Source: an uncultured Bacilli bacterium (GTDB lineage: Bacteria > Bacillota_I > Bacilli_A > RF39 > UBA660). Taken from it: a DNA stretch of 64,000 bases. Both the position numbers and the translations under genes were made by a program. The notes beneath the pieces were generated by a model. It had not been told where the DNA came from, did no database searches, and worked only from the letters and a program-made list of their open reading frames with translations. Within the stretch, counting starts at the first letter, position 1, and every line of letters starts with the position of its first letter. Positions 1 through 64,000 of this stretch are shown here, piece by piece. The stretch is from contig CAKOLW010000002.1 in NCBI GenBank assembly GCA_934096405.1, positions 16,754-80,753 of the forward strand, given 5' to 3'.

Positions 1-1156
1 ACTTTTTTTCTTCTTCTTTTAACATATTTTTTAATAGTTTAGCCATTATATCATTTGCTCTTTGTAAATCAAGTCTTTCTAGTATTTTAAAGTAATCTAT
101 AGTATTTAAATCTTCACCAAATACTTTTATTAATTTTTCCTGGCTATCTTTAGGTAATTTTTTGTAATTAGCTAATATTTCTTCTTTAGTAAAATTATAT
201 TTTTTAAAGTAATCAAAGAATTTTATTATTCTAGAATTCTTGATTGTATTTTTTCTTCTTCTTTCTAAAAGTGCACATATATCTTTATCTTTTATTAATT
301 TCTTACTTTTTTTAATAGTAATTGAAATGTCATACATAGTTTTACCAGTTATTTCTACTATTCTTGTGACACTATAAGCTTCGTTATTATATATGCTATA
401 AAATAAATCAAATACTAGTTTTTCTTCTTTAGTTAAAGTTTTAAGATATGATTCAATTCTTTTTAGAGTATCAGCATTAAATGTTACACTTTTATCATCT
501 ATGTCTTCAATTTTTTCAAATTTCATATATAGTTCTTTTATTTTCTTAAGAGCACTTTTTTCTATGAGTGCTATGTTACTACCAGACGTATTATATAGTT
601 TACCTAATGTATCTCTAGGTATAATTGGAGAGTTATAAAATCCATATCTATAAATCAGTATTACCTTTTCTTTTTCAGGAAGACTGTTTATCATTTCATA
701 TATTTTTTCTTTGTATATTTTTTTTATTACTTTTTCTTCTACTATTTCATCTGATGGTATAAAATCGTAAAATTCATTTTCTGTATCATTTATTTTAAAA
801 CTATATTTATCATTATATGTATTTTTATAATATGGATTATTACGTTTAAGTTCTACTAAGATTGAGTTTTCTATACATTTTGCTAGATAATAGGAATAGT
901 TAGAATTCTCAGAAGATCTATAGTGATCAACTCCATCTATTAGTCCTTTTATACCAATAGATAGTAAATCTTCCATGTCAAAAAATGATTTATAGAATTT
1001 TTCATTTATGACTGAAATTACTAATCTTATGTTATGTAGAATTAATTTATTTCTTGCTTCAAAATTACCTTTTTCATTTTCTAGTATACATTTATCTTGT
1101 AAATTAGTATTTAAAGTTTCAGGTATTCCACCTAAAAAGCGTATGTTTCTATTCAT
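1..1156 (-). CDS. Sigma-70 family sigma factor, partial because the 3' end runs off the window (385 or more aa). It has sporulation-type (SigE/G/K-like) regions 2 and 4, followed by a second region-4-like HTH.
   Basis: Absent from the ORF track because there is no stop in the window. Hand translation from ATG 1156 (GGGGG RBS 6 nt upstream) stays open to position 1: MNRNIRFLGG..ARNKLILHNIRLVISVINEKF..DLLSIGIKGLIDGVDHY..YLAKCIENSILVELKR..LPEKEKVILIYRYGF..IALIEKSALKKIKE, then LTKEEKLVFDLFY..VTRIVEITGKTMYDISITIKKSKK. Confidence 0.75.
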   Translation of the reverse strand, partial: MNRNIRFLGGIPETLNTNLQDKCILENEKGNFEARNKLILHNIRLVISVINEKFYKSFFDMEDLLSIGIKGLIDGVDHYRSSENSNYSYYLAKCIENSILVELKRNNPYYKNTYNDKYSFKINDTENEFYDFIPSDEIVEEKVIKKIYKEKIYEMINSLPEKEKVILIYRYGFYNSPIIPRDTLGKLYNTSGSNIALIEKSALKKIKELYMKFEKIEDIDDKSVTFNADTLKRIESYLKTLTKEEKLVFDLFYSIYNNEAYSVTRIVEITGKTMYDISITIKKSKKLIKDKDICALLERRRKNTIKNSRIIKFFDYFKKYNFTKEEILANYKKLPKDSQEKLIKVFGEDLNTIDYFKILERLDLQRANDIMAKLLKNMLKEEEKK

Positions 1157-1211
1157 GATTAACCCCCATTGTTTCATCACAACCATATTCTATCATTAGA
1201 GAATAATTTAA

Positions 1212-1244
1212 TCAAGAAAAATCTAGTACATACTATACTAGATT
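1212..1244 (-). terminator. Rho-independent terminator after the 1250-2794 gene
   Basis: 9-bp perfect stem aatctagta/tactagatt with a 7-nt loop, followed on the minus strand by TTTTCTT. Confidence 0.6.
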
Positions 1245-1249
1245 ATTAA

Positions 1250-2794
1250 TTAACAATTTGAGTTAACTTCATCCACTATATATGGATTAGTTGGTGTCCC
1301 TGTTCCAGTTACCAATACACAAGAAGCTAATGAAATTGCGGGACGCGCAACATAATATGCATAATCGGAACGACCATCACTTAAATTTCCTGAATTAGCA
1401 GTACCGCCAGCTAGCCATATTGTAGCCCCAGAGCCAGTCCATCTACGTGGAGATAGTAACCAAATCCAACTATTACCGGTTATTGAATTTCCTTCACTAT
1501 TTAAATAATACCATGCATAAGGACTAGTTAATTTTGTGCCAGTTTTTCCACCAGCAAAGACAAGTTCATCTGCAGTTGCTAATGCTATTGGATACTTAAG
1601 TTTACCATTTCCTCCACCTGTTGTGCTTGCACTAAATTTATCAGCAATTGCTTGCACACTTTCAAATAAACCACCACTTGGATTTGTTCCACATTTGTAT
1701 GATGGGGTTTTATTATCAACTAGTCTTGTGTAACTGCCATAATATACTACTTTACTAGTTACATATTCATACTTTGAGTCATAACTTCTATCATTACAAT
1801 ATATTGCAGTTTTACTTATATATTTATCATAATTTGTTAGTAATTTATTCTCGTACCATGTATCTATATATTTTTTAATTGTACTATCATTTTCATTTGT
1901 TCTATTATTATCTATAGACCCACTTGTTCCATACATATAGCCTTCATATACTAAATCATTATATTCAGTATTAAATTTTGTACTTCCTAGGTAACCTTTT
2001 TCTGTATCTGTACTTGTTCCAGAATATAGAAGTCTTACGCCTCCATCTTCATTAGTACGAATTATTCTCCAGTAAAATCCTCCAAAGTATACCCAGTTAT
2101 TTGTTGTATTTCCCGAATAATAATATACATCACTTCCATCTTCTGTTTTATTTGTTTTATATATTGTTCCTGTTGTTGTTTCTGTATTTGTTACACTAAA
2201 ATCTGTTCTTTCACTTACAGTTGGATTATCTCTTAGTATTGCACTTGAAACCAAAACTCCTGGTTCGTCTGTTCCTTCTTCAATGAATATCTTACCTGAT
2301 ACTTCTTTTTCCATATCAGCACTTTGGTCTACATCATCATCACTTATGTACTTCAATTCTAATGTATAATTATGTTTTGTATTAGAGGCTATTGCAACAC
2401 TATATTTAATAATTATATCTTCTAGTGTAGTTGACTTTGGTATATCTTCATAGTCAATCATACTATATCCACCATCTGTACTTGTTATTTTATATACTAA
2501 ATAGCCTTTAGTTACAAATGTGTTTATTAAATCTTTAAATACTAAATTATATTTATATTCATAGTTTGTTTTATTCTCTACACTAAATGTTTTAGTTATA
2601 CTCCATCCTGGTTCTATATTTGTTCCTTCTATATCATCCCCGTTGTCAAAAACTATTTTCAAATCATTTGTATCAACAGTTATTTTCTTTTTATCTCCTC
2701 TTACTATGGAACTAAAGTAAGCATAGGTTAAACCTAATAACAAAAATAATACTAAGCAAATTCCATATATTAAAAACTTCTTTTCTTTTGTCAC
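1250..2794 (-). CDS. Secreted protein, family member 1. It has a SipW-type signal peptide, a TasA/camelysin-like N-domain and a C-terminal lectin-like (DUF6273/DUF1566-like) domain.
   Basis: The ORF track gives 1250..2833 from a TTG that lies inside the promoter. The likely start is GTG 2794, 9 nt after AGGAGA. The N-terminus KKFLIYGICLVLFLLLGLTYAYFS matches the (T)(F/Y)AYFS SipW-class signal. Other motifs: IEPGWSITKTFSVEN; YYYSGNTTNNWVYFGGFYWRIIRTNEDG; YPIALATADELVFAGG; WIWLLSPRRW; YYVARPAISL. The protein ends in C-x21-C-COOH. Confidence 0.85.
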   Translation of the reverse strand: MTKEKKFLIYGICLVLFLLLGLTYAYFSSIVRGDKKKITVDTNDLKIVFDNGDDIEGTNIEPGWSITKTFSVENKTNYEYKYNLVFKDLINTFVTKGYLVYKITSTDGGYSMIDYEDIPKSTTLEDIIIKYSVAIASNTKHNYTLELKYISDDDVDQSADMEKEVSGKIFIEEGTDEPGVLVSSAILRDNPTVSERTDFSVTNTETTTGTIYKTNKTEDGSDVYYYSGNTTNNWVYFGGFYWRIIRTNEDGGVRLLYSGTSTDTEKGYLGSTKFNTEYNDLVYEGYMYGTSGSIDNNRTNENDSTIKKYIDTWYENKLLTNYDKYISKTAIYCNDRSYDSKYEYVTSKVVYYGSYTRLVDNKTPSYKCGTNPSGGLFESVQAIADKFSASTTGGGNGKLKYPIALATADELVFAGGKTGTKLTSPYAWYYLNSEGNSITGNSWIWLLSPRRWTGSGATIWLAGGTANSGNLSDGRSDYAYYVARPAISLASCVLVTGTGTPTNPYIVDEVNSNC

Positions 2795-2823
2795 CTTTAC
2801 AACTCTCCTATCTTTACATTTTA

Positions 2824-2852
2824 ATTTTATCAAAAAAAGTAGTTTGTTACAA
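2824..2852 (-). promoter_or_regulatory. Sigma-A-type promoter TTGTAA-N17-TAAAAT with an extended -10 TG, for family member 1
   Basis: The minus strand reads ..TTGTAAcaaactactttttttGaTAAAATtaaa. The same module occurs at 39771-39799 and a related one at 24973-25001. Confidence 0.55.
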
Positions 2853-2859
2853 CTACTTT
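2836..2859 (-). terminator. Terminator of ftsZ, overlapping the -35 of the next promoter
   Basis: The minus strand reads aaagtagttgtaacaaactacttt followed by a T7 run. Confidence 0.65.
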
Positions 2860-2871
2860 GAAAGTTTTATT

Positions 2872-3933
2872 TTAAATATCTCTATTTCTTAAAAAAGGAG
2901 GTAAATCATCATCGTCATCATCTACTAATTTTTTGTTATCAGTTGATGGAGTTGTGTATGTTTGATATAAAGGTTCTGTTTCATCTTCAAAACCAGTAGC
3001 TATAACTGTTACTATTGCTTCATCTGTTAAAGACTCATTTATTACAGCACCAAATATAATATTTATATCTGTATTTGCGGCTCCTCTAATTACTTCTGCT
3101 GCATCTTCTGCTTCAAATAAAGTTAATGAGTTTCCACCAGTTATATTTATAATACAATCTGTAGCTCCATTTATAGTTGTTTCTAGTAATGGACTTGATA
3201 CTGCTTCTTTAGCAGCTTCTATAGCTCTGTTTTCTCCAAATCCTACACCTATTCCAATTAGTGCTTGTCCTCTGTTTTCCATTATTGCTTTTACATCAGC
3301 AAAGTCTAGGTTAACTAATCCAGGAACACTAATTAAGTCAGATATAGATTGTACACCAAGTCTTAATACATTATCTACTTCTTTAAATGCATCAGTCATT
3401 GGAGTTGATTTATCTATTAAATCTCTTAATCTATCATTAGGAATTACTACATAAGTGTCTACATGCTTTTTTAATTCATCTAAACCTAATAAAGCATGAT
3501 CCATTCTTTTCTTTCCTTCAAACTTAAATGGTTTAGTTACAATTGCTACTGTAAGGCATCCTAACCCTTGTGCTATCTCAGCAATTACTGGTGCAGCTCC
3601 TGTACCTGTACCTCCACCAAGACCACAAGTAACAAATACCATGTCTGCCCCTCTTAAAGCATCTTCTATTTCATTTCTACTTTCTAAAGCAGCTTCTCTT
3701 CCAACTTCAGGGTCAGCTCCAGCACCAAGGCCATCAGTTATAGAAGCACCTATTTGTAACTTTGTTTCAGCTTTACTTGTGTTTAAAACTTGTAAATCCG
3801 TATTAGCAACTATAAATTCTACTCCTCTTAATCCAGATTCAATCATTCGGTTTACAGCATTACATCCGCCCCCACCTACACCTATAACTTTAATTTTTGC
3901 TATTTGTAACATTTCTAATGAATTTCCTTGCAT
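2872..3933 (-). CDS. ftsZ: Cell division GTPase FtsZ
   Basis: Motifs [26 protein letters not shown] and [16 protein letters not shown]. It has an acidic C-terminal tail with PPFLRNR. An AAGGAG RBS is present. Confidence 0.97.
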
Positions 3934-3945
3934 TTTACACTCTCC

Positions 3946-5184
3946 TTAATTATCAAAAAAGTAACTATATACTTTTCCTAATAAACTACCTTCATCTATT
4001 TTTTTCTTTTCTTTAAATATTTCTTCTTGTTCATAATCATCTATGGTAGTTGCTTTTTTATTTCTAAATTTTAATTTTTCATAATAGTATTTAATTATAC
4101 CAATAGCTGTACTATATTTATTATTTCTTACTCCTAGTATATTTAGTTTAGTATTTTCATAATTCTTGCCAAATACTTCATTGTATACTTTATTAAAGCC
4201 TTCTATCTCAGTACAACCTCCTGTAATGATTATATAACTAATTTCCTTTTTTGTTAAGAGATTTATTTGTTTTTTTGCAAGTTCTAATATTTCTCTTAAC
4301 CTAGAATAAACTATTTCACTTACTTCATATTGATTTATTTTAATATGTTCTTCAGATTTTGTCAAGCATTCTACAGTTTCATTTGTACTTGCATTAGCTT
4401 TATGTGCTAGGGCAAATGTTTCTTTTAATTTTTTACTTTCTTCTAAAGATAAATCATATATATAACTTATATCTCTATCTATGTTTTTACTACCTATATC
4501 TAATACTTCTGTACTAATTAGATTATCTTTATTTATTATACTTACTTCTGTTTTATCAGAGCCTATATTAATTATAGATACTATTTTATCTTTAAATTCA
4601 TTTTTTCTAAAAGCATAATAATCAGCTTGTCCTCCAAATGCTAAGTCTACTACCTTAACTCCTAATTTATCTAGTATTTCTATTAGACTAAATATATTCT
4701 TTTTAGGTATTACTCCTAATAGAGAATTTACTGATAATCTAGAAGCTTCAATGTTTTTAGGATCATTTACTATTTTGCTTTCATTAATTATGTAATCTAC
4801 TCCATTTACACTTACTAATTCTAAATTAGGACTAACCCTGTTATATACACTTGCTTGTAGTACATGAGTTACATCTTCTCCAGTTATTTTTTTGTCTTCT
4901 CTAGTGATTGTAATGTATCCTTCTCCTTTTATAAAATTAGCATAGTATGATGGACTTACTAATACAATCTTATTTATTTTAATTCCTAATACATCTTCAG
5001 TCTTTGTTAGAGCTTCTTTTATGCATTCTTTAGCTATTTCTTCATTAACTATTATTCCTTTTTTTATGCCTTTGCTTTTTATTTCAGTGCATGCCAAAAC
5101 AAATAATTCTTCATTATAAATTTCTCCAACAATTACTTTTACACTATTTGAACCTAAATCTAAACTTGTTATTATTTGTTTCAT
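3946..5184 (-). CDS. ftsA: Cell division protein FtsA
   Basis: Actin-like ATPase with SLDLGSNSVKVIVGE and a 412-aa length, lying immediately upstream of ftsZ. Confidence 0.9.
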   Translation of the reverse strand: MKQIITSLDLGSNSVKVIVGEIYNEELFVLACTEIKSKGIKKGIIVNEEIAKECIKEALTKTEDVLGIKINKIVLVSPSYYANFIKGEGYITITREDKKITGEDVTHVLQASVYNRVSPNLELVSVNGVDYIINESKIVNDPKNIEASRLSVNSLLGVIPKKNIFSLIEILDKLGVKVVDLAFGGQADYYAFRKNEFKDKIVSIINIGSDKTEVSIINKDNLISTEVLDIGSKNIDRDISYIYDLSLEESKKLKETFALAHKANASTNETVECLTKSEEHIKINQYEVSEIVYSRLREILELAKKQINLLTKKEISYIIITGGCTEIEGFNKVYNEVFGKNYENTKLNILGVRNNKYSTAIGIIKYYYEKLKFRNKKATTIDDYEQEEIFKEKKKIDEGSLLGKVYSYFFDN

Positions 5185-5240
5185 AATACCTCTCTTATTT
5201 TCTGAAATAATTATATCAAAGTTTTTTTATTTTTTAAAGA

Positions 5241-5924
5241 TTATTCTTTAATTTCGAAATAATTTCCACTATCTAAATATAATATTCCTTTATGTTTTCC
5301 TAATTCTTTTTTTATTTTAGAGTAATTATTAAACTCTTTTATTTTATTTAAAGTTATATATACTTGGTTACCATCATTCATATATATTAGAAATCTTTCA
5401 TTATCATATGTGGTGTTTGCATATTCAATTTCACTTATTTTACTTAGTAATTCTATATCTAATGTTTTGAATTTACTTATTAATTTTGTTTCTATGTTAT
5501 CAGGTACATAGTTTATTAATATTGGTATATTAGAATTTACATTTAGTTCAGTTAATTTTGTTCCATTTTCTAATATGTATTCATTATTACTTCTTGTTAG
5601 GTATAATATTTTATATTCTTCAATATTTATCGTTATTTTAAATCCAAAACCTTTTCTTACTTTTACATTTTTAACTAATGGATAATTCTTTTTTATTTTG
5701 TTTTCAATTGTAAAACCTAGAGTTTTAAAATAAGAAGGGTATTTATCTAATCCTGTTGTTTCCATTATTTCAATGTCACTAATGTATGTATTTCCTTTTA
5801 TTACTATGTTTTTAATTTTTATTTTTCCTAGTAAATAGAAAGAAAAAGCTACTATAATGATAAATAGTATAAATTTTAAGAATTTAAGAAAATTAAATCT
5901 TTTTATTTTAACTTTTTTTGTCAT
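5241..5924 (-). CDS. divIB: Cell division protein DivIB/FtsQ
   Basis: A single N-terminal TM segment is followed by a POTRA-like IKNIVIKGNTYISDIEIMETTGL. The gene sits upstream of ftsA. Confidence 0.75.
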   Translation of the reverse strand: MTKKVKIKRFNFLKFLKFILFIIIVAFSFYLLGKIKIKNIVIKGNTYISDIEIMETTGLDKYPSYFKTLGFTIENKIKKNYPLVKNVKVRKGFGFKITINIEEYKILYLTRSNNEYILENGTKLTELNVNSNIPILINYVPDNIETKLISKFKTLDIELLSKISEIEYANTTYDNERFLIYMNDGNQVYITLNKIKEFNNYSKIKKELGKHKGILYLDSGNYFEIKE

Positions 5925-5945
5925 TATAATAACCTCCTTATATAA

Positions 5946-6767
5946 TTATTCTTTTATTAATTTTATATAGTTTTCATATCTACTTTTGAGTATTTTTCCA
6001 GAATTTACTCTTTCTATTACTGAACAATTGTCATTTTTTGTGTGATTACAACTTTTGTATTTGCAGTTAAATCCAAATTCTTTAAAGTAATCTTTTATAT
6101 TGTTTTTATCTATATCAAGTTCAAGACTACTAAATCCAGGAGTGTCTGCGATAAGACCTTTGGAAGTATTTATTAATTCTACTAATCTTGTGGTATGTTT
6201 TCCTCTTCCTAAAGACATGCTTACCTCTCCAGTTTTTAAATTTAGATTTTTATCAATTTTATTTAATAATGTACTTTTACCAGCACCGGTTTGTCCAGAT
6301 ACTGCGACTACATTATTTTTAATTTCTTTTTTTATTTTTGATATTTGTTTGTTAGTATAAACCTTATAACCTATTTTTTTATAGTATTTAATATTTTTTT
6401 TGATTTCTTTAATTTCTTTTTTACTACATAAATCCAACTTAGTTATGATAATGATAGGCTCGATGTTATTGTACTCACTTAGTACTAAGAATTTATCGAG
6501 TAAGTATGTGCTAAATGCAGGTATATGAGTACTTATAACTATGAATAATTTGTCTATGTTAGATATTAAAGGTCTTATTAGAGAATTTTTTCTTTCTAAC
6601 TGGTTTTCTATTGTTAATGTTTTTTCATTAAATTCTATGTTATCTCCTACAGTTAGTTTTATATTTTTTAATTTTCCCCTGACTGTACAAGGAAAAAGAC
6701 TGTTATTATACATAACAGTATATAAATCTTTATTTATACTTATTATTTTTCCCACTGTGTTTTCCAT
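5946..6767 (-). CDS. rsgA: Ribosome small-subunit biogenesis GTPase RsgA (YloQ/CpgA)
   Basis: Circularly permuted GTPase with TKLDL followed by GQTGAGKSTLLN. The C-terminal zinc knuckle is CKYKSCNHTKNDNC. Confidence 0.9.
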   Translation of the reverse strand: MENTVGKIISINKDLYTVMYNNSLFPCTVRGKLKNIKLTVGDNIEFNEKTLTIENQLERKNSLIRPLISNIDKLFIVISTHIPAFSTYLLDKFLVLSEYNNIEPIIIITKLDLCSKKEIKEIKKNIKYYKKIGYKVYTNKQISKIKKEIKNNVVAVSGQTGAGKSTLLNKIDKNLNLKTGEVSMSLGRGKHTTRLVELINTSKGLIADTPGFSSLELDIDKNNIKDYFKEFGFNCKYKSCNHTKNDNCSVIERVNSGKILKSRYENYIKLIKE

Positions 6768-6782
6768 AATTTTATCTTTCCG

Positions 6783-8582
6783 TTAGTTATTATTTTCTGT
6801 GTTATTATTTTCGTTGTTTTCTTCTCCAGGTGTTAGTGTTCCTTCTACTACTTCTGGAGTTTTAGCAACCGTAATTGTTAATGTTACTCCTTCAGTTACT
6901 ACACTTTTAGCTGGTCTTGATTGATTAATTATTTTTCCATTAGGTAATAGTGAATTTTCTTCTTCTCTTATTTCTAATGTTAATTTATATTTATTAGCAA
7001 ATTCTTGTACCATTTCTAAAGTATAACTTCCATTTGTAAAATCCGGGTATAAGATTTCTAATTCAGGAACATATAATGTAATGCTTGAACCATATTTTAT
7101 AGTTTCATCAACTCCTGGGCTAGTTCTTAAAACAGTTTCTTCTTTACCTTTATATTTTTCTTCATTTGTTACTTTTTCTTTTTCTATTACAACATTACAA
7201 TTGTATTTAGTTTCAAGAATTGTTTTTACTTCAATATAATTTTTACCACTATAGTCTGGCATTGTAAATGTAGCATCACCACTTGATATGTATATACAAA
7301 CTGTTTTGCCTTCTTTTACAATTGTACCTTTTTCTGGATCAGTTTTGACAACATAACCCTCTTTTATTTCATCATTAGGTATGTATTTATAGTCTCCATC
7401 AGAGCATTTTACATTGAATCCTTTTTTAGTCAATGTGTTACTTGCATCAACTTTGCTTAAGTTAGAAACATCAGGTACTTCTAATGTTTTACCTTTACTT
7501 AATTTAGGAAGTAAGAATATTACAACTGTTATTAGAACAATTAATCCTGCAAATACACACCCTAAGATAAGTAAAATATTTTTTTGTTTTTTTTCTTCAT
7601 TATCTTCTTTTTCAGTAACGATTTCTTTTGGCGTTTCTTTTTTAGTTTCTTGTTTTTTTATTTCTTTAACCACTGTGTCTAATTTTTTAGTATTTTCAAC
7701 ATCATATTCAGGATATGGGTAAACATATTTTTTTTCATTAGCTCTTGTTTCATCTAAGCAAGTTATTATGTCTTGATGCATTTCTCTTGCATCTTTATAC
7801 CTATTAGCTGGATTCTTAGCTGTTGCTTTTATTATTATATTTTCTACACTTTGTGGTAATTCTGGCAATATTTTTCTTATGCTTGGTATTGGTTCTTTTA
7901 ATTGTTTTAAAGCTATTTCTACAGCATTTTCCCCTTTAAAAGGCACACTACCTGTTAATAGTTCATACATTAGTATACCCATAGAATAAATATCACTTTT
8001 TATGGTACAGCCTTTACCTGCTGCTTGTTCTGGAGGTAAATAATGAACACTACCCATTACTGAATTAGTTTGTGTTAATTGAGTACTATTTAGTGCCATT
8101 GCAATACCAAAGTCAGTTATTTTTATTAATCCATTTTCTAGTATCATTATATTTTGAGGTTTTATGTCTCTATGTATAATGTATGAATCATGAGCATGAG
8201 CCATACCATCTGTTATTTGACTCATTATATCTATAACTTCTGTTATCGTTAGACTTCCTCTTTTTTTAAGTAATTGTTTTAACGTTTTTCCTTCTACATA
8301 TTCCATTACTATGTAGTATTCTCCATCATCTTCTCCAACATCATACATTTCGACTATGTTAGGATGATTTAGACTAGAGGCACTTAAAGCTTCTCTTTGG
8401 AATCTTCTTACGAATTTTTCATCATTTCTTAAGTCACCACGAAGTACTTTAACTGCTACATTTCTATCTAATATAGTATCATAAGCTAAATAAACATTAG
8501 CCATACCGCCTTCACCAATAGTTCTAATTATAGAATATCTGTTATTTATCTTTGTTCCTTTATTTATCATACACACCACCAT
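6783..8582 (-). CDS. pknB: PASTA-domain Ser/Thr protein kinase PknB/PrkC
   Basis: Hanks kinase motifs GEGGMANVY, HRDIKPQNIM, DFG and SVHYLPPEQ, followed by a TM segment and three PASTA-like repeats. The real start may be ATG 8570, which overlaps the stp stop. Confidence 0.93.
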   Translation of the reverse strand: MVVCMINKGTKINNRYSIIRTIGEGGMANVYLAYDTILDRNVAVKVLRGDLRNDEKFVRRFQREALSASSLNHPNIVEMYDVGEDDGEYYIVMEYVEGKTLKQLLKKRGSLTITEVIDIMSQITDGMAHAHDSYIIHRDIKPQNIMILENGLIKITDFGIAMALNSTQLTQTNSVMGSVHYLPPEQAAGKGCTIKSDIYSMGILMYELLTGSVPFKGENAVEIALKQLKEPIPSIRKILPELPQSVENIIIKATAKNPANRYKDAREMHQDIITCLDETRANEKKYVYPYPEYDVENTKKLDTVVKEIKKQETKKETPKEIVTEKEDNEEKKQKNILLILGCVFAGLIVLITVVIFLLPKLSKGKTLEVPDVSNLSKVDASNTLTKKGFNVKCSDGDYKYIPNDEIKEGYVVKTDPEKGTIVKEGKTVCIYISSGDATFTMPDYSGKNYIEVKTILETKYNCNVVIEKEKVTNEEKYKGKEETVLRTSPGVDETIKYGSSITLYVPELEILYPDFTNGSYTLEMVQEFANKYKLTLEIREEENSLLPNGKIINQSRPAKSVVTEGVTLTITVAKTPEVVEGTLTPGEENNENNNTENNN

Positions 8583-9309
8583 TTATTAATAAAACTGCTA
8601 TGGAAATATTATCATTTCCACCCCTTAAATTACTCTTTAATATTAGTTTGCCTACTTTTTCTTCTATATCTAAGTCTTCATCATTTAATACTTTTTCTAT
8701 TTGTTCTTTTGTAACCATATTAGTTAACCCATCACTACACAAAAATATTCCGTCAACAGAATTTTCAACATCAAAAATGTCTACTTCTGCTTTTGGACTA
8801 GCACCTAGTGCTCGCATTAATACATTTTTTTGTGGATGATTAGCTGCTTCTTCTGGTCTTATTTCTCCGGTGTCCACCAAAAAGTTAGCATATGTGTGAT
8901 CTTTAGTAACTTTATATAGTTTACCATTTTTAAATACAAACCCACTAGAATCTCCAATGTTAGCAAAAATTAAATATTCCTTAGTTAGTAATGCACATAC
9001 AAGTGTTGTTCCTAATCCTGTAGCATCAACGTGTTCTTCTGCATATTTAATAATATTTGTGTTTACTTCTTCAATAATTTCTTTTAACCAAGTTATTGCA
9101 TCTATTTTAGTTCCTAATGTACTCATGCTTTGGAATCTTGAGCCAATATGTGTCACAGCTAAAGAACTAGCAACTTCTCCAGCACGGTGACCACCCATGC
9201 CATCAGCAACCATTAGCAAATAGTCCCCACTTAAGTTTTTAACTATAGTAACACTATCTTCGTTATGATTTCTAACTTTTCCAGCATCCGTTTGATAATG
9301 TGCTAACAT
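8560..9309 (-). CDS. stp: PP2C-family Ser/Thr phosphatase Stp/PrpC
   Basis: Motifs NEDS, ADGMGGHRAGEVAS, LCSDGL and GGNDNIS. It is translationally coupled to pknB. Confidence 0.92.
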   Translation of the reverse strand: MLAHYQTDAGKVRNHNEDSVTIVKNLSGDYLLMVADGMGGHRAGEVASSLAVTHIGSRFQSMSTLGTKIDAITWLKEIIEEVNTNIIKYAEEHVDATGLGTTLVCALLTKEYLIFANIGDSSGFVFKNGKLYKVTKDHTYANFLVDTGEIRPEEAANHPQKNVLMRALGASPKAEVDIFDVENSVDGIFLCSDGLTNMVTKEQIEKVLNDEDLDIEEKVGKLILKSNLRGGNDNISIAVLLINGGVYDK

Positions 9310-9411
9310 AATTATTACACCTCTTTCAAATTCTTACTAAAATAAGTATAACACAAAATACACTTAATTCAAATAAAACTATTTAATTATATGTCAAATT
9401 TAAGTATTTTT

Positions 9412-9453
9412 ACCAATAGAAAGAGATATATTAGATTTTTTCTAATATATCTC
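9412..9453 (-). terminator. Terminator closing the bacteriocin operon
   Basis: 13-bp perfect stem gagatatattaga/tctaatatatctc with a 5-nt loop, followed on the minus strand by TCTTTCTATT. Confidence 0.7.
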
Positions 9454-9458
9454 AAAGA

Positions 9459-9617
9459 TTAAAATCCACAAGTTTTTCCGTTTCTATATCTGATGATGTA
9501 ACTTCCTACTCTTCTTCCAATATCATAAAGAGATGTTATACCTCTTACTATAGATGATATTAAAGCAGCTGAGAATGAAACTCCACCATATATATTTTTT
9601 AATTCATTTTTATTCAT
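9459..9617 (-). CDS. Double-glycine-leader peptide 1 (class II bacteriocin-like precursor, 52 aa)
   Basis: Not in the ORF track. An RBS gaaaGGAGaatc precedes the ATG. Sequence: MNKNELKNIYGG|VSFSAALISSIVRGITSLYDIGRRVGSYIIRYRNGKTCGF. Confidence 0.8.
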   Translation of the reverse strand: MNKNELKNIYGGVSFSAALISSIVRGITSLYDIGRRVGSYIIRYRNGKTCGF

Positions 9618-9649
9618 GATTCTCCTTTCTGTATATTTTTATTATTTTT

Positions 9650-9781
9650 CTACTTTCCACATTTTATTGGATTTACAAAGCCTTCAAATAAACCCATTGC
9701 GAATGATAAGGCAGCTCCAATAATGGACCATATTCCCCAAGAGGCTCCTCCATAAATTTCTATTAATTCATCTTTTTTCAT
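9650..9781 (-). CDS. Double-glycine-leader peptide 2 (class II bacteriocin-like precursor, 43 aa)
   Basis: Not in the ORF track. An RBS gaaaGGAGaaaaattt precedes the ATG. Sequence: MKKDELIEIYGG|ASWGIWSIIGAALSFAMGLFEGFVNPIKCGK. The start overlaps the exporter stop by 14 nt. Confidence 0.8.
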   Translation of the reverse strand: MKKDELIEIYGGASWGIWSIIGAALSFAMGLFEGFVNPIKCGK

Positions 9782-11819
9782 AAATTTTTCTCCTTTCTAT
9801 ATCATAATAACAATTAAATATATCTTGTATTTCCTTTTTATGTGATACATATATAATTGTTTTTTCTTTAAAATATTCACATAGATTTTTTATAATATCT
9901 TTTTCTATTTCTGTGTCAACCTCACTAAGTGCTTCATCAATAATTATGTAATTACTATTTTTTAGCAAAGCTCTCGCTAGTATAATTCTTTGTTTTTCAC
10001 CACCACTAATATTAAAACCATTTTCTTCAATTAATATATTTTCTTTGTCTTTAAAATGAGATAAATTACAAATATCAATTATTTTATTATATTTACTCTC
10101 ATCAATATTTCTATTTAAAATTATATTATTTTTAAAAGTATCTGAAAATATTTTTTCATTTTGTCCAATATAAGTAAACGAATTATTAATTATATTGTCT
10201 TCAATTTTACTGTAATCAGCGCCATTAATTACAACTTTACCATTATAATCTTTTAAATACTTTAACAAAATTTTTATAAGTGTTGATTTGCCACTTCCAC
10301 TTTTTCCTTTAAGTAAAAATTTGTCTCCACTTTTAATTTTAAAATTTATATTATTTAATATTAATTTATCTGAATAACTATACTGTAATTTTTTTATAAT
10401 AATATCACCACTAATTGTCTCATTAGTTTGTTTTGATTCTTTTGAAGAAAATATTGTATTTATTTTTTCTAGGTTTTTTAAATTATAATTCAATTCAATA
10501 TCTTTATTTAATATGGATTTAACCGTTTCTAGAAAATAACTATTTATCATATATAATAAAATTAAATCACTAATTTTAATTACTTTGTTTGTCACAAATA
10601 TTATTCCTAGAGTCATGAGTAAAAGTAATCCTATATCATTTATAAAGTCTTTAAAAAATTGTTGACTATTAAGACTATAATTCAAACTCCTATTAGAATC
10701 ACAATATGTTTTATGTGTTTTATTTATTTCTAATAATTTAAGACTTTTAATATTAAGATTTTTAATAGTTTCTACTCCTTCGATTATTTCATATAATTTA
10801 TTATTATAAAAACCCTTTTCTTCTTGTATTATTCTAATCTTTCTGTCAAATAAATTTCTATATAACTTGATAAAGAAATAATATAAAAATACTATTATCA
10901 GGGTGATTAAAGCTAATTTTAAATTAATAGTTATCATTATTATAAATGATATTATAATTATTAATATATTTATAGACATATTTAATATTATATCTGACAA
11001 AATATCTCTTAAATTATCTAAATCATTTAATCTACTTATAATTTCTCCAGAGGTTTTATTTTTGTAGTAAGCATAAGGAAGGTTAAATAGTTTACTTAGT
11101 ACTTCATTATTTATAAATAATTCAATATTATAATTTGTATTAATAATTAATTTATTTCTAAAATAATTAAATATATTTTTAATAATTATAAATAGACTAA
11201 ATAAGATAAGCAAACTTATAATATACTTTCTATTTACATTAGGTTTCTCTAAAATTATTTTATAATAATATGTACTAATTATACTGAATAAAAAAGTTAT
11301 TAAAGAGGTAATAAAAAGTAATAATAGATTCTTTTTATCTTTTAAAATTTTAACTAGTATTTCTTTAAAGATTTTGTTACTATTAGATTCTTTAGGTAAC
11401 TCTTTTATTTTTTCGAAGAATAAAAGTGTTCCTAAGTACTTTTTTTGAAAATCACTTATTTTAGTTTTTATAAAACCAATACATGGATCCATATATAGAA
11501 TTGTATTTCTATTTGTATCTATTTTATATATAACTACAAAGTGATATGCATTACCATTTTTTACATGTGCGATTAAAGGAAACTTATTTTTATATTTATG
11601 TATATTTTCGAGAGCAACTTTTTGTCCATAAGCATTAAATCCTATTTCTTTAGCACCTTTAATTATGTCATATGCATTCGTGCCATGTTTAGTGGTATTA
11701 ATTATTTCTTTAATATTTTCCATACTTATATTACCACCATAATATTTAATTATTGAAGATAAACTAGCTGCAGCGCAATCATTTTTATCTTCATTAAGCA
11801 CCATTAATTTTTTATTCAT
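9768..11819 (-). CDS. Bacteriocin/peptide ABC exporter with an N-terminal C39 peptidase domain (LagD/ComA/SunT family)
   Basis: C39 Cys in KNDCAAASLSSII and His in AYHFVVIYK. Six TM segments follow, then Walker A GKSGSGKST, the signature ISGGEKQR and Walker B IIIDEA. Confidence 0.9.
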   Translation of the reverse strand: MNKKLMVLNEDKNDCAAASLSSIIKYYGGNISMENIKEIINTTKHGTNAYDIIKGAKEIGFNAYGQKVALENIHKYKNKFPLIAHVKNGNAYHFVVIYKIDTNRNTILYMDPCIGFIKTKISDFQKKYLGTLLFFEKIKELPKESNSNKIFKEILVKILKDKKNLLLLFITSLITFLFSIISTYYYKIILEKPNVNRKYIISLLILFSLFIIIKNIFNYFRNKLIINTNYNIELFINNEVLSKLFNLPYAYYKNKTSGEIISRLNDLDNLRDILSDIILNMSINILIIIISFIIMITINLKLALITLIIVFLYYFFIKLYRNLFDRKIRIIQEEKGFYNNKLYEIIEGVETIKNLNIKSLKLLEINKTHKTYCDSNRSLNYSLNSQQFFKDFINDIGLLLLMTLGIIFVTNKVIKISDLILLYMINSYFLETVKSILNKDIELNYNLKNLEKINTIFSSKESKQTNETISGDIIIKKLQYSYSDKLILNNINFKIKSGDKFLLKGKSGSGKSTLIKILLKYLKDYNGKVVINGADYSKIEDNIINNSFTYIGQNEKIFSDTFKNNIILNRNIDESKYNKIIDICNLSHFKDKENILIEENGFNISGGEKQRIILARALLKNSNYIIIDEALSEVDTEIEKDIIKNLCEYFKEKTIIYVSHKKEIQDIFNCYYDIERRKIYEKR

Positions 11820-12052
11820 TATTTTTCCCTCCTATATACTTTATTAGACAAAAAATGGTCAATCGCTTTTATTTTCTTTTAATACATAAGATTTTACGTA
11901 CAAACAGTGTTAAAATTTAAACAATTTTAAATTTTGATATGTAAAGTTAGTGTTTTTGTATAAAAAATTATAAAATTAGAATAATAATATTTAGAAAATT
12001 TAAATAAAATAAGTAAAAATAAGAGAAAATATAACTTTTGTCTCATAAACAC

Positions 12053-12081
12053 TTGAAAATAATGAAAAAATATTGTATACT
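12053..12081 (+). promoter_or_regulatory. Promoter of tRNA-Arg (TTGAAA-N17-TATACT)
   Basis: Near-consensus hexamers with 17-nt spacing, about 20 nt upstream of the tRNA 5' end. Confidence 0.6.
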
Positions 12082-12100
12082 TTAGTAGTCGTTGAGAGCT

Positions 12101-12177
<77 letters not shown>

Positions 12178-12186
12178 TTAGAAATT

Positions 12187-12220
12187 AAAAGACTCTAGAT
12201 TTTGTCTAGAGTCTTTTTTT
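12187..12220 (+). terminator. Terminator after tRNA-Arg, probably bidirectional because it abuts the stop of the GerM-like gene
   Basis: Stem agactctaga/tctagagtct flanked by an A-run and a T7 run. Confidence 0.75.
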
Positions 12221-13154
12221 ATTTAAATTCACATATCTCTTTATCATCTACATAAAATACTACTTCACTTATATCTTCGTAGCTATCTATTATACTTTTT
12301 CCAATTGTATATACCACTTCTTCTAATATATTATCACTATAAATACTTTCAAATATCTTATCATTAAAAGTTAGTTTCATTACTTCCTCTTCTTTTTTAT
12401 ATTCTTTTAGCACTGCATCACTATTTAAATAACTACCTAAATTGCTTTGATATAAGATACTACTTTTAAGTTCATTAACAATCACAGTAACTTTTTCTTC
12501 TTTGTTGTTATCTATTTTTGTAACAGGTACATAATAGGTATTTCCTTCATTATTTGCTGTGTAATAAATAGTAGTTTTAGTAAGTCCATAAATGTTATTT
12601 ATATCGTAGTTTTTATTTATTCCAAAACTTCTATCTAAAACATCAGGTAATAATTTATTAGAATTAGGTAATCTATCTAGTTTTTGTCCCTCTACATTAA
12701 TTATAACTTTATTTACTTCTTTTTCACTAGTTAAAGTAAATATTATAGCTTCAATCATTTTTTCTTCCAGAGGACTACTTACTCCTAATAGTTCTTTAGA
12801 AAAATCTACAGTTACAGTTTTATCTTCTATTTTTAAAGAAAGTATTTTTGTATTTGCAGGAATTAAAGCTTTAAAATTTTTGGGAACTTTGTTTTTATAC
12901 TCACTATTATTTGTTATAATTAATAACTTTTCTTTTAATTTATTTTCTAGTTCTTCAGTGCCAATAGAAGAATCTACTTCACTTACATAACTATTTTTAT
13001 CTAATAAATATACAGTAACAAGCTTTTCTTCATCTACATAATTAATGCTTCTGTTAATTTTAATGTTTTTTGATGGAAAAACATAAAGTAAACCTATAAC
13101 AAAAAGAGCACTAGTTGTTACTAATATTTTTTTTAAACCCATTTTTTTTAACAT
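12219..13154 (-). CDS. GerM-like membrane-anchored protein with two GerMN-type domains
   Basis: An N-terminal TM segment is followed by repeated patterns (LVTVYLLDKNSYVSEV; TTIYYTANNEGNTYYVPVTKI) typical of GerMN domains. The likely start is ATG 13154 after AGGTGA; the track uses GTG 13163. Confidence 0.5.
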   Translation of the reverse strand: MLKKMGLKKILVTTSALFVIGLLYVFPSKNIKINRSINYVDEEKLVTVYLLDKNSYVSEVDSSIGTEELENKLKEKLLIITNNSEYKNKVPKNFKALIPANTKILSLKIEDKTVTVDFSKELLGVSSPLEEKMIEAIIFTLTSEKEVNKVIINVEGQKLDRLPNSNKLLPDVLDRSFGINKNYDINNIYGLTKTTIYYTANNEGNTYYVPVTKIDNNKEEKVTVIVNELKSSILYQSNLGSYLNSDAVLKEYKKEEEVMKLTFNDKIFESIYSDNILEEVVYTIGKSIIDSYEDISEVVFYVDDKEICEFK

Positions 13155-13205
13155 TGTCTTCACCTAAAAAATATTATGTATATATATAATAAAAAATGAC
13201 TACTA

Positions 13206-13421
13206 TTAGTCATTTTCTAGGTCAATTTCACCCATTTTTAATAATTCTACTACTGCTTGAGTTCTTCCTTTGACTTCTAATTTTTGCATAGCATTTGAAA
13301 TATGATTTCTTACAGTTTTTTCACTTATACCTAGTGTTTCTGCTATGTCTAAGGTACTATAATTTTTTACCAAAAGTAAGAAAACTTCTTTTTCTCTATC
13401 AGTTAATATACTCTTATTCAT
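13206..13421 (-). CDS. LuxR/GerE-family HTH transcriptional regulator (small, DNA-binding domain only)
   Basis: LTDREKEVFLLLVKNYSTLDIAETLGISEKTVRNHISNAMQKLEVKGRTQAV. ATG 13421 lies 5 nt after AAGGTGG. Confidence 0.8.
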   Translation of the reverse strand: MNKSILTDREKEVFLLLVKNYSTLDIAETLGISEKTVRNHISNAMQKLEVKGRTQAVVELLKMGEIDLEND

Positions 13422-13490
13422 AAACACCACCTTACTTAGTATTTTTTCTTACTAATTTATTTTATGTGTGTTTATAAAATAAGTGAATTA

Positions 13491-13979
13491 TTACTCAAAT
13501 TGAACGGTTATATACATTTTTTCTTTATATTCTTCTTGTATACTTCTCATTATGTTATTTGCAAGAGAGGCATCATGTTCTTTGGAATTTATAACAATTT
13601 TTATATTATCATTATTAATTTCAATATAGCTTTTAATTCCAAATTTATCTAGAATTTTATTTTCTAATTCACTTTCTTTAGTTGTATTTAAATTTAATAC
13701 TTTTAATTCTTCAAAAGCTTTGTTTTTTTCTTCTGTAGTTGAGTCAGCATTAGTTAATACTTTTTCTAATTTTTCAATTTCTAAACTAACTTGTTCATCT
13801 CTATTAGCACGCATCGCTATTAAAGTGTCATTTTCAGTTACATTTACTTCTATTTCTTTTTCTTTTTCTTCGCCTTTAACGTTGCTTTTAAGTAGTTCAT
13901 TGGGCATTGTAACATAATACACTCCTAGTACTAAAACTAAACTTAAAAGAGTTAAAAACCACATACTTTGTTTATTCAT
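13491..13979 (-). CDS. SpoIIIAH-like protein
   Basis: MNKQSMWFLTLLSLVLVLGVYYV resembles the B. subtilis SpoIIIAH N-terminus as I recall it. A coiled, acidic middle region follows. The gene lies downstream of efp, as the spoIIIA operon does in Bacillus. Confidence 0.5.
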   Translation of the reverse strand: MNKQSMWFLTLLSLVLVLGVYYVTMPNELLKSNVKGEEKEKEIEVNVTENDTLIAMRANRDEQVSLEIEKLEKVLTNADSTTEEKNKAFEELKVLNLNTTKESELENKILDKFGIKSYIEINNDNIKIVINSKEHDASLANNIMRSIQEEYKEKMYITVQFE

Positions 13980-14031
13980 CTTATAACCCTCCTAAGAATA
14001 TATATGACAAATAAACTATTTTATTCACTAC

Positions 14032-15138
14032 TTAATCTAATTTTAATGACTTACCTTTTTTTATTTCAAAGAATTCTGTCAAACCGTAGATATTCTTATT
14101 AAATTCATGAGAATAAAACATTTCTTGTGCTTCTTCTAATGTTATTTCTTTATTTATGTTAGTTATTTTTTCATTTGTAATAGTAACGTAATATAACTTA
14201 AATTTATTATCTAATTTTTTAATAATAAATCCTTTAGTGAAAAGTGTGTTGTCTCTTGACTGTATAAAGGTTTCTATATTAATTATTAGGTTTTTTGACA
14301 TAGTAAATTTTCCATTAATTCCAATTGATTTTTTAAAGTTATCTTTTATTAATTCATTTCTTCTGATTGACTCAGCTTGACGTTTTTCTATTTCTTCTTC
14401 TAATTCAGTTTCATCATCTATTTCCATATCATCTAATTCATCTTCTATATCAACAAAATAATTAGTTAGATCATTGTATTCAAATACTTCACCAAATATT
14501 ATTTCTTTTGAACAATATAATTTATCTAATGCTTTCATACATCCTAATTTTTTACATTTATTTAAGTATTCAACGTATTGTTTATAATTTAATCTGTATT
14601 TTCTACTATCTTGTATTGGTACATTAAAGAATTTTGAAAAGTCTTCATCTAATTCATTATCAAAACTTCCATTTATTAATTTATTGTTTTTATCATATTT
14701 AATTATTTCTCTTTTGTAGTCAAAGTAAAATCCTTCTCCATTTGTTTTAGATTTTCCTATTTTCCATATTGTTTGATCTGGAGTAAATTTTACTTCAGCA
14801 AGTGTATCATTAGATATTTTTTCTCCTGTTTCTTCCATTAACATTACAATATAATCTTCTTCATTTTCTTTCATAATACTAAATTCAACAATTTTAGAAG
14901 AATTTATATCTTCATATTCTATATTAATTAACATATCATCAAAGTCAATTTTATAAATTCGTTTACTTAGATTCTTAGTTTCTTTATAAATTTCTTTGCA
15001 TACATCAATTCTATAGTTATACATTTTGTTATTTGTTAGTTCAAAGAATTTAGATAGAACTGCTTTGTAGCTAGGATTATTCTTAATATTTAGATTTAAT
15101 TTATTCAATAATATACTGGTAATTTCTTTAAATTCCAT
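14032..15138 (-). CDS. Hypothetical cytoplasmic protein (368 aa, with an acidic central stretch)
   Basis: Long ORF with its own RBS (GAGGGGTGAaatcATG). I recognise no family. Confidence 0.7.
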   Translation of the reverse strand: MEFKEITSILLNKLNLNIKNNPSYKAVLSKFFELTNNKMYNYRIDVCKEIYKETKNLSKRIYKIDFDDMLINIEYEDINSSKIVEFSIMKENEEDYIVMLMEETGEKISNDTLAEVKFTPDQTIWKIGKSKTNGEGFYFDYKREIIKYDKNNKLINGSFDNELDEDFSKFFNVPIQDSRKYRLNYKQYVEYLNKCKKLGCMKALDKLYCSKEIIFGEVFEYNDLTNYFVDIEDELDDMEIDDETELEEEIEKRQAESIRRNELIKDNFKKSIGINGKFTMSKNLIINIETFIQSRDNTLFTKGFIIKKLDNKFKLYYVTITNEKITNINKEITLEEAQEMFYSHEFNKNIYGLTEFFEIKKGKSLKLD

Positions 15139-15185
15139 GATTTCACCCCTCATAATGGCTATTATTATAATACATTTTATTGCAG

Positions 15186-15213
15186 AAAAAAAGCATAAAT
15201 TTTAATTTTATGC
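15186..15213 (-). terminator. Terminator after efp
   Basis: The minus strand reads GCATAAAattaaaaTTTATGC followed by T7, overlapping the efp stop. Confidence 0.7.
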
Positions 15214-15765
15214 CCTTGATGAATATTTTCCATCACTAGTAGTTAGTATTATTTCTTCACCTTCACTAATGAATAAAGGTACTTTAACTGTATAACCTGT
15301 TTCAATAGTAGCATCTTTCATAGCGCCACTTGTTGTATTTCCTTTAACAGCTTGTTCAGTTTCTATAACTTTATAACTAACTTTTTCTGGTAAGTTAATT
15401 CCAATTACTTCTCCTTCATAACTTACTATTTCAACAACTAATCCTTCTTTTAAGAATTTAATATAGTCTTCTAACATACTTTTATTAATTTCTAATTGTT
15501 CATAAGTGTTATTATCCATAAATACATAAGTATCTCCAGAATTATATAAATAAGACAAGGCTTTCTTTTGAACATTGGCCTTTTCTAGTTTAATTCCAGC
15601 GTTGAAAGTAATTTCTTGTGTAGACATTGTTCTTAGGTTTTTTAACTTAGTTTTAACGAATGCACTACCTTTACCTGGTTTTACATGTTGGAACTCAACT
15701 ACTTGATATATATTACCTTCATAACTAATAGTCATTCCATTTTTAATATCATTTACATTAAACAT
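15208..15765 (-). CDS. efp: Translation elongation factor P
   Basis: 185 aa, with FQHVKPGKGSAFVKTKLKNL containing the conserved modified Lys loop. Confidence 0.95.
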   Translation of the reverse strand: MFNVNDIKNGMTISYEGNIYQVVEFQHVKPGKGSAFVKTKLKNLRTMSTQEITFNAGIKLEKANVQKKALSYLYNSGDTYVFMDNNTYEQLEINKSMLEDYIKFLKEGLVVEIVSYEGEVIGINLPEKVSYKVIETEQAVKGNTTSGAMKDATIETGYTVKVPLFISEGEEIILTTSDGKYSSRA

Positions 15766-15767
15766 TA

Positions 15768-15938
15768 TTAATCAGCCTTTCTTTCTTTATGAACTGTTGT
15801 TTTATTACATCTAGTACAATGTTTTTTGATTTCTAATTTACCTTCAGTATTCTTTTTGTTTTTACTAGTTAAGTAATTAATTTCTTTACAAACTGTACAT
15901 TGAAGTGCAACGCCTTCTCTATTTTCTTTTTTAGCCAT
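15768..15938 (-). CDS. rpmG: 50S ribosomal protein L33
   Basis: [42 protein letters not shown] carries a C4 zinc ribbon. The start is ATG 15938, 9 nt after GGAGG; the track start at 15965 is too long. Confidence 0.9.
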
Positions 15939-15969
15939 TATATTCTGCCTCCTTTTTTTTAACAAGTAG

Positions 15970-15998
15970 ATTATAACAAATATTTTTGATGTTTACAA
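15970..15998 (-). promoter_or_regulatory. Promoter of the rpmG-efp operon (TTGTAA-N17-TATAAT)
   Basis: Consensus -10 hexamer, 17-nt spacer, about 30 nt upstream of the rpmG RBS. Confidence 0.6.
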
Positions 15999-16017
15999 GC
16001 AAATTAGTTTATTTTTA

Positions 16018-16103
16018 TTGATTTTAAGAAAATTTTATGGTATAAGTATAGATACAAGAGATGTAGTCCTGCTGACGTGACAGCGGGGGTGCATCTCTTT
16101 TTT
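16018..16103 (+). ncRNA. Candidate small RNA module, copy 1 (promoter plus a roughly 50-nt hairpin/terminator RNA)
   Basis: TTGATT-N17-TATAAG with an extended -10 TG. The RNA is then AGAGATGTA-GT-CCTGCTG-ACGTGA-CAGCGGG-GG-TGCATCTCT-T6. Its T-run overlaps the stop codon of the convergent 16102-16623 gene. Confidence 0.55.
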
Positions 16104-16623
16104 ATTTTCTTTTAAATACTTTATACATTTTATTTTTCTTTATTATTATTTTATTTACAAATAAAACATCAGGTCTTTTATATAATCTATTTAATTGATT
16201 AATTATTTCATTAAAATCAAGTTTAGACTTTGATAAATCTAATATAAAATTATTACTTTGTTTATTTTTTCCATACACTGCATGATATAACGCTTGATTA
16301 CTACTACTGGTTATTGTTTTTAAATCCCATTTTTCTTTATTCATCATATAATCTGGTGTTTTGATTTTTTTTGGATAATTTACTTTTGGCACTAATCTTA
16401 CTTCATAGCCAAATGTTTGACTTAACCAAAAAGCAATATTTAATTCGTCCCTACTATGGTCAATCTGTACATTTTTTCCATCTACAATATATATACTTTT
16501 ATCATGAACATAAAAATATTGTAACCTTACATTGAATATAATTTCATTATTTTTAAAATTAGCAGTAATATCAATATAATTTACAGTGTCTTGTAACACT
16601 TTATTCACAAATGTATTCTTCAC
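16102..16623 (-). CDS. Hypothetical protein with a PD-(D/E)xK-like motif. It resembles standalone nuclease/tRNase toxin domains of polymorphic-toxin or phage head-protein C-termini.
   Basis: 173 aa. The pattern ..GYEVRLVPKVNYPKKIKTPDYMMNKEKWDLKTITSSSNQALYHAVYGKNKQSNNFILDL fits hydrophobic strand - PD - x10 - D/E-L-K - conserved Q. The family assignment is from memory only. Confidence 0.6.
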   Translation of the reverse strand: MKNTFVNKVLQDTVNYIDITANFKNNEIIFNVRLQYFYVHDKSIYIVDGKNVQIDHSRDELNIAFWLSQTFGYEVRLVPKVNYPKKIKTPDYMMNKEKWDLKTITSSSNQALYHAVYGKNKQSNNFILDLSKSKLDFNEIINQLNRLYKRPDVLFVNKIIIKKNKMYKVFKRK

Positions 16624-16652
16624 CTCCAGTCCGTTAAAAATATAAAAAAATA

Positions 16653-16747
16653 TTGAATTTTAAACCTGATTGTGGTATAAATATAAGCACAAGGGTTGCC
16701 TTCGTGCTGACGTGACAGTGCGGACGCAACTCTTTTTATTTTTTTTT
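16653..16747 (+). ncRNA. Candidate small RNA module, copy 2
   Basis: TTGAAT-N17-TATAAA with TG. The hairpin is AGGGTTGC..CGTGCTG-ACGTGA-CAGTGCG..GCAACTCT followed by a T-run. The outer stem differs from copy 1 but remains complementary. Confidence 0.55.
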
Positions 16748-17257
16748 AAATACTTTATACATTTTATTTTTATTTATTATTATTTTATTTATGAATAAAA
16801 CATCGGGGCTTTTATATAATCTATTTAATTGATTAATTATTTCATTAAAATCAAGTTTAGACTTTGATAAATCCAATATAAAATTATTGCTTTGTTTATT
16901 TTTTCAATACACTGCATGATATAACGCTTGATTACTACTACTTGTTATTGTTTTTAAATCCCATTTTTCTCTATTAATGATGAAGTCAGGTGTATTAACA
17001 CCATAAGGAAAATTAACTTTAGGTACTAATATTACCTCATAACCAAATACCTGATTAATCCAATAAGCAATATTTAATTCTTCTCTAGAATAATCAAATT
17101 TGACATGCCTACCATCTACAATATATACACTTTTATCATGAACATAAAAATGTTGTAACCTTACATTGAATATAATTTCATTATTTTTAAAATTAGCGGT
17201 AATATCTATATAGTTGGCAGTGTCTTGTAACACTTTATTCACAAATGCATTCTTCAC
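16736..17257 (-). pseudogene. Tandem paralogue of the 16102-16623 gene, interrupted by a nonsense codon
   Basis: Collinear with the upstream copy. At 16904-16906 GGA (Gly) has become TGA (..ALYHAVY*KNKQSNNFILDL..). The remaining 3' part is nearly identical in DNA to copy 1. The ORF track shows only 16904..17311. Confidence 0.7.
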
Positions 17258-17342
17258 CTCCAGTCTGTTAAAAGATAAGCTTATATTAACATAATTAAGA
17301 AAGTATAACAAGCAAAATATTGAAAAAATACGAAAAAAACTA

Positions 17343-17432
17343 TTGAATTTTAAACTAAGTTATGGTATAAATATAGGTACAAGGGATGTAATCCTGCTGA
17401 AGTACCAGCGAGGTCACATCCCTTTTTATTTT
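17343..17432 (+). ncRNA. Candidate small RNA module, copy 3, directly upstream of the SDR gene
   Basis: TTGAAT-N17-TATAAA with TG. The hairpin is AGGGATGT-AAT-CCTGCTG-AAGTAC-CAGCGAGG-TC-ACATCCCT followed by T5. Confidence 0.55.
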
Positions 17433-17473
17433 TATTAATTTATGTTAAAATACTAATCGAGGTGAAATAAATT

Positions 17474-18208
17474 ATGAAAACAGTTTTAGTAACTGGATCT
17501 AGTAGTGGTCTTGGAAAAAGCATAATAGAAAAATATGCCAGTAATGGATATAATACAATAATTACCTATTTAACTCATGAAAATGAAGCATTAGAATTTA
17601 ATGAATATATAAAAAATAAATACAAAGTTAAAAGTATATGTGTTAAATTAGATATTAGTAAAGAAGATGATATACAAAATTTATATAAGTTGATACTTAA
17701 TGATTTTGGTAAAATTGATGTTTTAGTTAATAATGCTAGTATTTGTAATGATACTTTATTTGAAGATAAAACTAAAGATAACTTTATGAAAATAATTGAA
17801 GTAAATCTTGTTGGAACTTTTTTAATGAGTAAAACTTTTGGAAGACTTATGTATAACAATAAAAAAGGTTCAATTATCAATATAAGTAGTAATAATGGTA
17901 TTGATTCATATTATTCAGAATCACTGGACTACGATGCATCTAAAGCAGGCGTAATAAATTTAAGTCATAATTTAGCTAATGTTTTTTCTCCATATGTAAG
18001 GGTTAATACGGTATGTCCAGGATGGATTGAAACTCCTATGAATGAAAATATGAGTGATGAATTTAAAAATAAAGAAATCAATAAAATTTTACTTAAAAGG
18101 TTTGCTAATCCAGAAGAAATATCTAATTTAGTATATTTTTTATCTAGTGATGAAGCAAGTTATATAAATGATAGTGTTATTAAAATAGATGGTGGTAAAG
18201 TATGTTAA
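17474..18208 (+). CDS. Short-chain dehydrogenase/reductase (FabG-like)
   Basis: Motifs TGSSSGLGKS, NNAS and YDASKAG, with a 244-aa length. Confidence 0.88.
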   Translation: MKTVLVTGSSSGLGKSIIEKYASNGYNTIITYLTHENEALEFNEYIKNKYKVKSICVKLDISKEDDIQNLYKLILNDFGKIDVLVNNASICNDTLFEDKTKDNFMKIIEVNLVGTFLMSKTFGRLMYNNKKGSIINISSNNGIDSYYSESLDYDASKAGVINLSHNLANVFSPYVRVNTVCPGWIETPMNENMSDEFKNKEINKILLKRFANPEEISNLVYFLSSDEASYINDSVIKIDGGKVC

Positions 18209-19440
18209 AATTTAAAGATGAGTATATTAATCTAGTAAATGAAAAAGAAAGAGAACTAACTAGTATATTTAATGAAATTAATGATAATGAACTATATTTT
18301 AGTAAAAAAGTATTAGATGCATTTCATAAGAATAATTTAAATGAAAGTGATTTAGTTGGCACTACGGGATATGGGTATAATGATATTGGAAGAGATAAAA
18401 TAGAAAGTATTTATAGTTCAATATTTGGTAGTGAAGATGCTTTAGTTAGAAGAGAATTTATAAGTGGTAGTCATGCGATTAGTACATGTTTATTTGGCAT
18501 TTTAAGGCCTAATGATACATTATTATCTATAAGTGGTACTCCATATGATACTATGCATGAAGTAATTGGTATTAGAGATAATTCCAGTTCATTAAAAAGT
18601 TTTGGTATTAATTATAAAGAAATAGATTTAATTAATAATGATTTCAATTACGAAGAGATAAAAAATAATTTAGAAAATATTAAAATGGTATATATTCAAA
18701 GATCTAAGGGATATTCTACTAGAGAAAGCATTAATATTGATAAGTTAACTAAAGTAATAAAATTAATTAAAGATATTAATAAAGATATTATAGTGTTTGT
18801 AGATAATTGTTATTGTGAATTTGTTGAAAGAAAAAGTCCAATTGAAGTTGGAGCAGATGTATGTGTTGGTTCTTTAATCAAGAATTTAGGTGCAGGTATA
18901 TGTACTAATGGTGCTTATGTTGTTGGAAGGAAAGATTTGATTCATTTGATAAGTGAAAGATTAACTTTACCAGGTGAAGGAAAAGAACCAGGGCCTTCTT
19001 TAGATGCTAATAAAATGTTTTTAATGGGTCTTTATTTAGCACCTAGTGTTGTTGCTTCTAGTTTAAAGATTAATTACTTAATATGTAATGTTATGGAAAG
19101 TTTAGGTTATAAAGTTAAACCTAGTTTAAATGAAAAAAGATGTGATATTGTGTTAAGTTTATATTTAGAAAATGAAAATAATTTAATTAAGTTTTCTAAG
19201 TTGTTACAAGAAAGTGGTGCGATTAATTCTAATGTTACACCTATTCCATCAGATATGCCTGGTTATAATTCTAAAATAATAATGGCTAGTCCTTCATTTA
19301 CTCAAGGATCATCAATAGAATTATCTTGTGATGCACCATTAAGAAACCCATATATACTTTATATTCAAGGTGGTTTAACTTATCAATATGGAAAATTAGC
19401 TTTAATAAATATTATAAGTAATTTAAAAGAAACTGATTAG
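18202..19440 (+). CDS. PLP-dependent 'aluminium resistance'/YnbB-family protein (Met gamma-lyase-like fold)
   Basis: TTGYGYNDIGRDKIESIYSSIFGSEDALVRREFISGSHAIS..GTPYDTMHEVIG matches the family N-terminal signature as I recall it. It overlaps the SDR stop (ATGTTAA). Confidence 0.75.
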   Translation: MLKFKDEYINLVNEKERELTSIFNEINDNELYFSKKVLDAFHKNNLNESDLVGTTGYGYNDIGRDKIESIYSSIFGSEDALVRREFISGSHAISTCLFGILRPNDTLLSISGTPYDTMHEVIGIRDNSSSLKSFGINYKEIDLINNDFNYEEIKNNLENIKMVYIQRSKGYSTRESINIDKLTKVIKLIKDINKDIIVFVDNCYCEFVERKSPIEVGADVCVGSLIKNLGAGICTNGAYVVGRKDLIHLISERLTLPGEGKEPGPSLDANKMFLMGLYLAPSVVASSLKINYLICNVMESLGYKVKPSLNEKRCDIVLSLYLENENNLIKFSKLLQESGAINSNVTPIPSDMPGYNSKIIMASPSFTQGSSIELSCDAPLRNPYILYIQGGLTYQYGKLALINIISNLKETD

Positions 19441-19464
19441 TTTAATTCTAATCAGTTTTTAATA

Positions 19465-20290
19465 TTAATATAGATTAATACAAGGCGAATAATCACTATA
19501 ATATTTATTGTTATTTGAGTCAAGCATATACACTCTTGATGCTACTTTAGACGAAAAGTCATCTTTTGTTAAAAGTGGAACAATTGAATTAGAATAACTT
19601 GGATTTCCATCTGAATCTGTGCCTAAACAGTAATAAAATTCCTCGCCAGCATAATTCTTATCTATATTACTTGCAGTTTCACCTGTATAATAATCTTTAT
19701 TAATTTGTAAATGTCTCATGTCTGATTCATTATTATAAATAAGGATTTCTAATCTAGGTGTTGTTAATTTTATTTCTACTTCACTATATTCACTATAAAT
19801 TTTATTGTTTTCTGAATCTAATACATAAGCTCTTGACGCATAAATTTTTCCATAGTTACCTACTAAGTCCACACTTGTTTGAAAGTTTTGATGAATATTA
19901 TCTGTATGTATTATAGTATAAGTATTTTCATTTTTTCATAAACTTCATAGCCGGATACAGCATCACTTGATTCACCATCAAAATTTATTTTATTGTTTTC
20001 AATATAAACAAACATATTTGGTGCAGCTATAGGATTATCTAAATCTATTATATTAGAATAATCATTATAAAAAGTTGTTCCATCAATCACTACATATTTT
20101 CTTGCTTTAAAATAAAGGTGTTCTCCTTTTTGTACACTTACAGTATTTTGACGGTTTTCCCATTCTTCTTTTGTTAAAGAACCATATAATGTTTATTCTC
20201 CATCTTCTGATGTCGAACTATATATTTCTATTCCTGTAGCATTATTTAAAGAATCTACAGATATCATTATTGATTTTTTATTTTACATTC
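19465..20290 (-). pseudogene. Decayed third copy of the repeat module of the 20314-22998 surface-protein gene, with frameshifts
   Basis: 19859-19910 is nearly identical to 22189-22240. Homologous stretches (GIEIYSSTSEDGE*, ..HLYFKARKYVVIDG..) are spread over several frames. Only 19465..19872 remains as an ORF. Confidence 0.6.
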
Positions 20291-20313
20291 TCCTACACCT
20301 GTTGCGCTTAAAA

Positions 20314-22998
20314 CTATGCAGATAGAAGACTTTTTAATTCGACAACATTAGAAAACTCACTATAATACGTTGTTCCATCACTAATAGCGTATTTTCTTAC
20401 TTTAAAATATAAATGTCCACCACGTTTTACACTTACATAATTTTGGTTGTTTTCCCACTCTTCTTTTGTTATTGTTTTATTTAAAGTATATTTTCCATCT
20501 TCTGATGTTGAGCTATATACTTCTATACCTGTAGTATAATCTAAATTATCTATCAAAATTTGCATTCTTTGTTCATTTTCATCACCATTCTGACCAGATT
20601 CTGTTATAACTGGTGTTGAAAGGGAACTATCTACATCTAATACGTTTGAAAATTCACTCATATAATATGTATTTTCATCTATGGCAATATATTTTCTTAC
20701 TTTAAAATATAAGTGTTGGCCACTTGGTGCAGAGACTTCAAATGTATTGTTTTCATCTATGTCTTCTTTTTTTATTGTTTTATATAAAGTATATTCTCCG
20801 TCTTCAGATGTTGAACTATATACTTCAATACCTGTTGCTTCAGTTAATAAATTAACACATATTCTTAAAGCATTTCCTGCGTCAGAGCCTTCCCAACCTG
20901 CTTCAGTAATTGTTGGATGACCCATTTCTGCTTTCACTTCTGAATATTCACTATACACTTTATTTCCTTCGGTATTTATTATATATGCTCTTGCTGCATA
21001 TGTCTTTCCATAATTATCTTTTACATCAACTATAGTTTTGAATTCTTGAGAACCTTCAGAAGTTTTTATTAATGCATATGTTTCTCCTGTTTTTTCATAT
21101 ATTTCATAACCGTGTACTTCATTACCTGATTCACCATATATTTGACCATATAAAGTAATTTTATTGTCTTTTATATCAGAATTTATAAATGGTTGTGGTA
21201 CAGGATTTGTTAAAGTTAAGTAATTAGAATAATCACTATATACTTTTTCTCCTCTAGAATTTAATGCATAAACCCTTAATGTATATATTTCAGTTACACC
21301 TTTTTCAATAGTAACTTCTTTATTTAAAATTCCTTCATTTGTTTCAACTAAATTAGGTGCGTTATCAATTACTTTGTATAATTCATAACCGTCTATTAAA
21401 TCAGTTGCTCCTTCTTCTGAATAAGCTCCTTCATAATCAAATCTTAATATTGGTTTATCTATAGTACCTAAAGGATTTGATAATGTTGGTGTTGAAACTT
21501 TATTAACAAGTTCAACAAAATTTGAAAATTCACTATAATATGTTGTTCCATCACTAATAGCATATTTTCTTACCTTAAAATAAAGGTGTTCTCCTTTTTG
21601 TGCACTTACAGTATATGGATGACTTTCCCATTCTTCTTTAGTTATTGTATTTAATAAAGTATATTCTGCGTTTGCTGATGTTGAACTATATACTTCTATA
21701 CCACTGGTGTAATCTAAATTGTCTATTGTTAATATTATTGATTTTACGCCTTCACTTTCACCTTCACCTGTTACATTTAAAACTGGTGTTGAAAGAGAAT
21801 TATTTACATTTAATACATTTGAAAATTCACTAACATAATATGTATTTTCATCTATAGCAATATATTTTCTTACTTTATAATATAAGTGTTGGCCACTTGA
21901 TGCAGAAACTTCAAAAGTATTATTACTACTAATATCTTCTTTTTTTATTGTTTTATATAAAGTATATTCTCCATCTTCTGATGTTGAACTATATACTTCT
22001 ATACCTGTTGCTTCTGTTATTGAATTAATGCATAATAGAATTCCTTGAGGTTCATCGCTTCCACTGGCACCTGCTGTTGTAATTGTTGGATAACTCATTT
22101 CTGCTTTTACTTCTGAATAATCACTATATACTTTGTTTCCATCTGAATCTAATATGTAAGTTCTTGCTGCATATGTCTTTCCATAATTACCTACTAAGTC
22201 CACACTTGTTTGAAAGTTTTGATGAATATTATCTGTATGTATCACATTATAAGTATTACCAACTTTTTCATATACTTCATTTCCAGACATAGTACCGATT
22301 GCTTCTCCACCTATATTTATTTTATTGTTTTCAATATAAACAAACATATTTGGTGCGGCTATAGAATTTGTTAAAGTTAAGTAATCAGAATAATCACTAT
22401 ATACTTTTTCACCTTTTGCATTTATTGCATATACCCTTACTTTGTAAGATTTAGTAGTTCCAATACTAAGTGAAATTTCTTTGTTTAAAATACCTTCTTT
22501 TGTTTCAATTAATTGTAATTTATTAGCAATTAATTCATATAATTCGTAACCATTGATTAAATCAGTTGCTCCTTCTTTTGAATAAGCTTCTTCATAATCA
22601 AATCTTAATATAGGTTTATCTATAGTACCCAATGGATTAGATAATGTTGGTGTATCTAGATAAACATCATTATTTTTATAATTAATCTCAAAAGTTGTTG
22701 GTACATCTACTAATTCATTTGTTAATGCATTGAACCAAAGTCCTCTTGCATTTTTATAGTAAATAATCATATCTTCAAGATTATTACTATCTATTGTTTT
22801 AGCAGCTAACATAATAACATCAGTTGTTAAATAACCTTTATAGTTATTTGTTGTTTCTCTTGTAAACATACTTTTACCAATTATGTATGTTGAATTAGAA
22901 ATATCATTTGTATCTATTTCTCCAGCATTTAGATTATTAATATTTGCAAATGTAAATATTCCAATTAAGAGAACAATGCTACTTAATATTTTCTTCAT
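20314..22998 (-). CDS. Secreted repeat-rich surface protein (894 aa) made of FN3/Ig-like modules
   Basis: Signal peptide MKKILSSIVLLIGIFTFANINNLNA. The modules repeat motifs of the type GIEVYSSTSEDGEYTLYKTI..HLYFKVRKY..YYSEFSN. Confidence 0.85.
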   Translation of the reverse strand: MKKILSSIVLLIGIFTFANINNLNAGEIDTNDISNSTYIIGKSMFTRETTNNYKGYLTTDVIMLAAKTIDSNNLEDMIIYYKNARGLWFNALTNELVDVPTTFEINYKNNDVYLDTPTLSNPLGTIDKPILRFDYEEAYSKEGATDLINGYELYELIANKLQLIETKEGILNKEISLSIGTTKSYKVRVYAINAKGEKVYSDYSDYLTLTNSIAAPNMFVYIENNKINIGGEAIGTMSGNEVYEKVGNTYNVIHTDNIHQNFQTSVDLVGNYGKTYAARTYILDSDGNKVYSDYSEVKAEMSYPTITTAGASGSDEPQGILLCINSITEATGIEVYSSTSEDGEYTLYKTIKKEDISSNNTFEVSASSGQHLYYKVRKYIAIDENTYYVSEFSNVLNVNNSLSTPVLNVTGEGESEGVKSIILTIDNLDYTSGIEVYSSTSANAEYTLLNTITKEEWESHPYTVSAQKGEHLYFKVRKYAISDGTTYYSEFSNFVELVNKVSTPTLSNPLGTIDKPILRFDYEGAYSEEGATDLIDGYELYKVIDNAPNLVETNEGILNKEVTIEKGVTEIYTLRVYALNSRGEKVYSDYSNYLTLTNPVPQPFINSDIKDNKITLYGQIYGESGNEVHGYEIYEKTGETYALIKTSEGSQEFKTIVDVKDNYGKTYAARAYIINTEGNKVYSEYSEVKAEMGHPTITEAGWEGSDAGNALRICVNLLTEATGIEVYSSTSEDGEYTLYKTIKKEDIDENNTFEVSAPSGQHLYFKVRKYIAIDENTYYMSEFSNVLDVDSSLSTPVITESGQNGDENEQRMQILIDNLDYTTGIEVYSSTSEDGKYTLNKTITKEEWENNQNYVSVKRGGHLYFKVRKYAISDGTTYYSEFSNVVELKSLLSA
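20320..22662 (-). repeat. Internal tandem duplication of about 1.17 kb (about 390 aa) inside the surface-protein gene
   Basis: PTLSNPLGTIDKPILRFDYE(E/G)AYS(K/E)EGATDLI(N/D)GYELY.. starts at about aa 113 and again at about aa 503. The DNA segments at 22611-22660 and 21441-21490 are nearly identical. Confidence 0.85.
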
Positions 22999-23008
22999 AT
23001 TTTTCCTC

Positions 23009-23320
23009 CTATTTTATTATAACTTGTGCTTCTACTTTTTTATCATTATTTAGTTTAACTATTAATGTTTTAATATCTTTTATATCAGTATATGAAGCAA
23101 TTGGATTAGTACCATAACATAATATTGTTCCGTCTTCATATCTGATTTCTTTAAATTCTATTTCTTTATCATTTTCATATACAATTAATTTTCTTTCTGG
23201 TGAGTATGCATCTACTGTTTCAAAATTAATTTTATAAGTTTTTTTGTTATAAAATAATAGTACTAACACTATAGCTATTATTAAAACTATAGGTATTATA
23301 ATTATTAATCTCTTTTTCAT
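23009..23320 (-). CDS. Small membrane-anchored protein sharing the C-terminal domain of the upstream 489-aa protein
   Basis: TM anchor followed by YKINFETVDAYSPERKLIVYENDKEIEFKEIRYEDGTILCYGTN... This aligns with YTISRRKTDSYSPDNLLTVYEEGSVISVQRIEYIDGGIICFGNN.. at the end of 23322-24791. Confidence 0.75.
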   Translation of the reverse strand: MKKRLIIIIPIVLIIAIVLVLLFYNKKTYKINFETVDAYSPERKLIVYENDKEIEFKEIRYEDGTILCYGTNPIASYTDIKDIKTLIVKLNNDKKVEAQVIIK

Positions 23321-23321
23321 A

Positions 23322-24791
23322 TTAATTAATTGTAGCAGTTACTTTTATACCACTATTTAGTACTACTACTACTCTTGTCACTCCTAATAAATCAGTATCA
23401 GATGCAGATAAGTTATTTCCAAAACATATTATACCACCATCTATGTATTCTATTCTTTGAACAGATATTACACTTCCTTCTTCATAAACTGTTAATAAGT
23501 TATCTGGTGAATATGAATCAGTTTTTCTTCTAGAAATTGTATATGATTTTTGTACCCAACTTGCTGTTAAAGTAATATTGCTTGTTACAGGATTGTTAAA
23601 ATTGTAAGCACTTCCATTTAATAACCATCCATTAAATTTGTACCCTTCTTTTGTTGGTGATGCTGGTTGAGTAACTTTATTTCCTTCAGTAATAGTTTGT
23701 GAACCGACACTAGTTCCACCATCTGAATTAAATGTAACTGTATATTTTGATAAAGGTTGCCATTTAGCAGTTAGTGTTATATTTTTTGTTATTCCAATAT
23801 TAAAGTCGTATGTTTTTCCATCTAATTGCCATTCTACAAACTTATATCCTTCTTTTGCAGGATTACTTGGTTTTGTTGCTTTATTTCCTTCTGTAATTGT
23901 TTGTGAGTTTACACTACTTCCACCATCTGAATTGAATGTAACTGTGTATTTATTTGCTATTTTGCTCCAACTTGCTACTAGAGTAATGTTTTTAGTTACT
24001 ATAGTATTAAAGTCATATGATTTTCCGTCTAATGTCCATCCTTCAAATGTGTATCCGCTTCTGGTAGGATCTTTAGGCTTACTAGCTTTGTTTCCTTCAA
24101 TAACACTTTGTGAACTAATTAAAGACCCTCCGTTACTATTAAATGATACTGAGTATTTTTTCTTAGTTGGTGTTGTTGGATTATTTGGTTTTGTTGTATT
24201 ACCATTATTTCCATTGTTTCCACTATTGCCATTATTATTTGTGTTATTTCCATTTGTTTGTTTTACTTCTTCCCATTTAGCTTTTAATTTTAGGTTAGTA
24301 GTAACTTCAGTATCAAAGTTGTAAGTTTTTCCATCCAATTGCCATTCTTTGAACACATAATTTGCTTTAACTGGATCTACTGGCTTTACTATTTTTTGAC
24401 CTTTTTCTATTACTTGGTTTGCTATAGTTGTTCCACCATCAGTGTCAAATTCAACTACATAAGTTTTAACGTCTTCTCTTACTTTTTCCCACTTAGCAAT
24501 TAATGTTAAATTTGATGTAACAGCTGAATTAAAGTCATATGTATTACCATTATTAGTCCATTCAACAAATATATAACCTTCTTTTGTAGGATTAGTTGGC
24601 TTTGTAACTTTTTCTCCTTCTTTTATTTTTTGATCACTTATTGTACTTCCACCACCAGTATTGAAAGTGACATTATAAGTTACAGGTACTTCTTCTTTAT
24701 TCATTGTTTTTACAATGACTCCTATAATACCGGCTATAACAACAACTACTATAGCACCGAGTATATAATATAGGCTTTTTTTGTTTTCCAT
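23322..24791 (-). CDS. Membrane-anchored surface protein with six Listeria-Bacteroides (Flg_new/InlB B-type) repeats
   Basis: A repeat of about 70 aa recurs, of the form YTVTFNSDGGSSV.SQTITEGNKATKP..P.KEGYKFVEWQLDGKTYDF....TKNITLTAKW. The linker is Asn/Gly-rich. Confidence 0.8.
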   Translation of the reverse strand: MENKKSLYYILGAIVVVVIAGIIGVIVKTMNKEEVPVTYNVTFNTGGGSTISDQKIKEGEKVTKPTNPTKEGYIFVEWTNNGNTYDFNSAVTSNLTLIAKWEKVREDVKTYVVEFDTDGGTTIANQVIEKGQKIVKPVDPVKANYVFKEWQLDGKTYNFDTEVTTNLKLKAKWEEVKQTNGNNTNNNGNSGNNGNNGNTTKPNNPTTPTKKKYSVSFNSNGGSLISSQSVIEGNKASKPKDPTRSGYTFEGWTLDGKSYDFNTIVTKNITLVASWSKIANKYTVTFNSDGGSSVNSQTITEGNKATKPSNPAKEGYKFVEWQLDGKTYDFNIGITKNITLTAKWQPLSKYTVTFNSDGGTSVGSQTITEGNKVTQPASPTKEGYKFNGWLLNGSAYNFNNPVTSNITLTASWVQKSYTISRRKTDSYSPDNLLTVYEEGSVISVQRIEYIDGGIICFGNNLSASDTDLLGVTRVVVVLNSGIKVTATIN

Positions 24792-24972
24792 CTTTTTCCT
24801 TCCTTTCTGAGCACTAAAAAAATTATAGACTGGTACCTATGATTTTAAAATAACAAAAAACTATGAGAGTTATTTTTAATAACCCCCCCCGAAATTCGTA
24901 CCAAGTTTGGTACTTAATTCAGAGTTGATTAGTACTATCATAGTTTTCATGCTCCTTTTATTTTATGCTTTA
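24792..24972 (-). promoter_or_regulatory. Conserved 5' leader, copy A (candidate cis-regulatory RNA or uORF element)
   Basis: 24809-24983 aligns with 39605-39781. A 41-nt core is identical apart from one C/T: GAATTAAGTACCAAACTTGGTACGAATTT(C/T)GGGGGGGGTTA. It contains the palindrome GTACCAAACTTGGTAC (24898-24913), a G8 run (24883-24890), a weak hairpin plus T-run, and AGTGCTC just before the main RBS. Confidence 0.6.
24876..24941 (-). CDS. Candidate leader mini-ORF A (21 aa, or 24 aa from ATG 24950)
   Basis: GGAG lies 10 nt upstream of the ATG. Sequence: MIVLINSELSTKLGTNFGGGY*. The G8 run encodes GGG. Confidence 0.35.
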   Translation of the reverse strand: MIVLINSELSTKLGTNFGGGY

Positions 24973-25001
24973 ATTTTATCAAATCATTTAATTATATGCA
25001 A
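24973..25001 (-). promoter_or_regulatory. Promoter of the leader-A operon (TTGCAT-N17-TAAAAT, extended -10 TG)
   Basis: The minus strand reads TTGCATataattaaatgatTTGaTAAAATtaaag. Confidence 0.55.
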
Positions 25002-25030
25002 TAAGTTTTGAAAAAAATGTCGTAATTTGT

Positions 25031-25055
25031 GAAAAAAAGAAGTTTAAACTTCTTC
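25031..25055 (-). terminator. Terminator of the ABC exporter operon
   Basis: The minus strand reads AGAAGTttaaACTTCT followed by T7, overlapping the stop codon. Confidence 0.6.
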
Positions 25056-26828
25056 AAATTGACTATTATAAAGCGTACTATAGAATCCATTCTTTTTAAG
25101 TAATTCATCATGAGTACCTTGTTCTACTATATTTCCGTCTTTTAATACTAGTATTAAATCGGCATTTTTAATTGTAGATAATCTATGTGCAATGATGAAT
25201 GATGTTTTATTTTTCATTAGTTCATCCATTGCTTTTTGTATTAATATTTCTGTTCTTGTATCTACACTACTAGTTGCTTCATCAAGTATTAGTATTTTAG
25301 GATTAGCAAGTATTGCTCTTGCAATAGTAAGTAATTGTTTTTGACCACCACTTATGTTGTCTGTATCTTCATTTAAAATCATGTTGTATCCATCAGGTAA
25401 AGTTTGAATAAAGTGATGTACATGTGCCATTTTCGCTGCATCTATTACTTCCCTATCTGTAGCGTCTAATCTTCCATATCTTAAGTTCTCCATTATTGTA
25501 CCACTAAATAACCATGTATCTTGAAGTACCATACCAAATTGTTTTCTTAATTCTCCTCTGTCAACATTTTTTATGTTAACACCATCAACTAGTATTTCCC
25601 CACTATTGGTGTCATAGAATCTCATAAGTAATTTTACTAAAGTTGTTTTACCTGCTCCAGTAGGTCCCACTATTGCTATCTTTTTACCACTTGTAACATG
25701 AGTACTAAAATTATTTATAATTATTTTATCATCATATCCAAAAGTAACATTTTTAAATACTACATTTCCTCTTACATTTTTAAGTTCTACTTTATTTTTA
25801 ATAGGTTCTTCTTTTTCATTTAAAAATTCAAATACTCTTTCACAAGCTGCGACCATACCTTGTAATTCAGTCATTATACTTGCTAGATTTGCAATTGGAT
25901 TAGTAAAATTCTTAGTATATGTTATGAATGATTGAATATTACCAACTGTTATTTTTCCTTCAATAACATATATTCCACCCATTATAGCAACAACTACATA
26001 ACCTAAATTACCAACTAATTTCATAATTGGATGCATAAGTCCACCTAAGAAATTACTTTTCCAAGCTGATTCACATAACTCATTGGTACTTTCTTCAAAA
26101 TCTTTCATCATTTTATTTTCTGCATTAAATGATTTTATTATGTTTTGTCCACTCAACATTTCTTCTACTTTACCATTAACAATTGCTAGTCTATCTTGTT
26201 GATTAACAAAGTGATGTTGACTCTTCTTCATTATGGTACTAGTTATTATTAAAGATATTGGTAGTATTACCAAAGTAACAATTGTCATAGTAAAGTTAAT
26301 AGAAAACATCATTATAAGTATTCCTATTACCATAACTATACATGTTATTAATTCAGTAGCACTTCTATTTAAATTCATACTTATTGTATCTATATCATTA
26401 GTTACTAAAGATAATACTTCACCATGAGTCTTTTTATCAAAGTATTTAAGTGGTAATTTATTTACTTTTTTATCTACTTTACTTCTTAAATCTTTGGCAT
26501 ATTTTTGACTTATTTTTGCCATTATAATACCTTGTAAATAATTGAATAATGCACTTATAATATATAAGATCAATATTGTTAAAAGTATTTTATGTAATTT
26601 AGTGAAATTTATTCCACCTATTCCTTGTATTTTTTTTATTATTCCACTATATAATTCAGTAGTGGCATTACCTAATATTTTAGGTCCAACTATAGTGAAT
26701 AAAGTACCTAATATTGATAATATTGTTATAACTATTATATGTACATAGTAAGGCTTTAAACTTTTTATTAATGTTTTCATTGTACCTTTAAAGTCTTTTG
26801 CTTTATCTGTATTTTGTGGTCTTGGCAT
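25044..26828 (-). CDS. ABC multidrug/lipid-type exporter, fused permease-ATPase (heterodimer partner B)
   Basis: Six TM segments, then GPTGAGKTT, ISGGQKQL and LILDEATSSVD. The start is ATG 26828, 6 nt after AGGAGGTG. Confidence 0.9.
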   Translation of the reverse strand: MPRPQNTDKAKDFKGTMKTLIKSLKPYYVHIIVITILSILGTLFTIVGPKILGNATTELYSGIIKKIQGIGGINFTKLHKILLTILILYIISALFNYLQGIIMAKISQKYAKDLRSKVDKKVNKLPLKYFDKKTHGEVLSLVTNDIDTISMNLNRSATELITCIVMVIGILIMMFSINFTMTIVTLVILPISLIITSTIMKKSQHHFVNQQDRLAIVNGKVEEMLSGQNIIKSFNAENKMMKDFEESTNELCESAWKSNFLGGLMHPIMKLVGNLGYVVVAIMGGIYVIEGKITVGNIQSFITYTKNFTNPIANLASIMTELQGMVAACERVFEFLNEKEEPIKNKVELKNVRGNVVFKNVTFGYDDKIIINNFSTHVTSGKKIAIVGPTGAGKTTLVKLLMRFYDTNSGEILVDGVNIKNVDRGELRKQFGMVLQDTWLFSGTIMENLRYGRLDATDREVIDAAKMAHVHHFIQTLPDGYNMILNEDTDNISGGQKQLLTIARAILANPKILILDEATSSVDTRTEILIQKAMDELMKNKTSFIIAHRLSTIKNADLILVLKDGNIVEQGTHDELLKKNGFYSTLYNSQFEEV

Positions 26829-26829
26829 T

Positions 26830-28875
26830 TTATTCACCTCCTAATTGACTTATTTTTATTTCTTTATATATAGGACAAGATTTAAGTAACTCTTCATGAG
26901 TACCCATTCCTACTATTTCACCATTATCTAAAACTATTATATTATCAGCATGCATTACAGAACTAATTCTTTGCGCTACTACAAATACTATTTTATCTTT
27001 AGTTATTTTATTTAGTTCTTTTCTAAGTTCTGCATCAGTTTTATAGTCTAGTGCTGAAAATGAATCATCAAATACATATATTTTAGGATCTTTACAAATT
27101 GCTCTTGCAATAGATAGTCTTTGTTTTTGACCACCACTTACATTAGTACCACCTTGGCTTATTTCTCTATCAAGTCCATCTTTATCTTCATTAATAAATT
27201 CTAATGCTTGGCTTATTTTAGCTGAAGCAAGTGCTTTTTCTCTATCAGGTTTATTAAGTCCAAATGTTATATTAGATAATATAGTACCACTAAATAAATT
27301 ACCTTTTTGTGGAACGTATCCAATTAACTCTCTTAAATCTTTTAATTTTACATCTTTTATATTTCTACCATTTACTAGAATTTCCCCACTAGTAACATCA
27401 TAGAATCTAGGTATTAAATTGATTAATGTAGATTTGCCACTACCAGTACTACCTATAAATGCTGTAGTTGTTCCTTCAGTCGCCTTAAAGTTAATATTTC
27501 TTAGTACATCTTCTGTAGCATCAGGATATCTAAAGTATACATCTCTAAATTCTACTTCATTCTTTTCTCCAAGTTTTAAAGTTTTTTCTTTATCTTTTAT
27601 TTTAGATTCAGTATTTAATACTTCACTAACTCTTTTAAGAGAAATAGTTGCTCTTGGAAGCATTATAAGTACCATAGATACCATTAAAAATGACATAATA
27701 ATTTGCATAGTATATGTTATAAACGCTATCATAGAACCAACTTGCATAGTACCCATATCTATTTTATTAGCACTTACCCATACAATTAATATACTTACAC
27801 TATTCATCATAAGTGTTAAAGTAGGTTCCATTATAGCCATAGCTTTATGTATAAATAAACCATTTTTAGTTATATCATCATTAGCTTTTTCAAATCTTTT
27901 TTCTTCATATTTTTCATTAGCAAATGCTCTTATTACTGGTATACCTTCTAATATTTCTTTAAATACTAAGTTCATTCTATCTAATAAATCTTGCATTTTT
28001 TTAAATTTAGGTACAACTACAAGGAACAATACTAACATAAGAAGTAATACTGCGCATACGGACACTATTACAACCCAAGATATAGGACTACCACTTACTT
28101 TAGTAATCGCACCTATTCCCATTATTGGAGCAAAGATTATTATTCTAAATAACATCATTATTAAAGTTTGTATTTGTACTATATCATTAGTACATCTTGT
28201 TATCAAACTACTAGTACTAAATTTATTTAATTCTTCAGTTTCAAATGTCATTATCTTCTTCATAACTTTATTTCTTAAATCTTTACCAATGAATGCAGAT
28301 AATTTACTAGATAAATAAACACTAAGTATTGTTGCTCCCATAGATATTAATGCTACAATTAGCATTTTTCCACCTGTAGAATATATATAATTCATTTGTT
28401 TTTCTTCTACATCTATACCTAATTCTTTATAAGTATTTTTTATATAGTTAATATCACTTTGTTCAATGAAACTCTCATTGCCTTCATATTGGTCTTTTAA
28501 TGAATTTACCACTTCTTTTGTTGGTACACCATTAAATTTATCTATGTTAACCACTATAGATATAGGATACAATAAAATACTCTCTAAATCTTTATTTTCT
28601 TTTATTAATTTATATTTTCCATCTATTAAATCATAACTAACTTCTAAAATATCTTTTTCTTTATTATCAAGCATATTAGTTATTAAATTATAATCTTTTT
28701 TACTTAATACTTCAGGTACAATACTTTCTATACCTCCACTTTGTATACCAGTATCAACTATTTTACTAGTATAACTAGGTAATTCTAATTCTGTATATGC
28801 CTGCGCAAATAAAAGAATTAATATAAATAATATTTGTAATTTATATTTAACTATTGTTTTTAATATTTCTTTCAT
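26830..28875 (-). CDS. ABC exporter, fused permease-ATPase (heterodimer partner A) with a long extracellular insert after TM1
   Basis: Motifs GSTGSGKST, VSGGQKQR and YVFDDSFSALD. The likely start is ATG 28875 after GGGAGG. Confidence 0.9.
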   Translation of the reverse strand: MKEILKTIVKYKLQILFILILLFAQAYTELELPSYTSKIVDTGIQSGGIESIVPEVLSKKDYNLITNMLDNKEKDILEVSYDLIDGKYKLIKENKDLESILLYPISIVVNIDKFNGVPTKEVVNSLKDQYEGNESFIEQSDINYIKNTYKELGIDVEEKQMNYIYSTGGKMLIVALISMGATILSVYLSSKLSAFIGKDLRNKVMKKIMTFETEELNKFSTSSLITRCTNDIVQIQTLIMMLFRIIIFAPIMGIGAITKVSGSPISWVVIVSVCAVLLLMLVLFLVVVPKFKKMQDLLDRMNLVFKEILEGIPVIRAFANEKYEEKRFEKANDDITKNGLFIHKAMAIMEPTLTLMMNSVSILIVWVSANKIDMGTMQVGSMIAFITYTMQIIMSFLMVSMVLIMLPRATISLKRVSEVLNTESKIKDKEKTLKLGEKNEVEFRDVYFRYPDATEDVLRNINFKATEGTTTAFIGSTGSGKSTLINLIPRFYDVTSGEILVNGRNIKDVKLKDLRELIGYVPQKGNLFSGTILSNITFGLNKPDREKALASAKISQALEFINEDKDGLDREISQGGTNVSGGQKQRLSIARAICKDPKIYVFDDSFSALDYKTDAELRKELNKITKDKIVFVVAQRISSVMHADNIIVLDNGEIVGMGTHEELLKSCPIYKEIKISQLGGE

Positions 28876-28967
28876 GTTACTTTTTCCTCCCAATTAATAC
28901 TACTTTCATAAATTTAAAAAGTCAACTTATTACATACTTTTTCACATAAGTTTCATAAATAAATTGA

Positions 28968-30050
28968 CTATTTTAATATTTTATTTAATATGTAATTCAT
29001 TATGTATATTTTATCTTCTGGAATATATATATTAGTTTTATTAGTTTTAAGTAATCCTTCTTTTAGTAAAGGCTTTATATTAAATACATCTTGGATATTT
29101 TCATTATATTTATCAAAGAATTCTTTTACATCTATTCCTTCTAATTTTCTAAGTCCTAACATTACATGATTTTCCATATCTTCTTTTTTTGACATAACAA
29201 GTTCATTAAGTCTATATTTATCAGCTAGATATTCATTAAAACTTCTAGTGTTTTCATATCTTAATTCACTGATAAATCCATGACTACCTAAACCAAATCC
29301 ATAGTATTCAGTATTATTCCAATACCCTAAATTATGTTTACTTTCATATCCTGGTTTAGCAAAGTTACTAACTTCATAGTGATTATAACCTTTACTTTTT
29401 AATTTTTTAACTATGTATTTATACATTTTAGCATCTTTATCTTCATCTATAGGTTTTATGTTTTTAACTGCTAGTACTGTGTTATTTTCAATTATAAGAC
29501 TATAAGTACTTACATGATTTACATCTAATTTAAGTATATTGTTTATATCGCTTTTTAAAACACTTAATGTTTCTATTGGAAGTGCATATATAAGATCAAC
29601 ATTAATATTATTAAAGTATTTTTTTACTAAGTTAATATTATTAAATATTTCTTTCTTATTATGTTTTCTATTTAAGAATAAAAGATTATTTTTATCAAAA
29701 CTTTCTACTCCTATACTAATTCTATTTACTCCATTATTATTTAGTATAACTAGTTTTTCTTCAGTTATATCATTTACATTCATTTCAAATGTAAATTCTA
29801 TGTTATCTTTTCTTTTAAATATTTTAGTAATTTCCATTAGTTTATTTAAATTAGGTATGTTAAGTGTACTAGGTGTTCCTCCACCTATATATATAGTTTT
29901 AACTTCATCTTCATCATAATACTTATTTATTTCTTTTTCTAAATGTTTTAGATATTCACTTGCCCATACATCATTATGTAAAAATTTACAAAAATCACAA
30001 TAACTACATATACTAGAACAAAAAGGTATATGTATATAAACACTTCTCAT
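28968..30050 (-). CDS. hemW: Radical-SAM haem chaperone HemW (HemN-like, oxygen-independent coproporphyrinogen oxidase family)
   Basis: YIHIPFCSSICSYCDFC carries the CxxxCxxC motif, followed by GGGTPS. Length is 360 aa. Confidence 0.85.
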   Translation of the reverse strand: MRSVYIHIPFCSSICSYCDFCKFLHNDVWASEYLKHLEKEINKYYDEDEVKTIYIGGGTPSTLNIPNLNKLMEITKIFKRKDNIEFTFEMNVNDITEEKLVILNNNGVNRISIGVESFDKNNLLFLNRKHNKKEIFNNINLVKKYFNNINVDLIYALPIETLSVLKSDINNILKLDVNHVSTYSLIIENNTVLAVKNIKPIDEDKDAKMYKYIVKKLKSKGYNHYEVSNFAKPGYESKHNLGYWNNTEYYGFGLGSHGFISELRYENTRSFNEYLADKYRLNELVMSKKEDMENHVMLGLRKLEGIDVKEFFDKYNENIQDVFNIKPLLKEGLLKTNKTNIYIPEDKIYIMNYILNKILK

Positions 30051-30137
30051 ATAATCACTCTTCCGTAATAATTTTACTATAAAATGCCTGTTTTTACAAT
30101 TTTTTTATCATTTTTATACATTTTTTTAAAATTTTAC

Positions 30138-30166
30138 TTGCATTATATAAAAAATTATTATAAAAT
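30138..30166 (+). promoter_or_regulatory. Promoter of the tRNA-Ile/tRNA-Glu pair (TTGCAT-N17-TAAAAT)
   Basis: The hexamers and spacing were counted by hand. It lies 22 nt upstream of tRNA-Ile. Confidence 0.55.
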
Positions 30167-30188
30167 TAAGAAGGTTTTATGACAAAAC

Positions 30189-30265
30189 GGGCTTGTAGCT
30201 CAGTTGGTTAGAGCGTGCGTCTGATAAGCGCAAGGTCGATGGTTCAAGTCCATCCAGGCCCACCA
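30189..30265 (+). tRNA. tRNA-Ile (anticodon GAT)
   Basis: GGGCTTGTAGCTCAGTTGGTTAGAGC.., anticodon loop CTGATAA, T-loop GGTTCAAGTCC, CCA encoded. Confidence 0.92.
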
Positions 30266-30272
30266 TTTTAAT

Positions 30273-30348
30273 GGCCGGTTGGTGAAATGGTTAACACACA
30301 CGCCTTTCACGCGTGCATTCACGGGTTCAAATCCCGTACCGGTCACCA
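30273..30348 (+). tRNA. tRNA-Glu (anticodon TTC)
   Basis: GGCCGGTTGGTGAAATGG.., anticodon stem CACGC/GCGTG with loop CTTTCAC, T-loop GGTTCAAATCC, CCA encoded. Confidence 0.92.
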
Positions 30349-30412
30349 AGTTTAATCACAAGAATCTCTACTATGAGATTTTTTTATTTATATTTAAAAA
30401 TGATACAAGTGC

Positions 30413-31075
30413 TTATGCATTTGTATCATTTTCTGTATCCCAAGTTACTGTGTCATCTGTAACCATTTTTGCTACTTCTTTACCATCTATTTTGTAAACA
30501 CCTATTACTCTCCACATTATACCACTATAGTAAAGATAGTTATCTGGATTGTTACAATTTGTATCATTAGCGCAGTAAACGCATTCCATCTTTTCTACTT
30601 TTTGATTTTCATCAGTACACTTTAAATCAGTCTTAACTTTTCCTACTAAATCAGTATCAGTAGTTGAAGCTTGTTCACTACCCCATATTGCTATGTATGC
30701 ATCATTTGAATACTTTATTAATATTTCTTGATTATTTAAACTTTGATTATTCGTAGGATCAATAACACATCCTTTGTTAGTTTTTTCTGTTTCAGCATCT
30801 CCACACTTTCCTGAACCATTAGCAATTTCAGAATTAACATACCCATTTTCTACTAAATTATATACAAATATTTTTTCTCCACTAGGTATATTTTTATCTT
30901 TAGCATATAACTCAGCTGCAACTAATATTATGTCTTTTTTACTTTCTAATAATCTTTCATTGGATCTTTTTCTTATATTTATTATACTAGGTATAGATAT
31001 AGCTAGTATTATTCCTATTATTGCAATTACTACTAATATTTCAGTAATAGTAAAACCTTTCTTATTATTAATCAT
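30413..31075 (-). CDS. Type IV pilin/pseudopilin-like protein (prepilin N-terminal methylation motif), orphan
   Basis: MINNKKGFTITEILVVIAIIGIILAISIPS has the G|FTxxE motif. The C-terminal segment NPDNYLYYSGIMWRVIGVYKIDGKEV resembles the YYYSG..W..WRIIR..DG motif of the secreted family. Confidence 0.8.
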   Translation of the reverse strand: MINNKKGFTITEILVVIAIIGIILAISIPSIINIRKRSNERLLESKKDIILVAAELYAKDKNIPSGEKIFVYNLVENGYVNSEIANGSGKCGDAETEKTNKGCVIDPTNNQSLNNQEILIKYSNDAYIAIWGSEQASTTDTDLVGKVKTDLKCTDENQKVEKMECVYCANDTNCNNPDNYLYYSGIMWRVIGVYKIDGKEVAKMVTDDTVTWDTENDTNA

Positions 31076-31099
31076 ATATATCCTCCATATTATAATACA

Positions 31100-31128
31100 A
31101 TTATAAATATACTTTTAGAGAATGTCAA
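31100..31128 (-). promoter_or_regulatory. Perfect-consensus promoter of the pilin-like gene (TTGACA-N17-TATAAT)
   Basis: The minus strand reads TTGACAttctctaaaagtatattTATAAT, followed by GGAGG and the ATG. Confidence 0.7.
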
Positions 31129-31149
31129 ATAAAACCTTTAAATTTAACT

Positions 31150-31177
31150 AAAAAAGTTAGTACACGATGTACTAACT
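31150..31177 (-). terminator. Terminator of the rpsU-yqeY operon
   Basis: The minus strand reads GTTAGTACatcgtGTACTAAC followed by T6. Confidence 0.75.
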
Positions 31178-31234
31178 TCGTTAGGGTTTGAATCGATAAA
31201 TTTATTATCGAAGATATTGGGCATGCGACGCGGT

Positions 31235-31681
31235 CTACATACCCAATTTAGTGTTAACTATAACACTAACTAATTTAAAATCGGCCTTTCCTTTTAGTCG
31301 AGCGTTTGCTTCCTTCATTATTTTGCCCATGTCCTTTTTTCCTCCGGGCTTAACTTCTTCGAATATTTTATCTATTTCTTTCTCAATTTCTTCTTTGCTT
31401 AGTTGTTCTGGTAAGAATTCACTAATAATTTTAATTTCCCTTTCTAAATTATCAGCCAAATCATTCCTTCCAGCATTTCTAAATTCTTCAATACTCTCTC
31501 TATGTTGTTTAACTTGTTTACTAGCAACTTCAATTACAGTATCATCAGTTACTTCAGTTAATTTATTATTTATTTTATATAAATCAATAGCACTTTTTAG
31601 AAGTCTAATTGTACTTAAAGTTTCTTTGTCTTTACTCTTCATAGCTTCTAACATAGTTTTATTTATTCTATCATACAACAT
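31235..31681 (-). CDS. yqeY: GatB/YqeY-domain protein
   Basis: 148 aa. Sequence pattern ..MLEAMKSKDKETLSTIRLLKSAI... It lies directly downstream of rpsU, as in Bacillus. Confidence 0.85.
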   Translation of the reverse strand: MLYDRINKTMLEAMKSKDKETLSTIRLLKSAIDLYKINNKLTEVTDDTVIEVASKQVKQHRESIEEFRNAGRNDLADNLEREIKIISEFLPEQLSKEEIEKEIDKIFEEVKPGGKKDMGKIMKEANARLKGKADFKLVSVIVNTKLGM

Positions 31682-31691
31682 AAATTACCTC

Positions 31692-31886
31692 CTAAGCAGC
31701 ATGTCTTCTATTATTTCTTCTAGCATTTTTTATAGCTTCTTTTTTTGCTTCTCTTCTTACAACACCTGGTTTAGAGTATTCCTTTCTCTTTTTCATTTCA
31801 GAAGGGACCCCACTACGTTGAACTTTTATTTTAAATCTTTTTAATGCATTTTCAACATTTCCATTCTTAACTTCTACACGAGTCAT
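31692..31886 (-). CDS. rpsU: 30S ribosomal protein S21
   Basis: MTRVEVKNGNVENALKRFKIKVQRSGV..RRHAA. The start is ATG 31886, 7 nt after GGGAGGGAAG; the track ORF is N-terminally over-extended. Confidence 0.9.
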   Translation of the reverse strand: MTRVEVKNGNVENALKRFKIKVQRSGVPSEMKKRKEYSKPGVVRREAKKEAIKNARRNNRRHAA

Positions 31887-31999
31887 GTATCTTCCCTCCC
31901 TTCGTTCTATCAGATATTTTAACACGTTCAAGAGAGATTTTCAACTTATTTGTGACATATATTTACAAAATATTACATTTTTTTCGTATTTGTATTTTT

Positions 32000-32638
32000 T
32001 TATATACTATTTTTAAAGTTTTTAACTTTATCAATACCATTTCCATTTAATAAATATGATGCACTTACTACCATGTCAACGTTACTTTTTACTTTTTCAA
32101 ATGAAATATCATTTATTCCACCATCTATACTTATAATGTATTTATAATTTTTTTCTTCTCTTATTTTTTTTAATATTTCTGTTTTGTATACTACACTATC
32201 AATAAAGCTTTGTCCACTAGCGCCTGGTTCAACACTCATGATTAGAACTAAGTCTACTATATTTAAAATATTTTCTATTTTATTAACACTAGTTTCTGGT
32301 TTAATACTAATTCCAACTTTTAAACCATTATTTTTAATTTTTTCTATAACTTCTATTGGATTTTTAACAGATTCATAGTGAAATGTAATATATTTAGTGT
32401 TAAGTAAACTAAACTCATCTATATATTTTAAAGGATTGTTTACCATTAAATGTATATCTAATTCTTTACTCGTATAATTAGATAAATTAACAACGTCTTT
32501 AATTGTAAAGCTTTTATTAGGTACGAATTTACCATCCATTACATCTACATGAATATAGTCTACTCCTATGTTATTCATTAGCTTTATAGCTTCTTTTGTA
32601 CTCATACTATTTGTTAATATTGATCCACTTACTAGCAT
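32000..32638 (-). CDS. rpe: Ribulose-phosphate 3-epimerase
   Basis: Motifs HVDVMDGKFVPN, HLMV, MSVEPG and DGGI, with a 212-aa length. Confidence 0.88.
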   Translation of the reverse strand: MLVSGSILTNSMSTKEAIKLMNNIGVDYIHVDVMDGKFVPNKSFTIKDVVNLSNYTSKELDIHLMVNNPLKYIDEFSLLNTKYITFHYESVKNPIEVIEKIKNNGLKVGISIKPETSVNKIENILNIVDLVLIMSVEPGASGQSFIDSVVYKTEILKKIREEKNYKYIISIDGGINDISFEKVKSNVDMVVSASYLLNGNGIDKVKNFKNSI

Positions 32639-32692
32639 ATTATCACCAATAAAATTGTATCATATATTTAGATAAAGTAAAAGATACAATAA

Positions 32693-32914
32693 TTATCTGT
32701 TTATTTTTATTGTACCTTTATACATTCTATTATAGTCTGTTTTAAACTCTCTTATTGAACCTGATTTGTATTCAAATACTTCACTTACATTCAGTTCTAA
32801 ATTATTAATGTTATACTCATTTAAAATATTAAATACTTTATTTTTTACATTCTTCATTTCCACACTCCCATATAAATCAACAAATAACGTTTCGTTACTA
32901 TAAAATATATTCAA
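32693..32914 (-). CDS. Small hypothetical protein (73 aa)
   Basis: ORF only. I recognise no motif. Confidence 0.45.
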   Translation of the reverse strand: MNIFYSNETLFVDLYGSVEMKNVKNKVFNILNEYNINNLELNVSEVFEYKSGSIREFKTDYNRMYKGTIKINR

Positions 32915-33063
32915 TTTAACTCACCTACTTATTATTATAAATATTTATTTTTATTTTGCATTCTTTTCGACAAAATTAGATATTCTTTTTTCTTTACATA
33001 GTTTTACATTTTGTATTTAAATTAGTTAATTAATCTAGTATAATGTACTTAGGGTGATTAAAA

Positions 33064-34407
33064 ATGAAATTAGCAGTAACTATTCTTGCTTGTAAGTTAG
33101 CTAATAAAATAAGTAAGTTAACTAAAGGAGAAGGTTCAGTAATTGGTGGCGCGGTAGCATTATATTTGTATAAGAATTGTTTATCTCAGGTTAAGTATCC
33201 AAAAACAATTATAGGTATTACAGGTTCTAGCGGTAAGGGAAGTACTACTGAATTGGTAGCTAAAATATTAAAGGAAAATGGTAAAAATGTTGTATATAAT
33301 AAAAATGGAAGCAATGTTTTAAATGCAGTTGTTAGTTTAATATTAAGTAATTGTAAGTTAAATGGTGAATTTAAAGGTGATGTTCTTTTAATGGAGTTAG
33401 ATGAAAGATATATGGCTGATTCGTTAAAATATTTTGATTTAACTCATTTGGTTGTTACTAATATTACTAGAGATCAACCTCCAAGAAATGCCCATCCTGA
33501 GTTTATACAAGAAGTAATTAGTAAGGTTATTAAGAATAAAACTCATTTAATTCTTGATGTTGATGATCCACTTGTATATGAATTGGCATTAAATCATAAA
33601 GGTAAAGTAACTACTTATGGTATGGATAAAACTAATTATAGTCAAGAATCTATTTTAAATAATAAAGATGCTGGTTATTGTCCAGTATGTGGCAATAAAT
33701 TAAAATACAGTTTTTATCATTATGGTCATTTAGGAAATTATAAATGTAAACATTGTTCATTTAAAAGACCTGAACCAGATTATTTAGCACATAATGTTAA
33801 AGTAGAAGATGGTTTTATATATATAAATAAAAATAAAGTTCATTTACCATCTAATTTCTTATATTCAGTTTACTTTACTACTGCTAGCTACGCTATATGT
33901 AGTACGATTGGTATAAAAAGTAAAGATATAATAAGAGTTATGAATGATGAAGCTTTTAAACCTAAAAGATTAAATATATATAATTTTGATAATAGAAAAT
34001 GGCAAATGTTAGTAAGTAAAAATGAAAATAATTTAAGTTATAAACAATCATTAGATTTTATACTTCATGAAAAAGGAAAGAAAACTATAATATTAGGTTT
34101 TGATAATTCTTCTAGAAGATATAGTGAAAATGATATTAGTTGGATTTGGGATATTGATTTTGAAGAGTTAAATGATGAGTCAATAGATAAAATTCTATTA
34201 ATAGGTAGATTTAAATATGATATGCTGGTTAGAATGGATTATACTGGAGTTAATAAAAATAAGATTATATTAGTAGATAATTTAGAAAATGATTTATTTA
34301 ATATATTAAGAAATAGGACTAAGGGTAATATTTATAGTTGTGTTTGTTTTGATAAAGAGATTGAATTAAAAAATTTATTAAAGAAAGAAGGTATTTCTAA
34401 TGATTAA
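33064..34407 (+). CDS. murT: Lipid II isoglutaminyl synthase subunit MurT (Mur-ligase family)
   Basis: P-loop GITGSSGKGSTT. The Cys4 ribbon is CPVCGNKL..YKCKHC. It is coupled to gatD by a 4-codon overlap. Confidence 0.85.
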   Translation: MKLAVTILACKLANKISKLTKGEGSVIGGAVALYLYKNCLSQVKYPKTIIGITGSSGKGSTTELVAKILKENGKNVVYNKNGSNVLNAVVSLILSNCKLNGEFKGDVLLMELDERYMADSLKYFDLTHLVVTNITRDQPPRNAHPEFIQEVISKVIKNKTHLILDVDDPLVYELALNHKGKVTTYGMDKTNYSQESILNNKDAGYCPVCGNKLKYSFYHYGHLGNYKCKHCSFKRPEPDYLAHNVKVEDGFIYINKNKVHLPSNFLYSVYFTTASYAICSTIGIKSKDIIRVMNDEAFKPKRLNIYNFDNRKWQMLVSKNENNLSYKQSLDFILHEKGKKTIILGFDNSSRRYSENDISWIWDIDFEELNDESIDKILLIGRFKYDMLVRMDYTGVNKNKIILVDNLENDLFNILRNRTKGNIYSCVCFDKEIELKNLLKKEGISND

Positions 34408-35125
34408 GATTAAAATTGCTCATTTATATTATGATATTCTTAATTTATATGGAGAAAATGGTAATATAAGAGCTTTAAAAAAAGCTCTTGAAAGACAAGA
34501 TGTTAAATGTGAAATACATTTCTTAACTATTAATGATAAAATTAATTTTAATGAATATGATATGTTTTATATGGGAATGGGTACTGAAAAAGGTATGTCT
34601 TTAGTACTTGATGATATTATGAAATATAAAGATGAAATAACTAATGCTATTGAAAAAGGTAAATTCTTTTTAACTACTGGTAATTCACTAGAATTATTTG
34701 GAGAATATATTATAAATGGACCTGTTTTTAAAGATTGTTTAAGTTGTTTTGAATTTCATACTTTATGGAAGGGATTTAGAATTGTAGAAAGTGTTGTTGA
34801 TACTACTAAATTTATTAAATATCCTATTATAGGTTTTCAAAATAGATGTGGTAATATGTATCAAATAGAAAAGCCTTTATTTAAAGTTAAGGAAGGTACT
34901 GGCTCTTGCTTAGGTTCACAAATCGAAGGTTATCATTATAAAAATTTCTATGGTACTTATTTAATTGGACCTTTATTAATTAGGAATCCTCATTTTACTA
35001 ACTATTTAGTTAAATCTTTAATTAGTTCAAAGAATAAAAGATATAAATTTAAAATGTTTAATAAAACAGATGAAATAAAAGCATATAATACCTATTTAGA
35101 AAATTTTGTTACAAAAGAAAATTAA
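34400..35125 (+). CDS. gatD: Lipid II isoglutaminyl synthase glutaminase subunit GatD (CobQ-type GATase)
   Basis: IAHLYYDILNLYGENGNIRAL matches the characteristic N-terminus. Length is 241 aa, immediately after murT. Confidence 0.8.
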   Translation: MIKIKIAHLYYDILNLYGENGNIRALKKALERQDVKCEIHFLTINDKINFNEYDMFYMGMGTEKGMSLVLDDIMKYKDEITNAIEKGKFFLTTGNSLELFGEYIINGPVFKDCLSCFEFHTLWKGFRIVESVVDTTKFIKYPIIGFQNRCGNMYQIEKPLFKVKEGTGSCLGSQIEGYHYKNFYGTYLIGPLLIRNPHFTNYLVKSLISSKNKRYKFKMFNKTDEIKAYNTYLENFVTKEN

Positions 35126-35150
35126 TATCAAATCGATATTAATTTTTTAT

Positions 35151-36746
35151 TTAGCATGTTGAACCTTGTTCATCCACTACATAAGGATTTTCTGGAGTTC
35201 CTGCTCCTGTCACTTTTACACATTTATCTAAAGATATTACTGGTCTTACTTTACCATTTTGTGCACTAATTGTATAGTTATATAAACCACCTAGTCTATT
35301 AGAACCATCTACATACCATACATTTGAAGTTTTTCCATTCCAAAATGAAGGTGACATTACCCACCACCAACTAGTGCCTGTTATACTTTTTCCTTCACTA
35401 TTTGTAGAATAGTATAAATATGGTCCATCTGGATAATTCATAAATACACCACCGGCATATGCTAATTCATCTGCGCTTATTAAGGCTATTGGATAAGTTA
35501 ATTTGCCATTACCATTATTGTTACCACTTACATTAAATTTATCTGCAATTGATTGTGTACTTTCAAATAATCCACCACTTGTATTACCTCCACATTTATA
35601 TGTAGGGCTTTTAGATTTATAAAGTCTTTCTCTAGCTCCGTAAAAGAATGAAGTATTTGAATTGTTTGACCACGTTCCTTCAGTAATACTTCTATCATTA
35701 CAATATATTGCATCTTTACTTATATATTTATCATAACTAGTCAATAAATGTGTTGAATACCAATTATCTATATATTCTTTTATAGTACTGCTGTTGGTAT
35801 TTGAACGATTATCTTCATGACTAGTATTACCTCCATACATATATCCAGCATATCTTGATTCACTATTAACACTATTAAAAGCAGAATTTCCTATATAACC
35901 AGTTGTTGTACTAGGGTCATTTCCAGCATACAATAATCTTATACTTCCATCTTCATTTATTCTTACTATTCTCCAATATATATCATCTCCAGATTTCCAT
36001 AAATTTTCTTCTGATGTATCATCAGTTGAATATTTACCAAACTTAACCCAGTTACTATTTGTATTACCAGAATAATAGTATACATTACTATTATCTTCTG
36101 TTTTATTTGTTTTATATATTGTTCCTGTTGTACTTTCTATATTTATTGTACTAAAGTTAGTTCTTTCACTAATTGTTGAATTATCTTTTAATATTGCTTC
36201 AGTTAATGTACGAGTTGTGTAGTCACTACTTGGTTCAATATAAATATTACCACTTAATGTTTTTTCCATATCATCTGATTGATCAATATAGTTATCATTA
36301 ATATATTTCATTTCAATTGTGTAATCATGAATTTCATTTGGTAATAAATTTATACTATATTTTATTGTAGAATCTCTTTTTATATTTGCCTTAGGTATAT
36401 CTAAGTAATCTGTCATATTGTATCCATTGTTACTACTTGTTATTTTATATACTAAGTATCCTTTAGTTACAAATGTATTTATTAAATTTTTAAAAACTAA
36501 ATTATATTGATAATTATAGTTTGTTTTGTTTTCTACACTAAATGTTTTAGTTACACTCCACCCTGGTTCTATATCTATTCCATCTATTTTTTCTCCATTA
36601 TTAAATATTATTTTTAATTCATTAGTATTAACAGTAATTTTTTTCTTTTCTCCTTCTATTCTAGTAGCAAAATAAGCATATGTTAATCCAATTAATATAA
36701 ATAATATTAAACATATTCCATATATTAAATATTTCTTTTCTTTCAT
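35151..36746 (-). CDS. Secreted protein, family member 2 (SipW-type signal, TasA-like N-domain, lectin-like C-domain)
   Basis: KKYLIYGICLILFILIGLTYAYFATRIEGEKK; IEPGWSVTKTFSVEN; YYYSGNTNSNWVKFG..IYWRIVRINEDG; YPIALISADELAYAGG; WWWVMSPSFW; KVRPVISL. The protein ends in C-x21-C-COOH. The start is ATG 36746 or TTG 36764. Confidence 0.85.
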   Translation of the reverse strand: MKEKKYLIYGICLILFILIGLTYAYFATRIEGEKKKITVNTNELKIIFNNGEKIDGIDIEPGWSVTKTFSVENKTNYNYQYNLVFKNLINTFVTKGYLVYKITSSNNGYNMTDYLDIPKANIKRDSTIKYSINLLPNEIHDYTIEMKYINDNYIDQSDDMEKTLSGNIYIEPSSDYTTRTLTEAILKDNSTISERTNFSTINIESTTGTIYKTNKTEDNSNVYYYSGNTNSNWVKFGKYSTDDTSEENLWKSGDDIYWRIVRINEDGSIRLLYAGNDPSTTTGYIGNSAFNSVNSESRYAGYMYGGNTSHEDNRSNTNSSTIKEYIDNWYSTHLLTSYDKYISKDAIYCNDRSITEGTWSNNSNTSFFYGARERLYKSKSPTYKCGGNTSGGLFESTQSIADKFNVSGNNNGNGKLTYPIALISADELAYAGGVFMNYPDGPYLYYSTNSEGKSITGTSWWWVMSPSFWNGKTSNVWYVDGSNRLGGLYNYTISAQNGKVRPVISLDKCVKVTGAGTPENPYVVDEQGSTC

Positions 36747-36847
36747 TTTTCTTTGTATAATCAATCTTAAAATATTTTGATATGTAATCGATTTATTATA
36801 CTTCTCCTTTCTTTCAAAATTTCTTGACTATAATAGTTTGCCTTCTA

Positions 36848-39586
36848 TCAACAAGTACTAGCACTTTCATCTATTACATATGGATTATCAGCAGTTCCTT
36901 TTCCTGTTACTTTGACACAAGAGTTTAGAGAAATGACAGGACGAACAGCATCCGCGCCGCTCACGCGTCCGCCGCCCAAGCCCGCATCGCCAGAATCCCA
37001 ATAACACTCGCTCGCATAGCTACCAAACCAGTCGAAAGGCGACAAGGACCACCAATAATTTGATACTTTAGTTCCAGAACTATTGCTTATAAACCATGCA
37101 TATGGTGTACTCATACTTGCATACCATGCCGTTCCTCCGGCAAAAGCCATTTCGTCAGCAGTCATTAATGCTACAGGGTAGTCTAACCTTGCACTTGTGT
37201 TTTCCACACTAAATGCATCTCTTATATCACTGCAATTATATGTTGGTGTTTTATCTGTTATTAATCTTTTATGTGACGCAAAATCAAATCCTGTACTTGA
37301 TGTTGTATATGAGCCTTCTGTTTCTTCACTTCTATCATTACAATATATGGCACTTGTACTTAAGTATTTTGTATAATTAGTTAAATTGTTTTGATACCAT
37401 GTATCTATATATGTTTTTATTGTACTATCATATGTATTATTTCTTATTGTATCGAGGGAAGTATCTTCTCCATATTTATAGCCTACATATTTTGGACTAT
37501 TATAGTTTGTATTAAATGCACTTGTTCCTATATTTCCACTTGTTGTATCATGACTTGTTCCTACATAAAGTAGTCTTATACTTCCATCATGATTTGTTCT
37601 TATTATTCTCCAGTAGAATCCCCCAAATAATACCCAGTTATTTGTTGTATTGCCAGCATAATAGTATACTTCTTGTGGTGTACTAGTTATTCCTGCTATA
37701 CTTTCTGTTGAAGTAAACAATGTTCCTGTCGTGGTTGAATTAAAAGGACTACTAAAAGATGTTCTAGATGAAATTGTTGGATTATCTTGTAATATTATTT
37801 CTGCTAAAGTTGATGATGCTTTTTTTCTTAAAATAACTGTACATTCTTGATATTCTATTGGATTTGATATTTTTACTCCAGTACTTGTTATTGTACCAAC
37901 TGCAGTTCCTGTACAACTAACATTTGAATATTCTAATTTATAACCTTCATTTGGCGAAATAATAAATGATGTCTCTTGATTTTTATTTACTACAGCGTAA
38001 TCAGTTTTAGCTTTACCATTTTGTACTTTTAATACTATTATACTTTCATCTTTAGTGTTATCTGAAGAATTATAGTTTACTTCATCAATTTCATAAGGAT
38101 TATTTGCTGTTGCATCTCCTGATTTAATTCTAGCATTTGATGATAGTGATATAACTGGACGAATTACACGTTCTCCATTAACATAAGAATTTGTCATATA
38201 ACCTGGATTACTACTTCCACGTACAGTAAAATTAAGTGCATATGATGTACTCCAATAGTATGGAGTTAACGTCCACCAGAAATTACTTCCTACAATAGAA
38301 TTTCCTTCACTATTTGTATAATACCATGCATAAGGACTAGTTAAATCTTTTCCATTTAATCCACCTGCGAATACTATTTCATCTGCTGTCATTAATGCAA
38401 TTGGGTAGTCTAGATCTCCATTTCCTCCACCACTTATACTTGCACTAAATTTGTCATCATTTGACTGAGTGCTTTCAAGTAATCCATTGCTTGTATTTGC
38501 TCCACATTTATATGATGGACTAATAGTCTTGACAAGTGTGTAATAATCTCCAAAATGAAATCCACTTGTTAGAGAATATGCTTCACTACTTATACTTCTA
38601 TCACTACAATATATTGCTTCTTTACTTATGAATTTATCATAATTAGTTAGCAGATTGTTTTGATACCAATTATCTATGACTTGTTTTATTGTACTTGAAT
38701 TAGAATTTAATCTATTATTTGATAACGAACCGCTTGTTCCATACATATAGCCAACATACATTGGATCATTTGCAGTTGAATTAAATGCAGTATTACCAAT
38801 ATAACCTTCTGTTGTATTATGATTAGTACCTGCATATAAAAGTCTTACACTTCCATCTTCATTAGTACGTATTATTCTCCAAAAATAGCCTCCAAATTTA
38901 ATCCAATTATTTGTTGTATTTCCTGAATAATAATATATATCACTTCTATCTTCTGTTTTATTTGTTTTATATATTGTTCCTGTTGTATCATTGTTATTAG
39001 TTGTATTAAAGCTTGTTCTTTCACTTACTGTTGGATTATCTCTTAAAATTGCTTGTACTAAAGATAACTCTTTTGTTCCTTCTTTTATCATAAATGTTCC
39101 AGATAATTTTTTACCCATATCAGCTGATTGATCTTCTTCTGTATCTTTGTAAATCAATGATATTGTATAGTCATGACTATCTTTAGGATTAATTGTTATA
39201 TAGTGTGCTAAGGTTACATCTGTTTTTTCATTAGTTTTTGGCAAATCTATATATTCTTCCATATTGAATCCATTTGTAGATGTTATCTTATATTGTAAGT
39301 ATCCTTCAGTTACAAATGTATTTAGTAAATCTTTTACATATATATCATAAGTTTCTGTTTCTTTAGATGTACTTTTAACTTTAAAATTAATGCTTGTATT
39401 CCATCCAGGTTCAATAGATACTGCTGGTATTGTTTTTTCTCCTTCGTATTTTATATATACACCAGTAGTTTTTACAGCAAATTCTTTATCATTTCCGAAA
39501 ATTCTTGGCTTAAAATATGCTAAAGTTACTCCTATTGTAATTATTAATATACTTACTACTAATATTGTTAAATACTTTTTCCTCAT
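36848..39586 (-). CDS. Secreted protein, family member 3 (912 aa), with one TasA-like N-domain followed by two lectin-like domains
   Basis: LTILVVSILIITIGVTLAYFKPRIFG; IEPGWNTSINFKV. Domain 1: YYYSGNTTNNWIKFGGYFWRIIRTNEDG..FWWTLTPYYW..VIRPVISL. Domain 2: YYYAGNTTNNWVLFGGFYWRIIRTNHDG..YWWSLSPFDW..AVRPVISL. The protein ends in C-x21-C-COOH. Confidence 0.88.
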   Translation of the reverse strand: MRKKYLTILVVSILIITIGVTLAYFKPRIFGNDKEFAVKTTGVYIKYEGEKTIPAVSIEPGWNTSINFKVKSTSKETETYDIYVKDLLNTFVTEGYLQYKITSTNGFNMEEYIDLPKTNEKTDVTLAHYITINPKDSHDYTISLIYKDTEEDQSADMGKKLSGTFMIKEGTKELSLVQAILRDNPTVSERTSFNTTNNNDTTGTIYKTNKTEDRSDIYYYSGNTTNNWIKFGGYFWRIIRTNEDGSVRLLYAGTNHNTTEGYIGNTAFNSTANDPMYVGYMYGTSGSLSNNRLNSNSSTIKQVIDNWYQNNLLTNYDKFISKEAIYCSDRSISSEAYSLTSGFHFGDYYTLVKTISPSYKCGANTSNGLLESTQSNDDKFSASISGGGNGDLDYPIALMTADEIVFAGGLNGKDLTSPYAWYYTNSEGNSIVGSNFWWTLTPYYWSTSYALNFTVRGSSNPGYMTNSYVNGERVIRPVISLSSNARIKSGDATANNPYEIDEVNYNSSDNTKDESIIVLKVQNGKAKTDYAVVNKNQETSFIISPNEGYKLEYSNVSCTGTAVGTITSTGVKISNPIEYQECTVILRKKASSTLAEIILQDNPTISSRTSFSSPFNSTTTGTLFTSTESIAGITSTPQEVYYYAGNTTNNWVLFGGFYWRIIRTNHDGSIRLLYVGTSHDTTSGNIGTSAFNTNYNSPKYVGYKYGEDTSLDTIRNNTYDSTIKTYIDTWYQNNLTNYTKYLSTSAIYCNDRSEETEGSYTTSSTGFDFASHKRLITDKTPTYNCSDIRDAFSVENTSARLDYPVALMTADEMAFAGGTAWYASMSTPYAWFISNSSGTKVSNYWWSLSPFDWFGSYASECYWDSGDAGLGGGRVSGADAVRPVISLNSCVKVTGKGTADNPYVIDESASTC

Positions 39587-39770
39587 TGCTACCTCCGCTT
39601 TTTAGAGCACTAAAAAACTCATAGACTGGTGCCTATGAATTTAATATAACGAAAAAACTATGGGTGTTATTTATTTTTAACCCCCCCCAAAATTCGTACC
39701 AAGTTTGGTACTTAATTCAAAGAGAATTATTCTTTCCATAGTTCTGTACTCCTCTACTTTTTACTCTTTA
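39587..39770 (-). promoter_or_regulatory. Conserved 5' leader, copy B
   Basis: See copy A. The palindrome is at 39696-39711, the G8 run at 39681-39688, the hairpin CATAGgcaccagtCTATG plus T6 follows, and AGTGCTC lies before the RBS GCGGAGG. Confidence 0.6.
39677..39739 (-). CDS. Candidate leader mini-ORF B (20 aa)
   Basis: GGAG lies 9 nt upstream of the ATG. Sequence: MERIILFELSTKLGTNFGGG*. Confidence 0.35.
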   Translation of the reverse strand: MERIILFELSTKLGTNFGGG

Positions 39771-39799
39771 ATTTTATCAAAAAAAGTAGTCTATTACAA
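39771..39799 (-). promoter_or_regulatory. Promoter of the leader-B operon (TTGTAA-N17-TAAAAT, extended -10), embedded in the terminator hairpin of the upstream gene
   Basis: The minus strand reads aaagtggTTGTAAtagactactttttttGaTAAAATtaaag. This is the same terminator-plus-promoter module as 2824-2859. Confidence 0.55.
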
Positions 39800-39812
39800 C
39801 CACTTTTTGTTA

Positions 39813-40337
39813 TTAATTTAATTCTTCTTCTATTTCTTCTAGTGTATCAACAAACAAATCATTATCTCCATCACTAATTTTCATTAAAGCATAATCTTTT
39901 ATTGATAATTCACTACTATCAGAAGCATCAGTATTATTTTCTTCTCCTATTATATCTTTGTTGAAACTACTATGTAAATCTACAATATATACTGGTAAAT
40001 GATCATCATCTTCTTCATATTTAGATATTATACTAGTTAAGTAAATATATTCACTACTAGTTGAATCTATAAATAGAACATAATATTCATCTTCTTCTCT
40101 ATCAAACACAGTACCTGCAGTAATATTAGTATAACTAATACTTGGTGTAGTTGTTTCTGGTTTATTATAACCTTCATCAAAGAATCCATTCTTTTGAGCT
40201 AAAAGTGTAAATAAATAAACTAGTCCTAAACCAACAATTATAATTATTATAGAAATTATAAATGATTTAACACTATTTTCTTCAGTAGAAATATTTTTAT
40301 CTTTTCTTATTCTTTTTCTTTTGTATTCTTGTCTCAT
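39813..40337 (-). CDS. Membrane-anchored hypothetical protein (174 aa)
   Basis: Basic N-terminus, one TM segment, and an acidic extracytoplasmic domain. Confidence 0.65.
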   Translation of the reverse strand: MRQEYKRKRIRKDKNISTEENSVKSFIISIIIIIVGLGLVYLFTLLAQKNGFFDEGYNKPETTTPSISYTNITAGTVFDREEDEYYVLFIDSTSSEYIYLTSIISKYEEDDDHLPVYIVDLHSSFNKDIIGEENNTDASDSSELSIKDYALMKISDGDNDLFVDTLEEIEEELN

Positions 40338-40414
40338 AATATCAACCTCATATTAATGATATCACATTATATTTTATTTTTAAAGATAAAATTAAAAATA
40401 AAACGGTTACCGTT

Positions 40415-41404
40415 TTATTTAGTTAATGCTACTGTAGCTGTACTAGAAGCAATTTGAAGTAATTCTTCATTAGATAGTGATTCTCCAATTATATAATATT
40501 CTTTTCCATCACTACTCCAATTAAGACTAGTTTCTGTCATGACTCCTACAAGTGGTCCATATTGAACTACTTCTCCACTTACTAATGTTGTTTCATGTTT
40601 TTCTTTTGTTTTAGCAACTTCTTCTACTAGTATAAATGGCTTAACTCCAGTATAAGAAAGTATAACTCTTTCATTTCCTTCTTTATCTATTACTTCTTCT
40701 CCACTATATGTTGTTCCATTAGGTAAGTACATAGGATATACTATGTCTTCTAATTTACTAGTTGTTTCTGTTTCTTTAGTACAGTTATCACATATACTAG
40801 ATTTAAGTGCAAAGTAGTCTTTTTCATAATTCGTTTTAGTATCTATTTTAGTTATTACCATTTTAATTTGTGTAACGCCTTTACTATTTTTTACTTCTAT
40901 ACTTTTAGGTAAATATTCTTTATCTAAAGTTACTACTTGTTCTTTTAAGTCACTATTATTAGGATAATTTACTTTACTTTTTATTATGTAACTCTCTTTC
41001 TTAATAGTTGTATTTCTTTCACTATCATTTAAGATATCATTAAGAATAGTTTCTAAAATATATGATTGACTACTATTAGTTGGCCATTCACTTTGGAATT
41101 TAAAGCTTTTGTTTAGTGAAGGTGTCACTACATAGACTCCATCTTCATTTTTTAGAATTATTTGTTCATGACTATTTTCCTTATTTATAAGTGATACTTT
41201 GTAATAGTTACCCTTTTTATATGTTACATCAACTGTGTAGTTATATTTGTCTTCATTATTAAGTATTTGCATATCTCCAGTTAAGTGATAATTTTTAATA
41301 GATGTTACTTTATTTTCAAATTCTTTTATTATGTCAGAGTCCTTTTTCTTACCACAGCCTACTACTAAAAATAAAGAAAATAATAATATTAATACTTTTT
41401 TCAA
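40415..41404 (-). CDS. Lipoprotein, LolA-like/YdcC-type fold suspected
   Basis: The lipobox is LFLVVGC, with a TTG start 5 nt after GGGGAGGG. The family call is from memory and weak. Confidence 0.6.
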   Translation of the reverse strand: MKKVLILLFSLFLVVGCGKKKDSDIIKEFENKVTSIKNYHLTGDMQILNNEDKYNYTVDVTYKKGNYYKVSLINKENSHEQIILKNEDGVYVVTPSLNKSFKFQSEWPTNSSQSYILETILNDILNDSERNTTIKKESYIIKSKVNYPNNSDLKEQVVTLDKEYLPKSIEVKNSKGVTQIKMVITKIDTKTNYEKDYFALKSSICDNCTKETETTSKLEDIVYPMYLPNGTTYSGEEVIDKEGNERVILSYTGVKPFILVEEVAKTKEKHETTLVSGEVVQYGPLVGVMTETSLNWSSDGKEYYIIGESLSNEELLQIASSTATVALTK

Positions 41405-41516
41405 AATAACCCTCCCCTTTAATTATTTCTACTTAAGTATACTCTTTATTTAGGTCATTATTCCTATAATGAATAATTTTCTAAAAAATGATTAAACTAA
41501 TTAACGAGGAGGTATT

Positions 41517-41726
41517 ATGCAAACATTACAAAAAATAGCTTTAGGACTAGTAATTATAGGAGCTTTAAACTGGGGCTTAGTAGGATTATTTAGTTTTAAC
41601 CTAGTAGAAGCATTATTTGGAGTAGATACTTTACTTACTAAAGTTGTTTACACATTTGTTGGTCTATCAGGTATTATCAATATTGGTTTGTTAGTAACAC
41701 CATTTGAAAATACTGCAAGAAAATAA
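41517..41726 (+). CDS. DUF378-family small membrane protein
   Basis: IALGLVIIGALNWGLVGLFSFNLVEALFG carries the family hallmark GALNWGLVG. Confidence 0.8.
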   Translation: MQTLQKIALGLVIIGALNWGLVGLFSFNLVEALFGVDTLLTKVVYTFVGLSGIINIGLLVTPFENTARK

Positions 41727-41746
41727 AAGAATGTGAATTTCACATT

Positions 41747-43114
41747 CTATTTATTTGTAACAATAATGTTAACACTTTTTACTTTACTTGTATAAGTAAG
41801 CTTTAAGTCAGTACCTGTTACATATACTGGAACAGAATAGTTACCAGGTTCTGTTATTTCTTTTAAGTCTATATAAGCTTTTATATTAGTTGTTTCTAGA
41901 GTATCTAATAAACTCTTAACTCCTTTTACTGTTACTGTTACATTTGCATCATTTTGACTAGCACCTTGTGCAATAAATTTAGGATCTAAATTTTCAGTTT
42001 CTATACTTATATTTTCAAAGTCTTTGCTAGTTTCTTTTTCCATTGTAACATTAATTGTAACAGATGTATCACTTATACTTCTGCTTCCAGCAGGTTTATT
42101 TATAACTTTTTGATATACTTTATCTTCACTTAAATCAGTTACATCTATTTCTACTTCTATATAGTTTAGTTCATTTAATATTGATTCATCAGCATATACA
42201 GTTACATTAGTTACACTACTTGTTATACTACTTATCGCAGAACCACTTCTTACTTCACCTTTAGGAACTACTTTTAGTGGTATTGTTTTACTTGGACTTG
42301 TAATAGTTACTGTAGCAGTTACTGTGCCTGGTACTATTTCAATATTTTTCATTTCTTTACCAGTTTCATCATAAGCAACTAGTTTAACATCTTCTAATGT
42401 ATAAGTACCACTTTCTTTAGCATTTAATAAATTTACATCTACTATTGCTTTTACGTTAGCAACACTTTCTAGTTTTTCTTTATAACTTTTAATTATTACA
42501 TCATTTTTATCTAATAGTACGTTGCTAACTACTAATGTTTCACTTAGTTTATCAGTATTTATTACATCTATACTAACACTTCTAGTTTCACTTACTTTAG
42601 GATATATTACTACTGTTAAACTACTTGGGTCTAATTTATAGTTTAATGTATTTATTGGTTTATTATATTCTAACTTTACTTTATGAGTACCTACATCATA
42701 ATTAGTTAAATCTAGACTAACTTCATGATCTCCTCTTTGTTCTGCTAAATATAAGTCTCCACTTCTTCCCATTAGAATTATGTCTACAGTATCAGGTAAT
42801 CCTTCAACTACATAAGCTTCTTCGTTATATACTACATTAACTTTTTGATTTTTAAGTACAACTGCTTTTGTATTATTTATACCTATTACTTTTTTATCTA
42901 CAGCTACAAATACTAGTAATGCTATAAATAAAGATAAGTATAGTAGTACAGTCGGTTTATTTAATATTTTATCTATTATTCCACTCTTAAATGAGAATTT
43001 ATCTTTTATTAAATAAGCTAATTTACTAAAAGGAGTAATAATTATTTTATCAAAGAATTTATATATTCCTTTAAAGAATTTAACAATTATGTTATTCTTC
43101 TCTGTCTTTTTCAA
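41747..43114 (-). CDS. cdaR: CdaA regulator CdaR (YbbR-domain protein)
   Basis: An N-terminal TM segment is followed by repeated YbbR-like beta domains. The TTG start after GAGGAGGTGG overlaps the end of cdaA. Confidence 0.75.
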   Translation of the reverse strand: MKKTEKNNIIVKFFKGIYKFFDKIIITPFSKLAYLIKDKFSFKSGIIDKILNKPTVLLYLSLFIALLVFVAVDKKVIGINNTKAVVLKNQKVNVVYNEEAYVVEGLPDTVDIILMGRSGDLYLAEQRGDHEVSLDLTNYDVGTHKVKLEYNKPINTLNYKLDPSSLTVVIYPKVSETRSVSIDVINTDKLSETLVVSNVLLDKNDVIIKSYKEKLESVANVKAIVDVNLLNAKESGTYTLEDVKLVAYDETGKEMKNIEIVPGTVTATVTITSPSKTIPLKVVPKGEVRSGSAISSITSSVTNVTVYADESILNELNYIEVEIDVTDLSEDKVYQKVINKPAGSRSISDTSVTINVTMEKETSKDFENISIETENLDPKFIAQGASQNDANVTVTVKGVKSLLDTLETTNIKAYIDLKEITEPGNYSVPVYVTGTDLKLTYTSKVKSVNIIVTNK

Positions 43115-43937
43115 GAGAATCCACCTCCTCTTCAGTGTTTAACTTCTCATCTGCATCAAAGAAAGTTTCTTTTTTAGGTTGTAATCCTTCAATTAGTAAC
43201 ATTCTAGCATCATCTAGTGTTAAGTTATAATTTAATTCATTTTCCATTGCGATAGATACTCTTCCTGTTTCTTCACTTACACATATACTTATTGCATCAC
43301 TTACTTCTGCTATTCCTAATGCTGCACGATGTCTTGTACCTAATCTTTTAGATATAGTAGTGTTCATACTAGTTGGAAGTACACTACCAGCACATGTTAT
43401 TCTGTCTCCTTGAATTATTACTGCTCCATCATGAAGAGGATTATTAGGGAAGAATATACTTATTAGTAATTCACTACTTAAGTCAGCATATAGTTTATGT
43501 GCTTGTTCAATATATTGATTTAAACTATAGTCTCTCTCAATAACTATTAAAGCACCTATTCTATTTCTTTTTAAATATTCAACTGCCTGCATTATTTCAT
43601 ATACAACTTTTTCTCTTTCATCTACAGTAAGTACTTTATGTCTTCCTAGTAATTGACTTCTACCTAAATTTTCTAATACATTTCTAATTTCAGGTTGAAA
43701 TATAACTATTAAAGCTAAAGGTGCCCATTCAATTACATATTCAAGTAGTACTCCAACTGTATTTAGATTTAGCCAATCACTTAGTAATTTAAGTAAGATT
43801 ACTATTAAAATACCTTTAAATATTAAAGTTAATTTAATATTCTTTTTTATGTATTTTAACAAGTAATATATAACAAACCATAATATGGCTACATCTAATA
43901 CTTTAGTAAATATATTAAATATTTGTGACAAATTCAT
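43092..43937 (-). CDS. cdaA: Diadenylate cyclase CdaA (DisA_N domain)
   Basis: Three TM segments, then GALIVIERD, PLHDGAVII and GTRHRAALGI. Confidence 0.92.
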   Translation of the reverse strand: MNLSQIFNIFTKVLDVAILWFVIYYLLKYIKKNIKLTLIFKGILIVILLKLLSDWLNLNTVGVLLEYVIEWAPLALIVIFQPEIRNVLENLGRSQLLGRHKVLTVDEREKVVYEIMQAVEYLKRNRIGALIVIERDYSLNQYIEQAHKLYADLSSELLISIFFPNNPLHDGAVIIQGDRITCAGSVLPTSMNTTISKRLGTRHRAALGIAEVSDAISICVSEETGRVSIAMENELNYNLTLDDARMLLIEGLQPKKETFFDADEKLNTEEEVDSLEKDREE

Positions 43938-44024
43938 AATGTCCCTCCTAATGTCTAAGATAATTATAATATAAAAAAGATATATTTACTATATCTTTTT
44001 TTTATTAGTATGTTAAGTTTACAT

Positions 44025-44582
44025 TTATTTTATATCATCAAATATATTTAAAGTTTCTATATTTTCATTATTATTTGATGGTGTATCAGCATTAGTATTT
44101 TCTACTGTATTATTACTTAATTCTACAACAGGTGTATCAGAAGAAACAGGTTTTTCAACTTTTACAGGTTCACTATAAAACTCTATTGGAGTTTTATCTT
44201 CTTCTTTTAATGGAATGTCATTTATCTCCATTGTATCTTCCATAACAGGAGTTTCTGTAGGTACTTCTTCAAGTTTAACTTCTTCTTTTACTTCTTGAGG
44301 TTCATTTTCTGGAACTTCTAAAGTTTCAGGATTTACTTCCTCATTAGTGCTAATAGTTTCTTGTGATGCTTCTTCTAAAGTTGTAGTACCATTCATATTT
44401 ACAGTATCTCCAGAAACAATTGGTTCTTCAACTTTAGTATTATCTATACTTTCTCCTTTAAATACATTTTTTTCTTTTTTCTTTGACTCAATTATAAAGC
44501 CAACTAATGCAAAACATAAAACGCCAGCTGTAACAAAAAACCAAATATAATAATCTGCTAAGAAATTTATCACACTATCCAT
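44025..44582 (-). CDS. Membrane-anchored acidic Pro/Glu/Val-rich protein
   Basis: One TM segment followed by a low-complexity E/V/P/T-rich tail. Confidence 0.6.
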   Translation of the reverse strand: MDSVINFLADYYIWFFVTAGVLCFALVGFIIESKKKEKNVFKGESIDNTKVEEPIVSGDTVNMNGTTTLEEASQETISTNEEVNPETLEVPENEPQEVKEEVKLEEVPTETPVMEDTMEINDIPLKEEDKTPIEFYSEPVKVEKPVSSDTPVVELSNNTVENTNADTPSNNNENIETLNIFDDIK

Positions 44583-44644
44583 TTTAACTTCCTCCTTACT
44601 ATAATATCATTTTAACAAATAATATTATTTTTTTCAATATTATT

Positions 44645-45688
44645 TTATTCTTCTGTTGTTTCTTTATTACTAATTATGTCTAAATATTTGTTAGAAGGTT
44701 CAATTTGTATCCAAGTGTTTCCATCATTTAGTTTAATTTCTTCTTCTGTATTTTTATAATAATATCTTGTTTGAGAAGCTCTAGTGTCTTTTTTCCATGT
44801 TATTGGAATAGCATAACCATCAGTAATATAGTACCCTTCTCCTTCACCTATGTTTTCTAATTTTTGTCTACCATAAGAGTCATAACTATAGTTATTTATT
44901 TTGTAAGTAATAATATTTTTAGCTATATATTGTTCACCTGTAATGCTATCAACATGTGGTGTGTCAGACATATATCTTAGGTATACTTTATTTGCTTCAT
45001 CATATTTATAGCTAGTTGTATGATAACTTGAATAAGGAATAATTACTTCATCCGCTATTAAGGCATTTTCTTTGTTTGAAAAATCTAATTCATCAATACT
45101 ATAGTTAAATAAATTCTTTTTATTTGTTTCAGTATTATATCCTAATTTAGATATTCCTTCATTAATCATACTCATTTTGGTAAATCCTGTATGTTCTAAA
45201 GATTTATTTAAAGTTTTATCTCTAAAAAAATATTTTCCTTCATAAGACATACCATCTAAATTGTTTATTCCTAATGAATAGATATCATTATAAGCATCAT
45301 TACTTCCACCCCAGTGCACATAAATAGCATCATTTTCAAGTACATAGTCTAAGAAATAAGGCCTACTGCTTCTAACTGACCCTATTTTTTCAACATCTTT
45401 TTGATCTTTAAACAAGGCCATTATTCTAGTAATACCACCTTCAGCGATTATTTCATAATTTATATATGACTTGTTAAGTCCAGCATGTGGCCATGCATCA
45501 TGATTATTATTTATCATAACTGCAATTGGTCGTGACTTGCTGTCTTCATTTATTATTTTAAGCTTTTTTACTTCTTTTGGTGCGTCATCAGGTGTACTTT
45601 TATCATTCTTATTTAAATATTTTTTAACTCCAAAAAAACCAAATACTAAAATTCCTATGGAAATTATTATTATAATTACTTTTTTCAT
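44645..45688 (-). CDS. DUF3048-family (YerB-like) secreted protein
   Basis: RPIAVMINNNHDAWPHAGLNKSYINYEIIAEGGITRIMALF matches the family core as I recall it. Confidence 0.65.
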   Translation of the reverse strand: MKKVIIIIISIGILVFGFFGVKKYLNKNDKSTPDDAPKEVKKLKIINEDSKSRPIAVMINNNHDAWPHAGLNKSYINYEIIAEGGITRIMALFKDQKDVEKIGSVRSSRPYFLDYVLENDAIYVHWGGSNDAYNDIYSLGINNLDGMSYEGKYFFRDKTLNKSLEHTGFTKMSMINEGISKLGYNTETNKKNLFNYSIDELDFSNKENALIADEVIIPYSSYHTTSYKYDEANKVYLRYMSDTPHVDSITGEQYIAKNIITYKINNYSYDSYGRQKLENIGEGEGYYITDGYAIPITWKKDTRASQTRYYYKNTEEEIKLNDGNTWIQIEPSNKYLDIISNKETTEE

Positions 45689-45774
45689 AACATATCTACC
45701 TCTTAATTAGAGTATACTATTGACAAGTACTTTTATAAACATTTTTAATTTCAGGTTAACACTTTTTGTGTAAA

Positions 45775-45802
45775 TAAAAAAGAAAGTTTTTATTAACTTT
45801 CT
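45775..45802 (-). terminator. Terminator after the 45801-46151 gene
   Basis: The minus strand reads AGAAAGTTaataaaAACTTTCT followed by T6, overlapping the TAG stop. Confidence 0.7.
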
Positions 45803-46151
45803 ATTTTAATTTTCTACTATAGTCATTATTTATTTCATATACATCTGAATAACTATGTCTTAGAATCCTACCGTTTTTTAAATCAGTTAATCTATAATCA
45901 CTATTTCCATTTCTTAAATAGATTTCTATTTCATTCCTTGCAGGAATTCTATCAAAAAATTCTATTAAATATCTTTCTGCTTTTCCAAATTTAAAAAAGT
46001 ATTTACAGCTTCCACTAGTTTTTCCACCAGGAAATATAAATTTATGGACTGAATTATTACATTTGAGACACTCGTTTAAAGCCCTTCCTTCATAGCAACA
46101 ATCTCCATTTACTCCTGTCTTAATTTTTAGAATTGCTTGATTTTTTTTCAT
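45801..46151 (-). CDS. Small Cys-rich hypothetical protein (116 aa), paralogue of 46261-46698
   Basis: ILKIKTGVNGDCCYEGRALNECLKCNNSVHKFIF..RYLIEFFDRIPARNEIE. It has its own consensus promoter, TTGACA-N17-TATAAT, at about 46175-46205. Confidence 0.7.
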   Translation of the reverse strand: MKKNQAILKIKTGVNGDCCYEGRALNECLKCNNSVHKFIFPGGKTSGSCKYFFKFGKAERYLIEFFDRIPARNEIEIYLRNGNSDYRLTDLKNGRILRHSYSDVYEINNDYSRKLK

Positions 46152-46260
46152 ACCTTTATTACCCCCATTACTGAGTAAATTATAGCATATTAAGTACTAT
46201 TTGTCAATATTTTTGTATTAAATAAATTACAATATTACAATTAAATATCAAGTCTAAATA

Positions 46261-46698
46261 TTATTTATTTGGTTTAGTTTTACTTAATTTGGCTACTCTA
46301 ACTCTTTCTGTATAATTTATGTAGTCTTCTTCTTGTTTAATTTTATTTTCATTATAATAATTCATTAAGGCATTTACTTCTTCTTTACTAGGTCTTAGAA
46401 CTACCCCATCATTTAATCTTGTAATTTTGTAATTACTATTAGGATTTAAAAAATATTTTTCTAATTCCACTCTAGTAGGTACTTTATCAAAAAATTCAAT
46501 TAAATATTTTTCTTCAGAGTTACCATTTTTATAATATTCGTTATCTCCAGTTTGTCTTCCATTCGAAAAAATAAACCTATAAGATGCATTTTCACACTTG
46601 ATGCAATCTTCAACTGTGCAAAATCCAAAATAGTCATAATTTACACAATTATCTTTAACTTCTGTTTTAATTTTTAAGATTCCTTCATTTTCTTTCAT
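46261..46698 (-). CDS. Small Cys-containing hypothetical protein (145 aa), paralogue of 45801-46151
   Basis: ILKIKTEVKDNCVNYDYFGFCTVEDCIKCENASYRFIF..KYLIEFFDKVPTRVELE. Confidence 0.7.
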   Translation of the reverse strand: MKENEGILKIKTEVKDNCVNYDYFGFCTVEDCIKCENASYRFIFSNGRQTGDNEYYKNGNSEEKYLIEFFDKVPTRVELEKYFLNPNSNYKITRLNDGVVLRPSKEEVNALMNYYNENKIKQEEDYINYTERVRVAKLSKTKPNK

Positions 46699-46718
46699 AA
46701 TATTTACTTCTTTCTATA

Positions 46719-46934
46719 TTAATTAATTTTCTTTTTAGAATGAATTACTTCATTTTCATTTGGCATCACTAAGGCTGCGATGATATATAGAAGTATTCCA
46801 CATCCTCCACAAAGTGTAAAGAAAATTAAAATTAATCTAATTAAAGTAACATCTGTGTTAAAATATAATGCAAAACCAGTACATACTCCACATAATTTTT
46901 TACCATTATCAACTTTATATAATTTCTTTTTCAT
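46719..46934 (-). CDS. PspC-domain membrane protein
   Basis: KLYKVDNGKKLCGVCTGFALYFNTDVTLIRLILIFFTL fits the PspC N-terminal domain pattern. Confidence 0.75.
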   Translation of the reverse strand: MKKKLYKVDNGKKLCGVCTGFALYFNTDVTLIRLILIFFTLCGGCGILLYIIAALVMPNENEVIHSKKKIN

Positions 46935-46951
46935 TTTTAATTTACTCCTTT

Positions 46952-47271
46952 TTAGAATTTTATAGTACTAATAAAATTGCCATGTTCTTTTATTATATTT
47001 ATTAAATCATTAGTCTTTAACCAAATCGTCACATTATTTACTAATGGATGAAGTCCTATTATAGATTTACCAGTTAAAAAATATTCATCAATATAGTATT
47101 TAACTTTTCTATCGCTATCATTTAATAAACCTAGCGGCGTTACTGAACCAGGTATTAAATTTAATAGTTCTTTTTATTAACTTCTTCCATATTGTAAACA
47201 TATTCGTGTTCATTGATTTCATACCATATATTTTTACTTTTTATAAATTCATAAACTTCATCTTTAGTCAT
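46952..47271 (-). pseudogene. Remnant of a YbaK/ProX-type aminoacyl-tRNA editing gene, with a frameshift and an internal deletion
   Basis: One frame reads MTKDEVYEFIKSKNIWYEINEHEYVYNMEEVNKKNY*. A second frame then reads ELLNLIPGSVTPLGLLNDSDRKVKYYIDEYFLTGKSIIGLHPLVNNVTIWLKTNDLINIIKEHGNFISTIKF*. Confidence 0.6.
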
Positions 47272-47338
47272 GTAAAACACCAAAGTTATTATAGTTGATT
47301 AAAAAAAGCTTGTCAATAACCATGATACTTTATCTGTT

Positions 47339-47857
47339 TTATCGCTTGAGTGACAATTTATAATCTTCTTCTCTTTTTTCTAAAGGCTTACTTAACCACC
47401 AATTTTGATAATCATTTTTTATTGATTTAAAAAACTTAATTATATTTGAATCTAAAAATGCCATCCAATCTCCATAGACATTATTACAATCTATACACCA
47501 CCAAAAATTACTACGTAAATTTTTATTTGAATTTTTTAAATATATGTTATCAAGTTCCGAATACTCTTTCAATTTATATGGTTTATAAACATAATTCTTT
47601 AATTCTTTTAATATTTCTTTAGAATATTCTTTTCTGCAAAATATAATCAATTCTTTTTTATCAGAAGTAAAAATATCAGTATGAAATATTTCATAATTTA
47701 AAAAATTATACATTAATCTTCTATAAGCTTTAGGAATAGCACCAAATTCAAATTCAGCAGATCCCATATAATCTAAATTAGCTATACCATTTTCTCCAAA
47801 AAGTTCATTTCCCTCTTTTTTTAATTTTCCTCGTTGTATAAGATAAAATTCTCCCAT
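47339..47857 (-). CDS. Hypothetical protein (172 aa)
   Basis: ORF with an RBS. It is Trp/Tyr-rich (FWWCIDCNNVYGDWMAF; NWWLSKP). I recognise no family. Confidence 0.65.
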   Translation of the reverse strand: MGEFYLIQRGKLKKEGNELFGENGIANLDYMGSAEFEFGAIPKAYRRLMYNFLNYEIFHTDIFTSDKKELIIFCRKEYSKEILKELKNYVYKPYKLKEYSELDNIYLKNSNKNLRSNFWWCIDCNNVYGDWMAFLDSNIIKFFKSIKNDYQNWWLSKPLEKREEDYKLSLKR

Positions 47858-48171
47858 AAATATTTCCTTTCATTTTAATAATGTCCTAAGGAAGAAATAG
47901 AATAATTTCCCGAACTAAATAAGAAATAGTAATAACTATTAACTATCATAAGTATAACATACTTTAAAGTAAAATGTAACTTTTTAGGTTATTTTTCTAT
48001 CTAATGAGTCCTCCTCTTAACGTACAATTTAGACATTTATATATTAGAAATTATTTTATCATTTCAAAATTAAAACATATTTTTTATTCTATCATAAATC
48101 AGTAAGTTTTCTTCTCATTAATTTACTTTTCAAAGTACACATGATATAATTTTTTTAAGGATGTGATAACA

Positions 48172-49215
48172 ATGAACGATTTTTTAGATATTTATACTAG
48201 ATTGAAAATGAAAACTGATTCTAATATTATTTTAACATACTATTCTAGTTACGGTTATAGAGAAACAAAAAAATTTAAGTTAATAGATGTTGTTGGATTT
48301 AAGAATGTTTTGGTAAAAAATGAAGAAGGACTAGTAAGCATACCTTTTTTTGGATTAGATGCAATGATTGAATCTATCACATTTGAAAATTCTAATAAAC
48401 CTATTTATTTTAATCCATATGTAAATAAAGATATATTTGATGGATTTTATATAAAAGATGGATATGCAGAAAATATAAAACAAAATTTATTAGGAAAAAA
48501 AGATTTAAATTTAGAAGATAGAGAAAATTTTATTCAAAAATACATGACAAAGAGATCTACTTTTGAATATGATGAGTTGTTTTTTAGTGAAAAACAAAAA
48601 AGAGAATTTACTGATTTTTTTGAACTGTTGATAAAAGACTTGACTAACTATTGTAAAAATAATGGGCTTGATTCAAATTTAAAACTTATAGCTAAAGGCA
48701 CAACTTCAATTGTTTATAGTATTGGTGATAAGATTATTAAAATAGGAAAACCAAGAAGAAGATCATCTATACCATATTGTGAATATTTGTTACAACCTAT
48801 TATAAATCGTGATTTTGAATTTGATGGTTATCCAATACATATTGAAGTAACTCAAAAAGTTCTTGTATGTGAAAATATAAAAGATAGTTTGCCTGATAAA
48901 AAAATTCATGCAATTAGAAAAGAACTTTCGGATAATCTTCATGCGATTGGTTTAAAATCAACTGATTTACATCCAGATAACATTGGTCTTTTAACAACGG
49001 ACAATAAAATTCATTTTGACTCAACTAATTTTGATATTGGAAATGAAGTATCTACTTCTATTCAAAATAATAATAGCTTAAGAACCAAAGAAGCTGGAGA
49101 GTTTGTAATAATTGATCTTGATTGTTTAGAAATTGAAGATATTACTAAATATTCTAATTATTTAAGAAGTATAGGTTTTTCTTTTGAAAATAGTGATACT
49201 AAAAAAACAAAATAA
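48172..49215 (+). CDS. Protein-kinase-like fold protein (APH/Kdo/RIO-like) with a unique N-terminal domain
   Basis: G-loop-like AKGTTSIVYSIGDKIIKIGK, catalytic-loop-like TDLHPDNIGLL, and metal-site-like FVIIDLD. The start is ATG 48172 after AAGGA; the track uses GTG 48163. Confidence 0.6.
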   Translation: MNDFLDIYTRLKMKTDSNIILTYYSSYGYRETKKFKLIDVVGFKNVLVKNEEGLVSIPFFGLDAMIESITFENSNKPIYFNPYVNKDIFDGFYIKDGYAENIKQNLLGKKDLNLEDRENFIQKYMTKRSTFEYDELFFSEKQKREFTDFFELLIKDLTNYCKNNGLDSNLKLIAKGTTSIVYSIGDKIIKIGKPRRRSSIPYCEYLLQPIINRDFEFDGYPIHIEVTQKVLVCENIKDSLPDKKIHAIRKELSDNLHAIGLKSTDLHPDNIGLLTTDNKIHFDSTNFDIGNEVSTSIQNNNSLRTKEAGEFVIIDLDCLEIEDITKYSNYLRSIGFSFENSDTKKTK

Positions 49216-49254
49216 TTATTTAATTTATTATAAAGGTATTTTTAAGTTAAAAAG

Positions 49255-49288
49255 AAAACTACTTTCAATTAATTTGATAGTAGTTTTT
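49255..49288 (+). terminator. Terminator after the kinase-like gene
   Basis: aaaactact..agtagtttt 9-bp stem followed by a T-run. Confidence 0.55.
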
Positions 49289-49296
49289 ATATTACG

Positions 49297-49328
49297 TCGA
49301 AAAATTCGAGTAACTATCAATCTGGTGC
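49297..49328. repeat. Left copy of a 32-bp imperfect direct repeat (28/32) matching the trailer and 3' end of tRNA-Thr
   Basis: tcgaaaaattcgagtaactatcaatctggtgc here, against tcgaaaagttcgagttattatcaatttggtgc at 51845-51876. Confidence 0.6.
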
Positions 49329-49426
49329 ACTATTTATTAACTAGTTAAATCATATTGTTCATTTTTGCTTCCTATACATTTTTATAAATTTGTGGTAAAA
49401 TGATTAATATATATGAGGAGGGTTCT

Positions 49427-50209
49427 ATGGATATTAATTATAAATTACAAAAATTAAGAGTTACAAAAAAACAAATATTGGATAACAAAGATAATATAAA
49501 AGAACAACAAATGCAAGATGTTGCAACTGCAGTAGCAAAAATAGAAAGAGAATATAATATTTCACTTGATAGTAATAATGTTGATTTAAATAATATTATT
49601 GATGAAATTCATAGTCAATGTAAGATTATAGAACAATATTCAACATTCAATATAAAAGATATCAGTAATATACTGGCAAGTTTAATAAGTATTTATGAAT
49701 CAGAAAGTTTTTTAGTTGAAAATTTATCATATAAAGTTAAAGGTGCTTTGTTTAATGACACATTATTAATTATAAATAAGAAAAAATATGAACATTTATC
49801 TTCTAAATTTGTAATTCAAGAAAAAGACATTAATATTTTAGTAAAAAATGGTTTTGCAATAAAATTATTGAAAGATTTTTCAAAAAGTCAATTTCCTACT
49901 AAAATATCATTTTACAAGGCAGATTCTATGGGTAGAATAAATCAAAAAGTGAATTTTAGAAGTTTTACATACGTAAGAGATTTTATGGAATATGTGATAA
50001 ATTATAGAATTGAAAATAATCTGGATGAAATTTCTTTTGATGAATTAGAAATGTTAAGAAATGAATTTATAAATTTCAATATAGAACAAATACAAAAACA
50101 TCATATTTGTTTAGATGAAATAAAGAGAAAAGAATTTGAAGCATCTTTAGAACATGATAAACAAGTAAGAAATAGAAAATTGCAAAAAATTTTAAAAAGT
50201 AAAATATAA
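49427..50209 (+). CDS. Hypothetical protein (260 aa)
   Basis: ATG 49427 lies 6 nt after GAGGAGGG. I recognise no family. Confidence 0.65.
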   Translation: MDINYKLQKLRVTKKQILDNKDNIKEQQMQDVATAVAKIEREYNISLDSNNVDLNNIIDEIHSQCKIIEQYSTFNIKDISNILASLISIYESESFLVENLSYKVKGALFNDTLLIINKKKYEHLSSKFVIQEKDINILVKNGFAIKLLKDFSKSQFPTKISFYKADSMGRINQKVNFRSFTYVRDFMEYVINYRIENNLDEISFDELEMLRNEFINFNIEQIQKHHICLDEIKRKEFEASLEHDKQVRNRKLQKILKSKI

Positions 50210-50298
50210 TTTTTGTGGTTGTACCTTACTAGGATTATACTAAAAGAGTCTTCCAATTTATTTTTTGACACTTTTATAAATTAAAGATAGACACTAAT

Positions 50299-50700
50299 CT
50301 ATCTTTTTTTACTAGTTGAAGAATTAACATAAAATGATATTAAATCATCAGTAGGTTCCATCATTATTATTTTGTCTTTTAATTGTTGAATAAATAATGT
50401 TTCTTCTAACAATTTTTTATCTTTTATTAATGGAATATAACCTGAACTTTCCACTGCTAATATAGCTTTATAAATATTAGTATAATTAATATTGAATTGG
50501 TTTTTTCTATATTTCTCTCTAAAATTATTTATTATTGATAAACTGTCTTCATTATATTCAACAATAAAATGATTGGTTTGCAAAAATAATATGTATTTAG
50601 AAAATAAGCCTATACTTATTAAATCACTTGGATAAGATAATTTTATGTTACTATTTAAGAATTTTTCAAAATCATTTCTTGTGGTAATTCTTCTTATCAT
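50299..50700 (-). CDS. Hypothetical protein (133 aa)
   Basis: ORF only. Confidence 0.5.
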   Translation of the reverse strand: MIRRITTRNDFEKFLNSNIKLSYPSDLISIGLFSKYILFLQTNHFIVEYNEDSLSIINNFREKYRKNQFNINYTNIYKAILAVESSGYIPLIKDKKLLEETLFIQQLKDKIIMMEPTDDLISFYVNSSTSKKR

Positions 50701-50965
50701 ATTGTAAAAATGAGGTTCAGAATTTTTATCATTTTTAGTATCAGCAGTTGGATCAGAACTAAAATAACCATCTATTAATGAAAAAGACCTAGGGCTTCAA
50801 AAGTTTCCTAGGCACATCTCGATATATAATATACATTATTTATCGTGAAATTGCAATACTTTTTAAAACTGCATTGAATTTTATTTGAAGTTCCCGTTTT
50901 TTAAATAATTATATTTTATAAAATAAATTGTTGTGATATAATACTTTCAAAGTGAGTGATTTGTT

Positions 50966-51754
50966 ATGAAGGAAGAAGAAAAAAGAATTATTATTGACCT
51001 AGAGGAAAGCAACATTGATGATTACTGTTTTGTTTTATGTGACGAAATTAATGGAAATAAATATAATGTTAAGTATTATCCTGTTTTTCTATATGAAAAG
51101 GGAAAATATTATTATGGAATTTTTACTAATTTTAAAAAAGATGAAAAACTTAATTTATATGTTGTAAATTGTAGATACTTAAAAGAGCATTTATCAAACT
51201 TTACGATTCAGTATAAATTACCTGATAGTGAAAATGAATTTTTGGAAGATAGTAAAAAAAATTATTTAGTAAAAGAAAGAATTGGTATATACAAAAGATT
51301 ATATAACAAAGTTTATAAAGATTATAATACTATAATAAAACTAAATAAAGAAGTTACTAAGATAGATGATAAAGATGAATTAAAAGATATGCTTGAAAAA
51401 TATGATAAAATTAAGAATAACATTAGTCATTATAATGATTTAAAATTACGAATATTATTAAATTGGAATTTATCTGCTAAAAAATTGAATGACTTAATTG
51501 ATCAGGCTGTAAATCTAATAACATTAAAGTTAAATAAGAAGAAAGACGATTTTAAAGCAGTTCTTATTATTATTTTAATCTTTATTTTCTTTATTGGATT
51601 TATAAGAAGTTGTGCAGGTGGTGATGATACTTCATCTTCAGGAAATGATGGCTATAGTACAAAGTGTTATACAAGAAGTGATGGAAAAAGCTGTTGTACT
51701 TCTTGTAAAAAAACTAGTTATGGAGATATAGGATGTGGAACTACTTGTAATTAA
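50966..51754 (+). CDS. Single-pass membrane protein with a 45-aa Cys-rich extracytoplasmic tail
   Basis: A cytoplasmic N-domain is followed by the TM segment AVLIIILIFIFFIGFI and the tail CAGGDDTSSSGNDGYSTKCYTRSDGKSCCTSCKKTSYGDIGCGTTCN (8 Cys). Confidence 0.65.
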   Translation: MKEEEKRIIIDLEESNIDDYCFVLCDEINGNKYNVKYYPVFLYEKGKYYYGIFTNFKKDEKLNLYVVNCRYLKEHLSNFTIQYKLPDSENEFLEDSKKNYLVKERIGIYKRLYNKVYKDYNTIIKLNKEVTKIDDKDELKDMLEKYDKIKNNISHYNDLKLRILLNWNLSAKKLNDLIDQAVNLITLKLNKKKDDFKAVLIIILIFIFFIGFIRSCAGGDDTSSSGNDGYSTKCYTRSDGKSCCTSCKKTSYGDIGCGTTCN

Positions 51755-51844
51755 TAGATGTTTTTATAATTAAATTGTTCTATTTATGAAATGTATATTT
51801 TTCTTCATCTATATATTTTTGTATATCTTTATTTTTATGATGTC

Positions 51845-51876
51845 TCGAAAAGTTCGAGTTATTATCAATTTGGTGC
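51845..51876. repeat. Right copy of the 32-bp direct repeat, overlapping the last 6 nt of tRNA-Thr
   Basis: See 49297-49328. Confidence 0.6.
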
Positions 51877-51946
51877 CGAAAGCAGGATTTGAACCCGCGA
51901 CCTACTGATTACGATTCAGTTGCTCTACCAACTGCGCTATTCCGGC
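51871..51946 (-). tRNA. tRNA-Thr (anticodon CGT)
   Basis: The reverse complement is GCCGGAATAGCGCAGTTGGTAGAGCAACTGAATCGTAATCAGTAGGTCGCGGGTTCAAATCCTGCTTTCGGCACCA. The acceptor is GCCGGAA/TTTCGGC. Confidence 0.88.
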
Positions 51947-52022
51947 ACATCATAAGTATACAATAAATTCAATAATTTTGCATTAAAAAACTCCAACTTT
52001 TGTCAGAGTAAATTTACTTTAA

Positions 52023-52377
52023 TGGTGGAGCTGACGAGTATCGAGCTCGTGTCCAAAATATCTACTATACAAGCGTGTACAAGTTTAGTTGGTTTATTAT
52101 TTCAAAAAGTATAATGGATTGCCAACGTTCCTATACTTTTCTAAGTTTAGTAATAATTCTTTATTTAACCTAAACAATTAAATAATATAGTCTACTTTTA
52201 TGAGTCCTAGATCTTTTCTCGTAGACAAAGAAAAGTTAGAACCACCATACATCCTAATAACTAGGCAAAAGCAGGTGCAAAATTATAATCTTTTCCGATT
52301 ATTTTATTTTTGGATTTATAGTATCCCTACTACTTGCGCTCATACGTACAACTATCTTGTCGAAACATAACAGCCCC
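52023..52377 (-). ncRNA. ssrA: tmRNA (ssrA)
   Basis: The 5' end GGGGCTGTTATGTTTCGACAAGATAG parallels the B. subtilis tmRNA 5' end. The 3' end is GGACACGAGCTCGATACTCGTCAGCTCCACCA. The acceptor has the G3:U pair. The tag ORF at 52296-52261 reads GGA AAA GAT TAT AAT TTT GCA CCT GCT TTT GCC TAG, giving (A)GKDYNFAPAFA. Confidence 0.85.
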
Positions 52378-52387
52378 ATGTACATAA

Positions 52388-52417
52388 ATTATAACAAATT
52401 AATATTATATTTGTCAA
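52388..52417 (-). promoter_or_regulatory. Promoter of ssrA (TTGACA-N18-TATAAT)
   Basis: Consensus hexamers about 10 nt upstream of the mature 5' GGGG. Confidence 0.65.
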
Positions 52418-52457
52418 TTCTTTTGTACTAAATTTATTACAAACCAAAGTATTCTAA

Positions 52458-53312
52458 TTACTTTTTTATTAGTAATACTCCAATTATAATAATTATACCT
52501 ATAATAAGTTTTTTAATAAACTCACTTTTATCTTTATTAAATACAAACTCATATATAGTATTAATTATAGCCGTTAATGTAAGAAGAGGCGCTACTACAG
52601 AGACACTTCCTAACTGATACGCTCTTACAGAAGATATTAACATAACACACCAAGTAAAAGCTGATAACAAAAATATTTTTTTATCATATAAATCAAACTC
52701 TTTCTTAAGTTCTTTTATACTATGTTTACCGAATAAAGTTATTAATATTGATGGAAATAAAACAGTAATTATAGTATAAATTCCTAAATTGAATTCACCT
52801 GATATATTAACATTAATAAGCATTCCAAATGCAAATAATATATTAGATGCTAAACTCATAAGAAAGTATTTATTAATTTTAAATTTTCCATTTTTATCTA
52901 TTGTAAGTCCAACATTAGCAATAAGTATTAAAGAAGCACCAATTACTTTAGTTATTATGACTTTTTCTTTTAATATTACAAAACTTAGTATTACAAGAAA
53001 CACTGATGATAATTGTTTTAACATACTAAATGTACTTGGTGGTAAACCATATCTTGCTTCTATATTAAGTCTATCAGTAAATGCATAAATTATAATTACT
53101 ATTAAAAGAATTAAATATGTGTGCGGATTATGAGATATAGTTAATTTAAAAAATGGAATAAATAATAATGAAAATAGTGCTGTAAATAATTCTAATAAAA
53201 TAGTTAATGATCCTGCATTAGTCATATTTCTGTTGGCTTTTTTAAAAGATTGAGAAAATACAACAGCTGAAATCAAATATATAATAACCCAGGTACCCCA
53301 ATTATTTAACAT
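52458..53312 (-). CDS. EamA/DMT-family transporter
   Basis: 284 aa with about 10 TM segments arranged as two halves. Confidence 0.65.
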   Translation of the reverse strand: MLNNWGTWVIIYLISAVVFSQSFKKANRNMTNAGSLTILLELFTALFSLLFIPFFKLTISHNPHTYLILLIVIIIYAFTDRLNIEARYGLPPSTFSMLKQLSSVFLVILSFVILKEKVIITKVIGASLILIANVGLTIDKNGKFKINKYFLMSLASNILFAFGMLINVNISGEFNLGIYTIITVLFPSILITLFGKHSIKELKKEFDLYDKKIFLLSAFTWCVMLISSVRAYQLGSVSVVAPLLTLTAIINTIYEFVFNKDKSEFIKKLIIGIIIIIGVLLIKK

Positions 53313-54019
53313 GTTAATTCTTCTCCATCCTGAACTATTATAACATTTTTAAGTTTCATCTTTGTCAATGTATCTCTTACTTCATCAGACATATGAGAAG
53401 GTATAAAAGTACAATTACTATAAGTATTCACTAAATATTTTAAATTATCAATTCCCATATGTTTACTAGTACCTTCAATAAAACTTACATCAAGTATTAA
53501 ATATTTACATACACTAGCCATCGTTTCAATCATTTCACATAAAGCACTATCTCCAGTAAAACCAACTTTAATTTTAGAATCACTAAATATATAACCATAA
53601 GCTGGTTTCATTCTACCATGATCAACCAACACTTTATCAATAATATATTTATTAATTTGAAATTTTAAATCATCATGAAACACTATATTAGAATCATTTA
53701 TAATTTCTTCACATGAATTAGGAAATGCTAAATAAGTTAAAGATTTTACTTTATCGATACTTTCTTCATTAAGATAAACATTATTAATTTTATTATCATG
53801 CTTAGATTTATACATTAAATAAAAAGGTATATCAAAATAATGATCTCCATGAAAATGAGTAATCAATAAATATTCTATTTCTTCTGGATTAATACCAAAT
53901 CCCATCATCTTCTTCATACATCCATTAGGCATATCAATCAATATTTTATTATCTATCAAATAAGATGCACTAGCATACTTAGTCCAAATACATCCACTTC
54001 CAATTACTTTAATCTTCAT
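53306..54019 (-). CDS. MBL-fold metallo-hydrolase
   Basis: The HFHGDH motif is present, and the gene overlaps the next gene by 7 nt. Confidence 0.75.
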   Translation of the reverse strand: MKIKVIGSGCIWTKYASASYLIDNKILIDMPNGCMKKMMGFGINPEEIEYLLITHFHGDHYFDIPFYLMYKSKHDNKINNVYLNEESIDKVKSLTYLAFPNSCEEIINDSNIVFHDDLKFQINKYIIDKVLVDHGRMKPAYGYIFSDSKIKVGFTGDSALCEMIETMASVCKYLILDVSFIEGTSKHMGIDNLKYLVNTYSNCTFIPSHMSDEVRDTLTKMKLKNVIIVQDGEELTC

Positions 54020-54020
54020 T

Positions 54021-54500
54021 TTAATCTATTTCCTTTTCAAACACATACATTAAATTATTAATTTTTAACATCTCATCCATATAAGTTCTAGCTAACTTAT
54101 AACCATTATTGCTAATAGTTAATGCAATATAAAAACCTCTTCCATTTTGAAGCAATGTTTCAAGTAAATTTTTACCATAACCCTTATTTCTATACTCTTC
54201 TAATATAACACAAGAAGGAATGTAATTATAATAAGATTCATTCACAATCATATTAGGATTAATATCAGTATCATTAATTAATACCCCACTCTTAATTGCG
54301 TCATATAATTGCTTTCTTATTGGAACTGCTAAAATATATCCAACAGGTTTTTCTTCATCCATAAGTATATAAGCATAATGAAATCTATTATATCTTTCTT
54401 TATACCATCTTTCATCATTAACTTTATCATAAAAAGTTTTATCTATATTTATTATTATATCAATTACATCATTTGTCAAAAAAGACTTTATTATTTTCAT
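54021..54500 (-). CDS. GNAT-family N-acetyltransferase
   Basis: YRNKGYGKNLLETL fits the acetyl-CoA-binding R/Q-x-x-G-x-G motif. Length is 159 aa. Confidence 0.65.
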   Translation of the reverse strand: MKIIKSFLTNDVIDIIINIDKTFYDKVNDERWYKERYNRFHYAYILMDEEKPVGYILAVPIRKQLYDAIKSGVLINDTDINPNMIVNESYYNYIPSCVILEEYRNKGYGKNLLETLLQNGRGFYIALTISNNGYKLARTYMDEMLKINNLMYVFEKEID

Positions 54501-54961
54501 AAAACACTCCTTAACATTTCAACTATATTTTTGGTAATATATTCTTTATTATCTAGTCTTAAAGCATTTATTGTATTTATACATTTAGTTAAATATTCAT
54601 CACTAGACTTTATATAAACACTTAAGTAAACTTTACTTATACTTTTACTAATATTATTAGGATCTATTTCATTAATAGTACCAGTTACTCCTACTCCATA
54701 GTCACTATTGGTAAAATCAGATATTTTTTTACTCATTTCTTTAGCTGTTTCAATACTATAAACTGAATATTCATTAATTACATCTTCATTTACACCCATT
54801 CTAATTTTATATTCATTAGAATAAGTAACAGCCCCAAACTTAAATACTTTGCTTGAACCACTAATATTAGTTATTGAACTTGCTACAAAGCCACCAGTAC
54901 AACTTTCCATAGTACTTATAGTTTTATTATTTAATATTAATTTATCTACTATCTCTTCCAT
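54497..54961 (-). CDS. CinA C-terminal domain protein (nicotinamide-nucleotide amidohydrolase PncC-like)
   Basis: STMESCTGGFVASSITNISGSSKVFKFGAVTYSNEYK. Confidence 0.82.
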   Translation of the reverse strand: MEEIVDKLILNNKTISTMESCTGGFVASSITNISGSSKVFKFGAVTYSNEYKIRMGVNEDVINEYSVYSIETAKEMSKKISDFTNSDYGVGVTGTINEIDPNNISKSISKVYLSVYIKSSDEYLTKCINTINALRLDNKEYITKNIVEMLRSVL

Positions 54962-55038
54962 ATTCTCACCTACTATAATAAGTATACTACATTTTGAAAA
55001 AAGAAAAAAGACACTTATTCAGCATCTTTTAACTTTAA

Positions 55039-55950
55039 TTACTTATATTTTCTCACATATTTTAAATCTTTACCTAGAGAACAAGATACTCCAGTATCAA
55101 ATGATAAATCAGTAAATACTGAATTTAATGTATCCATACTATTACCATCATAAATGAATCCATTTACTTTAGAAATAGCTTCTTGAGATTCAGTAATTGA
55201 TTTGTCATAAAGTTCCATAAAACTCTCGCTATGTCTTTCATTAGTTTGTGGATTTGTCCAAGTAGCATTAGAATCATTTGTTATTTCACCTAGTGATAAT
55301 TTATTCATTTCTAAAAATTTTCTAAATTTAGATACTTTAATTAACTTTTCTTTTGAACTTAAATAAGGAATATTAGTAATATCTTCAACAAATTTAAATG
55401 CAGAAAATTCTGACTTATAACTAAATAAAGCTTGTTTATCTCCATACGTTTTCATATAAACCCATTTTACTAAATCTTGTACATCTTTATCAGTTAAATC
55501 TAGATGCCCTAAATATGTACCTTTCAAACTCATATAATCTTTACCTAAAATTTTTTCTGACATATATGAACTTAAGTAACCTTCAACTAACATATGAGAA
55601 GATATAGCATTAGGTGATTTACATCCAGCTTCAATATAATAAATTAATGGATGTGTATTAACATCTAGAAAATAATGCGCTATTTGACCATATAATAAAG
55701 ACATAACACATTCATTTTCATAAAGTTTATTATCTTTAATATATTTAACTAAATTCATAAAAAACAATTTAGTATTCAAGTTATGTGCATCATATTTGTT
55801 TAAAGCATTTGAAATCACTGATAAGTCTTGTCCTAAACTATTTGCTTTTAAACTTTCTCTTTCAACTGATACTTTAAATAATTTTTCATCTGATTCACTT
55901 TTTTTATGTAAATCTTCTCCCATAATCGCATGTGATAAATAAGCTGGCAT
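55039..55950 (-). CDS. Hypothetical protein, possibly of the zinc-dependent phospholipase C-like family
   Basis: An N-terminal MPAYLSHAIMG and later His-containing motifs (AHYFLDVNTHP). The family call is weak and from memory. Confidence 0.4.
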   Translation of the reverse strand: MPAYLSHAIMGEDLHKKSESDEKLFKVSVERESLKANSLGQDLSVISNALNKYDAHNLNTKLFFMNLVKYIKDNKLYENECVMSLLYGQIAHYFLDVNTHPLIYYIEAGCKSPNAISSHMLVEGYLSSYMSEKILGKDYMSLKGTYLGHLDLTDKDVQDLVKWVYMKTYGDKQALFSYKSEFSAFKFVEDITNIPYLSSKEKLIKVSKFRKFLEMNKLSLGEITNDSNATWTNPQTNERHSESFMELYDKSITESQEAISKVNGFIYDGNSMDTLNSVFTDLSFDTGVSCSLGKDLKYVRKYK

Positions 55951-56042
55951 ATAATCCTCCTTTATTACTAACTATAATTTTACTAATATAACTTAAGTAA
56001 GTCAAATTAAGAAATATGTTGTGTAAAATGAAAAGAAGACAC

Positions 56043-59000
56043 TTATTCAGCATCTTCTTTGTTTTCTTCTACTTCTGTATTTTCTTCTTTTGTATCAGTT
56101 AAGAATGTTTCTTCTAGTACTTCTGATGGATCATCACTTAAGAATTCTTTTTCTAACATTAATTCAATATTAGAATATTCTTTAGCACCAGTTCCAGCAG
56201 GAATTAATTTACCTAAGATAACATTTTCTTTTAATCCATTTAGATGGTCAACTTTACCTCTTACAGCAGCATCAGTTAGGATTCTTGTAGTTTCTTGGAA
56301 TGATGCAGCACTTAAGAATGAATCAGTCTCTAAACTAGCTTTAGTGATACCAAGCATTACAGCCTTACCACTAGCAGGTATTTTTCCTTCTAGGATATAA
56401 GGTTTATTTCTTTCAGTAAATTCTCTAATTGAAACTGCTGTACCTTCAACAAAGTCAGTATCACCTTGATCAGTAATCTTAATTTTGTTAATCATTCTCT
56501 TAACAACTGTTTCAATATGCTTATCAGAAACATCAACACCTTGACTCTTATATACTTTTTGAATTTCTCTTAAAATATATTCTTGAACTGTTGTTGGATC
56601 AGTAACAGCTAATAATTCTTTTGGACTTATACTTCCTTCAGTAAGTGCTTGTCCAGCTTCAACCATTTGTCCTTTTTCAACTCTTAGTTTAGCATTATAT
56701 AGTGTTACATGTTCTCTAACTTCAACATCATTTGTAATGTAAATCTTAAATTTACCTTTATCTTCTTGTATCTTTGTAACTTTACCACCAATTTCAGCAA
56801 TAGTTGCTTTTGCTTTTGGAGTTCTTGCTTCAAATAATTCTTCTACACGAGGAAGACCTTGTGTAATATCATCTGCACCAGCAACACCACCAGTATGGAA
56901 TGTACGCATTGTAAGTTGTGTACCAGGTTCACCGATACTTTGAGCAGCCATAATACCTACTGCTTCACCTATTTCTACAACATTACCAGTAGCAAGGTTA
57001 CGTCCATAACATTTTTGACATAATCCATTATGAGTCTTACATGTTAATACACTTCTAATTTCAATCTTAGTTATACCAGCCTTAACTATTTTCTTAGCTA
57101 TATGTTCAGTGATTAATTCACCTTTACCAATAATAACCTCTTTAGTTTCAGGATTAATAACCTTTTGATTAGTAAATCTACCAACTATTCTTTCTTCAAA
57201 ACTTTCTAGTACACTACCTGATTTATCATCAATAAATGCACTAACTTCAAGTCCTTGAATAGTTCCACAATCTTCTTCTTTAATAATTAAATCTTGTACT
57301 ACATCAACAAGTCTACGAGTTAAGTAACCAGCATCAGCTGTCTTAAGAGCAGTATCAGCAGTACCTTTTCTTGAACCATGGCTACTTAAGAAGAATTCTT
57401 GCACGTCAAGTCCTTCTTTAAATGATGCAGTAATAGGAATTTCTACTTCTTCACCATCTGGCTTAGCCATAATTCCACGCATACCACTAAGTTGTCCTAA
57501 TTGAGAAGCATTACCTCTAGCTTTAGAAGTAAATATCATAGCAAGTGGATTAGAATCTTTTTCTTTATCCATTTCATCCATAACTGCTTTTTGAACATCT
57601 TTAGTAGCATTTAACCATAAATCAACAACTTTTCTATGTCTTTCTTCATCAGTAATTAAACCACGTTTATATTGTTTATTTACTTTATCTACAGTTTCTT
57701 GTGTATCGTTTATAATCTTTTCTTTAAAATCAGTTACTGGAATATCACTTAAACTAAATGTAATACCAGATAATGTACTGAATTTAAATCCTTGGTTTTT
57801 AAGTTTATCTAGGAATATACTAGTTTCAGTTGTTTTAAATCTCTTAAATATTTGTGCTATTAATTTTTCTAAGTCTTTCTTAACAAATCCTTTAGCTATA
57901 GGAATCTCTTTTACTCTTTCTGGCAAATTTTCACCTTTTTCAATAAAGTAAATATCTGGAGTTAATCCTTCAAAATTTTCTTTACTTGCTTCATTTACAT
58001 AAGGAAATGCATCAGGTAATATTTCATTAAATATTATTTTACCAGGAGTAGTTACTAAGTATTTATCAATATTAGCATCTGCCCATATTTTATGAGTAAA
58101 ACTTTTAGCAGGAATACATATTCTAGTGTGTAGAGTTATATTTCTTCTTTCATAGTCCATTAATGCTTCATTTGAATTTTTATAAGCTTTACCTTCATGC
58201 TCTAATCCAGCAATCTCAAGAGTTAAGTAATAGTTACCTAATACCATATCCTGTCCTGGAGTAACAATTGGGCTTCCATCTTTAGGTGATAAGATATTGT
58301 TAGCACCTAACATTAATAATCTTGCTTCAGATTGAGCTTCCTCACTTAATGGAACGTGAACTGCCATTTGGTCTCCATCGAAGTCAGCATTAAATGCTGT
58401 ACAAACAAGTGGATGTAATCTTAAAGCCTTACCACCTACTAGTTTAGGTTCAAATGCTTGAATACCTAATCTATGTAGTGTTGGAGCACGGTTAAGTAAT
58501 ACTGGATGTTCTTTAATAACCTCTTCAACAATATCCCATACTCTTTCATCTTGCGCATCTATTAATTTTTTAGCACCTTTAATATTATGAGCTAATTCTC
58601 TTTCAACTAATTCATGTATAACATGTGGTTTAAATAACTCAAGAGCCATTTCTTTTGGAATACCACATTGATACATCTTTAATGATGGTCCTACTGCAAT
58701 AACAGAACGACCTGAGTAGTCTACACGTTTACCTAATAGGTTTTGTCTAAATCTACCTTGTTTACCTTTAAGCATACTTGATAATGATTTTAAAGGTCTA
58801 TTTCCTACACCTTGTACACTTCTTCCACGTCTACCATTATCAATTAAAGCATCTACTGCTTCTTGAAGCATACGTTTTTCATTTTGTACAATAATTGTAG
58901 GAGCACCAAGTTCTAATAATTTCTTAAGACGATTATTTCTATTAATAATTCTTCTATATAAATCATTTAAATCACTTGTTGCAAATCTTCCACCAGGTAA

Positions 59001-59729
59001 TTGTATCATTGGTCTTAAATCAGGTGGTAATACAGGAAGTACATCTAATATCATCCATTCTGGTCTATTTCCACTTTCAATAAAACTTTGTAAACAATCT
59101 ACTCTTTTAACTAATCTTAATTTCTTTTGTCCTTGACTAGCATCTATTTCTTTCTTTAAGCTTTCTACTTCTTTTTCAAGATCTACTTCACTTAATAAAG
59201 TTTTAATTGCTTCAGCACCCATTCCTACTTTAAAAGTGTTTCCATATTTTTCATAATATGCACGATATTCTTTATCAGATAAAGTTTGTTTCTTTTCAAG
59301 AGGAGCATTACCTGGGTCTAATACAACATAACTTACAAAATAAATTACTTCTTCAATATCTCTTGGAGACATATCAAGTACTAGTCCTATCTTAGGTGGT
59401 ACACCTTTAGTATACCAAATGTGAGCAACAGGAGTTGCAAGTTCTATATGTCCCATTCTCTCACGTCTTACTTTAGAACGAGTTACTTCAACTCCACATC
59501 TATCACACACTACATTTTTATATCTTAATCTTTTATATTTTCCACAAGCACATTCAAAATCCTTTGTTGGACCAAATATTTTTTCACAATATAATCCATC
59601 TCTTTCAGGACGAAGTGTTCTATAATTTATAGTTTCAGGCTTTTTAACTTCCCCATAACTCCATGAACGGATTTTTTCAGGTGAAGCGATACCGATTCTA
59701 ATTCCTTCAAATAAATTAACATCCATCAT
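56043..59729 (-). CDS. rpoC: DNA-directed RNA polymerase subunit beta'
   Basis: 1228 aa, with the NADFDGDQM catalytic motif and the zinc-binding CxCGK..C..C. Confidence 0.98.
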
Positions 59730-62700
59730 TATTCTTCACCTTCTTCCATATCACTTTCATCATATTCTAAATCATCTAATGAGTCATACTCATCTTCAAA
59801 TTCATCATCTTCATCATCAAAGTCATCTTCTTGTGGTTCTTCAACTATTTCTTCTTTACTTGTATCTATTTCATCAATAGTTACTGGAGTATCTTCATCA
59901 CTTTCTTCTTTTTCAAGTTCTTTTACATCTTTAAATCCATCTTTAGTTAATACACTAATATCTAAACCTAAAGCTTGGAACTCTTTAATTAGAACTCTAA
60001 ATGATTCTGGAACTCCTGCTTGATCAACTGGTTTACCTTTAACTAGTTGTTCATATACCTTAACACGTCCTAAAACGTCATCTGACTTAATAGTTAATAC
60101 TTCTTGTAAAATGTGAGCAGCACCATAAGCATATAATGCCCAAACTTCCATTTCACCGAATCTTTGACCACCAAATTGTGCTTTACCACCAAGAGGTTGT
60201 TGTGTTACTAAACTGTAAGGTCCAGTAGAACGAGCATGCATCTTATCATCAACCATGTGATTAAGTTTAATCATATACATGACACCTACATTAACACGCT
60301 TATCAAATCTTTCGCCTGTACGTCCATCATATAACCATGTCTTATAGTCAGGATCAAGTTTAGCTTCTTTTGTCATATTAACTATATCTTCTTCAGTAGC
60401 ACTATCGAATACTGGAGTTGCAATATGAACACCTAATGTTTTAGCAGCCATTCCTAAGTGTACTTCAAGAATTTGTCCAAGGTTCATACGAGATGGAACA
60501 CCTAATGGGTTAAGTATTACATCAACTGTTCTTCCGTCTGGTAGGTAAGGCATATCTTCTTCAGGTAGAACTAAACTTACTACACCTTTGTTACCATGAC
60601 GACCACTCATCTTATCTCCTACTTGCATCTTTCTTTTCTTTATTAGATAAATTCTAATAATCTTAATTACACCAGCAGGTATTTCATCTGAGTTCTCTTT
60701 AGTAAATACTTGTACATCATGTACTATTCCATTAGATCCATGAGGTACTCTTAATGAAGTATCTCTAACTTCACGAGTTTTTTCACCAAATATTGCATGT
60801 AATAATTTTTCCTCACTTGTTAATTCCTGAACTCCTTTTGGAGTAATTTTACCAACTAAAATATCGTTTTCTTTAACTTCTGTACCAATTCTAATGATAC
60901 CATGTTCATCAAGATTTCTACGAGCCTCTTCACTAACATTTGGAATATCTCTTGTAAATTCTTCTGGTCCTAATTTAGTATCACGACATTCTACTTCTAG
61001 CATTTCTATATGTACTGAAGTTAATACATCATTTTTAACTATTCTTTCATTTAATATAACTGCATCTTCATAGTTATATCCATTATAAGTCATGAATGCA
61101 ACTGTTAAGTTTTTACCTAAAGAGATCTCTCCATCATTTGTACTAGGTCCATCAGCAATAATATCTCCAACTTTAACTTCATCACCTTTTTTAACAATAG
61201 GCTTTTGAGTATAACAAGTTTCAGCATTACTTCTTTGATAACTTATTAGTTCATATTCATGTTTACCTTTACTATTTTTAATAATAATCTTCTTACCATC
61301 AACATAATCTACTACGCCTTCATCTTTAGATTTTATTACACATCCAGAATCTAATGCAGCATATTTTTCAACACCAGTTCCTACAATTGGAGCTTCAGTA
61401 ACCATTAATGGTACTGCTTGACGTTGCATGTTAGCACCCATTAGTGCACGATTAGCATCATCATGTTCTAGGAATGGTATCATACTAGTTGTAATACTTA
61501 CTATTTGACTTGGTGAAACATCACTATAATCAACTTTAGTTTTTTCTACAACCAAGTTATCTCTATTAAATCTTACTGGTACACTATCTTCTCCAATTTC
61601 ATTTTTATCATTAACTTTAATAGTTGCTGGACAAATATAGAAATTTTCTTCTTCATCTGCTGTCATATAAACTATTTCATCAGTAAGTTTTCCGTTTTCA
61701 ACTTTTCTATATGGAGTCATTATAAATCCATATTCATTTAATTTAGCATAACCGGCTAAACTTGTAATAAGTCCAATATTTTGTCCTTCTGGAGTTTCTA
61801 CTGGACAAATTCTACCATAGTGAGATGAGTTAACATCACGAACTTCCATACCTGCTCTATCTCTTGATAATCCACCAGGTCCTAAAGCACTAAGTTTACG
61901 TTTATCATATAACTCAGCTAATGGGTTAATTTGATCCATGAATTTAGATAATTGGCTACTACCAAAGAATTCTTTTAAAGCTGCTGTAACAGGTCTAATA
62001 TTTATTAAACTCTTAGGAGTTACAGTATCTATATCTTGAGTAGTCATTCTTTCTCTAATTACTCTTTCCATACGAGCAATACCAACTCTAAATTGATTTT
62101 GAATTAATTCTCCACCTTGTCTTACACGTCTATTAGCCAAATGGTCAATTTCATCAAAATTACCTACTCCATAATGTAAATTAATATAATAGTTAACACT
62201 AGCATAAATATCACTAATAGTTAATCTCTTAGTATCAATACTTTGATCATTACCAATAACTTTAATGATTTTATCAGTTCCATCATTAGCATAAACTAAA
62301 ACTTCTTGAACTTTATTATATTGATCTAATTCTTCATTAATTTTAACTTCATGAACACCATAACCACTTTTAAATATTGGTTTGATTTCTTCTAACAATT
62401 CTTTAGTGATTAAAGTACCCTTTTTAACTTTAATTTCTCCATCAACAACTATATCTTCACCAATACGATTATTAAGTAATCTGTCACAAACATTTAACTT
62501 TCTATTGAATTTGTAACGTCCTACTTTAGCTAAATCATATCTAAACTTATCAAAGAATCTAGTTATTAATTGGTTTTTACTAGAATCCAATGTAGCAGGT
62601 TCTCCAGGTCTTAATTTTTCATATATTTCTATTAATGCTTGATCAGTATTATTAGTAGAATCCTTTTCTATAGTATTAGTGATATATTCATCTTCACCAA

Positions 62701-63331
62701 ACACTTTAATAATATCATCATCACTAGACAAACCTAAAGCACGTAAGAATGTTGTAATTGGAACTTTTCTCGTTCTATCTATTCTTACATAGAAAATATT
62801 TCTAGCATCAAGTTCATACTCTAACCAAGTTCCTTTACTAGGTATAACTTCACTTGTAATTATGTTACGTCCATTTTTATCTATTTCTCTTTTGAAATAA
62901 ATACTAGGTGAACGAACTAATTGACAGTTAATTACTCTTTCAACACCATTTACAATAAATGATGCATTTTCTGTCATAAGTGGAATATCTCCTAAGAATA
63001 CCTCTTGTTCTTTAACTTCACCAGTTTCGTTAATAAACAATCTTGCTTTAACTTTTAAAGGCGCAGCATACGTTACTCTTCTTTCTTTAGATTCATTAAC
63101 TGAATATCTAGGTTCTTCTAAAGTATATTCACCAAATTCAAGCGATAAACTTCCACTGAAACTCTCCACTGGAAAAATATCTTCAAATACCTCTTTTATC
63201 CCCTCATCCAAAAATTTTTGAAAAGAATCTTTTTGAATTTCAAGTAAATTTGAAAGTTCAAATCTATTCTTTAATTTTGAGAAATTTCTTCTTTCTCTAG
63301 ACATACCAAACTTTTCAACTTTGTAAGCCAT
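59729..63331 (-). CDS. rpoB: DNA-directed RNA polymerase subunit beta
   Basis: 1200 aa, with conserved blocks such as [14 protein letters not shown]. The C-terminal tail is unusually long and acidic. Confidence 0.98.
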
Positions 63332-63424
63332 TTAGTCACCCCAATTCCATAGATTTAAAAACACAATAACGATAAAAAATACACGTATCGCAATTTATAA
63401 TATTATCAGAAAATTGTAAACTTT

Positions 63425-64000
63425 TCAATACTTTTTAGCACGAAAAATATAAAATCCTTTACTTTTTTCTGTGTTTTCAACAATTAGTTCTTTATTAAGT
63501 ACTTTTACTATACTTTTTGCTCCCTGGTCTTTTCTTACAACAAACCATAATTCTCCACCAGAATTCAAATGTTCAACTGAACCATTAAGTATTTCCAAAA
63601 CCTTTTCTTTGCCTGCTCTTATAGGTGGATTTGTAATAATAACATCATATTTATCTTTAACACTCTGGTAAGCATCACTCATATAAGCTTTAGCATTAAC
63701 TTTATTTTCGTTTATATTTCTTTCAGTCAAATGTAATGCTCTTTTGTTCACATCAACCATTTCTACATAACTATTTGTAACTTTAGATAATACAATACCA
63801 ATAAATCCATACCCACATCCTACATCTAATATTTTTTTATTATCATGATTATATTTTAAATAATTTTCTACTAGAACTTTAGAGCCATAATCAATCTTAT
63901 CCTTAGAAAAGACTCCTAAATCTGATAAAAAAGTAAAAGAGAAAGATTCATAATTATAATTAATCTTTCTTATTTCACTTTTTAAATTTTCATTATTTGT
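63425..64000 (-). CDS. Class I SAM-dependent methyltransferase (YbxB/RsmC-like), with its 5' end beyond the window
   Basis: The ORF stays open upstream of the track start: ..KILDVGCGYGFIGIVLSK..VEMVDVN..VIITNPPIRAGK. It sits upstream of rpoB, as ybxB does in B. subtilis. Confidence 0.8.
   Translation of the reverse strand, partial: TNNENLKSEIRKINYNYESFSFTFLSDLGVFSKDKIDYGSKVLVENYLKYNHDNKKILDVGCGYGFIGIVLSKVTNSYVEMVDVNKRALHLTERNINENKVNAKAYMSDAYQSVKDKYDVIITNPPIRAGKEKVLEILNGSVEHLNSGGELWFVVRKDQGAKSIVKVLNKELIVENTEKSKGFYIFRAKKY

Follow-up and report, generated by a model that had tools for sequence, protein, structure and literature searches.

The window analysed here is a 64,000-nt stretch of DNA from an uncultured low-GC gut bacterium. 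It contains three neighbouring genes that are all located on the minus strand, as are the features of these genes described below. Gene 1 (1250..2794), which was defined from its open reading frame and translation, starts with GTG and encodes a 514-aa protein (P0001) consisting of a leader, a TasA-like sandwich, and one DUF6273-type head. Gene 2 (35151..36746) encodes a 531-aa protein (P0002) with the same architecture. Gene 3 (36848..39586) encodes 912 aa (P0003), where the leader and sandwich (39071-39586) are followed by a first head (38069-39067), a small Cys-pair linker domain (37808-38068) with a weak match to Flg_new_2 (E 0.039), and a second head (36851-37807). Gene 3 and the downstream gene 2 are separated by 101 nt, and the intervening DNA contains no terminator-like site. 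Public gene predictions for this contig agree on the three products (912, 531, and 514 aa); in 8 samples, the 514-aa product is likewise called downstream of ftsZ at this position.

The original prediction had proposed three genes of one architecture at these positions, the last with two C-terminal domains, and both points are borne out. By BLASTP, P0001 is 57% identical to P0002 over the full length, 53% identical to P0003 over residues 2-506, and 48% identical to the second head of P0003 (residues 594-912), so that the genes are paralogues at 48-57% identity. The predicted N-terminal AYF motif is present (GLTYAYFS, GLTYAYFA, and GVTLAYFK), and the head motifs YYYSGN..NW..FGG.YWRIIRTNEDGS.RLLY, YPIAL..ADE..FAGG, WW..SP, and VRPxISL were likewise found. 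The predicted IEPGW..TK motif is present as IEPGWSxTKTFSVENK in two of the proteins but has diverged in the third (IEPGWNTSINFKVKS). The wider family comprises 4516 representatives at E<=1e-3 in a 50%-identity library, which is far above chance, and the closest related locus in a scan of relatives' loci, from which the window's own genome was absent, shows 65% identity. The AF2 model of the whole P0001 protein has a pLDDT of 90.7.

The gene 1 leader (2720..2794, residues 1-25) is made up of a KEKK n-region, a variable hydrophobic core, and the residues G-L-T-Y-A. Using hhalign, the P0001 leader falls on the TasA signal with TYA/YF facing TWA/AF, and we infer a SipW-type cleavage after A25 (T-Y-A / Y-F). 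Among relatives, variability is highest in the h-region and lowest in the AYF-type motif, with [ST]x[AS][YF][FY] found in 197 of 270 proteins. The scores of P0001 (14.3 bits) and P0003 (11.3 bits) on the SipW signal model TIGR04088 are both below the cut-off of 19, and the homologue P0452 scores above it with 23.5 bits. In the AF2 model, residues 3-32 of P0001 form a single unbroken helix that spans the TYAYF motif, and the leader is therefore also compatible with an uncleaved anchor.

As had been predicted, sipW is absent from the window, in which six-frame motif scans detected no SipW-like open reading frame. A sipW gene was also not found within 10 kb of 79 related loci, with the exception of one (L058). 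Relatives do encode a SipW-type peptidase, which scores 95 bits on TIGR02228 (cut-off 51.85), and a typA-queH-sipW synteny is kept in three related lineages whose genomes carry the family. In one case, fragments of the family flank the sipW gene of relatives, and in another the genes after it encode a small anchored protein and a SYAIF protein without a head. A sipW-linked head-less protein (locus L087) was considered as a homologue of the N-terminal domain and rejected, as no similarity was detectable except in the last strands.

Following the leader, a candidate donor strand (2675..2719, residues 26-40, YFSSIVRGDKKKITV) was placed by alignment to the TasA donor strand (28-38). In this alignment, F27, I30, and V40 of P0001 face F29, I32, and F39 of TasA; AF2 confidence is low in the candidate strand (pLDDT <50, residues 28-34). 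The TasA-like module proper (2270..2674, residues 41-175) is a nine-strand beta-sandwich according to DSSP of the model. A Foldseek search of the sandwich against the PDB returned the TasA fibre (8aur_A) as the top match (E 3.8e-4, probability 1.0), with a low TMt of 0.31 and generic CBM-like sandwiches close behind. The hhalign comparison of the base with TasA gave a probability of only 17%; residues 1-79 aligned collinearly, a stretch that contains both the cleavage site and the LxPG..TK.F..EN strand. On Peptidase_M73 (PF12389, cut-off 22.5 bits), P0001 scored 18.4 bits and P0002 15.9 bits in a match that spans residues 13-77 only, and P0003 gave no match. A search of PDB sequences with the base profile returned nothing relevant.

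The connection to TasA is provided by homologues of the base. P0452 shares 44% identity with the base (E 7.6e-28) and scores 35.0 bits on Peptidase_M73, while P0462 and P0463 (E about 1e-14 to the base) score 25.9 and 24.2 bits on PF12389, all above the cut-off. P0462 and P0463 also give weak matches to TIGR04090 (the BsaA family) and NF046066. Judged through such intermediate sequences, the base is homologous to TasA/camelysin. The prediction of a TasA/camelysin base with a SipW-class signal is supported indirectly, in that the TasA fibre is the top PDB fold, the intermediate homologues pass Peptidase_M73, and P0452 also passes the SipW-signal model; the window proteins' own scores are sub-threshold.

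The head of gene 1 (1253..2263, residues 178-514, about 335 aa) was modelled with a pLDDT of 95.7 and a pTM of 0.94. Foldseek matched the model to 9qa6 over all 337 columns (E 1.1e-5), the DUF6273 N-terminal domain of a Thomasclavelia ramosa IgA peptidase, and to phage DUF6273 proteins (E 4e-4 to 1e-3). Residues 31-322 of 9QA6 are annotated as DUF6273 (PMC12402451), and DUF6273 is a C-lectin-like DGR target (PMC10743442). At the sequence level, the three window proteins gave no Pfam DUF6273 match even at E<=1, the head profile found nothing relevant among PDB sequences and no match to 9QA6, and a single-sequence PDB search returned chance antibody matches only. Pfam DUF6273 matches at E<=0.01 were obtained for 14 of 67 homologues, and P0009 (28.5 bits) and P0052 (24.1 bits) pass the PF19789 gathering score of 23.5 bits. 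The DUF6273 part of the predicted DUF6273/DUF1566 head is thus upheld by the fold and by the Pfam scores of homologues, but the DUF1566 part finds little support, with no Pfam match in 67 members and fold E values of 0.13-0.32 for the BFVD DUF1566 proteins. According to the model, the head fold is DUF6273-type, and the domain would be expected to bind a ligand.

The head terminates in a hairpin (1253..1321 in gene 1) that contains Cys492 and Cys514. The predicted C-x21-C-COOH ending is seen in all three window proteins. Among 208 terminal heads, 113 contain both Cys residues, 95 contain neither, and none contains a single one. Since both are present or both absent in every terminal head, a Cys492-Cys514 disulfide is probable. 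The x21 spacing is the commonest (61/113), and the pair is missing in 110 of 118 internal heads. The idea that the C-terminal Cys is a strict terminal-residue signal was rejected, as just 39 of these 113 heads end with a Cys.

In relatives, the two modules also occur apart. Stand-alone homologues of the base that lack a head (170-180 aa) are widespread, and one of them, P0421, is represented in 29 assembly blocks and lies immediately upstream of a headed gene. In many relatives, including P0134, P0150, and P0226, the same head sits behind a plain N-terminal anchor that lacks the AYF motif; it also occurs on type IV pilin leaders, with N_methyl matches in 5 of 67 members. The occurrence of the head on bona fide prepilin leaders suggests that it is cargo for filament display. 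None of the three window genes contains a prepilin motif. The single pilin gene in the window (30413-31075) was examined as a possible head homologue and rejected, as it has no BLAST-level similarity and shares only a short motif resembling the head start.

Our favoured explanation, to which we give about even chances, is that the three genes encode exported, SipW-processed, variable surface adhesins in which a TasA-type module carries a DUF6273-type head, and which may assemble into fibres. The Sec leader with its SipW-class site (T-Y-A / Y-F) would direct export and would probably be cut by a SipW-type (archaeal/ER-type) peptidase encoded elsewhere in the genome. The 150-residue TasA/BsaA-like sandwich would serve as a stalk or polymerisation module, and the freed N-terminal strand (about residues 26-40) would undergo donor-strand exchange, inserting into the sandwich of the adjacent subunit. 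The 175-aa head-less paralogues of relatives could be plain shaft units, and the last, still uncleaved subunit could anchor the assembly in the membrane. The 335-residue DUF6273-type (putatively C-type-lectin-like) head, stapled by two probable disulfides, C333-C368 and C492-C514, may bind a glycan or protein presented by mucus, the host, or other microbes.

The first alternative is a monomeric, membrane-anchored "lollipop", in which the uncleaved leader is retained as a type II anchor and the sandwich serves as a passive stalk for a head that functions at the membrane or wall as receptor or adhesin, no fibre being formed. The continuous AF2 helix over residues 3-32, the window without sipW, the plain anchors without the AYF motif beneath many relatives' heads (P0134, P0150, P0226), and the sub-cut-off TIGR04088 scores are consistent with this arrangement. 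However, conservation is stronger in the [ST]xA[YF]F motif and the adjoining I.G..K.I.V segment than in the hydrophobic core, a pattern not expected of a mere anchor. Furthermore, homologues pass the SipW-signal model, the SipW gene is conserved in relatives, and a membrane-tethered 500-aa protein would hardly clear the Gram-positive wall. We judge this alternative to be rather unlikely.

Quite improbable, in our view, is that the headed proteins do not polymerise themselves and instead dock, via the sandwich or the N-terminal strand, on a head-less TasA-like shaft as tip or side adhesins. Such proteins would be analogous to the two-domain tip adhesins of chaperone-usher pili, and the bulky 335-aa heads (two in P0003) might indeed hinder a homopolymer. 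The widespread 170-180-aa head-less homologues, sometimes encoded directly upstream of a headed gene, and the sipW operon of one relative, which encodes a head-less subunit, would also fit, but no head-less gene was seen in the window and headed copies greatly exceed head-less ones in the searches. That the proteins are secreted enzymes or toxin-like effectors with a catalytic rather than a binding head is highly improbable: the head has several invariant polar residues (D-E in TADE, plus R, W, and Cys) and its nearest solved homologue is part of a peptidase, but the N-terminal domain of that peptidase (ThomasA), the sole solved homologue of the head, is dispensable for the enzyme's catalysis, no enzyme family was matched by head sequence or fold, and it is binding domains that are typically targeted by DGRs and fused to pilins.

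The SipW-processed adhesins that we favour can be compared with known systems. With TasA/SipW of Bacillus subtilis (tapA-sipW-tasA; 8AUR, 5OF1) and BsaA of Clostridium perfringens (sipW-bsaA-bsaB-bsaC), they share a leader end of x-A / x-F, aligned hydrophobic donor-strand positions, the LxPG..TK.F..EN strand, and a modelled beta-sandwich for which the TasA fibre ranks first among PDB folds; in relatives, a dedicated SipW-type peptidase and small paralogous subunits occur as well. In contrast to these systems, the window genes are scattered behind housekeeping genes outside any sipW operon, the window sequences fall below the family cut-offs, and polymerisation is a proposal. The window base measures about 150 aa as compared to 234 aa for mature TasA, and the window C-terminus carries a 335-aa head (or two), whereas the TasA C-terminus is a subunit interface. 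With DUF6273 (PF19789; ThomasA 9QA6; gut-phage DGR targets and tentaclins), the common traits are the fold over the whole head (E 1e-5), the WR(I/V)(I/L)...DG and P(I/V)AL..ADE motifs, homologues that pass the Pfam cut-off, and, as regards the DGR targets, a VR-like patch at the C-terminal face of one window head. The window head is, however, twice as long as the Pfam model with its 172 positions, and its carrier is a TasA-like base as opposed to a peptidase, an Ig stalk, or a phage tail. Modular type IV pilins resemble the family in that relatives fuse the same head domain to prepilin leaders, and differ in that the three window genes lack the prepilin motif. FimH-type two-domain lectin adhesins of chaperone-usher pili combine a donor-strand-type Ig-like module with a lectin-like domain and are our working analogy for the window proteins, although there is no homology, the domain order is reversed, a chaperone or usher is lacking, and the window host is Gram-positive.

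As a tentative extension, which we regard as possible but less likely than not, small-genome gut Bacilli (CAG-628 / UBA11492-type lineages) would build a Gram-positive adhesive fibre without sortase or chaperone. It would consist of TasA-type donor-strand subunits processed by one SipW, each carrying or capped by a swappable, DGR-diversifiable DUF6273 lectin-like head, with head-less paralogues as the shaft. Type IV pili would display the same head cassette, placing one binding repertoire on two unrelated filaments. The known role of TasA-type fibres is that of a plain scaffold in the matrix, and no description of a TasA-like base fused to a DUF6273 head was found in the literature. If our favoured explanation is correct, Gram-positive adhesive appendages would include a new design in which TasA-type subunits bear large, variable heads for binding, the uncharacterised DUF6273, which an IgA protease and phage DGR targets also contain, would gain a cellular role, and paralogy, DGR, and poly-G phase switching would be linked to one surface structure. 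The family is very large, with thousands of 50%-identity clusters and at least 10 copies per genome, and its hosts are abundant uncultured bacteria of human and animal guts.

Diversity of the proposed adhesins would arise from paralogy (at least 10 copies per genome in relatives), head duplication within a protein, DGR writing, and a poly-G leader that precedes the pair formed by genes 3 and 2. Of the head surface, the WW.SP...VRP segment is the most likely binding face. In the second head of gene 3, this segment is covered by a GC-rich, adenine-poor patch (36935..37051; A 0.10 and GC 0.67 vs gene means of 0.41 and 0.31) with a hairpin inside the patch region (36941-36964). From its composition, the patch looks like a DGR variable region. 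The other three heads have no such patch, and gene 1 is only mildly GC-enriched at the equivalent position. A DGR inside the window was rejected, as neither a reverse-transcriptase motif nor a template-like repeat was found there, and DNA alignment gives no support for a common template of the GC-rich patches of genes 1 and 3. The leader region of gene 3 (39612..39799) consists of a promoter cassette, a 20-codon sORF (39677-39739) that ends in a G8 run (39681-39688), and a hairpin with a T-run (39612-39638). The only other G8 run in the window is at 24883-24890. Gene 1 shares this promoter cassette but lacks the poly-G leader; its upstream cassette (2820..2852) combines a terminator tail with a TGn-extended -10 promoter (TTGTAA-17-TAAAAT with TG). 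An identical 24-mer is present at 2820-2843 and 39767-39790, where 0.01 matches are expected by chance.

All three genes of the original prediction were recovered on the minus strand at the coordinates claimed, and public gene calls on the same contig give products of 912, 531 and 514 aa for gene 3 (P0003, 36848-39586), gene 2 (P0002, 35151-36746) and gene 1 (P0001, 1250-2794), respectively. The three are paralogues by BLASTP, with P0001 sharing 57% identity with P0002, 53% with residues 2-506 of P0003, and 48% with the second head of P0003 (594-912). Their shared architecture is real, all of the listed motifs were found, and the C-x21-C-COOH ending is present in 3/3 window proteins. The start of gene 1 is the GTG at 2794; the alternative, longer ORF with a TTG start runs into a TGn-extended -10 promoter (2824-2852). 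The architecture consists of a leader and TasA-like sandwich (the base) followed by a DUF6273-type domain (the head), a fusion that combines two known kinds of module. A literature search on this fusion found no publication.

The head had been assigned to a DUF6273/DUF1566 lectin-like fold. The model of P0001 residues 178-514 (pLDDT 95.7, pTM 0.94) has only one strong PDB match, the Thomasclavelia ramosa IgA peptidase 9QA6 (E 1.1e-5, all 337 columns), in which residues 31-322 form a DUF6273 domain without known function and not needed for IgA cleavage (PMC12402451). Among named BFVD entries, phage DUF6273 proteins match best (E 4e-4 to 1e-3). A Pfam search with the window's own heads gave no match; DUF6273 was matched by 14/67 diverse family members at E<=0.01 (best 5.6e-9), with P0009 and P0052 above the gathering score. 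A DUF6273-type head is therefore supported by the predicted fold and by homologues passing the Pfam cut-off, while the DUF1566 half of the assignment barely holds (BFVD E 0.13-0.32 only).

In gut phages, DUF6273 has been reported to be C-type-lectin-like and to be targeted by diversity-generating retroelements (DGRs; PMC10743442). In the last head of gene 3, a 117-nt patch (36935-37051, minus strand) covers the WW.SP...VRP segment and has an A content of 0.10 and a GC content of 0.67, versus gene 3 means of 0.41 and 0.31, with a hairpin at its 3′ end (36941-36964, minus strand). By composition and position the patch looks like a DGR variable region, in agreement with the DUF6273 report. Neither a reverse-transcriptase motif nor a template-like repeat was found in the 64-kb window. 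At the equivalent head position of gene 1 (1295-1474, minus strand), a milder GC enrichment was observed (A 0.20-0.25, GC 0.42-0.50). This region aligns without close similarity to the gene 3 patch and could represent either a coincidence or a variable region that decayed long ago.

Within the heads, C333 and C368 are invariant. The tail Cys pair is all-or-none in terminal heads (both in 113, neither in 95, one in 0) and is missing from 110/118 internal heads. A C-terminal sorting signal was rejected because only 39 of the 113 terminal heads with the pair have Cys as their final residue; the pair fits a structural disulfide on a terminal hairpin.

The full-length P0001 model (pLDDT 90.7) shows a helix at 3-32, a low-confidence stretch at 28-34, and a nine-strand sandwich at 38-173, followed by the head. 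Its top PDB match is the TasA fibre 8AUR (E 3.8e-4), with a TMt of only 0.31 and generic carbohydrate-binding sandwiches close behind. By their own scores the window proteins fall short of the predicted TasA/SipW-signal assignment: Peptidase_M73 gives 18.4 and 15.9 bits against a cut-off of 22.5, over residues 13-77 only, and on TIGR04088, the model for SipW-dependent signals, the leaders reach 14.3 and 11.3 bits (cut-off 19). Using a TasA sequence 100% identical to 8aur_A, hhalign gave the base profile a probability of 17%; despite this, residues 1-79 of the two proteins align collinearly, which places GLTYA|YF of the base opposite GGTWA|AF of TasA and NIEPGWSITKTFSVENKTN opposite NLKPGDKLTKDFQFENNGS. 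The donor-strand hydrophobic residues of TasA, F29, I32 and F39 (PMC9674648), are aligned to F27, I30 and V40. Within the family, the leader hydrophobic core is the most variable segment, and the T-x-A-Y-F motif, I31, G33, K36 and I38 are conserved. A base-only query found stand-alone proteins of 160-180 aa. One of these, P0452 (44% identity, E 8e-28 to the base), passes both Peptidase_M73 (35 bits) and TIGR04088 (23.5 bits); P0462 and P0463 pass Peptidase_M73 and weakly match the BsaA-family model. We regard this transitive link to curated families as the decisive support, and together with the collinear motifs it supports the assignment indirectly. We infer SipW-type leader cleavage and fibre assembly for the window proteins, and ligand binding by the head.

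As predicted, sipW is absent from the window, where six-frame motif scans found no SipW-like ORF. One SipW-type gene (L058:10720-11484) was found in 1.16 Mb of related loci. Its product reaches 95.2 bits on TIGR02228 (cut-off 51.85) and matches the SipW model NF046067 as well; immediately upstream are the C-terminal fragments of two family genes. Homologues in two further family-carrying lineages share its typA-queH-sipW setting, which is thus conserved in three related lineages (L058 9861-11484; L087 10001-11940; L089 + L090 7474-10654), so SipW is a conserved chromosomal gene in the clade; it is unlinked to most family copies. In L087, the genes after sipW encode a 163-aa anchored protein and then a 238-aa head-less protein that has a SYAIF leader, an order resembling tapA-sipW-tasA.

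Proteins made of the base without a head are encoded by genuine genes. P0421 (176 aa, complete) ends exactly at the base/head junction and is present in 29 assembly blocks; 300 nt downstream of its gene lies a 507-aa gene, apparently a headed family member (L099 + L100, 10001-12368). The family head is joined to authentic type IV prepilin leaders in the relatives P0189, P0197, P0211, P0227 and P0235 (N_methyl matches in 5/67 family members), and is also found on plain anchors. The head is a cargo common to pilins and the TasA-like module, and head-less partners exist; these associations point to filament display rather than prove it. The window also contains an isolated type IV pilin gene (30413-31075, minus strand; N_methyl E 5e-7), the last 40 residues of which (YLYYSG..WRVIG..DGK) are like the first strands of the head; BLAST of this pilin against the head gave no significant similarity.

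The family is very large. The protein search gave at least 6960 matches among 8000 candidates scored, a 50%-identity library held 4516 representatives at E<=1e-3 (410 of them <1e-30), and 569 relatives were identified in species-representative genomes. These relatives belong to uncultured Bacilli MAGs of human (Hadza, Nepal, Brazil) and rabbit gut origin, as well as to Clostridium sp. CAG:628, UBA11492 and UMGS1658, and at least 10 copies per genome are common among relatives. In other samples of the same species (L093-L098), contigs repeatedly stop a few hundred bases inside gene 1, which suggests that short-read assemblies are broken by the paralogue family and that MAG copy numbers are probably underestimates.

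An identical 24-nt cassette, a terminator tail plus TGn-extended -10, precedes gene 1 (2820-2843) and gene 3 (39767-39790) and resembles a portable 5′ flank for family genes. In the gene 3 leader (39612-39799, minus strand), a 20-codon sORF (MERIILFELSTKLGTNFGGG) has a G8 run at its end, and a hairpin and T-run come next. The window contains just one further G8 run (24883-24890), ahead of another surface-protein operon that is rich in repeats (20314-24791). No terminator-like site was found between gene 3 and the downstream gene 2. Family copies are single or paired behind housekeeping genes, ftsZ in the window and tuf or rpmF elsewhere. Directly downstream of gene 1 is a minus-strand sigma factor gene (2-1186) with region 2 and region 4 matches and a long C-terminal extension; in Bacillus, spoIIGA-sigE come after ftsZ, the same place as this gene.

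Follow-up and report, generated by a model that had tools for sequence, protein, structure and literature searches.

Organization of the operon

The window, meaning the whole stretch of 64,000 nucleotides analyzed here, carries a minus-strand operon in which a gene for a peptidase-containing exporter is followed by two small genes for double-glycine-leader peptides, here called pepA and pepB (Table 1). An earlier reading of this DNA from its letters alone (the sequence-only reading) had proposed an operon of two such peptides with a C39-ABC exporter. Its coordinates could be read directly in the sequence, as could the leaders of pepA (MKKDELIEIYGG) and pepB (MNKNELKNIYGG), each of 12 aa and each ending in IYGG. 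The start of pepA overlaps the 3′ end of the exporter gene by 14 nt, and 32 nt separate pepA from pepB, which is encoded on the same strand and followed by a single terminator. Each peptide gene was said to have a ribosome-binding site of its own, and we find the Shine-Dalgarno sequence AAAGGAG 7-10 nt 5′ of the ATG in both pepA and pepB. Both reading frames are present, without names, in public gene calls. The window has 272 small ORFs of 25-110 aa that start with Met, and only two of them, pepA and pepB, fit a loose double-glycine-leader pattern.

The hairpin that follows pepB has the form of an intrinsic terminator and, judged by that form, closes the operon. The scanned region contains three terminator-like sites where 0.3 would be expected, and a hairpin is also present 3′ of pepB in other loci that carry the module. 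Between tRNA-Arg (12101-12177) and the end of stp (9309), no ORF was found besides those of the operon. A possible internal promoter within the 3′ end of the exporter gene (TTGACA-16-TATTAT, 9919-9892) was considered unproven, because it lies in coding sequence and the other loci have no counterpart. The exporter-pepA-pepB module is real and self-contained.

Table 1. Positions of the genes and sequence elements of the module within the window.
Feature	Position	Strand	Description
Inverted repeat	11912-11935		10-bp perfect repeat with 4-nt spacer, AAAATTTAAA-ATTG-TTTAAATTTT
Tandem direct repeat	11880-11899	-	ACGTAAAAT-CTT-ATGTATTAA; 12-nt register; 61-80 nt 5′ of the exporter ATG
Conserved promoter-proximal block	11827-11850	-	-10-like TAATAA at 11841-11846; Shine-Dalgarno AGGAGGG at 11827-11833
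Exporter gene	9768-11819	-	683 aa, PCAT/AMS type; C39 domain, six-helix TMD region and NBD
pepA	9650-9781	-	43 aa; leader MKKDELIEIYGG, mature peptide ASWGIWSIIGAALSFAMGLFEGFVNPIKCGK; ORF and Shine-Dalgarno read from the sequence
pepB	9459-9617	-	52 aa; leader MNKNELKNIYGG, mature peptide VSFSAALISSIVRGITSLYDIGRRVGSYIIRYRNGKTCGF; ORF and Shine-Dalgarno read from the sequence
Intrinsic-terminator-like hairpin	9423-9453	-	stem of 13 pairs, then a T-rich run; 6 nt past the pepB stop

The exporter

All three domains of the exporter scored above the gathering cut-offs of their Pfam models (Peptidase_C39, 101.6 bits; ABC_membrane, 108.6 bits; ABC_tran, 93.1 bits), and its best solved relative was PCAT1 (4RY2; E 1.6e-73 over residues 5-670). 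Residues Cys15, His93 and Asp111 align with the catalytic residues of PCAT1 and are invariant in 118-119 of the 119 family exporters, which bears out the claim that the protein carries the Cys and His needed by a C39 peptidase. The Walker motifs are intact along with this catalytic triad. With an N-terminal C39 domain bearing Cys, His and Asp, followed by a TMD and an NBD, the protein has the sequence expected of a PCAT/AMS exporter. The position that aligns with the oxyanion-hole Gln of PCAT1, six residues before the catalytic Cys, is occupied by Asn9; Gln is found there in 104 of the 119 family exporters and Asn in 13 (the window exporter and 12 others). The TIGR01193 score of 326.2 was below the curated cut-off of 523.85. 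A scan of the genome collection with the exporter recovered only distant ABC proteins, with identities of at most 29% over long matches. The identical exporter protein is encoded on several independent metagenome contigs.

Features and conservation of the two peptides

The mature pepA product is a hydrophobic peptide of 31 aa with a Trp-rich N-terminus (SWGIW), a GLFEG motif and an NPIKCGK tail. The mature pepB product, of 40 aa, is cationic (+5) and amphipathic, with a YDIGRRVGS motif and Cys50 near its C-terminus. The contrast of one hydrophobic and one cationic peptide that had been drawn earlier was upheld, but not the assignment of a GxxxG motif to one peptide only, for pepB has GRRVG where pepA has GLFEG. 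In the pepA family G30 and G34 are invariant, with P38 and C41 conserved to at least 90%; in the pepB family R43 and C50 are invariant, with G34, R35 and G38 conserved to at least 90%. Homologues form at least 86 (pepA) and at least 156 (pepB) clusters at 90% identity, and relatives of pepB at E≤1e-3 number at least 457 representatives at 50% identity, almost all of them nameless.

Structure prediction with AlphaFold2 gave a single helix for each peptide, with a mean pLDDT of 77-78. The predicted helix of pepA spans 22 residues (15-36) and ends in an unstructured tail; that of pepB spans 33 residues (13-45) and is also followed by a tail. In both models the Cys lies 5 residues beyond the end of the helix. 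A covariation of salt-bridge type, pairing acidic residues in the pepA GxxxG with basic residues in the pepB GxxxG, was considered and rejected, the pattern being broken by loci L081 and L065. The peptides are under purifying selection (dN/dS 0.1-0.5) but change at 2-8 times the rate of their neighbours stp and pknB, the pattern expected of an antagonistic or recognition system.

The peptides were also compared with bacteriocin-family models, a search that the sequence-only reading had recommended, and neither window peptide reached any curated cut-off. For pepA the NF038034 model gave 22.2 bits (E 1.2e-4; cut-off 37), the match covering the leader and the N-terminal part of the mature peptide. 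TIGR03949 (cut-off 21.5 bits) did not match pepA at E≤1 and matched pepB with 13.5 bits through the leader only, and PF10439 (Bacteriocin_IIc) gave 15.6 bits for pepB, below the gathering cut-off of 27.1, and no match for pepA. The leader accounts for a large share of these weak matches. Among the relatives of pepA, 50 of 57 matched both TIGR03949 and NF038034 at E<0.1, with a best E of 8.8e-8 for TIGR03949, and two relatives carry the JGI name 'lactobin A/cerein 7B class IIb'. Profile searches of all PDB chains with pepA and pepB gave no meaningful match, solved two-peptide bacteriocins included, and a literature search on the family motifs found no paper.

The upstream region of the exporter gene

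The 10-bp inverted repeat to which attention had been drawn upstream of the exporter gene exists, but the conserved element of this region is a tandem direct repeat. About 12 distinct inverted repeats of this kind occur in the window against 3.5 hits expected from Markov shuffles, and the only counterparts in other loci are weak, ATTG-centred ones in L071 and L072. A TTAACA hexamer (11908-11913; TTTACA in the relatives) shares 2 nt with the inverted repeat, its other 4 nt lying downstream of it. The direct repeat (pattern A[CT]GTAAAAT, twice) is conserved in the window and in L061, L071, L072, L063, L065 and L067 despite diverged intergenic DNA. The pattern matched once in the window against 0.09 matches expected, and in the fetched loci it lay almost exclusively 5′ of module exporters, a test of specificity that is partly circular because the pattern was built from the same sequences. 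We consider the repeat a candidate activator or operator site.

Closer to the gene, the aligned columns of a promoter-proximal block are conserved across seven loci, and we infer that a promoter lies here; no canonical -35 element was found at the proper spacing from TAATAA. Readings of the upstream region as sigma-H-like, Spo0A-box-like, WalR-like or LytTR-like were rejected, their spacings fitting too poorly. Given these poor spacings and the many near-matches in AT-rich DNA, we name no regulator.

Distribution and gene neighbourhood of the module

The order exporter-pepA-pepB is kept in 14 distinct metagenome or MAG loci with exporter identities of 38-74%, flanked by chromosomal housekeeping genes (gerM/spoIIIAH/efp, stp-pknB-rsgA-rpe, rpsO-pnp). 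In the window stp, pknB, rsgA, divIB, ftsA and ftsZ lie downstream of the operon. The sequence-only reading treated this position as an oddity, an operon wedged against the division cluster; in place of this view, the constant setting among chromosomal housekeeping genes points to vertical, non-mobile inheritance, and the module looks to have been inherited vertically across a deep low-GC clade. A tblastn search of 72,556 plasmids with pepA and pepB gave no match. The one match in a scan of viral contigs was rejected as a chance YDIGRRIG inside a 1393-aa phage structural protein. A metagenome scan with a narrowed pepB alignment returned two loci only, and peptides of the pepB family are found in human and ruminant gut metagenomes. 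The host genomes of the module all carry sporulation genes, for example those for SpoIVA and CotE. Bacteriocins are normally patchy and mobile in distribution. Deep vertical conservation at a core-like position is unusual for them.

The statement that the operon has no immunity, accessory or quorum-sensing gene proved correct, none being found within the window. No immunity gene was found in or beside the operon in the 14 loci, where the neighbours vary from locus to locus, none being common and the variable ones yielding no Pfam domain. The window ORFs of at least 90 aa contain no immunity-type, Abi/CAAX, histidine-kinase or response-regulator domain. Pairing with a kinase and regulator, which had been named beforehand as evidence against an antimicrobial role, was looked for in these ORFs and among the genes tabulated as neighbours in the 14 loci, and neither a histidine kinase nor a response regulator was present. 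A modification enzyme was absent from the window module, and also from the module and its surroundings in 12 of the 14 loci; in L063/L064 an ATP-grasp gene is inserted directly upstream of the exporter gene.

The cysteine pair

The single Cys shared by the two peptides had been taken as a hint of an intermolecular disulfide or a common modification, and this hint has gained in strength. Of 148 pepB representatives 146 have a Cys and the other two look frameshifted; in the pepA family the Cys is conserved to at least 90%. In locus L081 pepA has no Cys and the partner pepB has none either, the module being otherwise intact. This correlated loss was seen in one lineage only. The two peptides are possibly bridged through their cysteines. 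The module hosts look like anaerobic gut spore-formers, and a stable disulfide is doubtful in such a reducing habitat. A need for reduced cysteines is mentioned in PMC12648112.

Interpretation of the module

The explanation that we consider best, and hold with middling confidence, is that pepA and pepB encode a heterodimeric, membrane-active peptide pair of the class IIb type, possibly Cys-bridged, from a chromosomally inherited operon. Two different peptide genes are adjacent in one operon; double-glycine leaders, from which the mature peptides would be cleaved, accompany a dedicated C39 exporter; and both peptides have GxxxG motifs within predicted helices. No cognate immunity gene is present in the operon. 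The class IIb-like assignment of the sequence-only reading is in this way retained for the architecture and the GxxxG motifs but not for the immunity gene or the family cut-offs, and antimicrobial activity is presumed.

Expression would begin at a regulated promoter 5′ of the exporter gene and yield a single exporter-pepA-pepB transcript that ends at the hairpin 3′ of pepB. The C39 domain of the exporter would bind the 12-aa leaders, cleave after Gly-Gly and export the two products, namely peptide A, which is hydrophobic, 31 aa long and Trp-rich at its N-terminus, and peptide B, which is cationic and amphipathic and has 40 aa. Once outside, the two would pair as parallel helices through their conserved GxxxG motifs, bringing the floppy C-terminal tails close to each other so that the single cysteines could function together, an interchain disulfide being the simplest possibility. 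The heterodimer would insert into the membranes of sensitive, probably related, Firmicutes in the manner of lactococcin G and the plantaricins, and self-protection of the producer would come from outside the operon, by an unlinked gene or a resistant receptor allele, or from the exporter itself.

A broader interpretation, which we put forward tentatively and regard as rather doubtful, is that the module represents a new class of two-chain secreted peptide, bridged Cys to Cys at the C-terminus, that is inherited as a core chromosomal trait throughout a deep clade of low-GC gut spore-formers and needs no dedicated immunity gene. The target might then be absent from the producers, or the peptides, being not primarily a weapon, might serve kin recognition or signalling, or they might form a redox-gated factor that acts only in oxidising parts of the gut.

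Deep conservation without an immunity gene leaves room for signalling or self-directed roles. We judge it improbable that the module exports a signalling peptide (the pair or one member) sensed by a kinase or regulator encoded elsewhere and used for cell-density or kin recognition, perhaps with autoinduction. The clade-wide conservation of the module, its core-like position and its lack of an immunity gene would suit such a role. So would the conserved tandem direct repeat 5′ of the exporter gene, which is of a type bound by response regulators, and the faster evolution of the module relative to its neighbours, which resembles that of pherotype systems; a few family members also weakly match the BlpC, EntF-inducer and VP1 pheromone models, via the leader. 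Known double-glycine pheromones, however, have about 17-27 aa, occur singly and have their kinase gene as a neighbour, whereas the module always keeps a pair, of 31 and 40 aa, one with a 22-residue predicted helix of the membrane-spanning type and both with GxxxG. Neither the 64-kb window nor the immediate surroundings of the module in the 14 loci contain a histidine kinase or response regulator.

A role in the producer's own physiology, either sporulation-linked cannibalism and sibling killing or an envelope function tied to the stp-pknB or sporulation genes, also seems unlikely to us. Despite several rearrangements, spoIIIAH-gerE-gerM or stp-pknB-rsgA-rpe recur as neighbours of the module, all host genomes have sporulation genes, and a conditional target in the producer itself or its kin would make the missing immunity easier to explain. 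Nevertheless, leftover ancestral gene order is a simpler account of these neighbours, which differ in L065, L070, L073 and L078; with a terminator and an upstream control region of its own, the operon would not be co-transcribed with stp; and a sporulation-type promoter could not be assigned with confidence.

We give little credence to the proposal that the peptides are RiPP precursors and that an enzyme from another part of the genome modifies their cysteines, for example by S-glycosylation, acylation or thioether formation. The near-invariant single Cys of each peptide and the ATP-grasp gene of the L063/L064 lineage would favor it, but modification enzymes are absent from the module and its surroundings in the window and in 12 of the 14 loci, the variable neighbours yielded no Pfam domain, and cysteines that were independent enzyme targets would fit their joint loss in L081 less well than a mutual pair does. 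That the locus is a decaying relic or a set of chance small ORFs, as the Gln-to-Asn change in the protease domain and the absence of accessory and immunity genes could suggest, is effectively refuted by the conservation data, with hundreds of homologues retaining the motifs and dN/dS below 1, and is further opposed by the intact catalytic triad and Walker motifs, the Shine-Dalgarno sequences and terminator, and the recurrence of the identical exporter on independent contigs.

If the interpretation as a secreted peptide pair is true, the module would define a very large uncharacterised peptide family, with at least 457 clusters at 50% identity for pepB alone. It would extend the two-peptide bacteriocin model by a conserved Cys pair that possibly joins the chains covalently, by stable chromosomal inheritance in place of a mobile, patchy distribution, and by the absence of a linked immunity gene. 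It would also offer a compact three-gene system for studying how producers of membrane-active peptides escape self-killing, and a test of whether the redox state of the gut gates peptide activity.

Comparison with known systems

The three-domain architecture of the exporter is shared with PCAT1 of Clostridium thermocellum and with ComA, whose solved chains match it over the full length with about 250 bits and align at Cys, His and Asp. The window exporter differs from both in the Asn at the oxyanion position and in its sub-cut-off TIGR01193 score, and the leaders encoded with it are very short, at 12 aa. No ComB/LcnD-type accessory protein is found in the subclade of the window exporter; in other subclades a single-pass membrane protein of 139-146 aa is encoded between the exporter and pepA.

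Lactococcin G and enterocin 1071, with the exporter LagD, resemble the module in having two adjacent double-glycine-leader genes and a C39 exporter. The pepA product is like the lactococcin G beta peptide in its Trp-rich N-terminus, its GxxxG and its weak NF038034 match, pepB is like the alpha peptide in its GxxxG and cationic C-terminal region, and both are predicted to be single helices. The model for lactococcin G is one of parallel GxxxG-mediated helix-helix pairing. The gene order is reversed here (exporter, beta-like peptide, alpha-like peptide), there is neither a LagC-type immunity gene nor an accessory gene, and each module peptide has a conserved C-terminal Cys that lactococcin G lacks. 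Lactococcin G is plasmid-borne, whereas the module is chromosomal and vertically inherited.

In lactobin A and cerein 7B (TIGR03949), as in pepA, a double-glycine leader precedes a Gly-rich hydrophobic helix. The pepA family differs in having a tail of its own, G[YF]xNPxxC or DGYLRPLKC, and in always being accompanied by pepB, which matches TIGR03949 via its leader only. Plantaricins EF and JK are likewise paired helical peptides with GxxxG motifs, and the pepB-family motif G-S-A-I-R-R presumably recalls the C-terminus of PlnJ. The direct repeats upstream of the module also recall regulator-driven promoters. Their register is about 12 nt; that of LytTR-type sites is about 21 nt. Plantaricins EF and JK are under three-component quorum-sensing control, whereas the module has no linked inducer, kinase or regulator and no Abi-type immunity gene.

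Lactococcin B, a class II peptide, reportedly depends on the redox state of its only Cys, and the module peptides resemble it in having one conserved Cys that possibly controls activity. Lactococcin B consists of one peptide and has an immunity gene, whereas in the module each partner peptide contributes one Cys and the two were lost jointly in L081.

Results

The sequence-only reading had placed two unannotated peptide genes behind an exporter gene, and had assigned to each a 12-residue leader ending in IYGG and its own ribosome binding site. All of this was borne out: pepA and pepB read as open reading frames exactly as written, each with an AAAGGAG Shine-Dalgarno sequence, and among the 272 small ORFs with a Met start in the window, no others fitted a loose double-glycine-leader pattern. 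The stop codon of the exporter lies 14 nt past the start of pepA, an overlap that suggests translational coupling. The hairpin and T-rich run after pepB indicate that exporter, pepA and pepB are transcribed as one closed unit, of which stp is not part; three terminator-like sites were observed in the scanned region (0.3 expected). A promoter match within the 3'-terminal part of the exporter gene could lift peptide expression above that of the exporter, and lacks a conserved counterpart at other loci.

Coordinates of the module and associated features. Positions are those of the window unless preceded by a handle (L063 to L078), which denotes a fetched metagenome or MAG contig carrying a relative of the module.
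Feature	Position	Strand	Remarks
Exporter ORF	9768-11819	-	683 aa; read from sequence
pepA ORF	9650-9781	-	43 aa; read from sequence
pepB ORF	9459-9617	-	52 aa; read from sequence
Terminator-like hairpin	9423-9453	-	13-pair stem, then T-rich run; 6 nt past pepB stop
stp	8560-9309		outside the transcription unit
tRNA-Arg(TCT)	12101-12177	+	upstream of operon, opposite transcription direction
Sigma-70-type promoter match	9892-9919	-	TTGACA-16-TATTAT, 11/12; ~110 nt before pepA
Two direct repeats A[CT]GTAAAAT	11880-11899		register ~12 nt
10-bp inverted repeat	11912-11935		
Inserted protein, 139-146 aa	L070 8072-8491; L073 7561-8001; L078 7569-7988		between exporter and pepA; one N-terminal membrane helix, single-pass
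ATP-grasp gene, 410 aa	L063 4631-5863; L064 139-1371		between gerM and exporter
ABC exporter gene pair, half-transporter type	25044-28893	-	~13 kb from module
Similar ABC pair and MarR regulator gene	L068 8479-12827; L069 862-5132; L075 644-4944		adjoin module
CdiA_C-type protein, 173 aa	16102-16623	-	C-terminal half matches PF18451, E 1.2e-14
Small unannotated ORF	16904-17311		example beside CdiA_C-type gene
Run of large proteins	20314-24791	-	894 aa and 103 aa (no Pfam match), then 489 aa (Listeria-Bacteroides repeats, PF09479, E 3.7e-83)
Type IV pilin-like protein	30413-31075	-	N-terminal methylation motif
MurT/GatD-like pair	33064-35125	+	peptidoglycan amidation
tmRNA, full-length	52023-52377	-	Rfam 121.9 bits

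The Pfam domains Peptidase_C39, ABC_membrane and ABC_tran were each found in the exporter above the gathering cut-off. Its closest solved relatives are ComA and the Clostridium thermocellum transporter PCAT1 (4RY2, E 1.6e-73, residues 5-670). As had been proposed, the C39 Cys and His residues are present: Cys15, His93 and Asp111 align with the catalytic residues of PCAT1 and are kept in 118-119 of 119 family exporters. The oxyanion-hole Gln is replaced by Asn9, as it is by Asn in 12 others of the 119 compared. The alignment with the solved relatives shows intact Walker A, signature and Walker B motifs. The curated cut-offs were reached neither for TIGR01193 (326, cut-off 524) nor for the mycoplasma model NF045998 (299, cut-off 500). 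Judged by sequence, the exporter belongs among the peptidase-containing ABC exporters, as a divergent representative, and export of both peptides with cleavage after Gly-Gly is a well-supported prediction that very probably holds.

A protein search with the exporter recovered 381 relatives (E<=1e-30). Identity is 36-74% for the best 120, nearly all of which have the full three-domain set. Several metagenome contigs from the human gut encode an identical exporter, flanked by the same genes as in the window. We retrieved the regions around relatives with exporter identities of 65, 52, 49, 47, 42, 40 and 38%, as well as those around peptide relatives, and in every locus the exporter was followed by a pepA homologue (~41-48 aa) and then a pepB homologue (~48-54 aa). 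The neighbours were always chromosomal housekeeping or sporulation genes. The block ackA-DHH-rpmG-efp-spoIIIAH-gerE-gerM lies upstream of the module in the window, L061, L063, L067 and L081, with a partial block in some. Downstream are stp-pknB-rsgA (window, L061, L071), rpsO-pnp (L063, L065, L067) or rpsU-yqeY (L073), and rlmN-stp-pknB-rsgA-rpe lies close by in L068, L069 and L075. These neighbourhoods are shuffled pieces of a single ancestral region, which points to vertical descent rather than horizontal transfer. A plasmid search found no relatives of the peptides, and the sole viral-contig match was a false positive. Because G+C is 22-27% in all loci (26.2% in the window) and several carry SpoIVA or CotE, the hosts are, by gene content, low-GC spore-forming Firmicutes; human gut samples are among the sources, and some loci presumably come from ruminant gut, judged by study codes in the record names.

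The module changes more quickly than the genes around it. Amino-acid identity to L061 was 92% for Stp, 82% for PknB and 83% for RsgA, and 64% for the exporter, 65% for pepA and 52% for pepB. The dN/dS ratios against relatives, approximate since dS is near saturation, were 0.10-0.41 for pepA, 0.21-0.51 for pepB and 0.27-0.35 for the exporter, compared with 0.04 for Stp and 0.14 for PknB. The module is thus under purifying selection with rapid change, a pattern that excludes a relic and suits an antagonistic or recognition system.

The interval from tRNA-Arg to stp has no room for a further gene besides the module. Pfam scans of 40 of the 62 window ORFs of at least 90 aa gave no histidine kinase, response regulator, Abi/CAAX or known immunity domain; nearly all of the other 22 are overlapped by a longer ORF on the complementary strand, so that the scanned set comprises nearly all long ORFs. 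The reported lack of immunity and quorum-sensing genes therefore stands for the window. At other loci the flanking genes vary and carry no informative Pfam domains. Three subclades (L070, L073 and L078-80) have an inserted membrane protein without a Pfam match, which is absent from the subclade of the window; two versions compared have a common architecture and no clear sequence similarity (BLASTP E 0.55). This protein may be an export accessory or immunity factor lost by the lineage of the window.

Other genes were noted in passing. In one lineage only, an ATP-grasp protein (RimK-like, weak Pfam match) is encoded next to the module and might modify the peptides there. The ABC pair found near the module, in the window and elsewhere, may be leftover synteny or may have a functional link such as self-protection. 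CdiA_C is the toxin domain of contact-dependent inhibition systems; the CdiA_C-type protein of the window stands alone, and with a neighbouring small ORF may form an orphan toxin/immunity pair. The run of large proteins probably represents surface proteins. ARAGORN gave four tRNAs and no tmRNA. The pilin-like and MurT/GatD-like genes are ordinary.

In seven loci of the subclade to which the window belongs, the DNA preceding the exporter gene keeps five elements in fixed order: a TTTACA-like hexamer, the two direct repeats, a AAAATAAAAG block, a -10-like hexamer and the exporter's Shine-Dalgarno sequence. A pattern derived from the repeats matched once in the window (0.09 expected) and, in the fetched loci, almost exclusively upstream of module exporters, a specificity test that is partly circular because the pattern was built from the same sequences. 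The repeats look like a putative binding site for an activator protein whose gene lies elsewhere; no sigma factor or regulator family could be assigned to the region. The inverted repeat to which attention had been drawn is a real sequence feature. Its counterparts in the two closest relatives are weak. Such perfect repeats occur several times as often in the window as in shuffled sequence, and most are terminators.

At 90% identity, profile searches yielded at least 86 clusters for pepA and at least 156 for pepB, and an exhaustive search for pepB gave 457 representatives at 50% identity (E<=1e-3), 179 of them at E<=1e-10. Names are nearly absent, an exception being the label 'lactobin A/cerein 7B family class IIb bacteriocin' that JGI gives to two pepA relatives. 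Among 57 diverse pepA relatives, 50 matched TIGR03949 weakly and the lactococcin G-beta model likewise; pepB relatives matched known models through the leader only. Both window peptides fell below every curated cut-off of the models searched, neither family matched the PDB chains searched, and a literature search for the family motifs found no paper.

The mature peptides, A (from pepA, 31 aa) and B (from pepB, 40 aa), are respectively hydrophobic (GRAVY 0.88) and strongly amphipathic with a net charge of +5, in agreement with the contrast first described. Their masses are 3269.68 Da (A) and 4395.36 Da (B), and an oxidised heterodimer, 2 Da lighter than the sum, would have 7663.03 Da. The GxxxG motif noted in A is invariant (G30-x3-G34); it is not confined to that peptide, as B has G34-R-x-x-G38, at least 90% conserved. 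A has a Trp-rich N-terminus (SWGIW) and a tail motif NPxxC, and B has an invariant R43 and no distinctive N-terminus. AlphaFold2 predicts helices at 15-36 in A and 13-45 in B (precursor numbering), each followed by a low-confidence tail bearing a cysteine (Cys41, Cys50) five residues past the helix end.

Discussion

A more fitting description of the window locus places it in a large family of modules, each an exporter plus two peptides, that is unnamed and inherited on the chromosome; the family is set apart by a paired C-terminal cysteine, deep synteny and the lack of a linked immunity gene. The class IIb-like reading proposed from the sequence survives as the best single explanation, at about even odds in our judgment, but no linked immunity gene, a defining class IIb feature, was found at the module and curated cut-offs were not reached. 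Signalling by the exported peptides is unlikely, since the linked kinase or regulator that defines pheromone systems was likewise not found at the module. We consider a self-directed role of the peptides just as unlikely, and give a modified-peptide reading still less weight.

The shared cysteine tail deserves separate consideration. Of the 148 pepB representatives, 146 have a cysteine within seven residues of the C-terminus and the other two have aberrant, frameshift-like extended tails, so that genuine loss was seen in none; all intact pepA sequences have it except P0215, from L081. There the partner pepB also lacks the cysteine, while the exporter and the rest of each peptide are intact. 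Among 14 A/B pairs read, 13 had both cysteines, one had neither and none had a single one. Given the rarity of loss in pepB, joint absence in L081 is unlikely to be chance. We tentatively suggest, at somewhat less than even odds, that the cysteines work as a pair, the intermolecular disulfide first hypothesized being the simplest form; alternatively, the two could bind a metal together or act jointly as a redox switch. The case comes from the single lineage of L081, and the hosts' probably reducing habitat counts against it.

Lactococcin G-type pairs consist of a beta-like peptide with a Trp-rich N-terminus and GxxxG, and an alpha-like peptide with GxxxG and a cationic C-terminal part, their helices packing in parallel. 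By analogy we infer that A and B form a heterodimer with membrane activity, within the class IIb-like reading. Parallel packing would bring the C-terminal tails, and so both cysteines, together. The layout of A and B is that of the lactococcin G-type pair.

Follow-up and report, generated by a model that had tools for sequence, protein, structure and literature searches.

A predicted hairpin small RNA, convergent on the toxin stop codon, accompanies a CdiA_C-type nuclease toxin domain and is a candidate for its antidote

Much of the conflict among bacteria and phages revolves around polymorphic toxins and the immunity proteins paired with them. The toxins of type I systems, for their part, are usually hydrophobic or membrane peptides of fewer than 60 amino acids (RalR and SymE, the latter from SymE/SymR, being exceptions), and RNA immunity to a polymorphic toxin is, to our knowledge, without precedent. 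The toxins carried by phage MuF proteins are proposed to be delivered as protein, and immunity to them has been assumed to reside in a small downstream ORF (PMC5576092). The Bp1026b-type enzyme, to which the domain described here is related, is a tRNase (PMC9990079). A literature search returned no publication in which this toxin family is paired with an RNA.

The locus examined here lies in a window (the whole stretch of DNA analysed, 64,000 nt) from an uncultured Bacilli bacterium. A first-pass annotation of this sequence had described three plus-strand modules, each made of a promoter, a hairpin and a U-run, flanking two minus-strand genes between positions 16018 and 17430, and this layout is real (Table 1). 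The modules are three direct copies of ~114 nt each on the plus strand (16009-16122, 16644-16757 and 17334-17447), with pairwise identities of 66-75% in alignment, and in each of them a promoter-like site (TTGAWT-N17-TGgTATAAR) leads into an 18-19 bp G.U-rich hairpin and a U-run. When a 23-nt pattern reaching from the -10 region into the start of the hairpin was searched for, the three modules matched without mismatch and one further site, at 22857-22879, with three mismatches (0.05 matches expected by chance); a hairpin-core pattern gave three matches against 0.00 expected. Small RNA 1 has a promoter-like site scoring 10.5 (17-nt spacer), the motif of which is kept in all three modules; within these AT-rich loci, only 2.3% of 40-nt windows contain a site this strong. 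The promoters are predictions, and the final T of the -10 box is missing in the window lineage, the boxes of the window modules ending in A or G, which is why a simple promoter scanner missed the latter. An intrinsic-terminator scanner reported no terminator in the window locus. Rfam 15 gave no match at gathering scores in the window, with only chance-level hits (E > 1) between 15900 and 17500, and no covariance-model match to the phage modules. The hairpin of small RNA 1 carries a G/G mismatch in mid-stem and an ACGUGA loop, and its U-run overlaps the stop codon of gene A (16102-16104). Thus placed, the predicted small RNA is antisense to the toxin stop codon and to the sequence just 3' of it. 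Small RNA 3 has no toxin 3' end behind it, and an SDR gene (17474) begins 45 nt downstream.

Table 1. Positions, within the window, of the predicted small RNA modules and the toxin genes
Feature	Position	Strand	Details
Promoter-like site, small RNA 1	16018..16046	+	TTGATT 16018-23, 17-nt spacer with TGg, TATAAG 16041-46
Small RNA 1 (predicted, ~50 nt)	16053..16105	+	Two-tier hairpin 16056-16099, T-run from 16098
Gene A, intact free-standing toxin domain, 168 aa	16102..16608	-	PD-(D/E)XK / CdiA_C type
Promoter-like site, small RNA 2	16653..16681	+	TTGAAT 16653-58, 17 nt, TGg, TATAAA 16676-81
Small RNA 2 (predicted)	16688..16740	+	Hairpin 16691-16734; U-run overlaps gene A' stop codon (16736-16738)
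Gene A', second toxin copy, nonsense-inactivated, otherwise in frame	16736..17242	-	ORF list, sequence comparison
Promoter-like site, small RNA 3	17343..17371	+	TTGAAT 17343-48, 17 nt, TGg, TATAAA 17366-71
Small RNA 3 (predicted), orphan copy	17378..17430	+	Hairpin 17381-17424, AAGUAC loop

The protein had been likened to free-standing nuclease toxins, and gene A does encode a PD-(D/E)XK nuclease toxin domain, identified by its match to Pfam CdiA_C (PF18451) and by structural similarity to a CdiA-CT tRNase. The Pfam match scores 54.7 bits (cut-off 26.6; E 1.2e-14) over residues 88-164, and all homologues of gene A carry PF18451. With an AF2 model of the protein (pLDDT 91, pTM 0.86) as the query, the only significant Foldseek match was 4g6v_A, the Burkholderia 1026b CdiA-CT tRNase (E 2.5e-5, probability 1.0). 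Direct sequence comparison with 4g6v is weak (E 0.58); a PDB sequence search with the gene A protein returned only noise, and NCBIfam and PADLOC gave no match for it. Conserved residues comprise E55, P85-D86, D95-L96-K97 and Q117-x-N119-N120, of which E55, D86, D95 and K97 are invariant or nearly so among homologues; the spacing of the central motif is PD-x8-DLK, where PD-x10-(D/E)LK had originally been read. On the strength of its family membership, the gene A product may be expected to cleave tRNA and inhibit growth. Its length of 168 aa is counted from the second GTG, the listed ORF extending to 16623, and homologues are called at the same length. The toxin domain is widespread (1376 cluster representatives), and in most relatives it forms the C-terminal part of a phage MuF, minor-capsid (Phage_min_cap2) or portal protein. 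The window genes are chromosomal and free-standing, located between rpmG-efp and the SDR gene.

The two window copies share ~90% identity over the first 300 nt compared. Gene A' is a nonsense mutant, as had been recognised, by virtue of a single in-frame TGA (16904-16906) where gene A has GGA, and its orthologue in a related MAG (P0002) is intact. A code in which TGA is read as Trp, which would rescue A', was ruled out in favour of the standard code, given that 5 of 52 long ORFs terminate in TGA and that TGG, the Trp codon, occurs 110 times. Divergent promoters for the protein genes, sharing -35 boxes with the modules, had also been proposed, but could not be substantiated, the best minus-strand candidate scoring 9.5 for A' and none scoring at least 8.5 for A.

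No protein antitoxin or immunity ORF lies between the window toxin genes and their neighbours, in keeping with the original description, and the neighbours of related toxin genes differ by lineage. Among the loci compared, no conserved immunity ORF was found downstream of the toxin gene. A conserved downstream immunity protein in phages was likewise ruled out, as the ORFs in three phages represent three unrelated PHROGs.

A search of related genomes for co-occurrence of the protein family and the hairpin had been suggested, and the RNA module and the toxin domain were found together at every locus examined. The relatives inspected, at 29-53% amino-acid identity, came from ~10 metagenome lineages, IMG/VR viral contigs and three Streptococcus phages, and every one of them displays a convergent promoter-like site, a long hairpin and a U-run ending on the toxin stop codon. 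The module is present at all 39 IMG/VR loci that could be tested, where the ORFs are nearly always long and of MuF type, at the toxin 3' end in Streptococcus phages IPP24, Javan573 and P9, and at free-standing toxin genes in differing neighbourhoods. Prophages of S. pyogenes, S. pneumoniae, S. agalactiae, S. suis and S. equi all carry it as well. Lysogens with the cassette include S. pyogenes MGAS315 (phage 315.6, around NC_004589.1 19403-19476, minus strand), NZ131, Manfredo and MGAS5005, and in S. equi phage P9 the element lies at 19714-19787. The layout is thus not special to free-standing genes; the same cassette is found mostly on phage MuF toxins. In a test with fixed criteria, 22 of 192 ORF 3' ends were positive and all 22 belonged to toxin genes, with none positive among ~165 other ORF ends. 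The promoter-like sites of the relatives score 10.5-12.5 with a spacer that is almost always 17 nt, and an equally strong site recurs in matching position at each of the ten loci scanned outside the window, though the hairpin sequences are unrelated. Between toxin subfamilies the hairpin sequence differs greatly, and no universal motif is shared.

The hairpins are stable and appear to be maintained as structures. Modules 1, 2 and 3 fold at -29.0, -23.9 and -22.4 kcal/mol, respectively (z against shuffles, -7.0, -4.3 and -5.0), and hairpins across loci at -18 to -38 kcal/mol. The claim that the outer stems vary yet stay paired was borne out by 11 distinct copies from the window lineage, in which 96.5% of cells are paired and four two-sided pair changes occur; in shuffled controls, this paired fraction was reached in 0 of 500 cases and the covariation score in 1 of 500. 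Small RNA 3 differs from its relatives by a compensatory change from A-U to G-C at pair 8:45. The two strands are not equivalent. Small RNA 1 contains four G.U pairs and its opposite strand reaches a dG of only -18; small RNA 2, also with four G.U pairs, folds at -23.9 against -13.9 on the gene strand. Across loci, 12 of 13 hairpins fold less stably on the gene strand, mostly by 3-17 kcal/mol, because of the G.U pairs. The U-run is present on the small-RNA strand only, which is not the shape of a two-sided terminator. Judged by the placement of its G.U pairs, the functional hairpin is that of the small-RNA strand.

Some modules persist where no functional toxin accompanies them. Intact RNA modules are retained beside the nonsense-mutated toxin (window module 2) and, at locus L008, beside a truncated, frameshifted toxin remnant. 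Orphan modules, or tandem arrays of two to three units whose hairpins can differ, are represented by window module 3 and by loci L001, L002, L101 and L110; at the position of module 3, related genomes hold two to three copies in tandem (L001, L002). Furthermore, ~15 toxin-less Streptococcus satellite phage records carry the RNA module. Compensatory stem changes are seen in orphan copies as well, and small RNA 3 is 75% identical to the hairpin at a phage MuF toxin locus (L038). The toxin domains of P9 and Javan345 share 50% amino-acid and 59% nucleotide identity, whereas the apical ~46 nt of their RNAs are ~93% identical and the basal stems differ. The apical RNA sequence is thus far better conserved than the toxin gene, indicating that the RNA sequence is under selection. 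Recent horizontal exchange, or the need to match an RNA target, could also account for such conservation. Mimicry of a phage pac/cos site, considered as the reason why satellites carry the element, was rejected, given that the element follows the portal and MuF genes and is not at terS, occurs in non-phage chromosomal loci and keeps its promoter. An RNA-guided nuclease was also ruled out, the RNA having almost no unstructured or variable segment.

We consider it highly probable that the small RNA is the dedicated antidote of the toxin, replacing an immunity or antitoxin protein. The proposed cassette would consist of two parts, a Bp1026b-type PD-(D/E)XK tRNase toxin domain and a dedicated small RNA of 50-90 nt, which would be transcribed from its own strong sigma-70-type promoter on the strand opposite the toxin gene and would end in a long G.U-rich terminator hairpin abutting the toxin stop codon. 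We infer that the RNA is transcribed, that the protein is toxic and that the RNA neutralises it, as well as the level at which neutralisation occurs. Direct neutralisation of the toxin protein by the hairpin RNA, in trans, is put forward with a little less than even confidence, and between protein binding and antisense action, protein binding is slightly favoured. A trans-acting antidote is favoured by the existence of orphan and satellite-borne copies; moreover, a MuF toxin delivered as protein could be countered only at the protein level. A helix with a 3' tail would be a plausible ligand for a tRNase of the Bp1026b type. The hairpin RNA might engage an enzyme whose targets are structured RNA helices, either as a pseudo-substrate or as an inhibitor. 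Carried by a phage or lysogen, the RNA would shield the cell against MuF-borne toxin, whether its own or incoming; orphan RNAs of chromosomes and satellite phages would be the equivalent of orphan immunity genes; and a free-standing toxin gene with its RNA, as in the window, would constitute a toxin-antitoxin module. In its broadest form, the proposal is a tentative one: the structured RNA may be an immunity factor against phage-head MuF-CdiA_C tRNase toxins, with orphans kept like orphan immunity proteins, singly or in arrays of different specificities, and the free-standing pair may represent a new class of RNA-protein toxin-antitoxin system. Against action at the protein level stand the lack of precedent noted above, the absence of a universal hairpin motif across toxin subfamilies and the constant convergent position abutting the stop codon, which is what would be expected of a cis-antisense regulator. 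For a protein-binding antidote, this position could reflect tight linkage of the cassette together with a need to spare the sense operon from termination, by way of the G.U asymmetry.

A type-I-like antisense antitoxin is possible, if rather doubtful: the RNA would pair with the toxin mRNA at its 3' end, in cis or, as an orphan copy, in trans with transcripts of related phages, leading to RNase III-dependent decay or a block of expression. The RNA, being always convergent and ending on the stop codon, is fully complementary to any toxin 3' UTR, but the overlap takes in only the post-stop region and one to four codons. Mid-stem mismatches and loops of 4-10 nt recall the stem-loops of antisense RNAs; a base-pairing role nevertheless fits poorly with hairpins as stable as these and with a coding overlap confined to the last few codons. 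Small-RNA promoters are predicted to be strong and toxin promoters weak. No complementarity beyond that of shuffles was detected between the small RNA and the toxin ribosome-binding region (z -1.5 to +1.5). The same holds for a par/fst-like second interaction site at the toxin 5' UTR/RBS and for hok-like pairing in which the C-rich sense 3' UTR would fold back onto the Shine-Dalgarno sequence, both of which were rejected, with nothing above shuffled controls. Nuclease toxins are known among type I systems, for example in RalR/RalA (PMC4041452), although the present toxin is not a small hydrophobic peptide. An expressed primary small RNA of S. pyogenes, Spy_sRNA800369, is antisense to the 3' UTR of a prophage gene (PMC4829319); its distance from the integrase is about that of the MuF gene 3' end in related prophages, making it a candidate counterpart by position alone. 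In phages, the target would lie within a polycistronic late mRNA, such that cleavage would also strike capsid genes, and pairing with mRNA could offer no protection against a toxin arriving as protein. Conservation of orphan sequences would be needed to match an RNA target in trans too; however, orphans in toxin-less satellites or beside dead toxin genes have no target in cis.

We regard as unlikely a purely regulatory or insulating function, without any role as antidote, in which the module would act through transcriptional interference, by blocking antisense read-in, or as a hitch-hiking regulator of other host or phage targets. Phage morons frequently bring their own promoter and terminator, which would suit this explanation, as would the bona fide terminator shape of hairpin and U-run and the location of module 3, which could feed the SDR operon 45 nt downstream by read-through. 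It leaves unexplained, however, the 100% association with one toxin domain in otherwise unrelated settings, the absence of the module at ~165 other gene ends, its retention after toxin decay and the conservation of the apical sequence, and a promoter that fires into its own terminator would be predicted to yield the hairpin RNA as its main product. Least credible, to the point of being hardly tenable, are shared or bidirectional terminators alone, with promoter boxes arising by chance in AT-rich DNA and spread by tandem duplication: the region is 24% G+C, a generic scan finds 29 promoter-like sites against 21 expected, and modules 1-3 are paralogues that stem from the duplication of a single unit, but the strong site recurs at the same place in the ten non-window loci, the gene strand has a weaker hairpin and no U-run in 12 of 13 cases, and module 1 has no upstream plus-strand gene to terminate, so that this reading is largely refuted by the comparative data.

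Should an RNA antidote be confirmed, a non-coding RNA would be the constant partner of a widespread nuclease toxin, changing how such loci are annotated and accounting for toxin genes that seemingly lack immunity. It would add a class of RNA-based immunity or antitoxin directed at an enzyme toxin, and would suggest that antidotes to phage-borne toxins are carried by satellite phages. A convergent consensus promoter followed by an asymmetric G.U-rich hairpin on a stop codon provides a search rule for more RNAs of this kind, and the model can be tested directly in standard streptococcal lysogens.

In architecture, the cassette resembles the Gram-positive type I systems txpA/RatA, bsrG/SR4, yonT/SR6 and fst/RNA II, in which a convergent RNA with its own strong promoter overlaps the toxin 3' end and finishes in a terminator (shared, in the case of fst/RNA II of pAD1). 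As in those systems, there is no protein antitoxin, and the loci are often prophage-borne. Unlike them, however, the toxin is a soluble nuclease domain of alpha/beta type, 168 aa in length and often embedded in a phage structural protein of 400-670 aa; the overlap lies almost wholly outside the coding region, with no complementarity to the RBS; and the RNA occurs in orphan, tandem and satellite-borne copies.

In the proposed mode of action, the closest parallel is with the type III systems ToxIN, CptIN and TenpIN, which would share with the cassette the direct neutralisation of an RNA-cleaving toxin by RNA, the tandem units and a setting of phage-host conflict. The RNA units here, though, are not direct repeats co-transcribed upstream of the toxin gene and processed by the toxin; every unit sits on the opposite strand with a promoter and terminator of its own. 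The fold of the toxin also differs, being PD-(D/E)XK CdiA_C rather than of the ToxN/AbiQ/CptN/TenpN type, and has no PADLOC match.

In toxin family and fold, the cassette belongs with CdiA-CT(II) Bp1026b/CdiI (PF18451, PDB 4G6V) and the MuF toxins (PMC5576092). Many family members are MuF, Phage_min_cap2 or portal fusions, as is usual of polymorphic toxins; the window toxins, in contrast to polymorphic toxin-immunity modules, are free-standing, with no delivery protein and no downstream immunity ORF. As in CdiA-CT/CdiI and the MuF toxins, the partner gene directly follows the toxin domain on its 3' side, moves together with it as one cassette and also exists as an orphan. Unlike in those systems, the partner here is a non-coding hairpin RNA on the opposite strand instead of a small protein.

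The locus is bounded on the left by minus-strand rpmG-efp, which ends at 15965, and on the right by a plus-strand SDR/aminotransferase operon that begins at 17474; it contains two paralogous minus-strand genes together with three plus-strand copies of a module of approximately 114 nt. The three promoter-plus-hairpin modules reported in the first-pass annotation are present, although their -10 boxes lack the final T; for the divergent promoter it assigned to the protein genes, no credible candidate was found. Fold energies of the modules run from -22 to -29 kcal/mol, well below those of shuffled sequences (z = -4.3 to -7.0). A pattern covering the -10 region and the start of the hairpin matched all three exactly, where 0.05 matches would be expected; for the hairpin core, three occurrences compare with an expectation of 0.00. 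These modules are not a product of chance. Their outer stems do vary yet stay paired, as had been proposed, with 96.5% of cells paired among 11 distinct window-lineage copies and four double-sided changes. A three-mismatch match to the promoter/leader pattern at 22857-22879 (minus strand), within coding sequence and without a hairpin, looks like chance.

Features of the locus and of the comparison loci
Feature	Location	Strand	Remark
Gene A	window 16102-16608	minus	module 1 U-run overlaps stop codon
Gene A'	window 16736-17242	minus	module 2 U-run overlaps stop codon
Module box 1 (all three)	window	plus	TTGATT or TTGAAT
Module spacer			17 nt, TGg at its end
Module box 2			TATAAG or TATAAA
Module hairpin			about 9 nt past box 2; two-tier, 18-19 bp, single mid-stem mismatch, 6-nt loop
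Module 3' end			U-run after hairpin
tmRNA gene	window 52023-52377	minus
tRNA genes Arg-TCT, Ile-GAT, Glu-TTC, Thr-CGT	window 12101-12177, 30189-30348, 51871-51946		coordinates given with the tmRNA and tRNA set
Ribosomal-protein neighbours	rpmG window 15768-15965; rpsU L008 3607-3801; rpmE L014 756-968
Convergent module at MuF-toxin 3' end	L028 2990-3090; L029 2985-3090; L030 2975-3075	minus
Orphan small-RNA modules	L113 10265-10466; L110 8440-8640; L101 1-200; L114 7326-7424

Gene A' differs by a single GGA>TGA change (16904-16906), a true nonsense mutation because the genome uses the standard code; its orthologue is intact in a related MAG. No gene 3' end lies behind module 3. Approximately 45 nt separate the terminator of small RNA 3 from the SDR gene (17424-17476), and no separate promoter is obvious in this interval; the SDR/aminotransferase operon may therefore rely on read-through from the small-RNA promoter. 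The tmRNA and four tRNA genes are ordinary chromosomal content of a Bacilli-class gut bacterium of about 25% G+C.

Gene A matches the Pfam family CdiA_C (PF18451; 54.7 bits, E = 1e-14), which was founded on the CdiA-CT tRNase of Burkholderia pseudomallei 1026b, a member of the PD-(D/E)XK clan (PMC9990079). The AlphaFold2 model of its product is confident (pLDDT 91, pTM 0.86), and the sole significant PDB match is that same Bp1026b CdiA-CT toxin (4g6v_A, E = 2.5e-5). Conserved residues in the family are E55, P85-D86, D95-L-K97, and Q117-x-NN; the PD-(D/E)LK motif noticed earlier exists, but with the spacing PD-x8-DLK rather than x10. A full HMMER search gave 1376 cluster representatives, and the whole 168-aa unit was found alone (approximately 165-190 aa) or at the C-terminal end of larger proteins (400-670 aa) with N-terminal Phage_Mu_F, Phage_min_cap2, or phage portal domains. 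Such fusions are the polymorphic toxins of the MuF type that temperate phages carry (PMC5576092). The predicted toxin identity of gene A is well founded by homology, given the CdiA_C match, the 4g6v_A-like model, and these MuF relatives. Distant members of the domain occur in 'bajarodcaudo virus 4' (PQ006095.1, 3944-4348), under the annotation 'CDI toxin', and in Mycobacterium phage MalagasyRose (NC_073465.1, 6084-6404), as part of a capsid maturation protease/MuF-like fusion.

Related gut MAGs (labelled 'uncultured Bacilli bacterium') show synteny with the window locus and carry one or two toxin genes and three to five RNA modules, including two or three tandem orphan modules before the SDR gene. 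More telling for the pairing are free-standing homologues (29-44% identity) in unrelated neighbourhoods, beside rpsU, rpmE, a PNP gene, or T2SS genes. Convergent on the 3' end of each of these homologues is a TTGACA/TTGCCT-N17-TATAAT-like site followed by a long hairpin and a U-run. The convergent module also occurs in all 39 testable IMG/VR loci (38 with ORFs of at least 300 aa) and in Streptococcus phages IPP24, Javan573, and P9. Promoter-like sites of this strength occupy 2.3% of 40-nt windows in the compared sequences. When a promoter score of at least 10.5, a fold of -17 kcal/mol or lower, and a U-run were demanded within 110 nt, 22 of 192 ORF 3' ends in 24 sequences were positive, and every one belonged to a toxin gene. 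Among 45 phage records, the domain fused to the minor head (MuF) protein, with the convergent module at its 3' end, was found in prophages of S. pyogenes (315.6, Manfredo, NZ131, MGAS5005, SSI-1), S. equi (P9), S. agalactiae, S. dysgalactiae, S. suis, S. pneumoniae (IPP24), and S. oralis; in some phage records a 'hypothetical protein' annotation covers part of the module.

The hairpins span 16-23 bp, each with 2-5 G.U pairs, and the gene-strand fold is weaker in 12 of 13 cases, so that the structure is selected on the small-RNA strand; sense transcription of phage late operons can pass through the hairpin. Reverse-complementing the terminator U-tract (TTATTTTCTTTT; window 16098-16113, with equivalents in most loci) gives the K-R-K-stop codons (AAAAGAAAATAA) that are conserved at the C-terminus of the family, so the protein C-terminus and the terminator constrain each other. 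In comparison loci L012 and L014, the toxin ORF instead continues through the hairpin. In three unrelated lineages, free-standing copies of the toxin gene directly adjoin genes for small ribosomal proteins (L33, S21, L31), which may be coincidence or insertion preference. Locus L008 also holds a free-standing PBECR3 (PF18812) nuclease-toxin-like gene (2456-3025) approximately 1 kb from its CdiA_C gene, in an intergenic-rich region near rpsU.

Modules also persist without an intact toxin gene, as beside gene A' and in the orphan module 3. In L008, only a frameshifted C-terminal remnant (4632-4851) is left of another, more divergent toxin copy (34% identity), and the module belonging to it (4860-4935) is intact and bears an additional mini-hairpin in its loop. 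Scanning for the streptococcal apical element yielded 35 viral contigs: the toxin was adjacent in 29, five had no toxin match, and one ended before the toxin position. Two of the five toxin-less contigs carry tandem arrays with different hairpins and separate promoters, and the orphan loci resemble integrase/DUF1492 islands. Of 51 matches in GenBank phage records, about 15 are 'Streptococcus satellite phages' (8.6-14 kb), among them Javan267 (L113), which has a tandem pair of modules but lacks a toxin domain. Toxin-less satellites and islands bear one to three orphan modules near the element end, sometimes with hairpin types mixed in tandem; satellites may carry antidotes to a toxin of full-size phages.

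Conservation is higher in the RNA than in its toxin. Between P9 and Javan345, the toxin domains share 50% (aa) and 59% (nt) identity, whereas identity reaches ~93% over the apical ~46 nt of the two RNAs, whose basal stems differ. The hairpin of phage locus L038 and window module 3 share 75% identity; for the L038 toxin, identity is 47% (global alignment) or 53% (best local segment).

Judged from these comparisons, the small RNA is probably the dedicated partner of the toxin, filling the place of an immunity gene. Tentatively, we favour a hairpin RNA that would neutralise the toxin protein directly, in a type-III-like manner or as a decoy substrate, because orphans, arrays, satellites, and modules kept beside dead toxins point to action in trans, the RNA sequence is conserved, the hairpin is very stable, coding overlap is minimal, the RNA has no complementarity to the toxin RBS, and immunity to a toxin that arrives as protein has to act on the protein. 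A type-I-like antisense effect on the toxin mRNA 3' end is conceivable though somewhat doubtful; in its favour, the convergent, stop-codon-abutting position of the RNA never varies, and good Gram-positive precedents exist. A regulatory element devoid of any antidote role is unlikely. Chance, or a terminator-only role, is highly improbable; the weaker gene-strand folds speak against bidirectional terminators.

Jamet et al. took small ORFs as MuF-toxin immunity (PMC5576092). As the first-pass annotation held, no protein antitoxin accompanies the toxin: its neighbours are unconserved among the compared loci, and the first ORFs downstream of the MuF toxin in three streptococcal phages fall into unrelated PHROG families. 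Rfam has no family for the small RNA, and full-text literature searches turned up no report of an RNA partner for CdiA_C (PF18451) toxins, to which the window toxin belongs. Le Rhun et al. reported a Northern-blot-validated primary small RNA, Spy_sRNA800369, antisense to the 3' UTR of prophage 370.3 gene SPy_0978 in S. pyogenes SF370, with top coverage among the listed antisense RNAs (PMC4829319). It lies ~20.5 kb from the integrase, and the module lies ~19-22 kb into related Javan prophage records. Together with Spy_sRNA1786666, at the end of the SF370 370.4 island (PMC4829319), it could be a candidate member of this toxin-linked class.

Classic polymorphic toxin-immunity pairs are defined by an immunity protein, and the present system has none and so fails that definition. 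It likewise departs from type I toxin-antitoxin systems, since its toxin is not a small peptide and the RNA overlap falls outside the coding region, and from type III systems, since it has no co-transcribed repeats and a different toxin fold. The pair would belong among RNA antitoxins as a new variant, with a fair probability that it represents a new concept, namely RNA-based immunity against a polymorphic toxin delivered by phages.

Follow-up and report, generated by a model that had tools for sequence, protein, structure and literature searches.

The window, by which we mean the whole 64-kb stretch of DNA analysed here (64,000 nucleotides, 26% GC), contains two genes for secreted or surface proteins, each preceded by a copy of a promoter-plus-leader element of about 190 nt. 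Both copies lie on the minus strand, at the coordinates given by a first-pass annotation of the sequence, and are followed by a 489-aa (copy A) and a 912-aa (copy B) protein gene. Their parts are as follows.

Copy A
24973..25001, minus strand: promoter, with a -35 element TTGCAT (25001-24996), a 17-nt spacer and a TG-extended -10 element TGATAAAAT (24981-24973; hexamer TAAAAT at 24978-24973), read from the sequence
24876..24955, minus strand: mini-ORF and its RBS, with GGAG at 24955-24952, ATG at 24941 and TAA at 24878-24876 (ORF 24941-24876)
24898..24913, minus strand: palindrome GTACCAAACTTGGTAC, forming RNA hairpin P4 on top of the CU tract/G-run helix; accessory, not in all lineages
24883..24890, minus strand: G8 tract (C8 on the plus strand), a putative slippage site, with homologous tracts of 7-10 elsewhere
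24858..24866, minus strand: segment 2, TCATAGTTT, predicted by RNAfold to pair with the start-codon region AAACTATGA (24946-24938) and so close the leader domain
24816..24846, minus strand: terminator-like hairpin AUAGG-UACCAG-UCUAU with an A-U extension and U7; weak core
24792..24815, minus strand: AGTGCTC (24815-24809) and main RBS AGGAAGGA, ahead of the ATG at 24791
23322-24791, minus strand: gene for the 489-aa Listeria-Bacteroides-repeat protein, downstream of copy A

Copy B
39771..39799, minus strand: promoter, with a -35 element TTGTAA (39799-39794), a 17-nt spacer and a TG-extended -10 element TAAAAT (39776-39771), from a promoter scan
39677..39754, minus strand: mini-ORF and its RBS, with GAGGAG at 39754-39749, ATG at 39739 and TAA at 39679-39677 (ORF 39739-39677)
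39696..39711, minus strand: palindrome and P4 hairpin, from sequence and fold
39681..39688, minus strand: G8 tract, from sequence
39612..39638, minus strand: terminator hairpin UCAUAGGC-ACCA-GUCUAUGA followed by U6 (-9.4 kcal/mol)
39587..39611, minus strand: AGTGCTC (39611-39605) and main RBS GGAGG, ahead of the ATG at 39586
36848-39586, minus strand: gene for the 912-aa secreted protein, downstream of copy B

Aligned end to end, the two leaders (24792-24983 and 39587-39781) share 81% identity, as against 55-56% for their flanks (the 200 nt on the upstream side and the initial 200 nt of coding sequence), a value that is background in DNA of 26% GC. The earlier claims that the two leaders are alike ahead of unrelated genes, and that their diverged flanks point to selection on the element itself, are thus borne out, as is that of a 41-nt core identical between the copies except for one C/U difference; the downstream proteins are unrelated (BLASTP E=0.56). 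A 31-nt core pattern matched at the two leader sites only and in none of 100 shuffles, and a covariance model run over the window with filters off returned exactly these two copies (165 and 152 bits), the next independent match having E=0.04. The proposed promoter of copy A (TTGCAT-N17-TAAAAT) is present, as are the GGAG RBS with mini-ORFs of 21 (A) and 20 (B) codons, whose peptides in the G8 (short) frame read MIVLINSELSTKLGTNFGGGY and MERIILFELSTKLGTNFGGG, respectively. The G8 run is likewise found in both copies, and these two are the sole runs of at least six G or C in the 64-kb window. Searched against Rfam, the whole window gave no match at gathering score, and the best match of a permissive search (E=0.31) lay far under the gathering score of its family. 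Together, these comparisons support the view that the leader is a real, selected cis-acting 5' element common to unrelated genes. The -35 element of copy B overlaps the terminator hairpin of the gene upstream. A third site (2820..2859, minus strand), which sits past ftsZ and ahead of a 514-aa member of the secreted-protein family, holds the copy B promoter/terminator module (92.5% over 40 nt) without the leader.

The first-pass annotation had named a lack of conservation in relatives as what would speak against its reading; the element is conserved in related genomes. Two related gut MAGs ("uncultured Bacilli bacterium") carry approximately 21 and 10 copies ahead of a multigene secreted-protein family, and three other lineages have diverged leader homologues. 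Copy B shares the -10 block TTTGATAAAATTAAAG of copy A without any difference, and this block is also conserved among the copies of OLN and ORV. In relatives the frame of the mini-ORF from ATG to G-run is preserved despite indels of 6 and 12 nt, while the mini-ORF peptide that had been described as conserved, ELSTKLGTNFGGG, is not kept in divergent lineages. A functional conserved leader peptide was rejected, since its sequence is not conserved beyond the close clade; a frame that is kept between distant lineages while the peptide sequence is not suggests that the act of translation matters, not its product. The homologous leader of L110/L111 has no G-run and encodes a fixed 28-codon ORF with its stop 4 nt ahead of the hairpin. 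All copies found by HMM and covariance model (>40) share one internal orientation, and on these grounds an inversion switch of the cwpV, flgB or fim type was rejected. Searches of viral contigs gave 39 loci with the 16-nt palindrome alone, all of them chance palindrome-only matches, and none with the G-run/segment-2 pattern, while a metagenome scan with GGGGGGGTTAN{8,14}CATAGTTTTT gave 11 loci, one of them real (L086). In other species, orthologues or paralogues of the proteins encoded downstream (P0002, P0004, P0017, P0182, P0203) have neither the leader nor a G-run of at least six, and P0121 and P0127, each found in one place, added no further comparison of tract length.

The genes behind the leader encode secreted or surface proteins of a multigene family, and such proteins are the usual clients of phase variation. 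A PDB sequence search with the regulated family gave no match. The AlphaFold model of a family protein is good (pLDDT 87), and Foldseek returned for it weak beta-sandwich matches only (TM ≤0.17), including the TasA fibre and archaeal bundling pili. One paralogue in the window has a weak, sub-threshold Pfam match to camelysin/M73 at its signal region (E=0.002). The family is therefore one of secreted or surface proteins with weak structure and sequence matches.

The predicted fold of the leader is more stable than that of all 200 shuffles in both copies (z = -3.7 for A and -4.6 for B), with z-scores of -3.5 to -5.3 across the leaders examined. The closing helix between segment 2 and the start-codon region is invariant in 18 representatives and 99% paired, a second helix, formed by the CU tract with the G-run, reaches 96% pairing across copies, and the terminator stem shows compensatory changes at three pairs. 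The hairpin and its U6-7, predicted 24-26 nt ahead of the main ATG, are present in both copies as had been claimed; the stem of copy A has a weak core (5 pairs, about -1 kcal/mol before the A-U extension), and a simple generic terminator scan called neither leader hairpin. Two further structural claims held in part. The 16-bp perfect palindrome occurs in both copies, but it does not belong to the core: L086, L110 and P0211 lack it, and its invariance in 32 of the 33 window-clade copies is partly made by the genome scan, which required the palindrome. One OLN copy has a hairpin of other sequence at this position, as would be expected of an RNA stem more than of a DNA site. Likewise, AGUGCUC pairs with the RBS of the mini-ORF in both window copies, but relatives pair in only 77% of cells, a proportion on which this helix was rejected as a core feature; the motif is missing from about half of the OLN copies. 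The conserved core consists of RBS, mini-ORF, G-run, stop codon and hairpin with its U-run, and the palindrome and the AGUGCUC pairing lie outside it.

What the first-pass annotation missed is that the G-run is probably a hypermutable tract and that its three reading frames bear a fixed relation to the terminator. At the P0211 locus, the leaders of nine independent assemblies are near-identical except for their G-runs of 10, 8, 9, 9, 7, 9, 8, 9 and 7, lengths which, like all those given here, come from Illumina consensus assemblies in which poly-G is error-prone and no second G-run serves as a control. Seven of the nine align over 8.84 kb at 99.2-99.97% identity with five internal indel sites only, and a T9 run in this alignment is invariant. 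Within the window clade, 30 of 33 copies are G8 and three are G9, one additional assembly has G7, and among the OLN copies G7, G8 and G9 are all seen. The window loci themselves are always G8, copy A in five further assemblies (one of them from a sample that also holds copy B) and copy B in two. The predominance of G8 (30/33) could also mean that this length is selected for a structural reason.

In both copies, the G8 run occupies codons 18-20 of a mini-ORF whose GGAG lies 9-10 nt ahead of the ATG. Every lineage that bears a G-run has one frame that stops at once, one that stops a few codons on and one that stays open into the hairpin. In copy B and in the OLN, ORV, L086 and P0211 lineages, the stop of the long frame falls at +2 to +5 of the terminator stem, and copy A has it at +15; a G9 tract would place the stop of the leader ORF at TAA 24825-24823 within the 3' arm of the hairpin in copy A and at TAG 39635-39633 within the 5' arm in copy B. 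The short and medium frames of six lineage representatives end 29-51 nt upstream of the stem (29-41 nt in the window clade), apart from copy A (38 and 7 nt). In the window clade, the stop in G8 falls 0-2 codons past the run and that in G7 or G10 about 4 codons past it in most copies; copy A is the exception, its G7/G10 frame stopping 11 codons past the run and just 7 nt ahead of the stem. The register differs between lineages: the window clade has its long frame at G9 and a modal tract length of 8, the P0211 lineage its long frame at G8 and a modal length of 9. In each case the modal length is the one that gives an immediate stop, which points to selection on the frame and not on the length. 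At the P0211 locus a gene caller annotated the long ORF (45 aa) solely in the two G8 assemblies. The probability of the frame pattern arising by chance is about 0.12-0.18 per lineage, and the lineages are only partly independent.

Considering the anatomy, copy number, tract-length polymorphism, frame geometry and compensatory stem changes observed in these leaders, we think it probable that the copies are phase-variable attenuators of transcription, each working through a leader peptide and switching the gene behind it stochastically between ON and OFF. That the mini-ORF is translated, that transcripts end at the hairpin and which state is ON or OFF we infer by analogy with the experimentally proven pil1 switch of Streptococcus gallolyticus. 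A sigma-70-type promoter would give a leader transcript of about 175 nt in which a strong RBS precedes a mini-ORF some 20 codons long. The G8 run, close to the 3' end of this ORF, would be prone to slipped-strand mispairing during replication; the hairpin and U-run would follow the G-run, 25-30 nt ahead of the RBS of the structural gene. The length of the run would determine the frame of the ribosomes leaving it. With G8, G7 or G10 (window clade) the ribosome would be released early, the hairpin would form and most transcripts would end there, leaving expression OFF or low. With G9 the frame would be open for about 16 more codons and stop inside the hairpin, so that the 5' arm would still be covered by the ribosome when the polymerase reaches the U-run, no terminator would form and the surface-protein gene would be transcribed (ON). 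As both window copies are G8, both are predicted to be OFF. In Bacillus subtilis, transcription and translation are reportedly only loosely coupled; ribosome-mediated antitermination would be less effective under such conditions, but the example from Streptococcus demonstrates that a Firmicute can use it. If the roughly 20 copies in the genome of a relative switch independently, a population would come to hold changing combinations of surface proteins. We suggest, tentatively, that these small-genome uncultured gut Bacilli may possess genome-wide combinatorial surface variation, in which each genome has some 20 independent poly-G attenuators, every one of them controlling a single member of the diversified secreted family; such a system might have arisen independently of pil1 by insertion of a G-run into an attenuator whose ORF ran into its terminator, the G-less L110 form being ancestral, and transcriptional or ribosomal slippage may add a graded layer.

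A conventional signal-responsive leader seems to us unlikely. The structured RNA or the mini-ORF would then sense a physiological input (ribosome pausing at the rare glycine codons GGG GGG GGU, a bound protein or a ligand), and the G-run would have a structural role in pairing with the CU tract ahead of it, with the differences in its length a by-product that is tolerated. The strength and reproducibility of the fold, with its 96% paired CU tract/G-run helix and invariant closing helix, are in keeping with this, as are the strongly modal G8 of the window clade, its fixation at the window loci in all assemblies, and the G-less L110 leader, which implies that an attenuator is possible without the tract. 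However, tracts of 7-10 in strains that are 99.9% identical would repeatedly break a sensor that depends on frame or helix length, and the modal length differs between lineages (8 and 9) while always being that of the immediate stop. Moreover, the leader has no Rfam match, neither peptide nor palindrome is conserved across lineages, and the downstream genes encode surface proteins rather than functions in glycine metabolism. Segments 2 and 3 of the window clade both read CAUAG with the same polarity and so cannot pair, which makes a classical 2:3 antiterminator impossible there. An amino-acid-sensing attenuator of the trpL/hisL type, for which the mini-ORF has three Gly codons, was rejected on this lack of 2:3 pairing and on the surface-protein genes downstream.

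The other explanations fare worse. Homopolymer runs of at least eight are known slippage sites, and RNA polymerase slippage or -1/+1 ribosomal frameshifting on G8 could give a graded, non-heritable read-through; the GGG codons are rare, a stop codon directly follows the run and the three-frame geometry would suit recoding equally well, but the DNA-level length differences between assemblies already explain the changes of frame, which makes this account improbable, even if recoding could work alongside DNA-level variation. Very improbable, to our mind, is that the leader serves mainly as a homology block for gene conversion or cassette shuffling among paralogous surface genes without a role in switching. 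The 5' regions of the mycoplasma vsp/vlp families are such recombination homology blocks, and here too the copies are near-identical within a genome and differ between species, stand in tandem arrays that are often at contig ends, and include a case (L090 and L091) of the same 552-aa CDS behind different leader copies and neighbours. Such a block would nevertheless leave unexplained the conserved geometry of ORF, G-run, stop and terminator in the single-copy lineage P0211, as well as the leader ahead of the unrelated 489-aa protein gene, and the idea can coexist with the switch model but does not supplant it. Least credible is the emphasis of the first-pass annotation on the palindrome as an operator or protein-binding hairpin controlling a regulon, which is a perfect 16 bp and is accompanied in relatives by small XRE-type HTH genes adjoining family genes; we rejected it on its absence from three lineages that keep the remaining architecture, on the search-dependent nature of its invariance and on the substituted hairpin of the OLN copy.

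Returning to the phase-variable attenuator, the literature searched describes a switch of this kind in one species only, at the two pilus loci of S. gallolyticus, which are also its sole experimental proof. If our reading is correct, the same logic with another type of repeat in an unrelated, uncultured gut lineage would make it a recurrent design and not a curiosity, a point strengthened by the presence of approximately 10-21 loci per genome. The arrangement can be expressed as a searchable sequence rule (an RBS and a mini-ORF with a homopolymer, past which one frame stops immediately while a second runs open into a hairpin with U-run), which escapes ordinary gene annotation and is applicable to other genomes. 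Tract length in metagenomic reads would then predict directly whether each surface-protein gene is ON or OFF, and surface variation in common uncultured bacteria of the human gut would be measurable without culture.

In the pyrBI/pyrL, trp, his and pheL attenuators of Escherichia coli, a short ORF with its RBS runs into an intrinsic terminator, and the position of the ribosome on this ORF decides whether the hairpin forms; their input is metabolic (UTP or charged tRNA) and alternative antiterminator pairing is needed, whereas the input proposed here is the DNA-encoded reading frame. Homopolymer contingency loci, for which the concept of poly-G ON/OFF switching has been described (PMC11955535), resemble our element in having a hypermutable homopolymer by surface-protein genes (Campylobacter, Neisseria, Helicobacter, and the poly-A of mycoplasma vlp) and tract lengths that vary between near-identical strains. 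Their tract lies in the structural ORF or the promoter spacer, whereas here a leader ORF of its own contains it, and termination of transcription is the predicted read-out. The cwpV locus of Clostridioides difficile likewise concerns a phase-variable cell-surface protein of a Firmicute with a conditional intrinsic terminator in the 5' leader (predicted in our case), but there recombinase-mediated inversion of a DNA segment switches expression (PMC2784873), unlike the leaders described here, in which the variable part is a homopolymer and more than 40 copies all have one orientation. A variable G-repeat in an mRNA leader that tunes downstream genes, as predicted here, is also known from tlpB of Helicobacter pylori, where the repeat is bound by the trans-acting sRNA RepG and acts post-transcriptionally (PMC8295292); in our element the repeat is instead inside a mini-ORF upstream of a terminator.

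The closest counterpart is the pil1/pil3 switch of S. gallolyticus, in which short leader peptides that end at least 28 nt ahead of the hairpin give low expression and frameshifted long peptides that end within or after it give high expression, since ribosomes making the long peptides disrupt a premature terminator; mutants in the ATG or the stop codon and others lacking the terminator have demonstrated this (Danne et al., 2014; PMC3894217). The first-pass annotation had recognized no known leader class, which stands in so far as the element has no Rfam family; at the level of mechanism, its architecture does match this attenuator, without sequence homology. In both systems a promoter and an RBS are followed by a short ORF that carries a simple-sequence repeat, then by a stem-loop terminator (predicted here) and surface-structure genes, the stop of the short peptide lies about 30-40 nt ahead of the hairpin and that of the long frame inside it, and both have a Gram-positive gut host and a stochastic output (predicted here). 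In place of the 13-22 GCAGA units of pil1/pil3, the repeat here is a G homopolymer of 7-10, so that the states cycle through the three frames by single-base steps. The leader ORF is here enclosed in an extra long-range RNA domain, the approximately 10-21 loci per genome serve a multigene family rather than two pilus operons, and the hosts are uncultured low-GC Bacilli. Neither a GCAGA array nor similarity to the pil1 leader sequence was found in our leaders, and the element is thus analogous to pil1 and not homologous as judged by sequence. Most likely, it represents an independent, homopolymer-based and multi-copy variant of a pil1-type switch.

The genes for the 489-aa protein with Listeria-Bacteroides repeats (copy A) and the 912-aa secreted protein (copy B), for which a Pfam search returned no match, are each preceded by a leader that extends from -10 box up to main start codon:

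24792-24983, minus strand: leader copy A
39587-39781, minus strand: leader copy B

The leaders are 81% identical when aligned end to end, whereas their flanks (200 nt ahead of each leader plus the opening 200 nt of coding sequence) share 55-56% identity, the background level for DNA of 26% GC, and the two proteins are unrelated, bearing out the first-pass annotation in its view that one leader is common to unrelated genes. The parts it had listed are all present (promoter, GGAG RBS, mini-ORF of 21 or 20 codons, 16-bp palindrome, G8 run, hairpin with U6-7 and AGTGCTC). A single C/U is the sole difference in the 41-nt core, and the 31-nt core pattern occurs at two places only in the window and in none of 100 shuffles. 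The folds of both leaders have a common architecture, each beating 200 of 200 shuffles, and a search of Rfam with the leaders matched no family. Runs of at least six G or C within the 64-kb window are confined to the two leaders.

When 185,579 species genomes were scanned for the palindrome together with a G-run, 26 loci came up, all in two MAGs from Hadza gut samples labelled "uncultured Bacilli bacterium", CAKOLN (OLN) and CAKORV (ORV). Searching these loci with a profile yielded 31 matches; adding the window copies brings the total to 33 distinct copies, of which OLN holds about 21 and ORV about 10. Many of the OLN and ORV copies lie at contig ends, as expected of a repeat that breaks assemblies, and every one has a promoter of its own (TTGAAT-N17-TGATAAAAT). 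The covariance-model search proposed at first pass, built here from 18 representatives, found exactly two copies in the window and recovered those of the relatives in the loci searched. The host is a low-GC uncultured gut bacterium with metagenome assemblies as its only source, and its FtsZ falls in a cluster at ≥90% identity with proteins named "Tenericutes/Mycoplasmatota bacterium". The window, which carries a tmRNA gene (52023-52377, minus) and four tRNA genes at 12101, 30189, 30273 and 51871 (Arg-TCT, Ile-GAT, Glu-TTC, Thr-CGT), is chromosomal DNA of the ordinary kind and no mobile element.

The length of the G-run, taken throughout from consensus assemblies, varies between close relatives. 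At the P0211 locus, where a common human-gut species carries a diverged homologous leader, nine independent assemblies with nearly identical leaders have runs of 10, 8, 9, 9, 7, 9, 8, 9 and 7. In an alignment of seven of these assemblies over 8.84 kb (99.2-99.97% identity), internal indels are confined to five sites; four lengths are seen at the G-run by itself, a T9 run does not vary, and pairs 99.93-99.97% identical differ at the run (G9 vs G7, G9 vs G8). Three OLN copies have G9 and all others in that genome G8, while the leader of one OLN protein (P0143) has G9 in three samples and G7, in another genomic context, in a fourth. Window loci A and B have G8 in all assemblies seen. For each lineage we computed the leader-ORF stop at the observed run length and at one base longer or shorter.

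Leader-ORF stop in the immediate-stop, medium and long frames
Window clade (copy B, OLN, ORV and the metagenomic locus L086): immediate at G8, 0-2 codons past the run and 34-41 nt before the hairpin; medium at G7/G10, about 4 codons further on, leaving 29-31 nt to the hairpin; long at G9, open for about another 16 codons up to a TAG in the 5' arm (+2 to +4)
Copy A (spacer 2 nt shorter): immediate at G8, 38 nt before the hairpin; medium at G7/G10, 7 nt before the hairpin; long at G9, TAA in the 3' arm (+15)
P0211 lineage: immediate at G9, 50-51 nt before the hairpin; medium at G7/G10, 39-40 nt before the hairpin; long at G8, 45-aa ORF, TAG in the 5' arm (+4 to +5)

The P0211 register is one base off that of the window clade with the three-frame pattern unchanged, and in both lineages the commonest run length is the immediate-stop length (8 for the window clade, 9 for P0211). 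At the P0211 locus, annotation of the 45-aa ORF by the gene caller is limited to the two assemblies with G8. Shuffled spacers reproduce the pattern at a probability of 0.12-0.18 per lineage, and the geometry by itself is suggestive, short of conclusive; it gains weight from its recurrence in lineages that differ in spacer and register.

A leader of this kind is known from Streptococcus gallolyticus, in which a leader-peptide ORF preceding the pilus locus pil1 contains GCAGA repeats, as does one preceding pil3 (PMC3894217). Expression is low when 39 nt (28 nt or more) separate the peptide's stop from a premature stem-loop terminator, and high when out-of-frame repeat changes give longer peptides that stop within or after the hairpin, the ribosome destabilising the terminator, as established with start-codon, stop-codon and terminator-deletion mutants (PMC3894217). 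The stop-to-hairpin distances in our leaders fall in the pil1 ranges, and on this ground we consider every copy to be, more likely than not, a phase-variable leader-peptide attenuator. The mini-ORF would be translated, transcription would be terminated at the hairpin and the long frame would be the ON state, with both window copies (G8) predicted to be in the OFF or low state. The sequences themselves establish the anatomy, copy number, tract polymorphism, frame geometry and compensatory terminator-stem changes. A signal-responsive leader with a merely structural G-run would fit the strong mode at G8 and its fixation at the window loci, but it leaves unexplained both the 7-10 polymorphism among near-identical strains and the lineage-specific modal length, and we regard it as unlikely. 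Transcriptional or ribosomal slippage on the run, which could add a graded layer, seems to us more doubtful again.

The 552-aa P0143 (100% identical) stands behind different leaders in two samples (L090 4740-5000, L091 2775-3035), with the upstream genes differing too; the leaders differ in run length (G9 vs G7) and by several substitutions, an arrangement that points to recombination or gene conversion between loci of the family. This pair favours the idea that the conserved block serves recombination among paralogues, but the idea offers no replacement for the switch, and as an alternative to it is very improbable.

Distant homologues were reached through a metagenome scan (L086), a deviant OLN copy (L060_1590) and the P0211 locus. 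The palindrome is absent from L086, where the mini-ORF is 12 nt shorter with its frame with G8 kept and the stop one codon later, and is replaced by another hairpin in the OLN copy, the frame again being kept; that the palindrome is an operator is the least likely reading of all. What the P0211 leader has in common with the window copies is limited to short blocks (TTATAA following the run, ATAGTTTTG and a GAATAACTCT loop, the last also found in L086), yet the order of its parts is unchanged. In an 18-sequence alignment three pairs of the terminator stem show compensatory changes, the helix joining segment 2 (the stretch after the mini-ORF) to the start-codon region is invariant and the CU tract:G-run helix is 96% paired. 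The proposed pairing of the RBS with AGUGCUC fared less well: it is only 77% paired, and about half of the OLN copies lack it. Judged from this alignment and the distant homologues, the conserved core is the RBS, mini-ORF, G-run, stop and hairpin with U-run. In P0211 the sequence of the leader peptide is no longer conserved, and the long-frame C-terminal extensions have nothing in common from one lineage to another, which argues that the act of translation, not the peptide, matters. The mini-ORF RBS at the P0211 locus (L095-L102, about 4800-4815) is itself polymorphic between strains, GATAG-GGGAAGAC vs GATAGAAGGAGGAC or GATAGAAGGAGAAT; it is a second variable site of the leader and could alter the frequency of mini-ORF translation. 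Another leader (L110/L111 7843-7985, the locus of P0163) is a clear homologue (84 bits with the covariance model) yet has no G-run; its 28-codon mini-ORF is fixed long, stopping 4 nt before the terminator stem, and it may be an ancestral or a naturally locked form.

In OLN and ORV the leaders precede proteins of 500-900 aa with an N-terminal membrane helix and an "AYF" motif, often encoded by tandem genes. The leader-linked secreted proteins form a very large family that includes the 912-aa protein and excludes the 489-aa protein. A PDB sequence search with the family gave no match; the AlphaFold model of an OLN member is confident (pLDDT 87), with weak structural matches to beta-sandwiches, including the TasA fibre and archaeal bundling pili (TM 0.17 or less), and one window paralogue has a weak camelysin/M73 profile match over the signal region (E=0.002, below cut-off). 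The family is best described as predicted secreted or surface proteins. A further site in the window lies directly after ftsZ (2872-3933) and before a 514-aa gene of the same family (1250-2794, minus):

2820-2859, minus strand: leaderless site, promoter/terminator module sharing 92.5% identity with the copy B module

From this site, the leader looks like a module present or absent behind the same promoter. In OLN, small XRE-type HTH genes (76-78 aa; L090 76-312, 4556-4786) come after family genes and two sigma-70-family genes (L090 401-2554) adjoin the array; these may be regulators of the family. The operon under leader A includes the genes for a 103-aa protein (23009-23320, minus), the 489-aa protein (23322-24791, minus) and a repeat-rich 894-aa protein, the first sharing a domain (YSP..L.VYE......I.Y.DG.I.C.G.N) with the C-terminal ~65 aa of the second. 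Downstream of the 894-aa gene, a 135-aa ORF (19465-19872, minus) repeats a segment of its product (DLVGNYGK.YA.R.Y.LDS..NK.YS.YSEV) and looks like a truncated paralogue or leftover repeat unit.

Our literature search for a repeat within a leader ORF coupled to a terminator found no case besides S. gallolyticus, and the examples of phase-variable termination in a 2025 review of Rho-dependent termination are invertible DNA elements only (PMC12360218). The cwpV inversion/terminator switch (PMC2784873), the G-repeat system RepG-tlpB (PMC8295292), classical contingency loci and H. influenzae lex2A/lex2B, in which lex2A holds a tetranucleotide repeat and lex2B encodes the transferase (PMC3116884), are related but different. 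The pil1 switch is alike in design, with distances in the same ranges, and is experimentally proven, whereas ours is read from sequence. The two have no sequence similarity and are not homologous, and the leaders described here differ from pil1 in using a G homopolymer instead of GCAGA repeats, in enclosing the leader ORF in an extra long-range RNA domain and in being deployed at about 10-21 loci per genome, before a multigene family.
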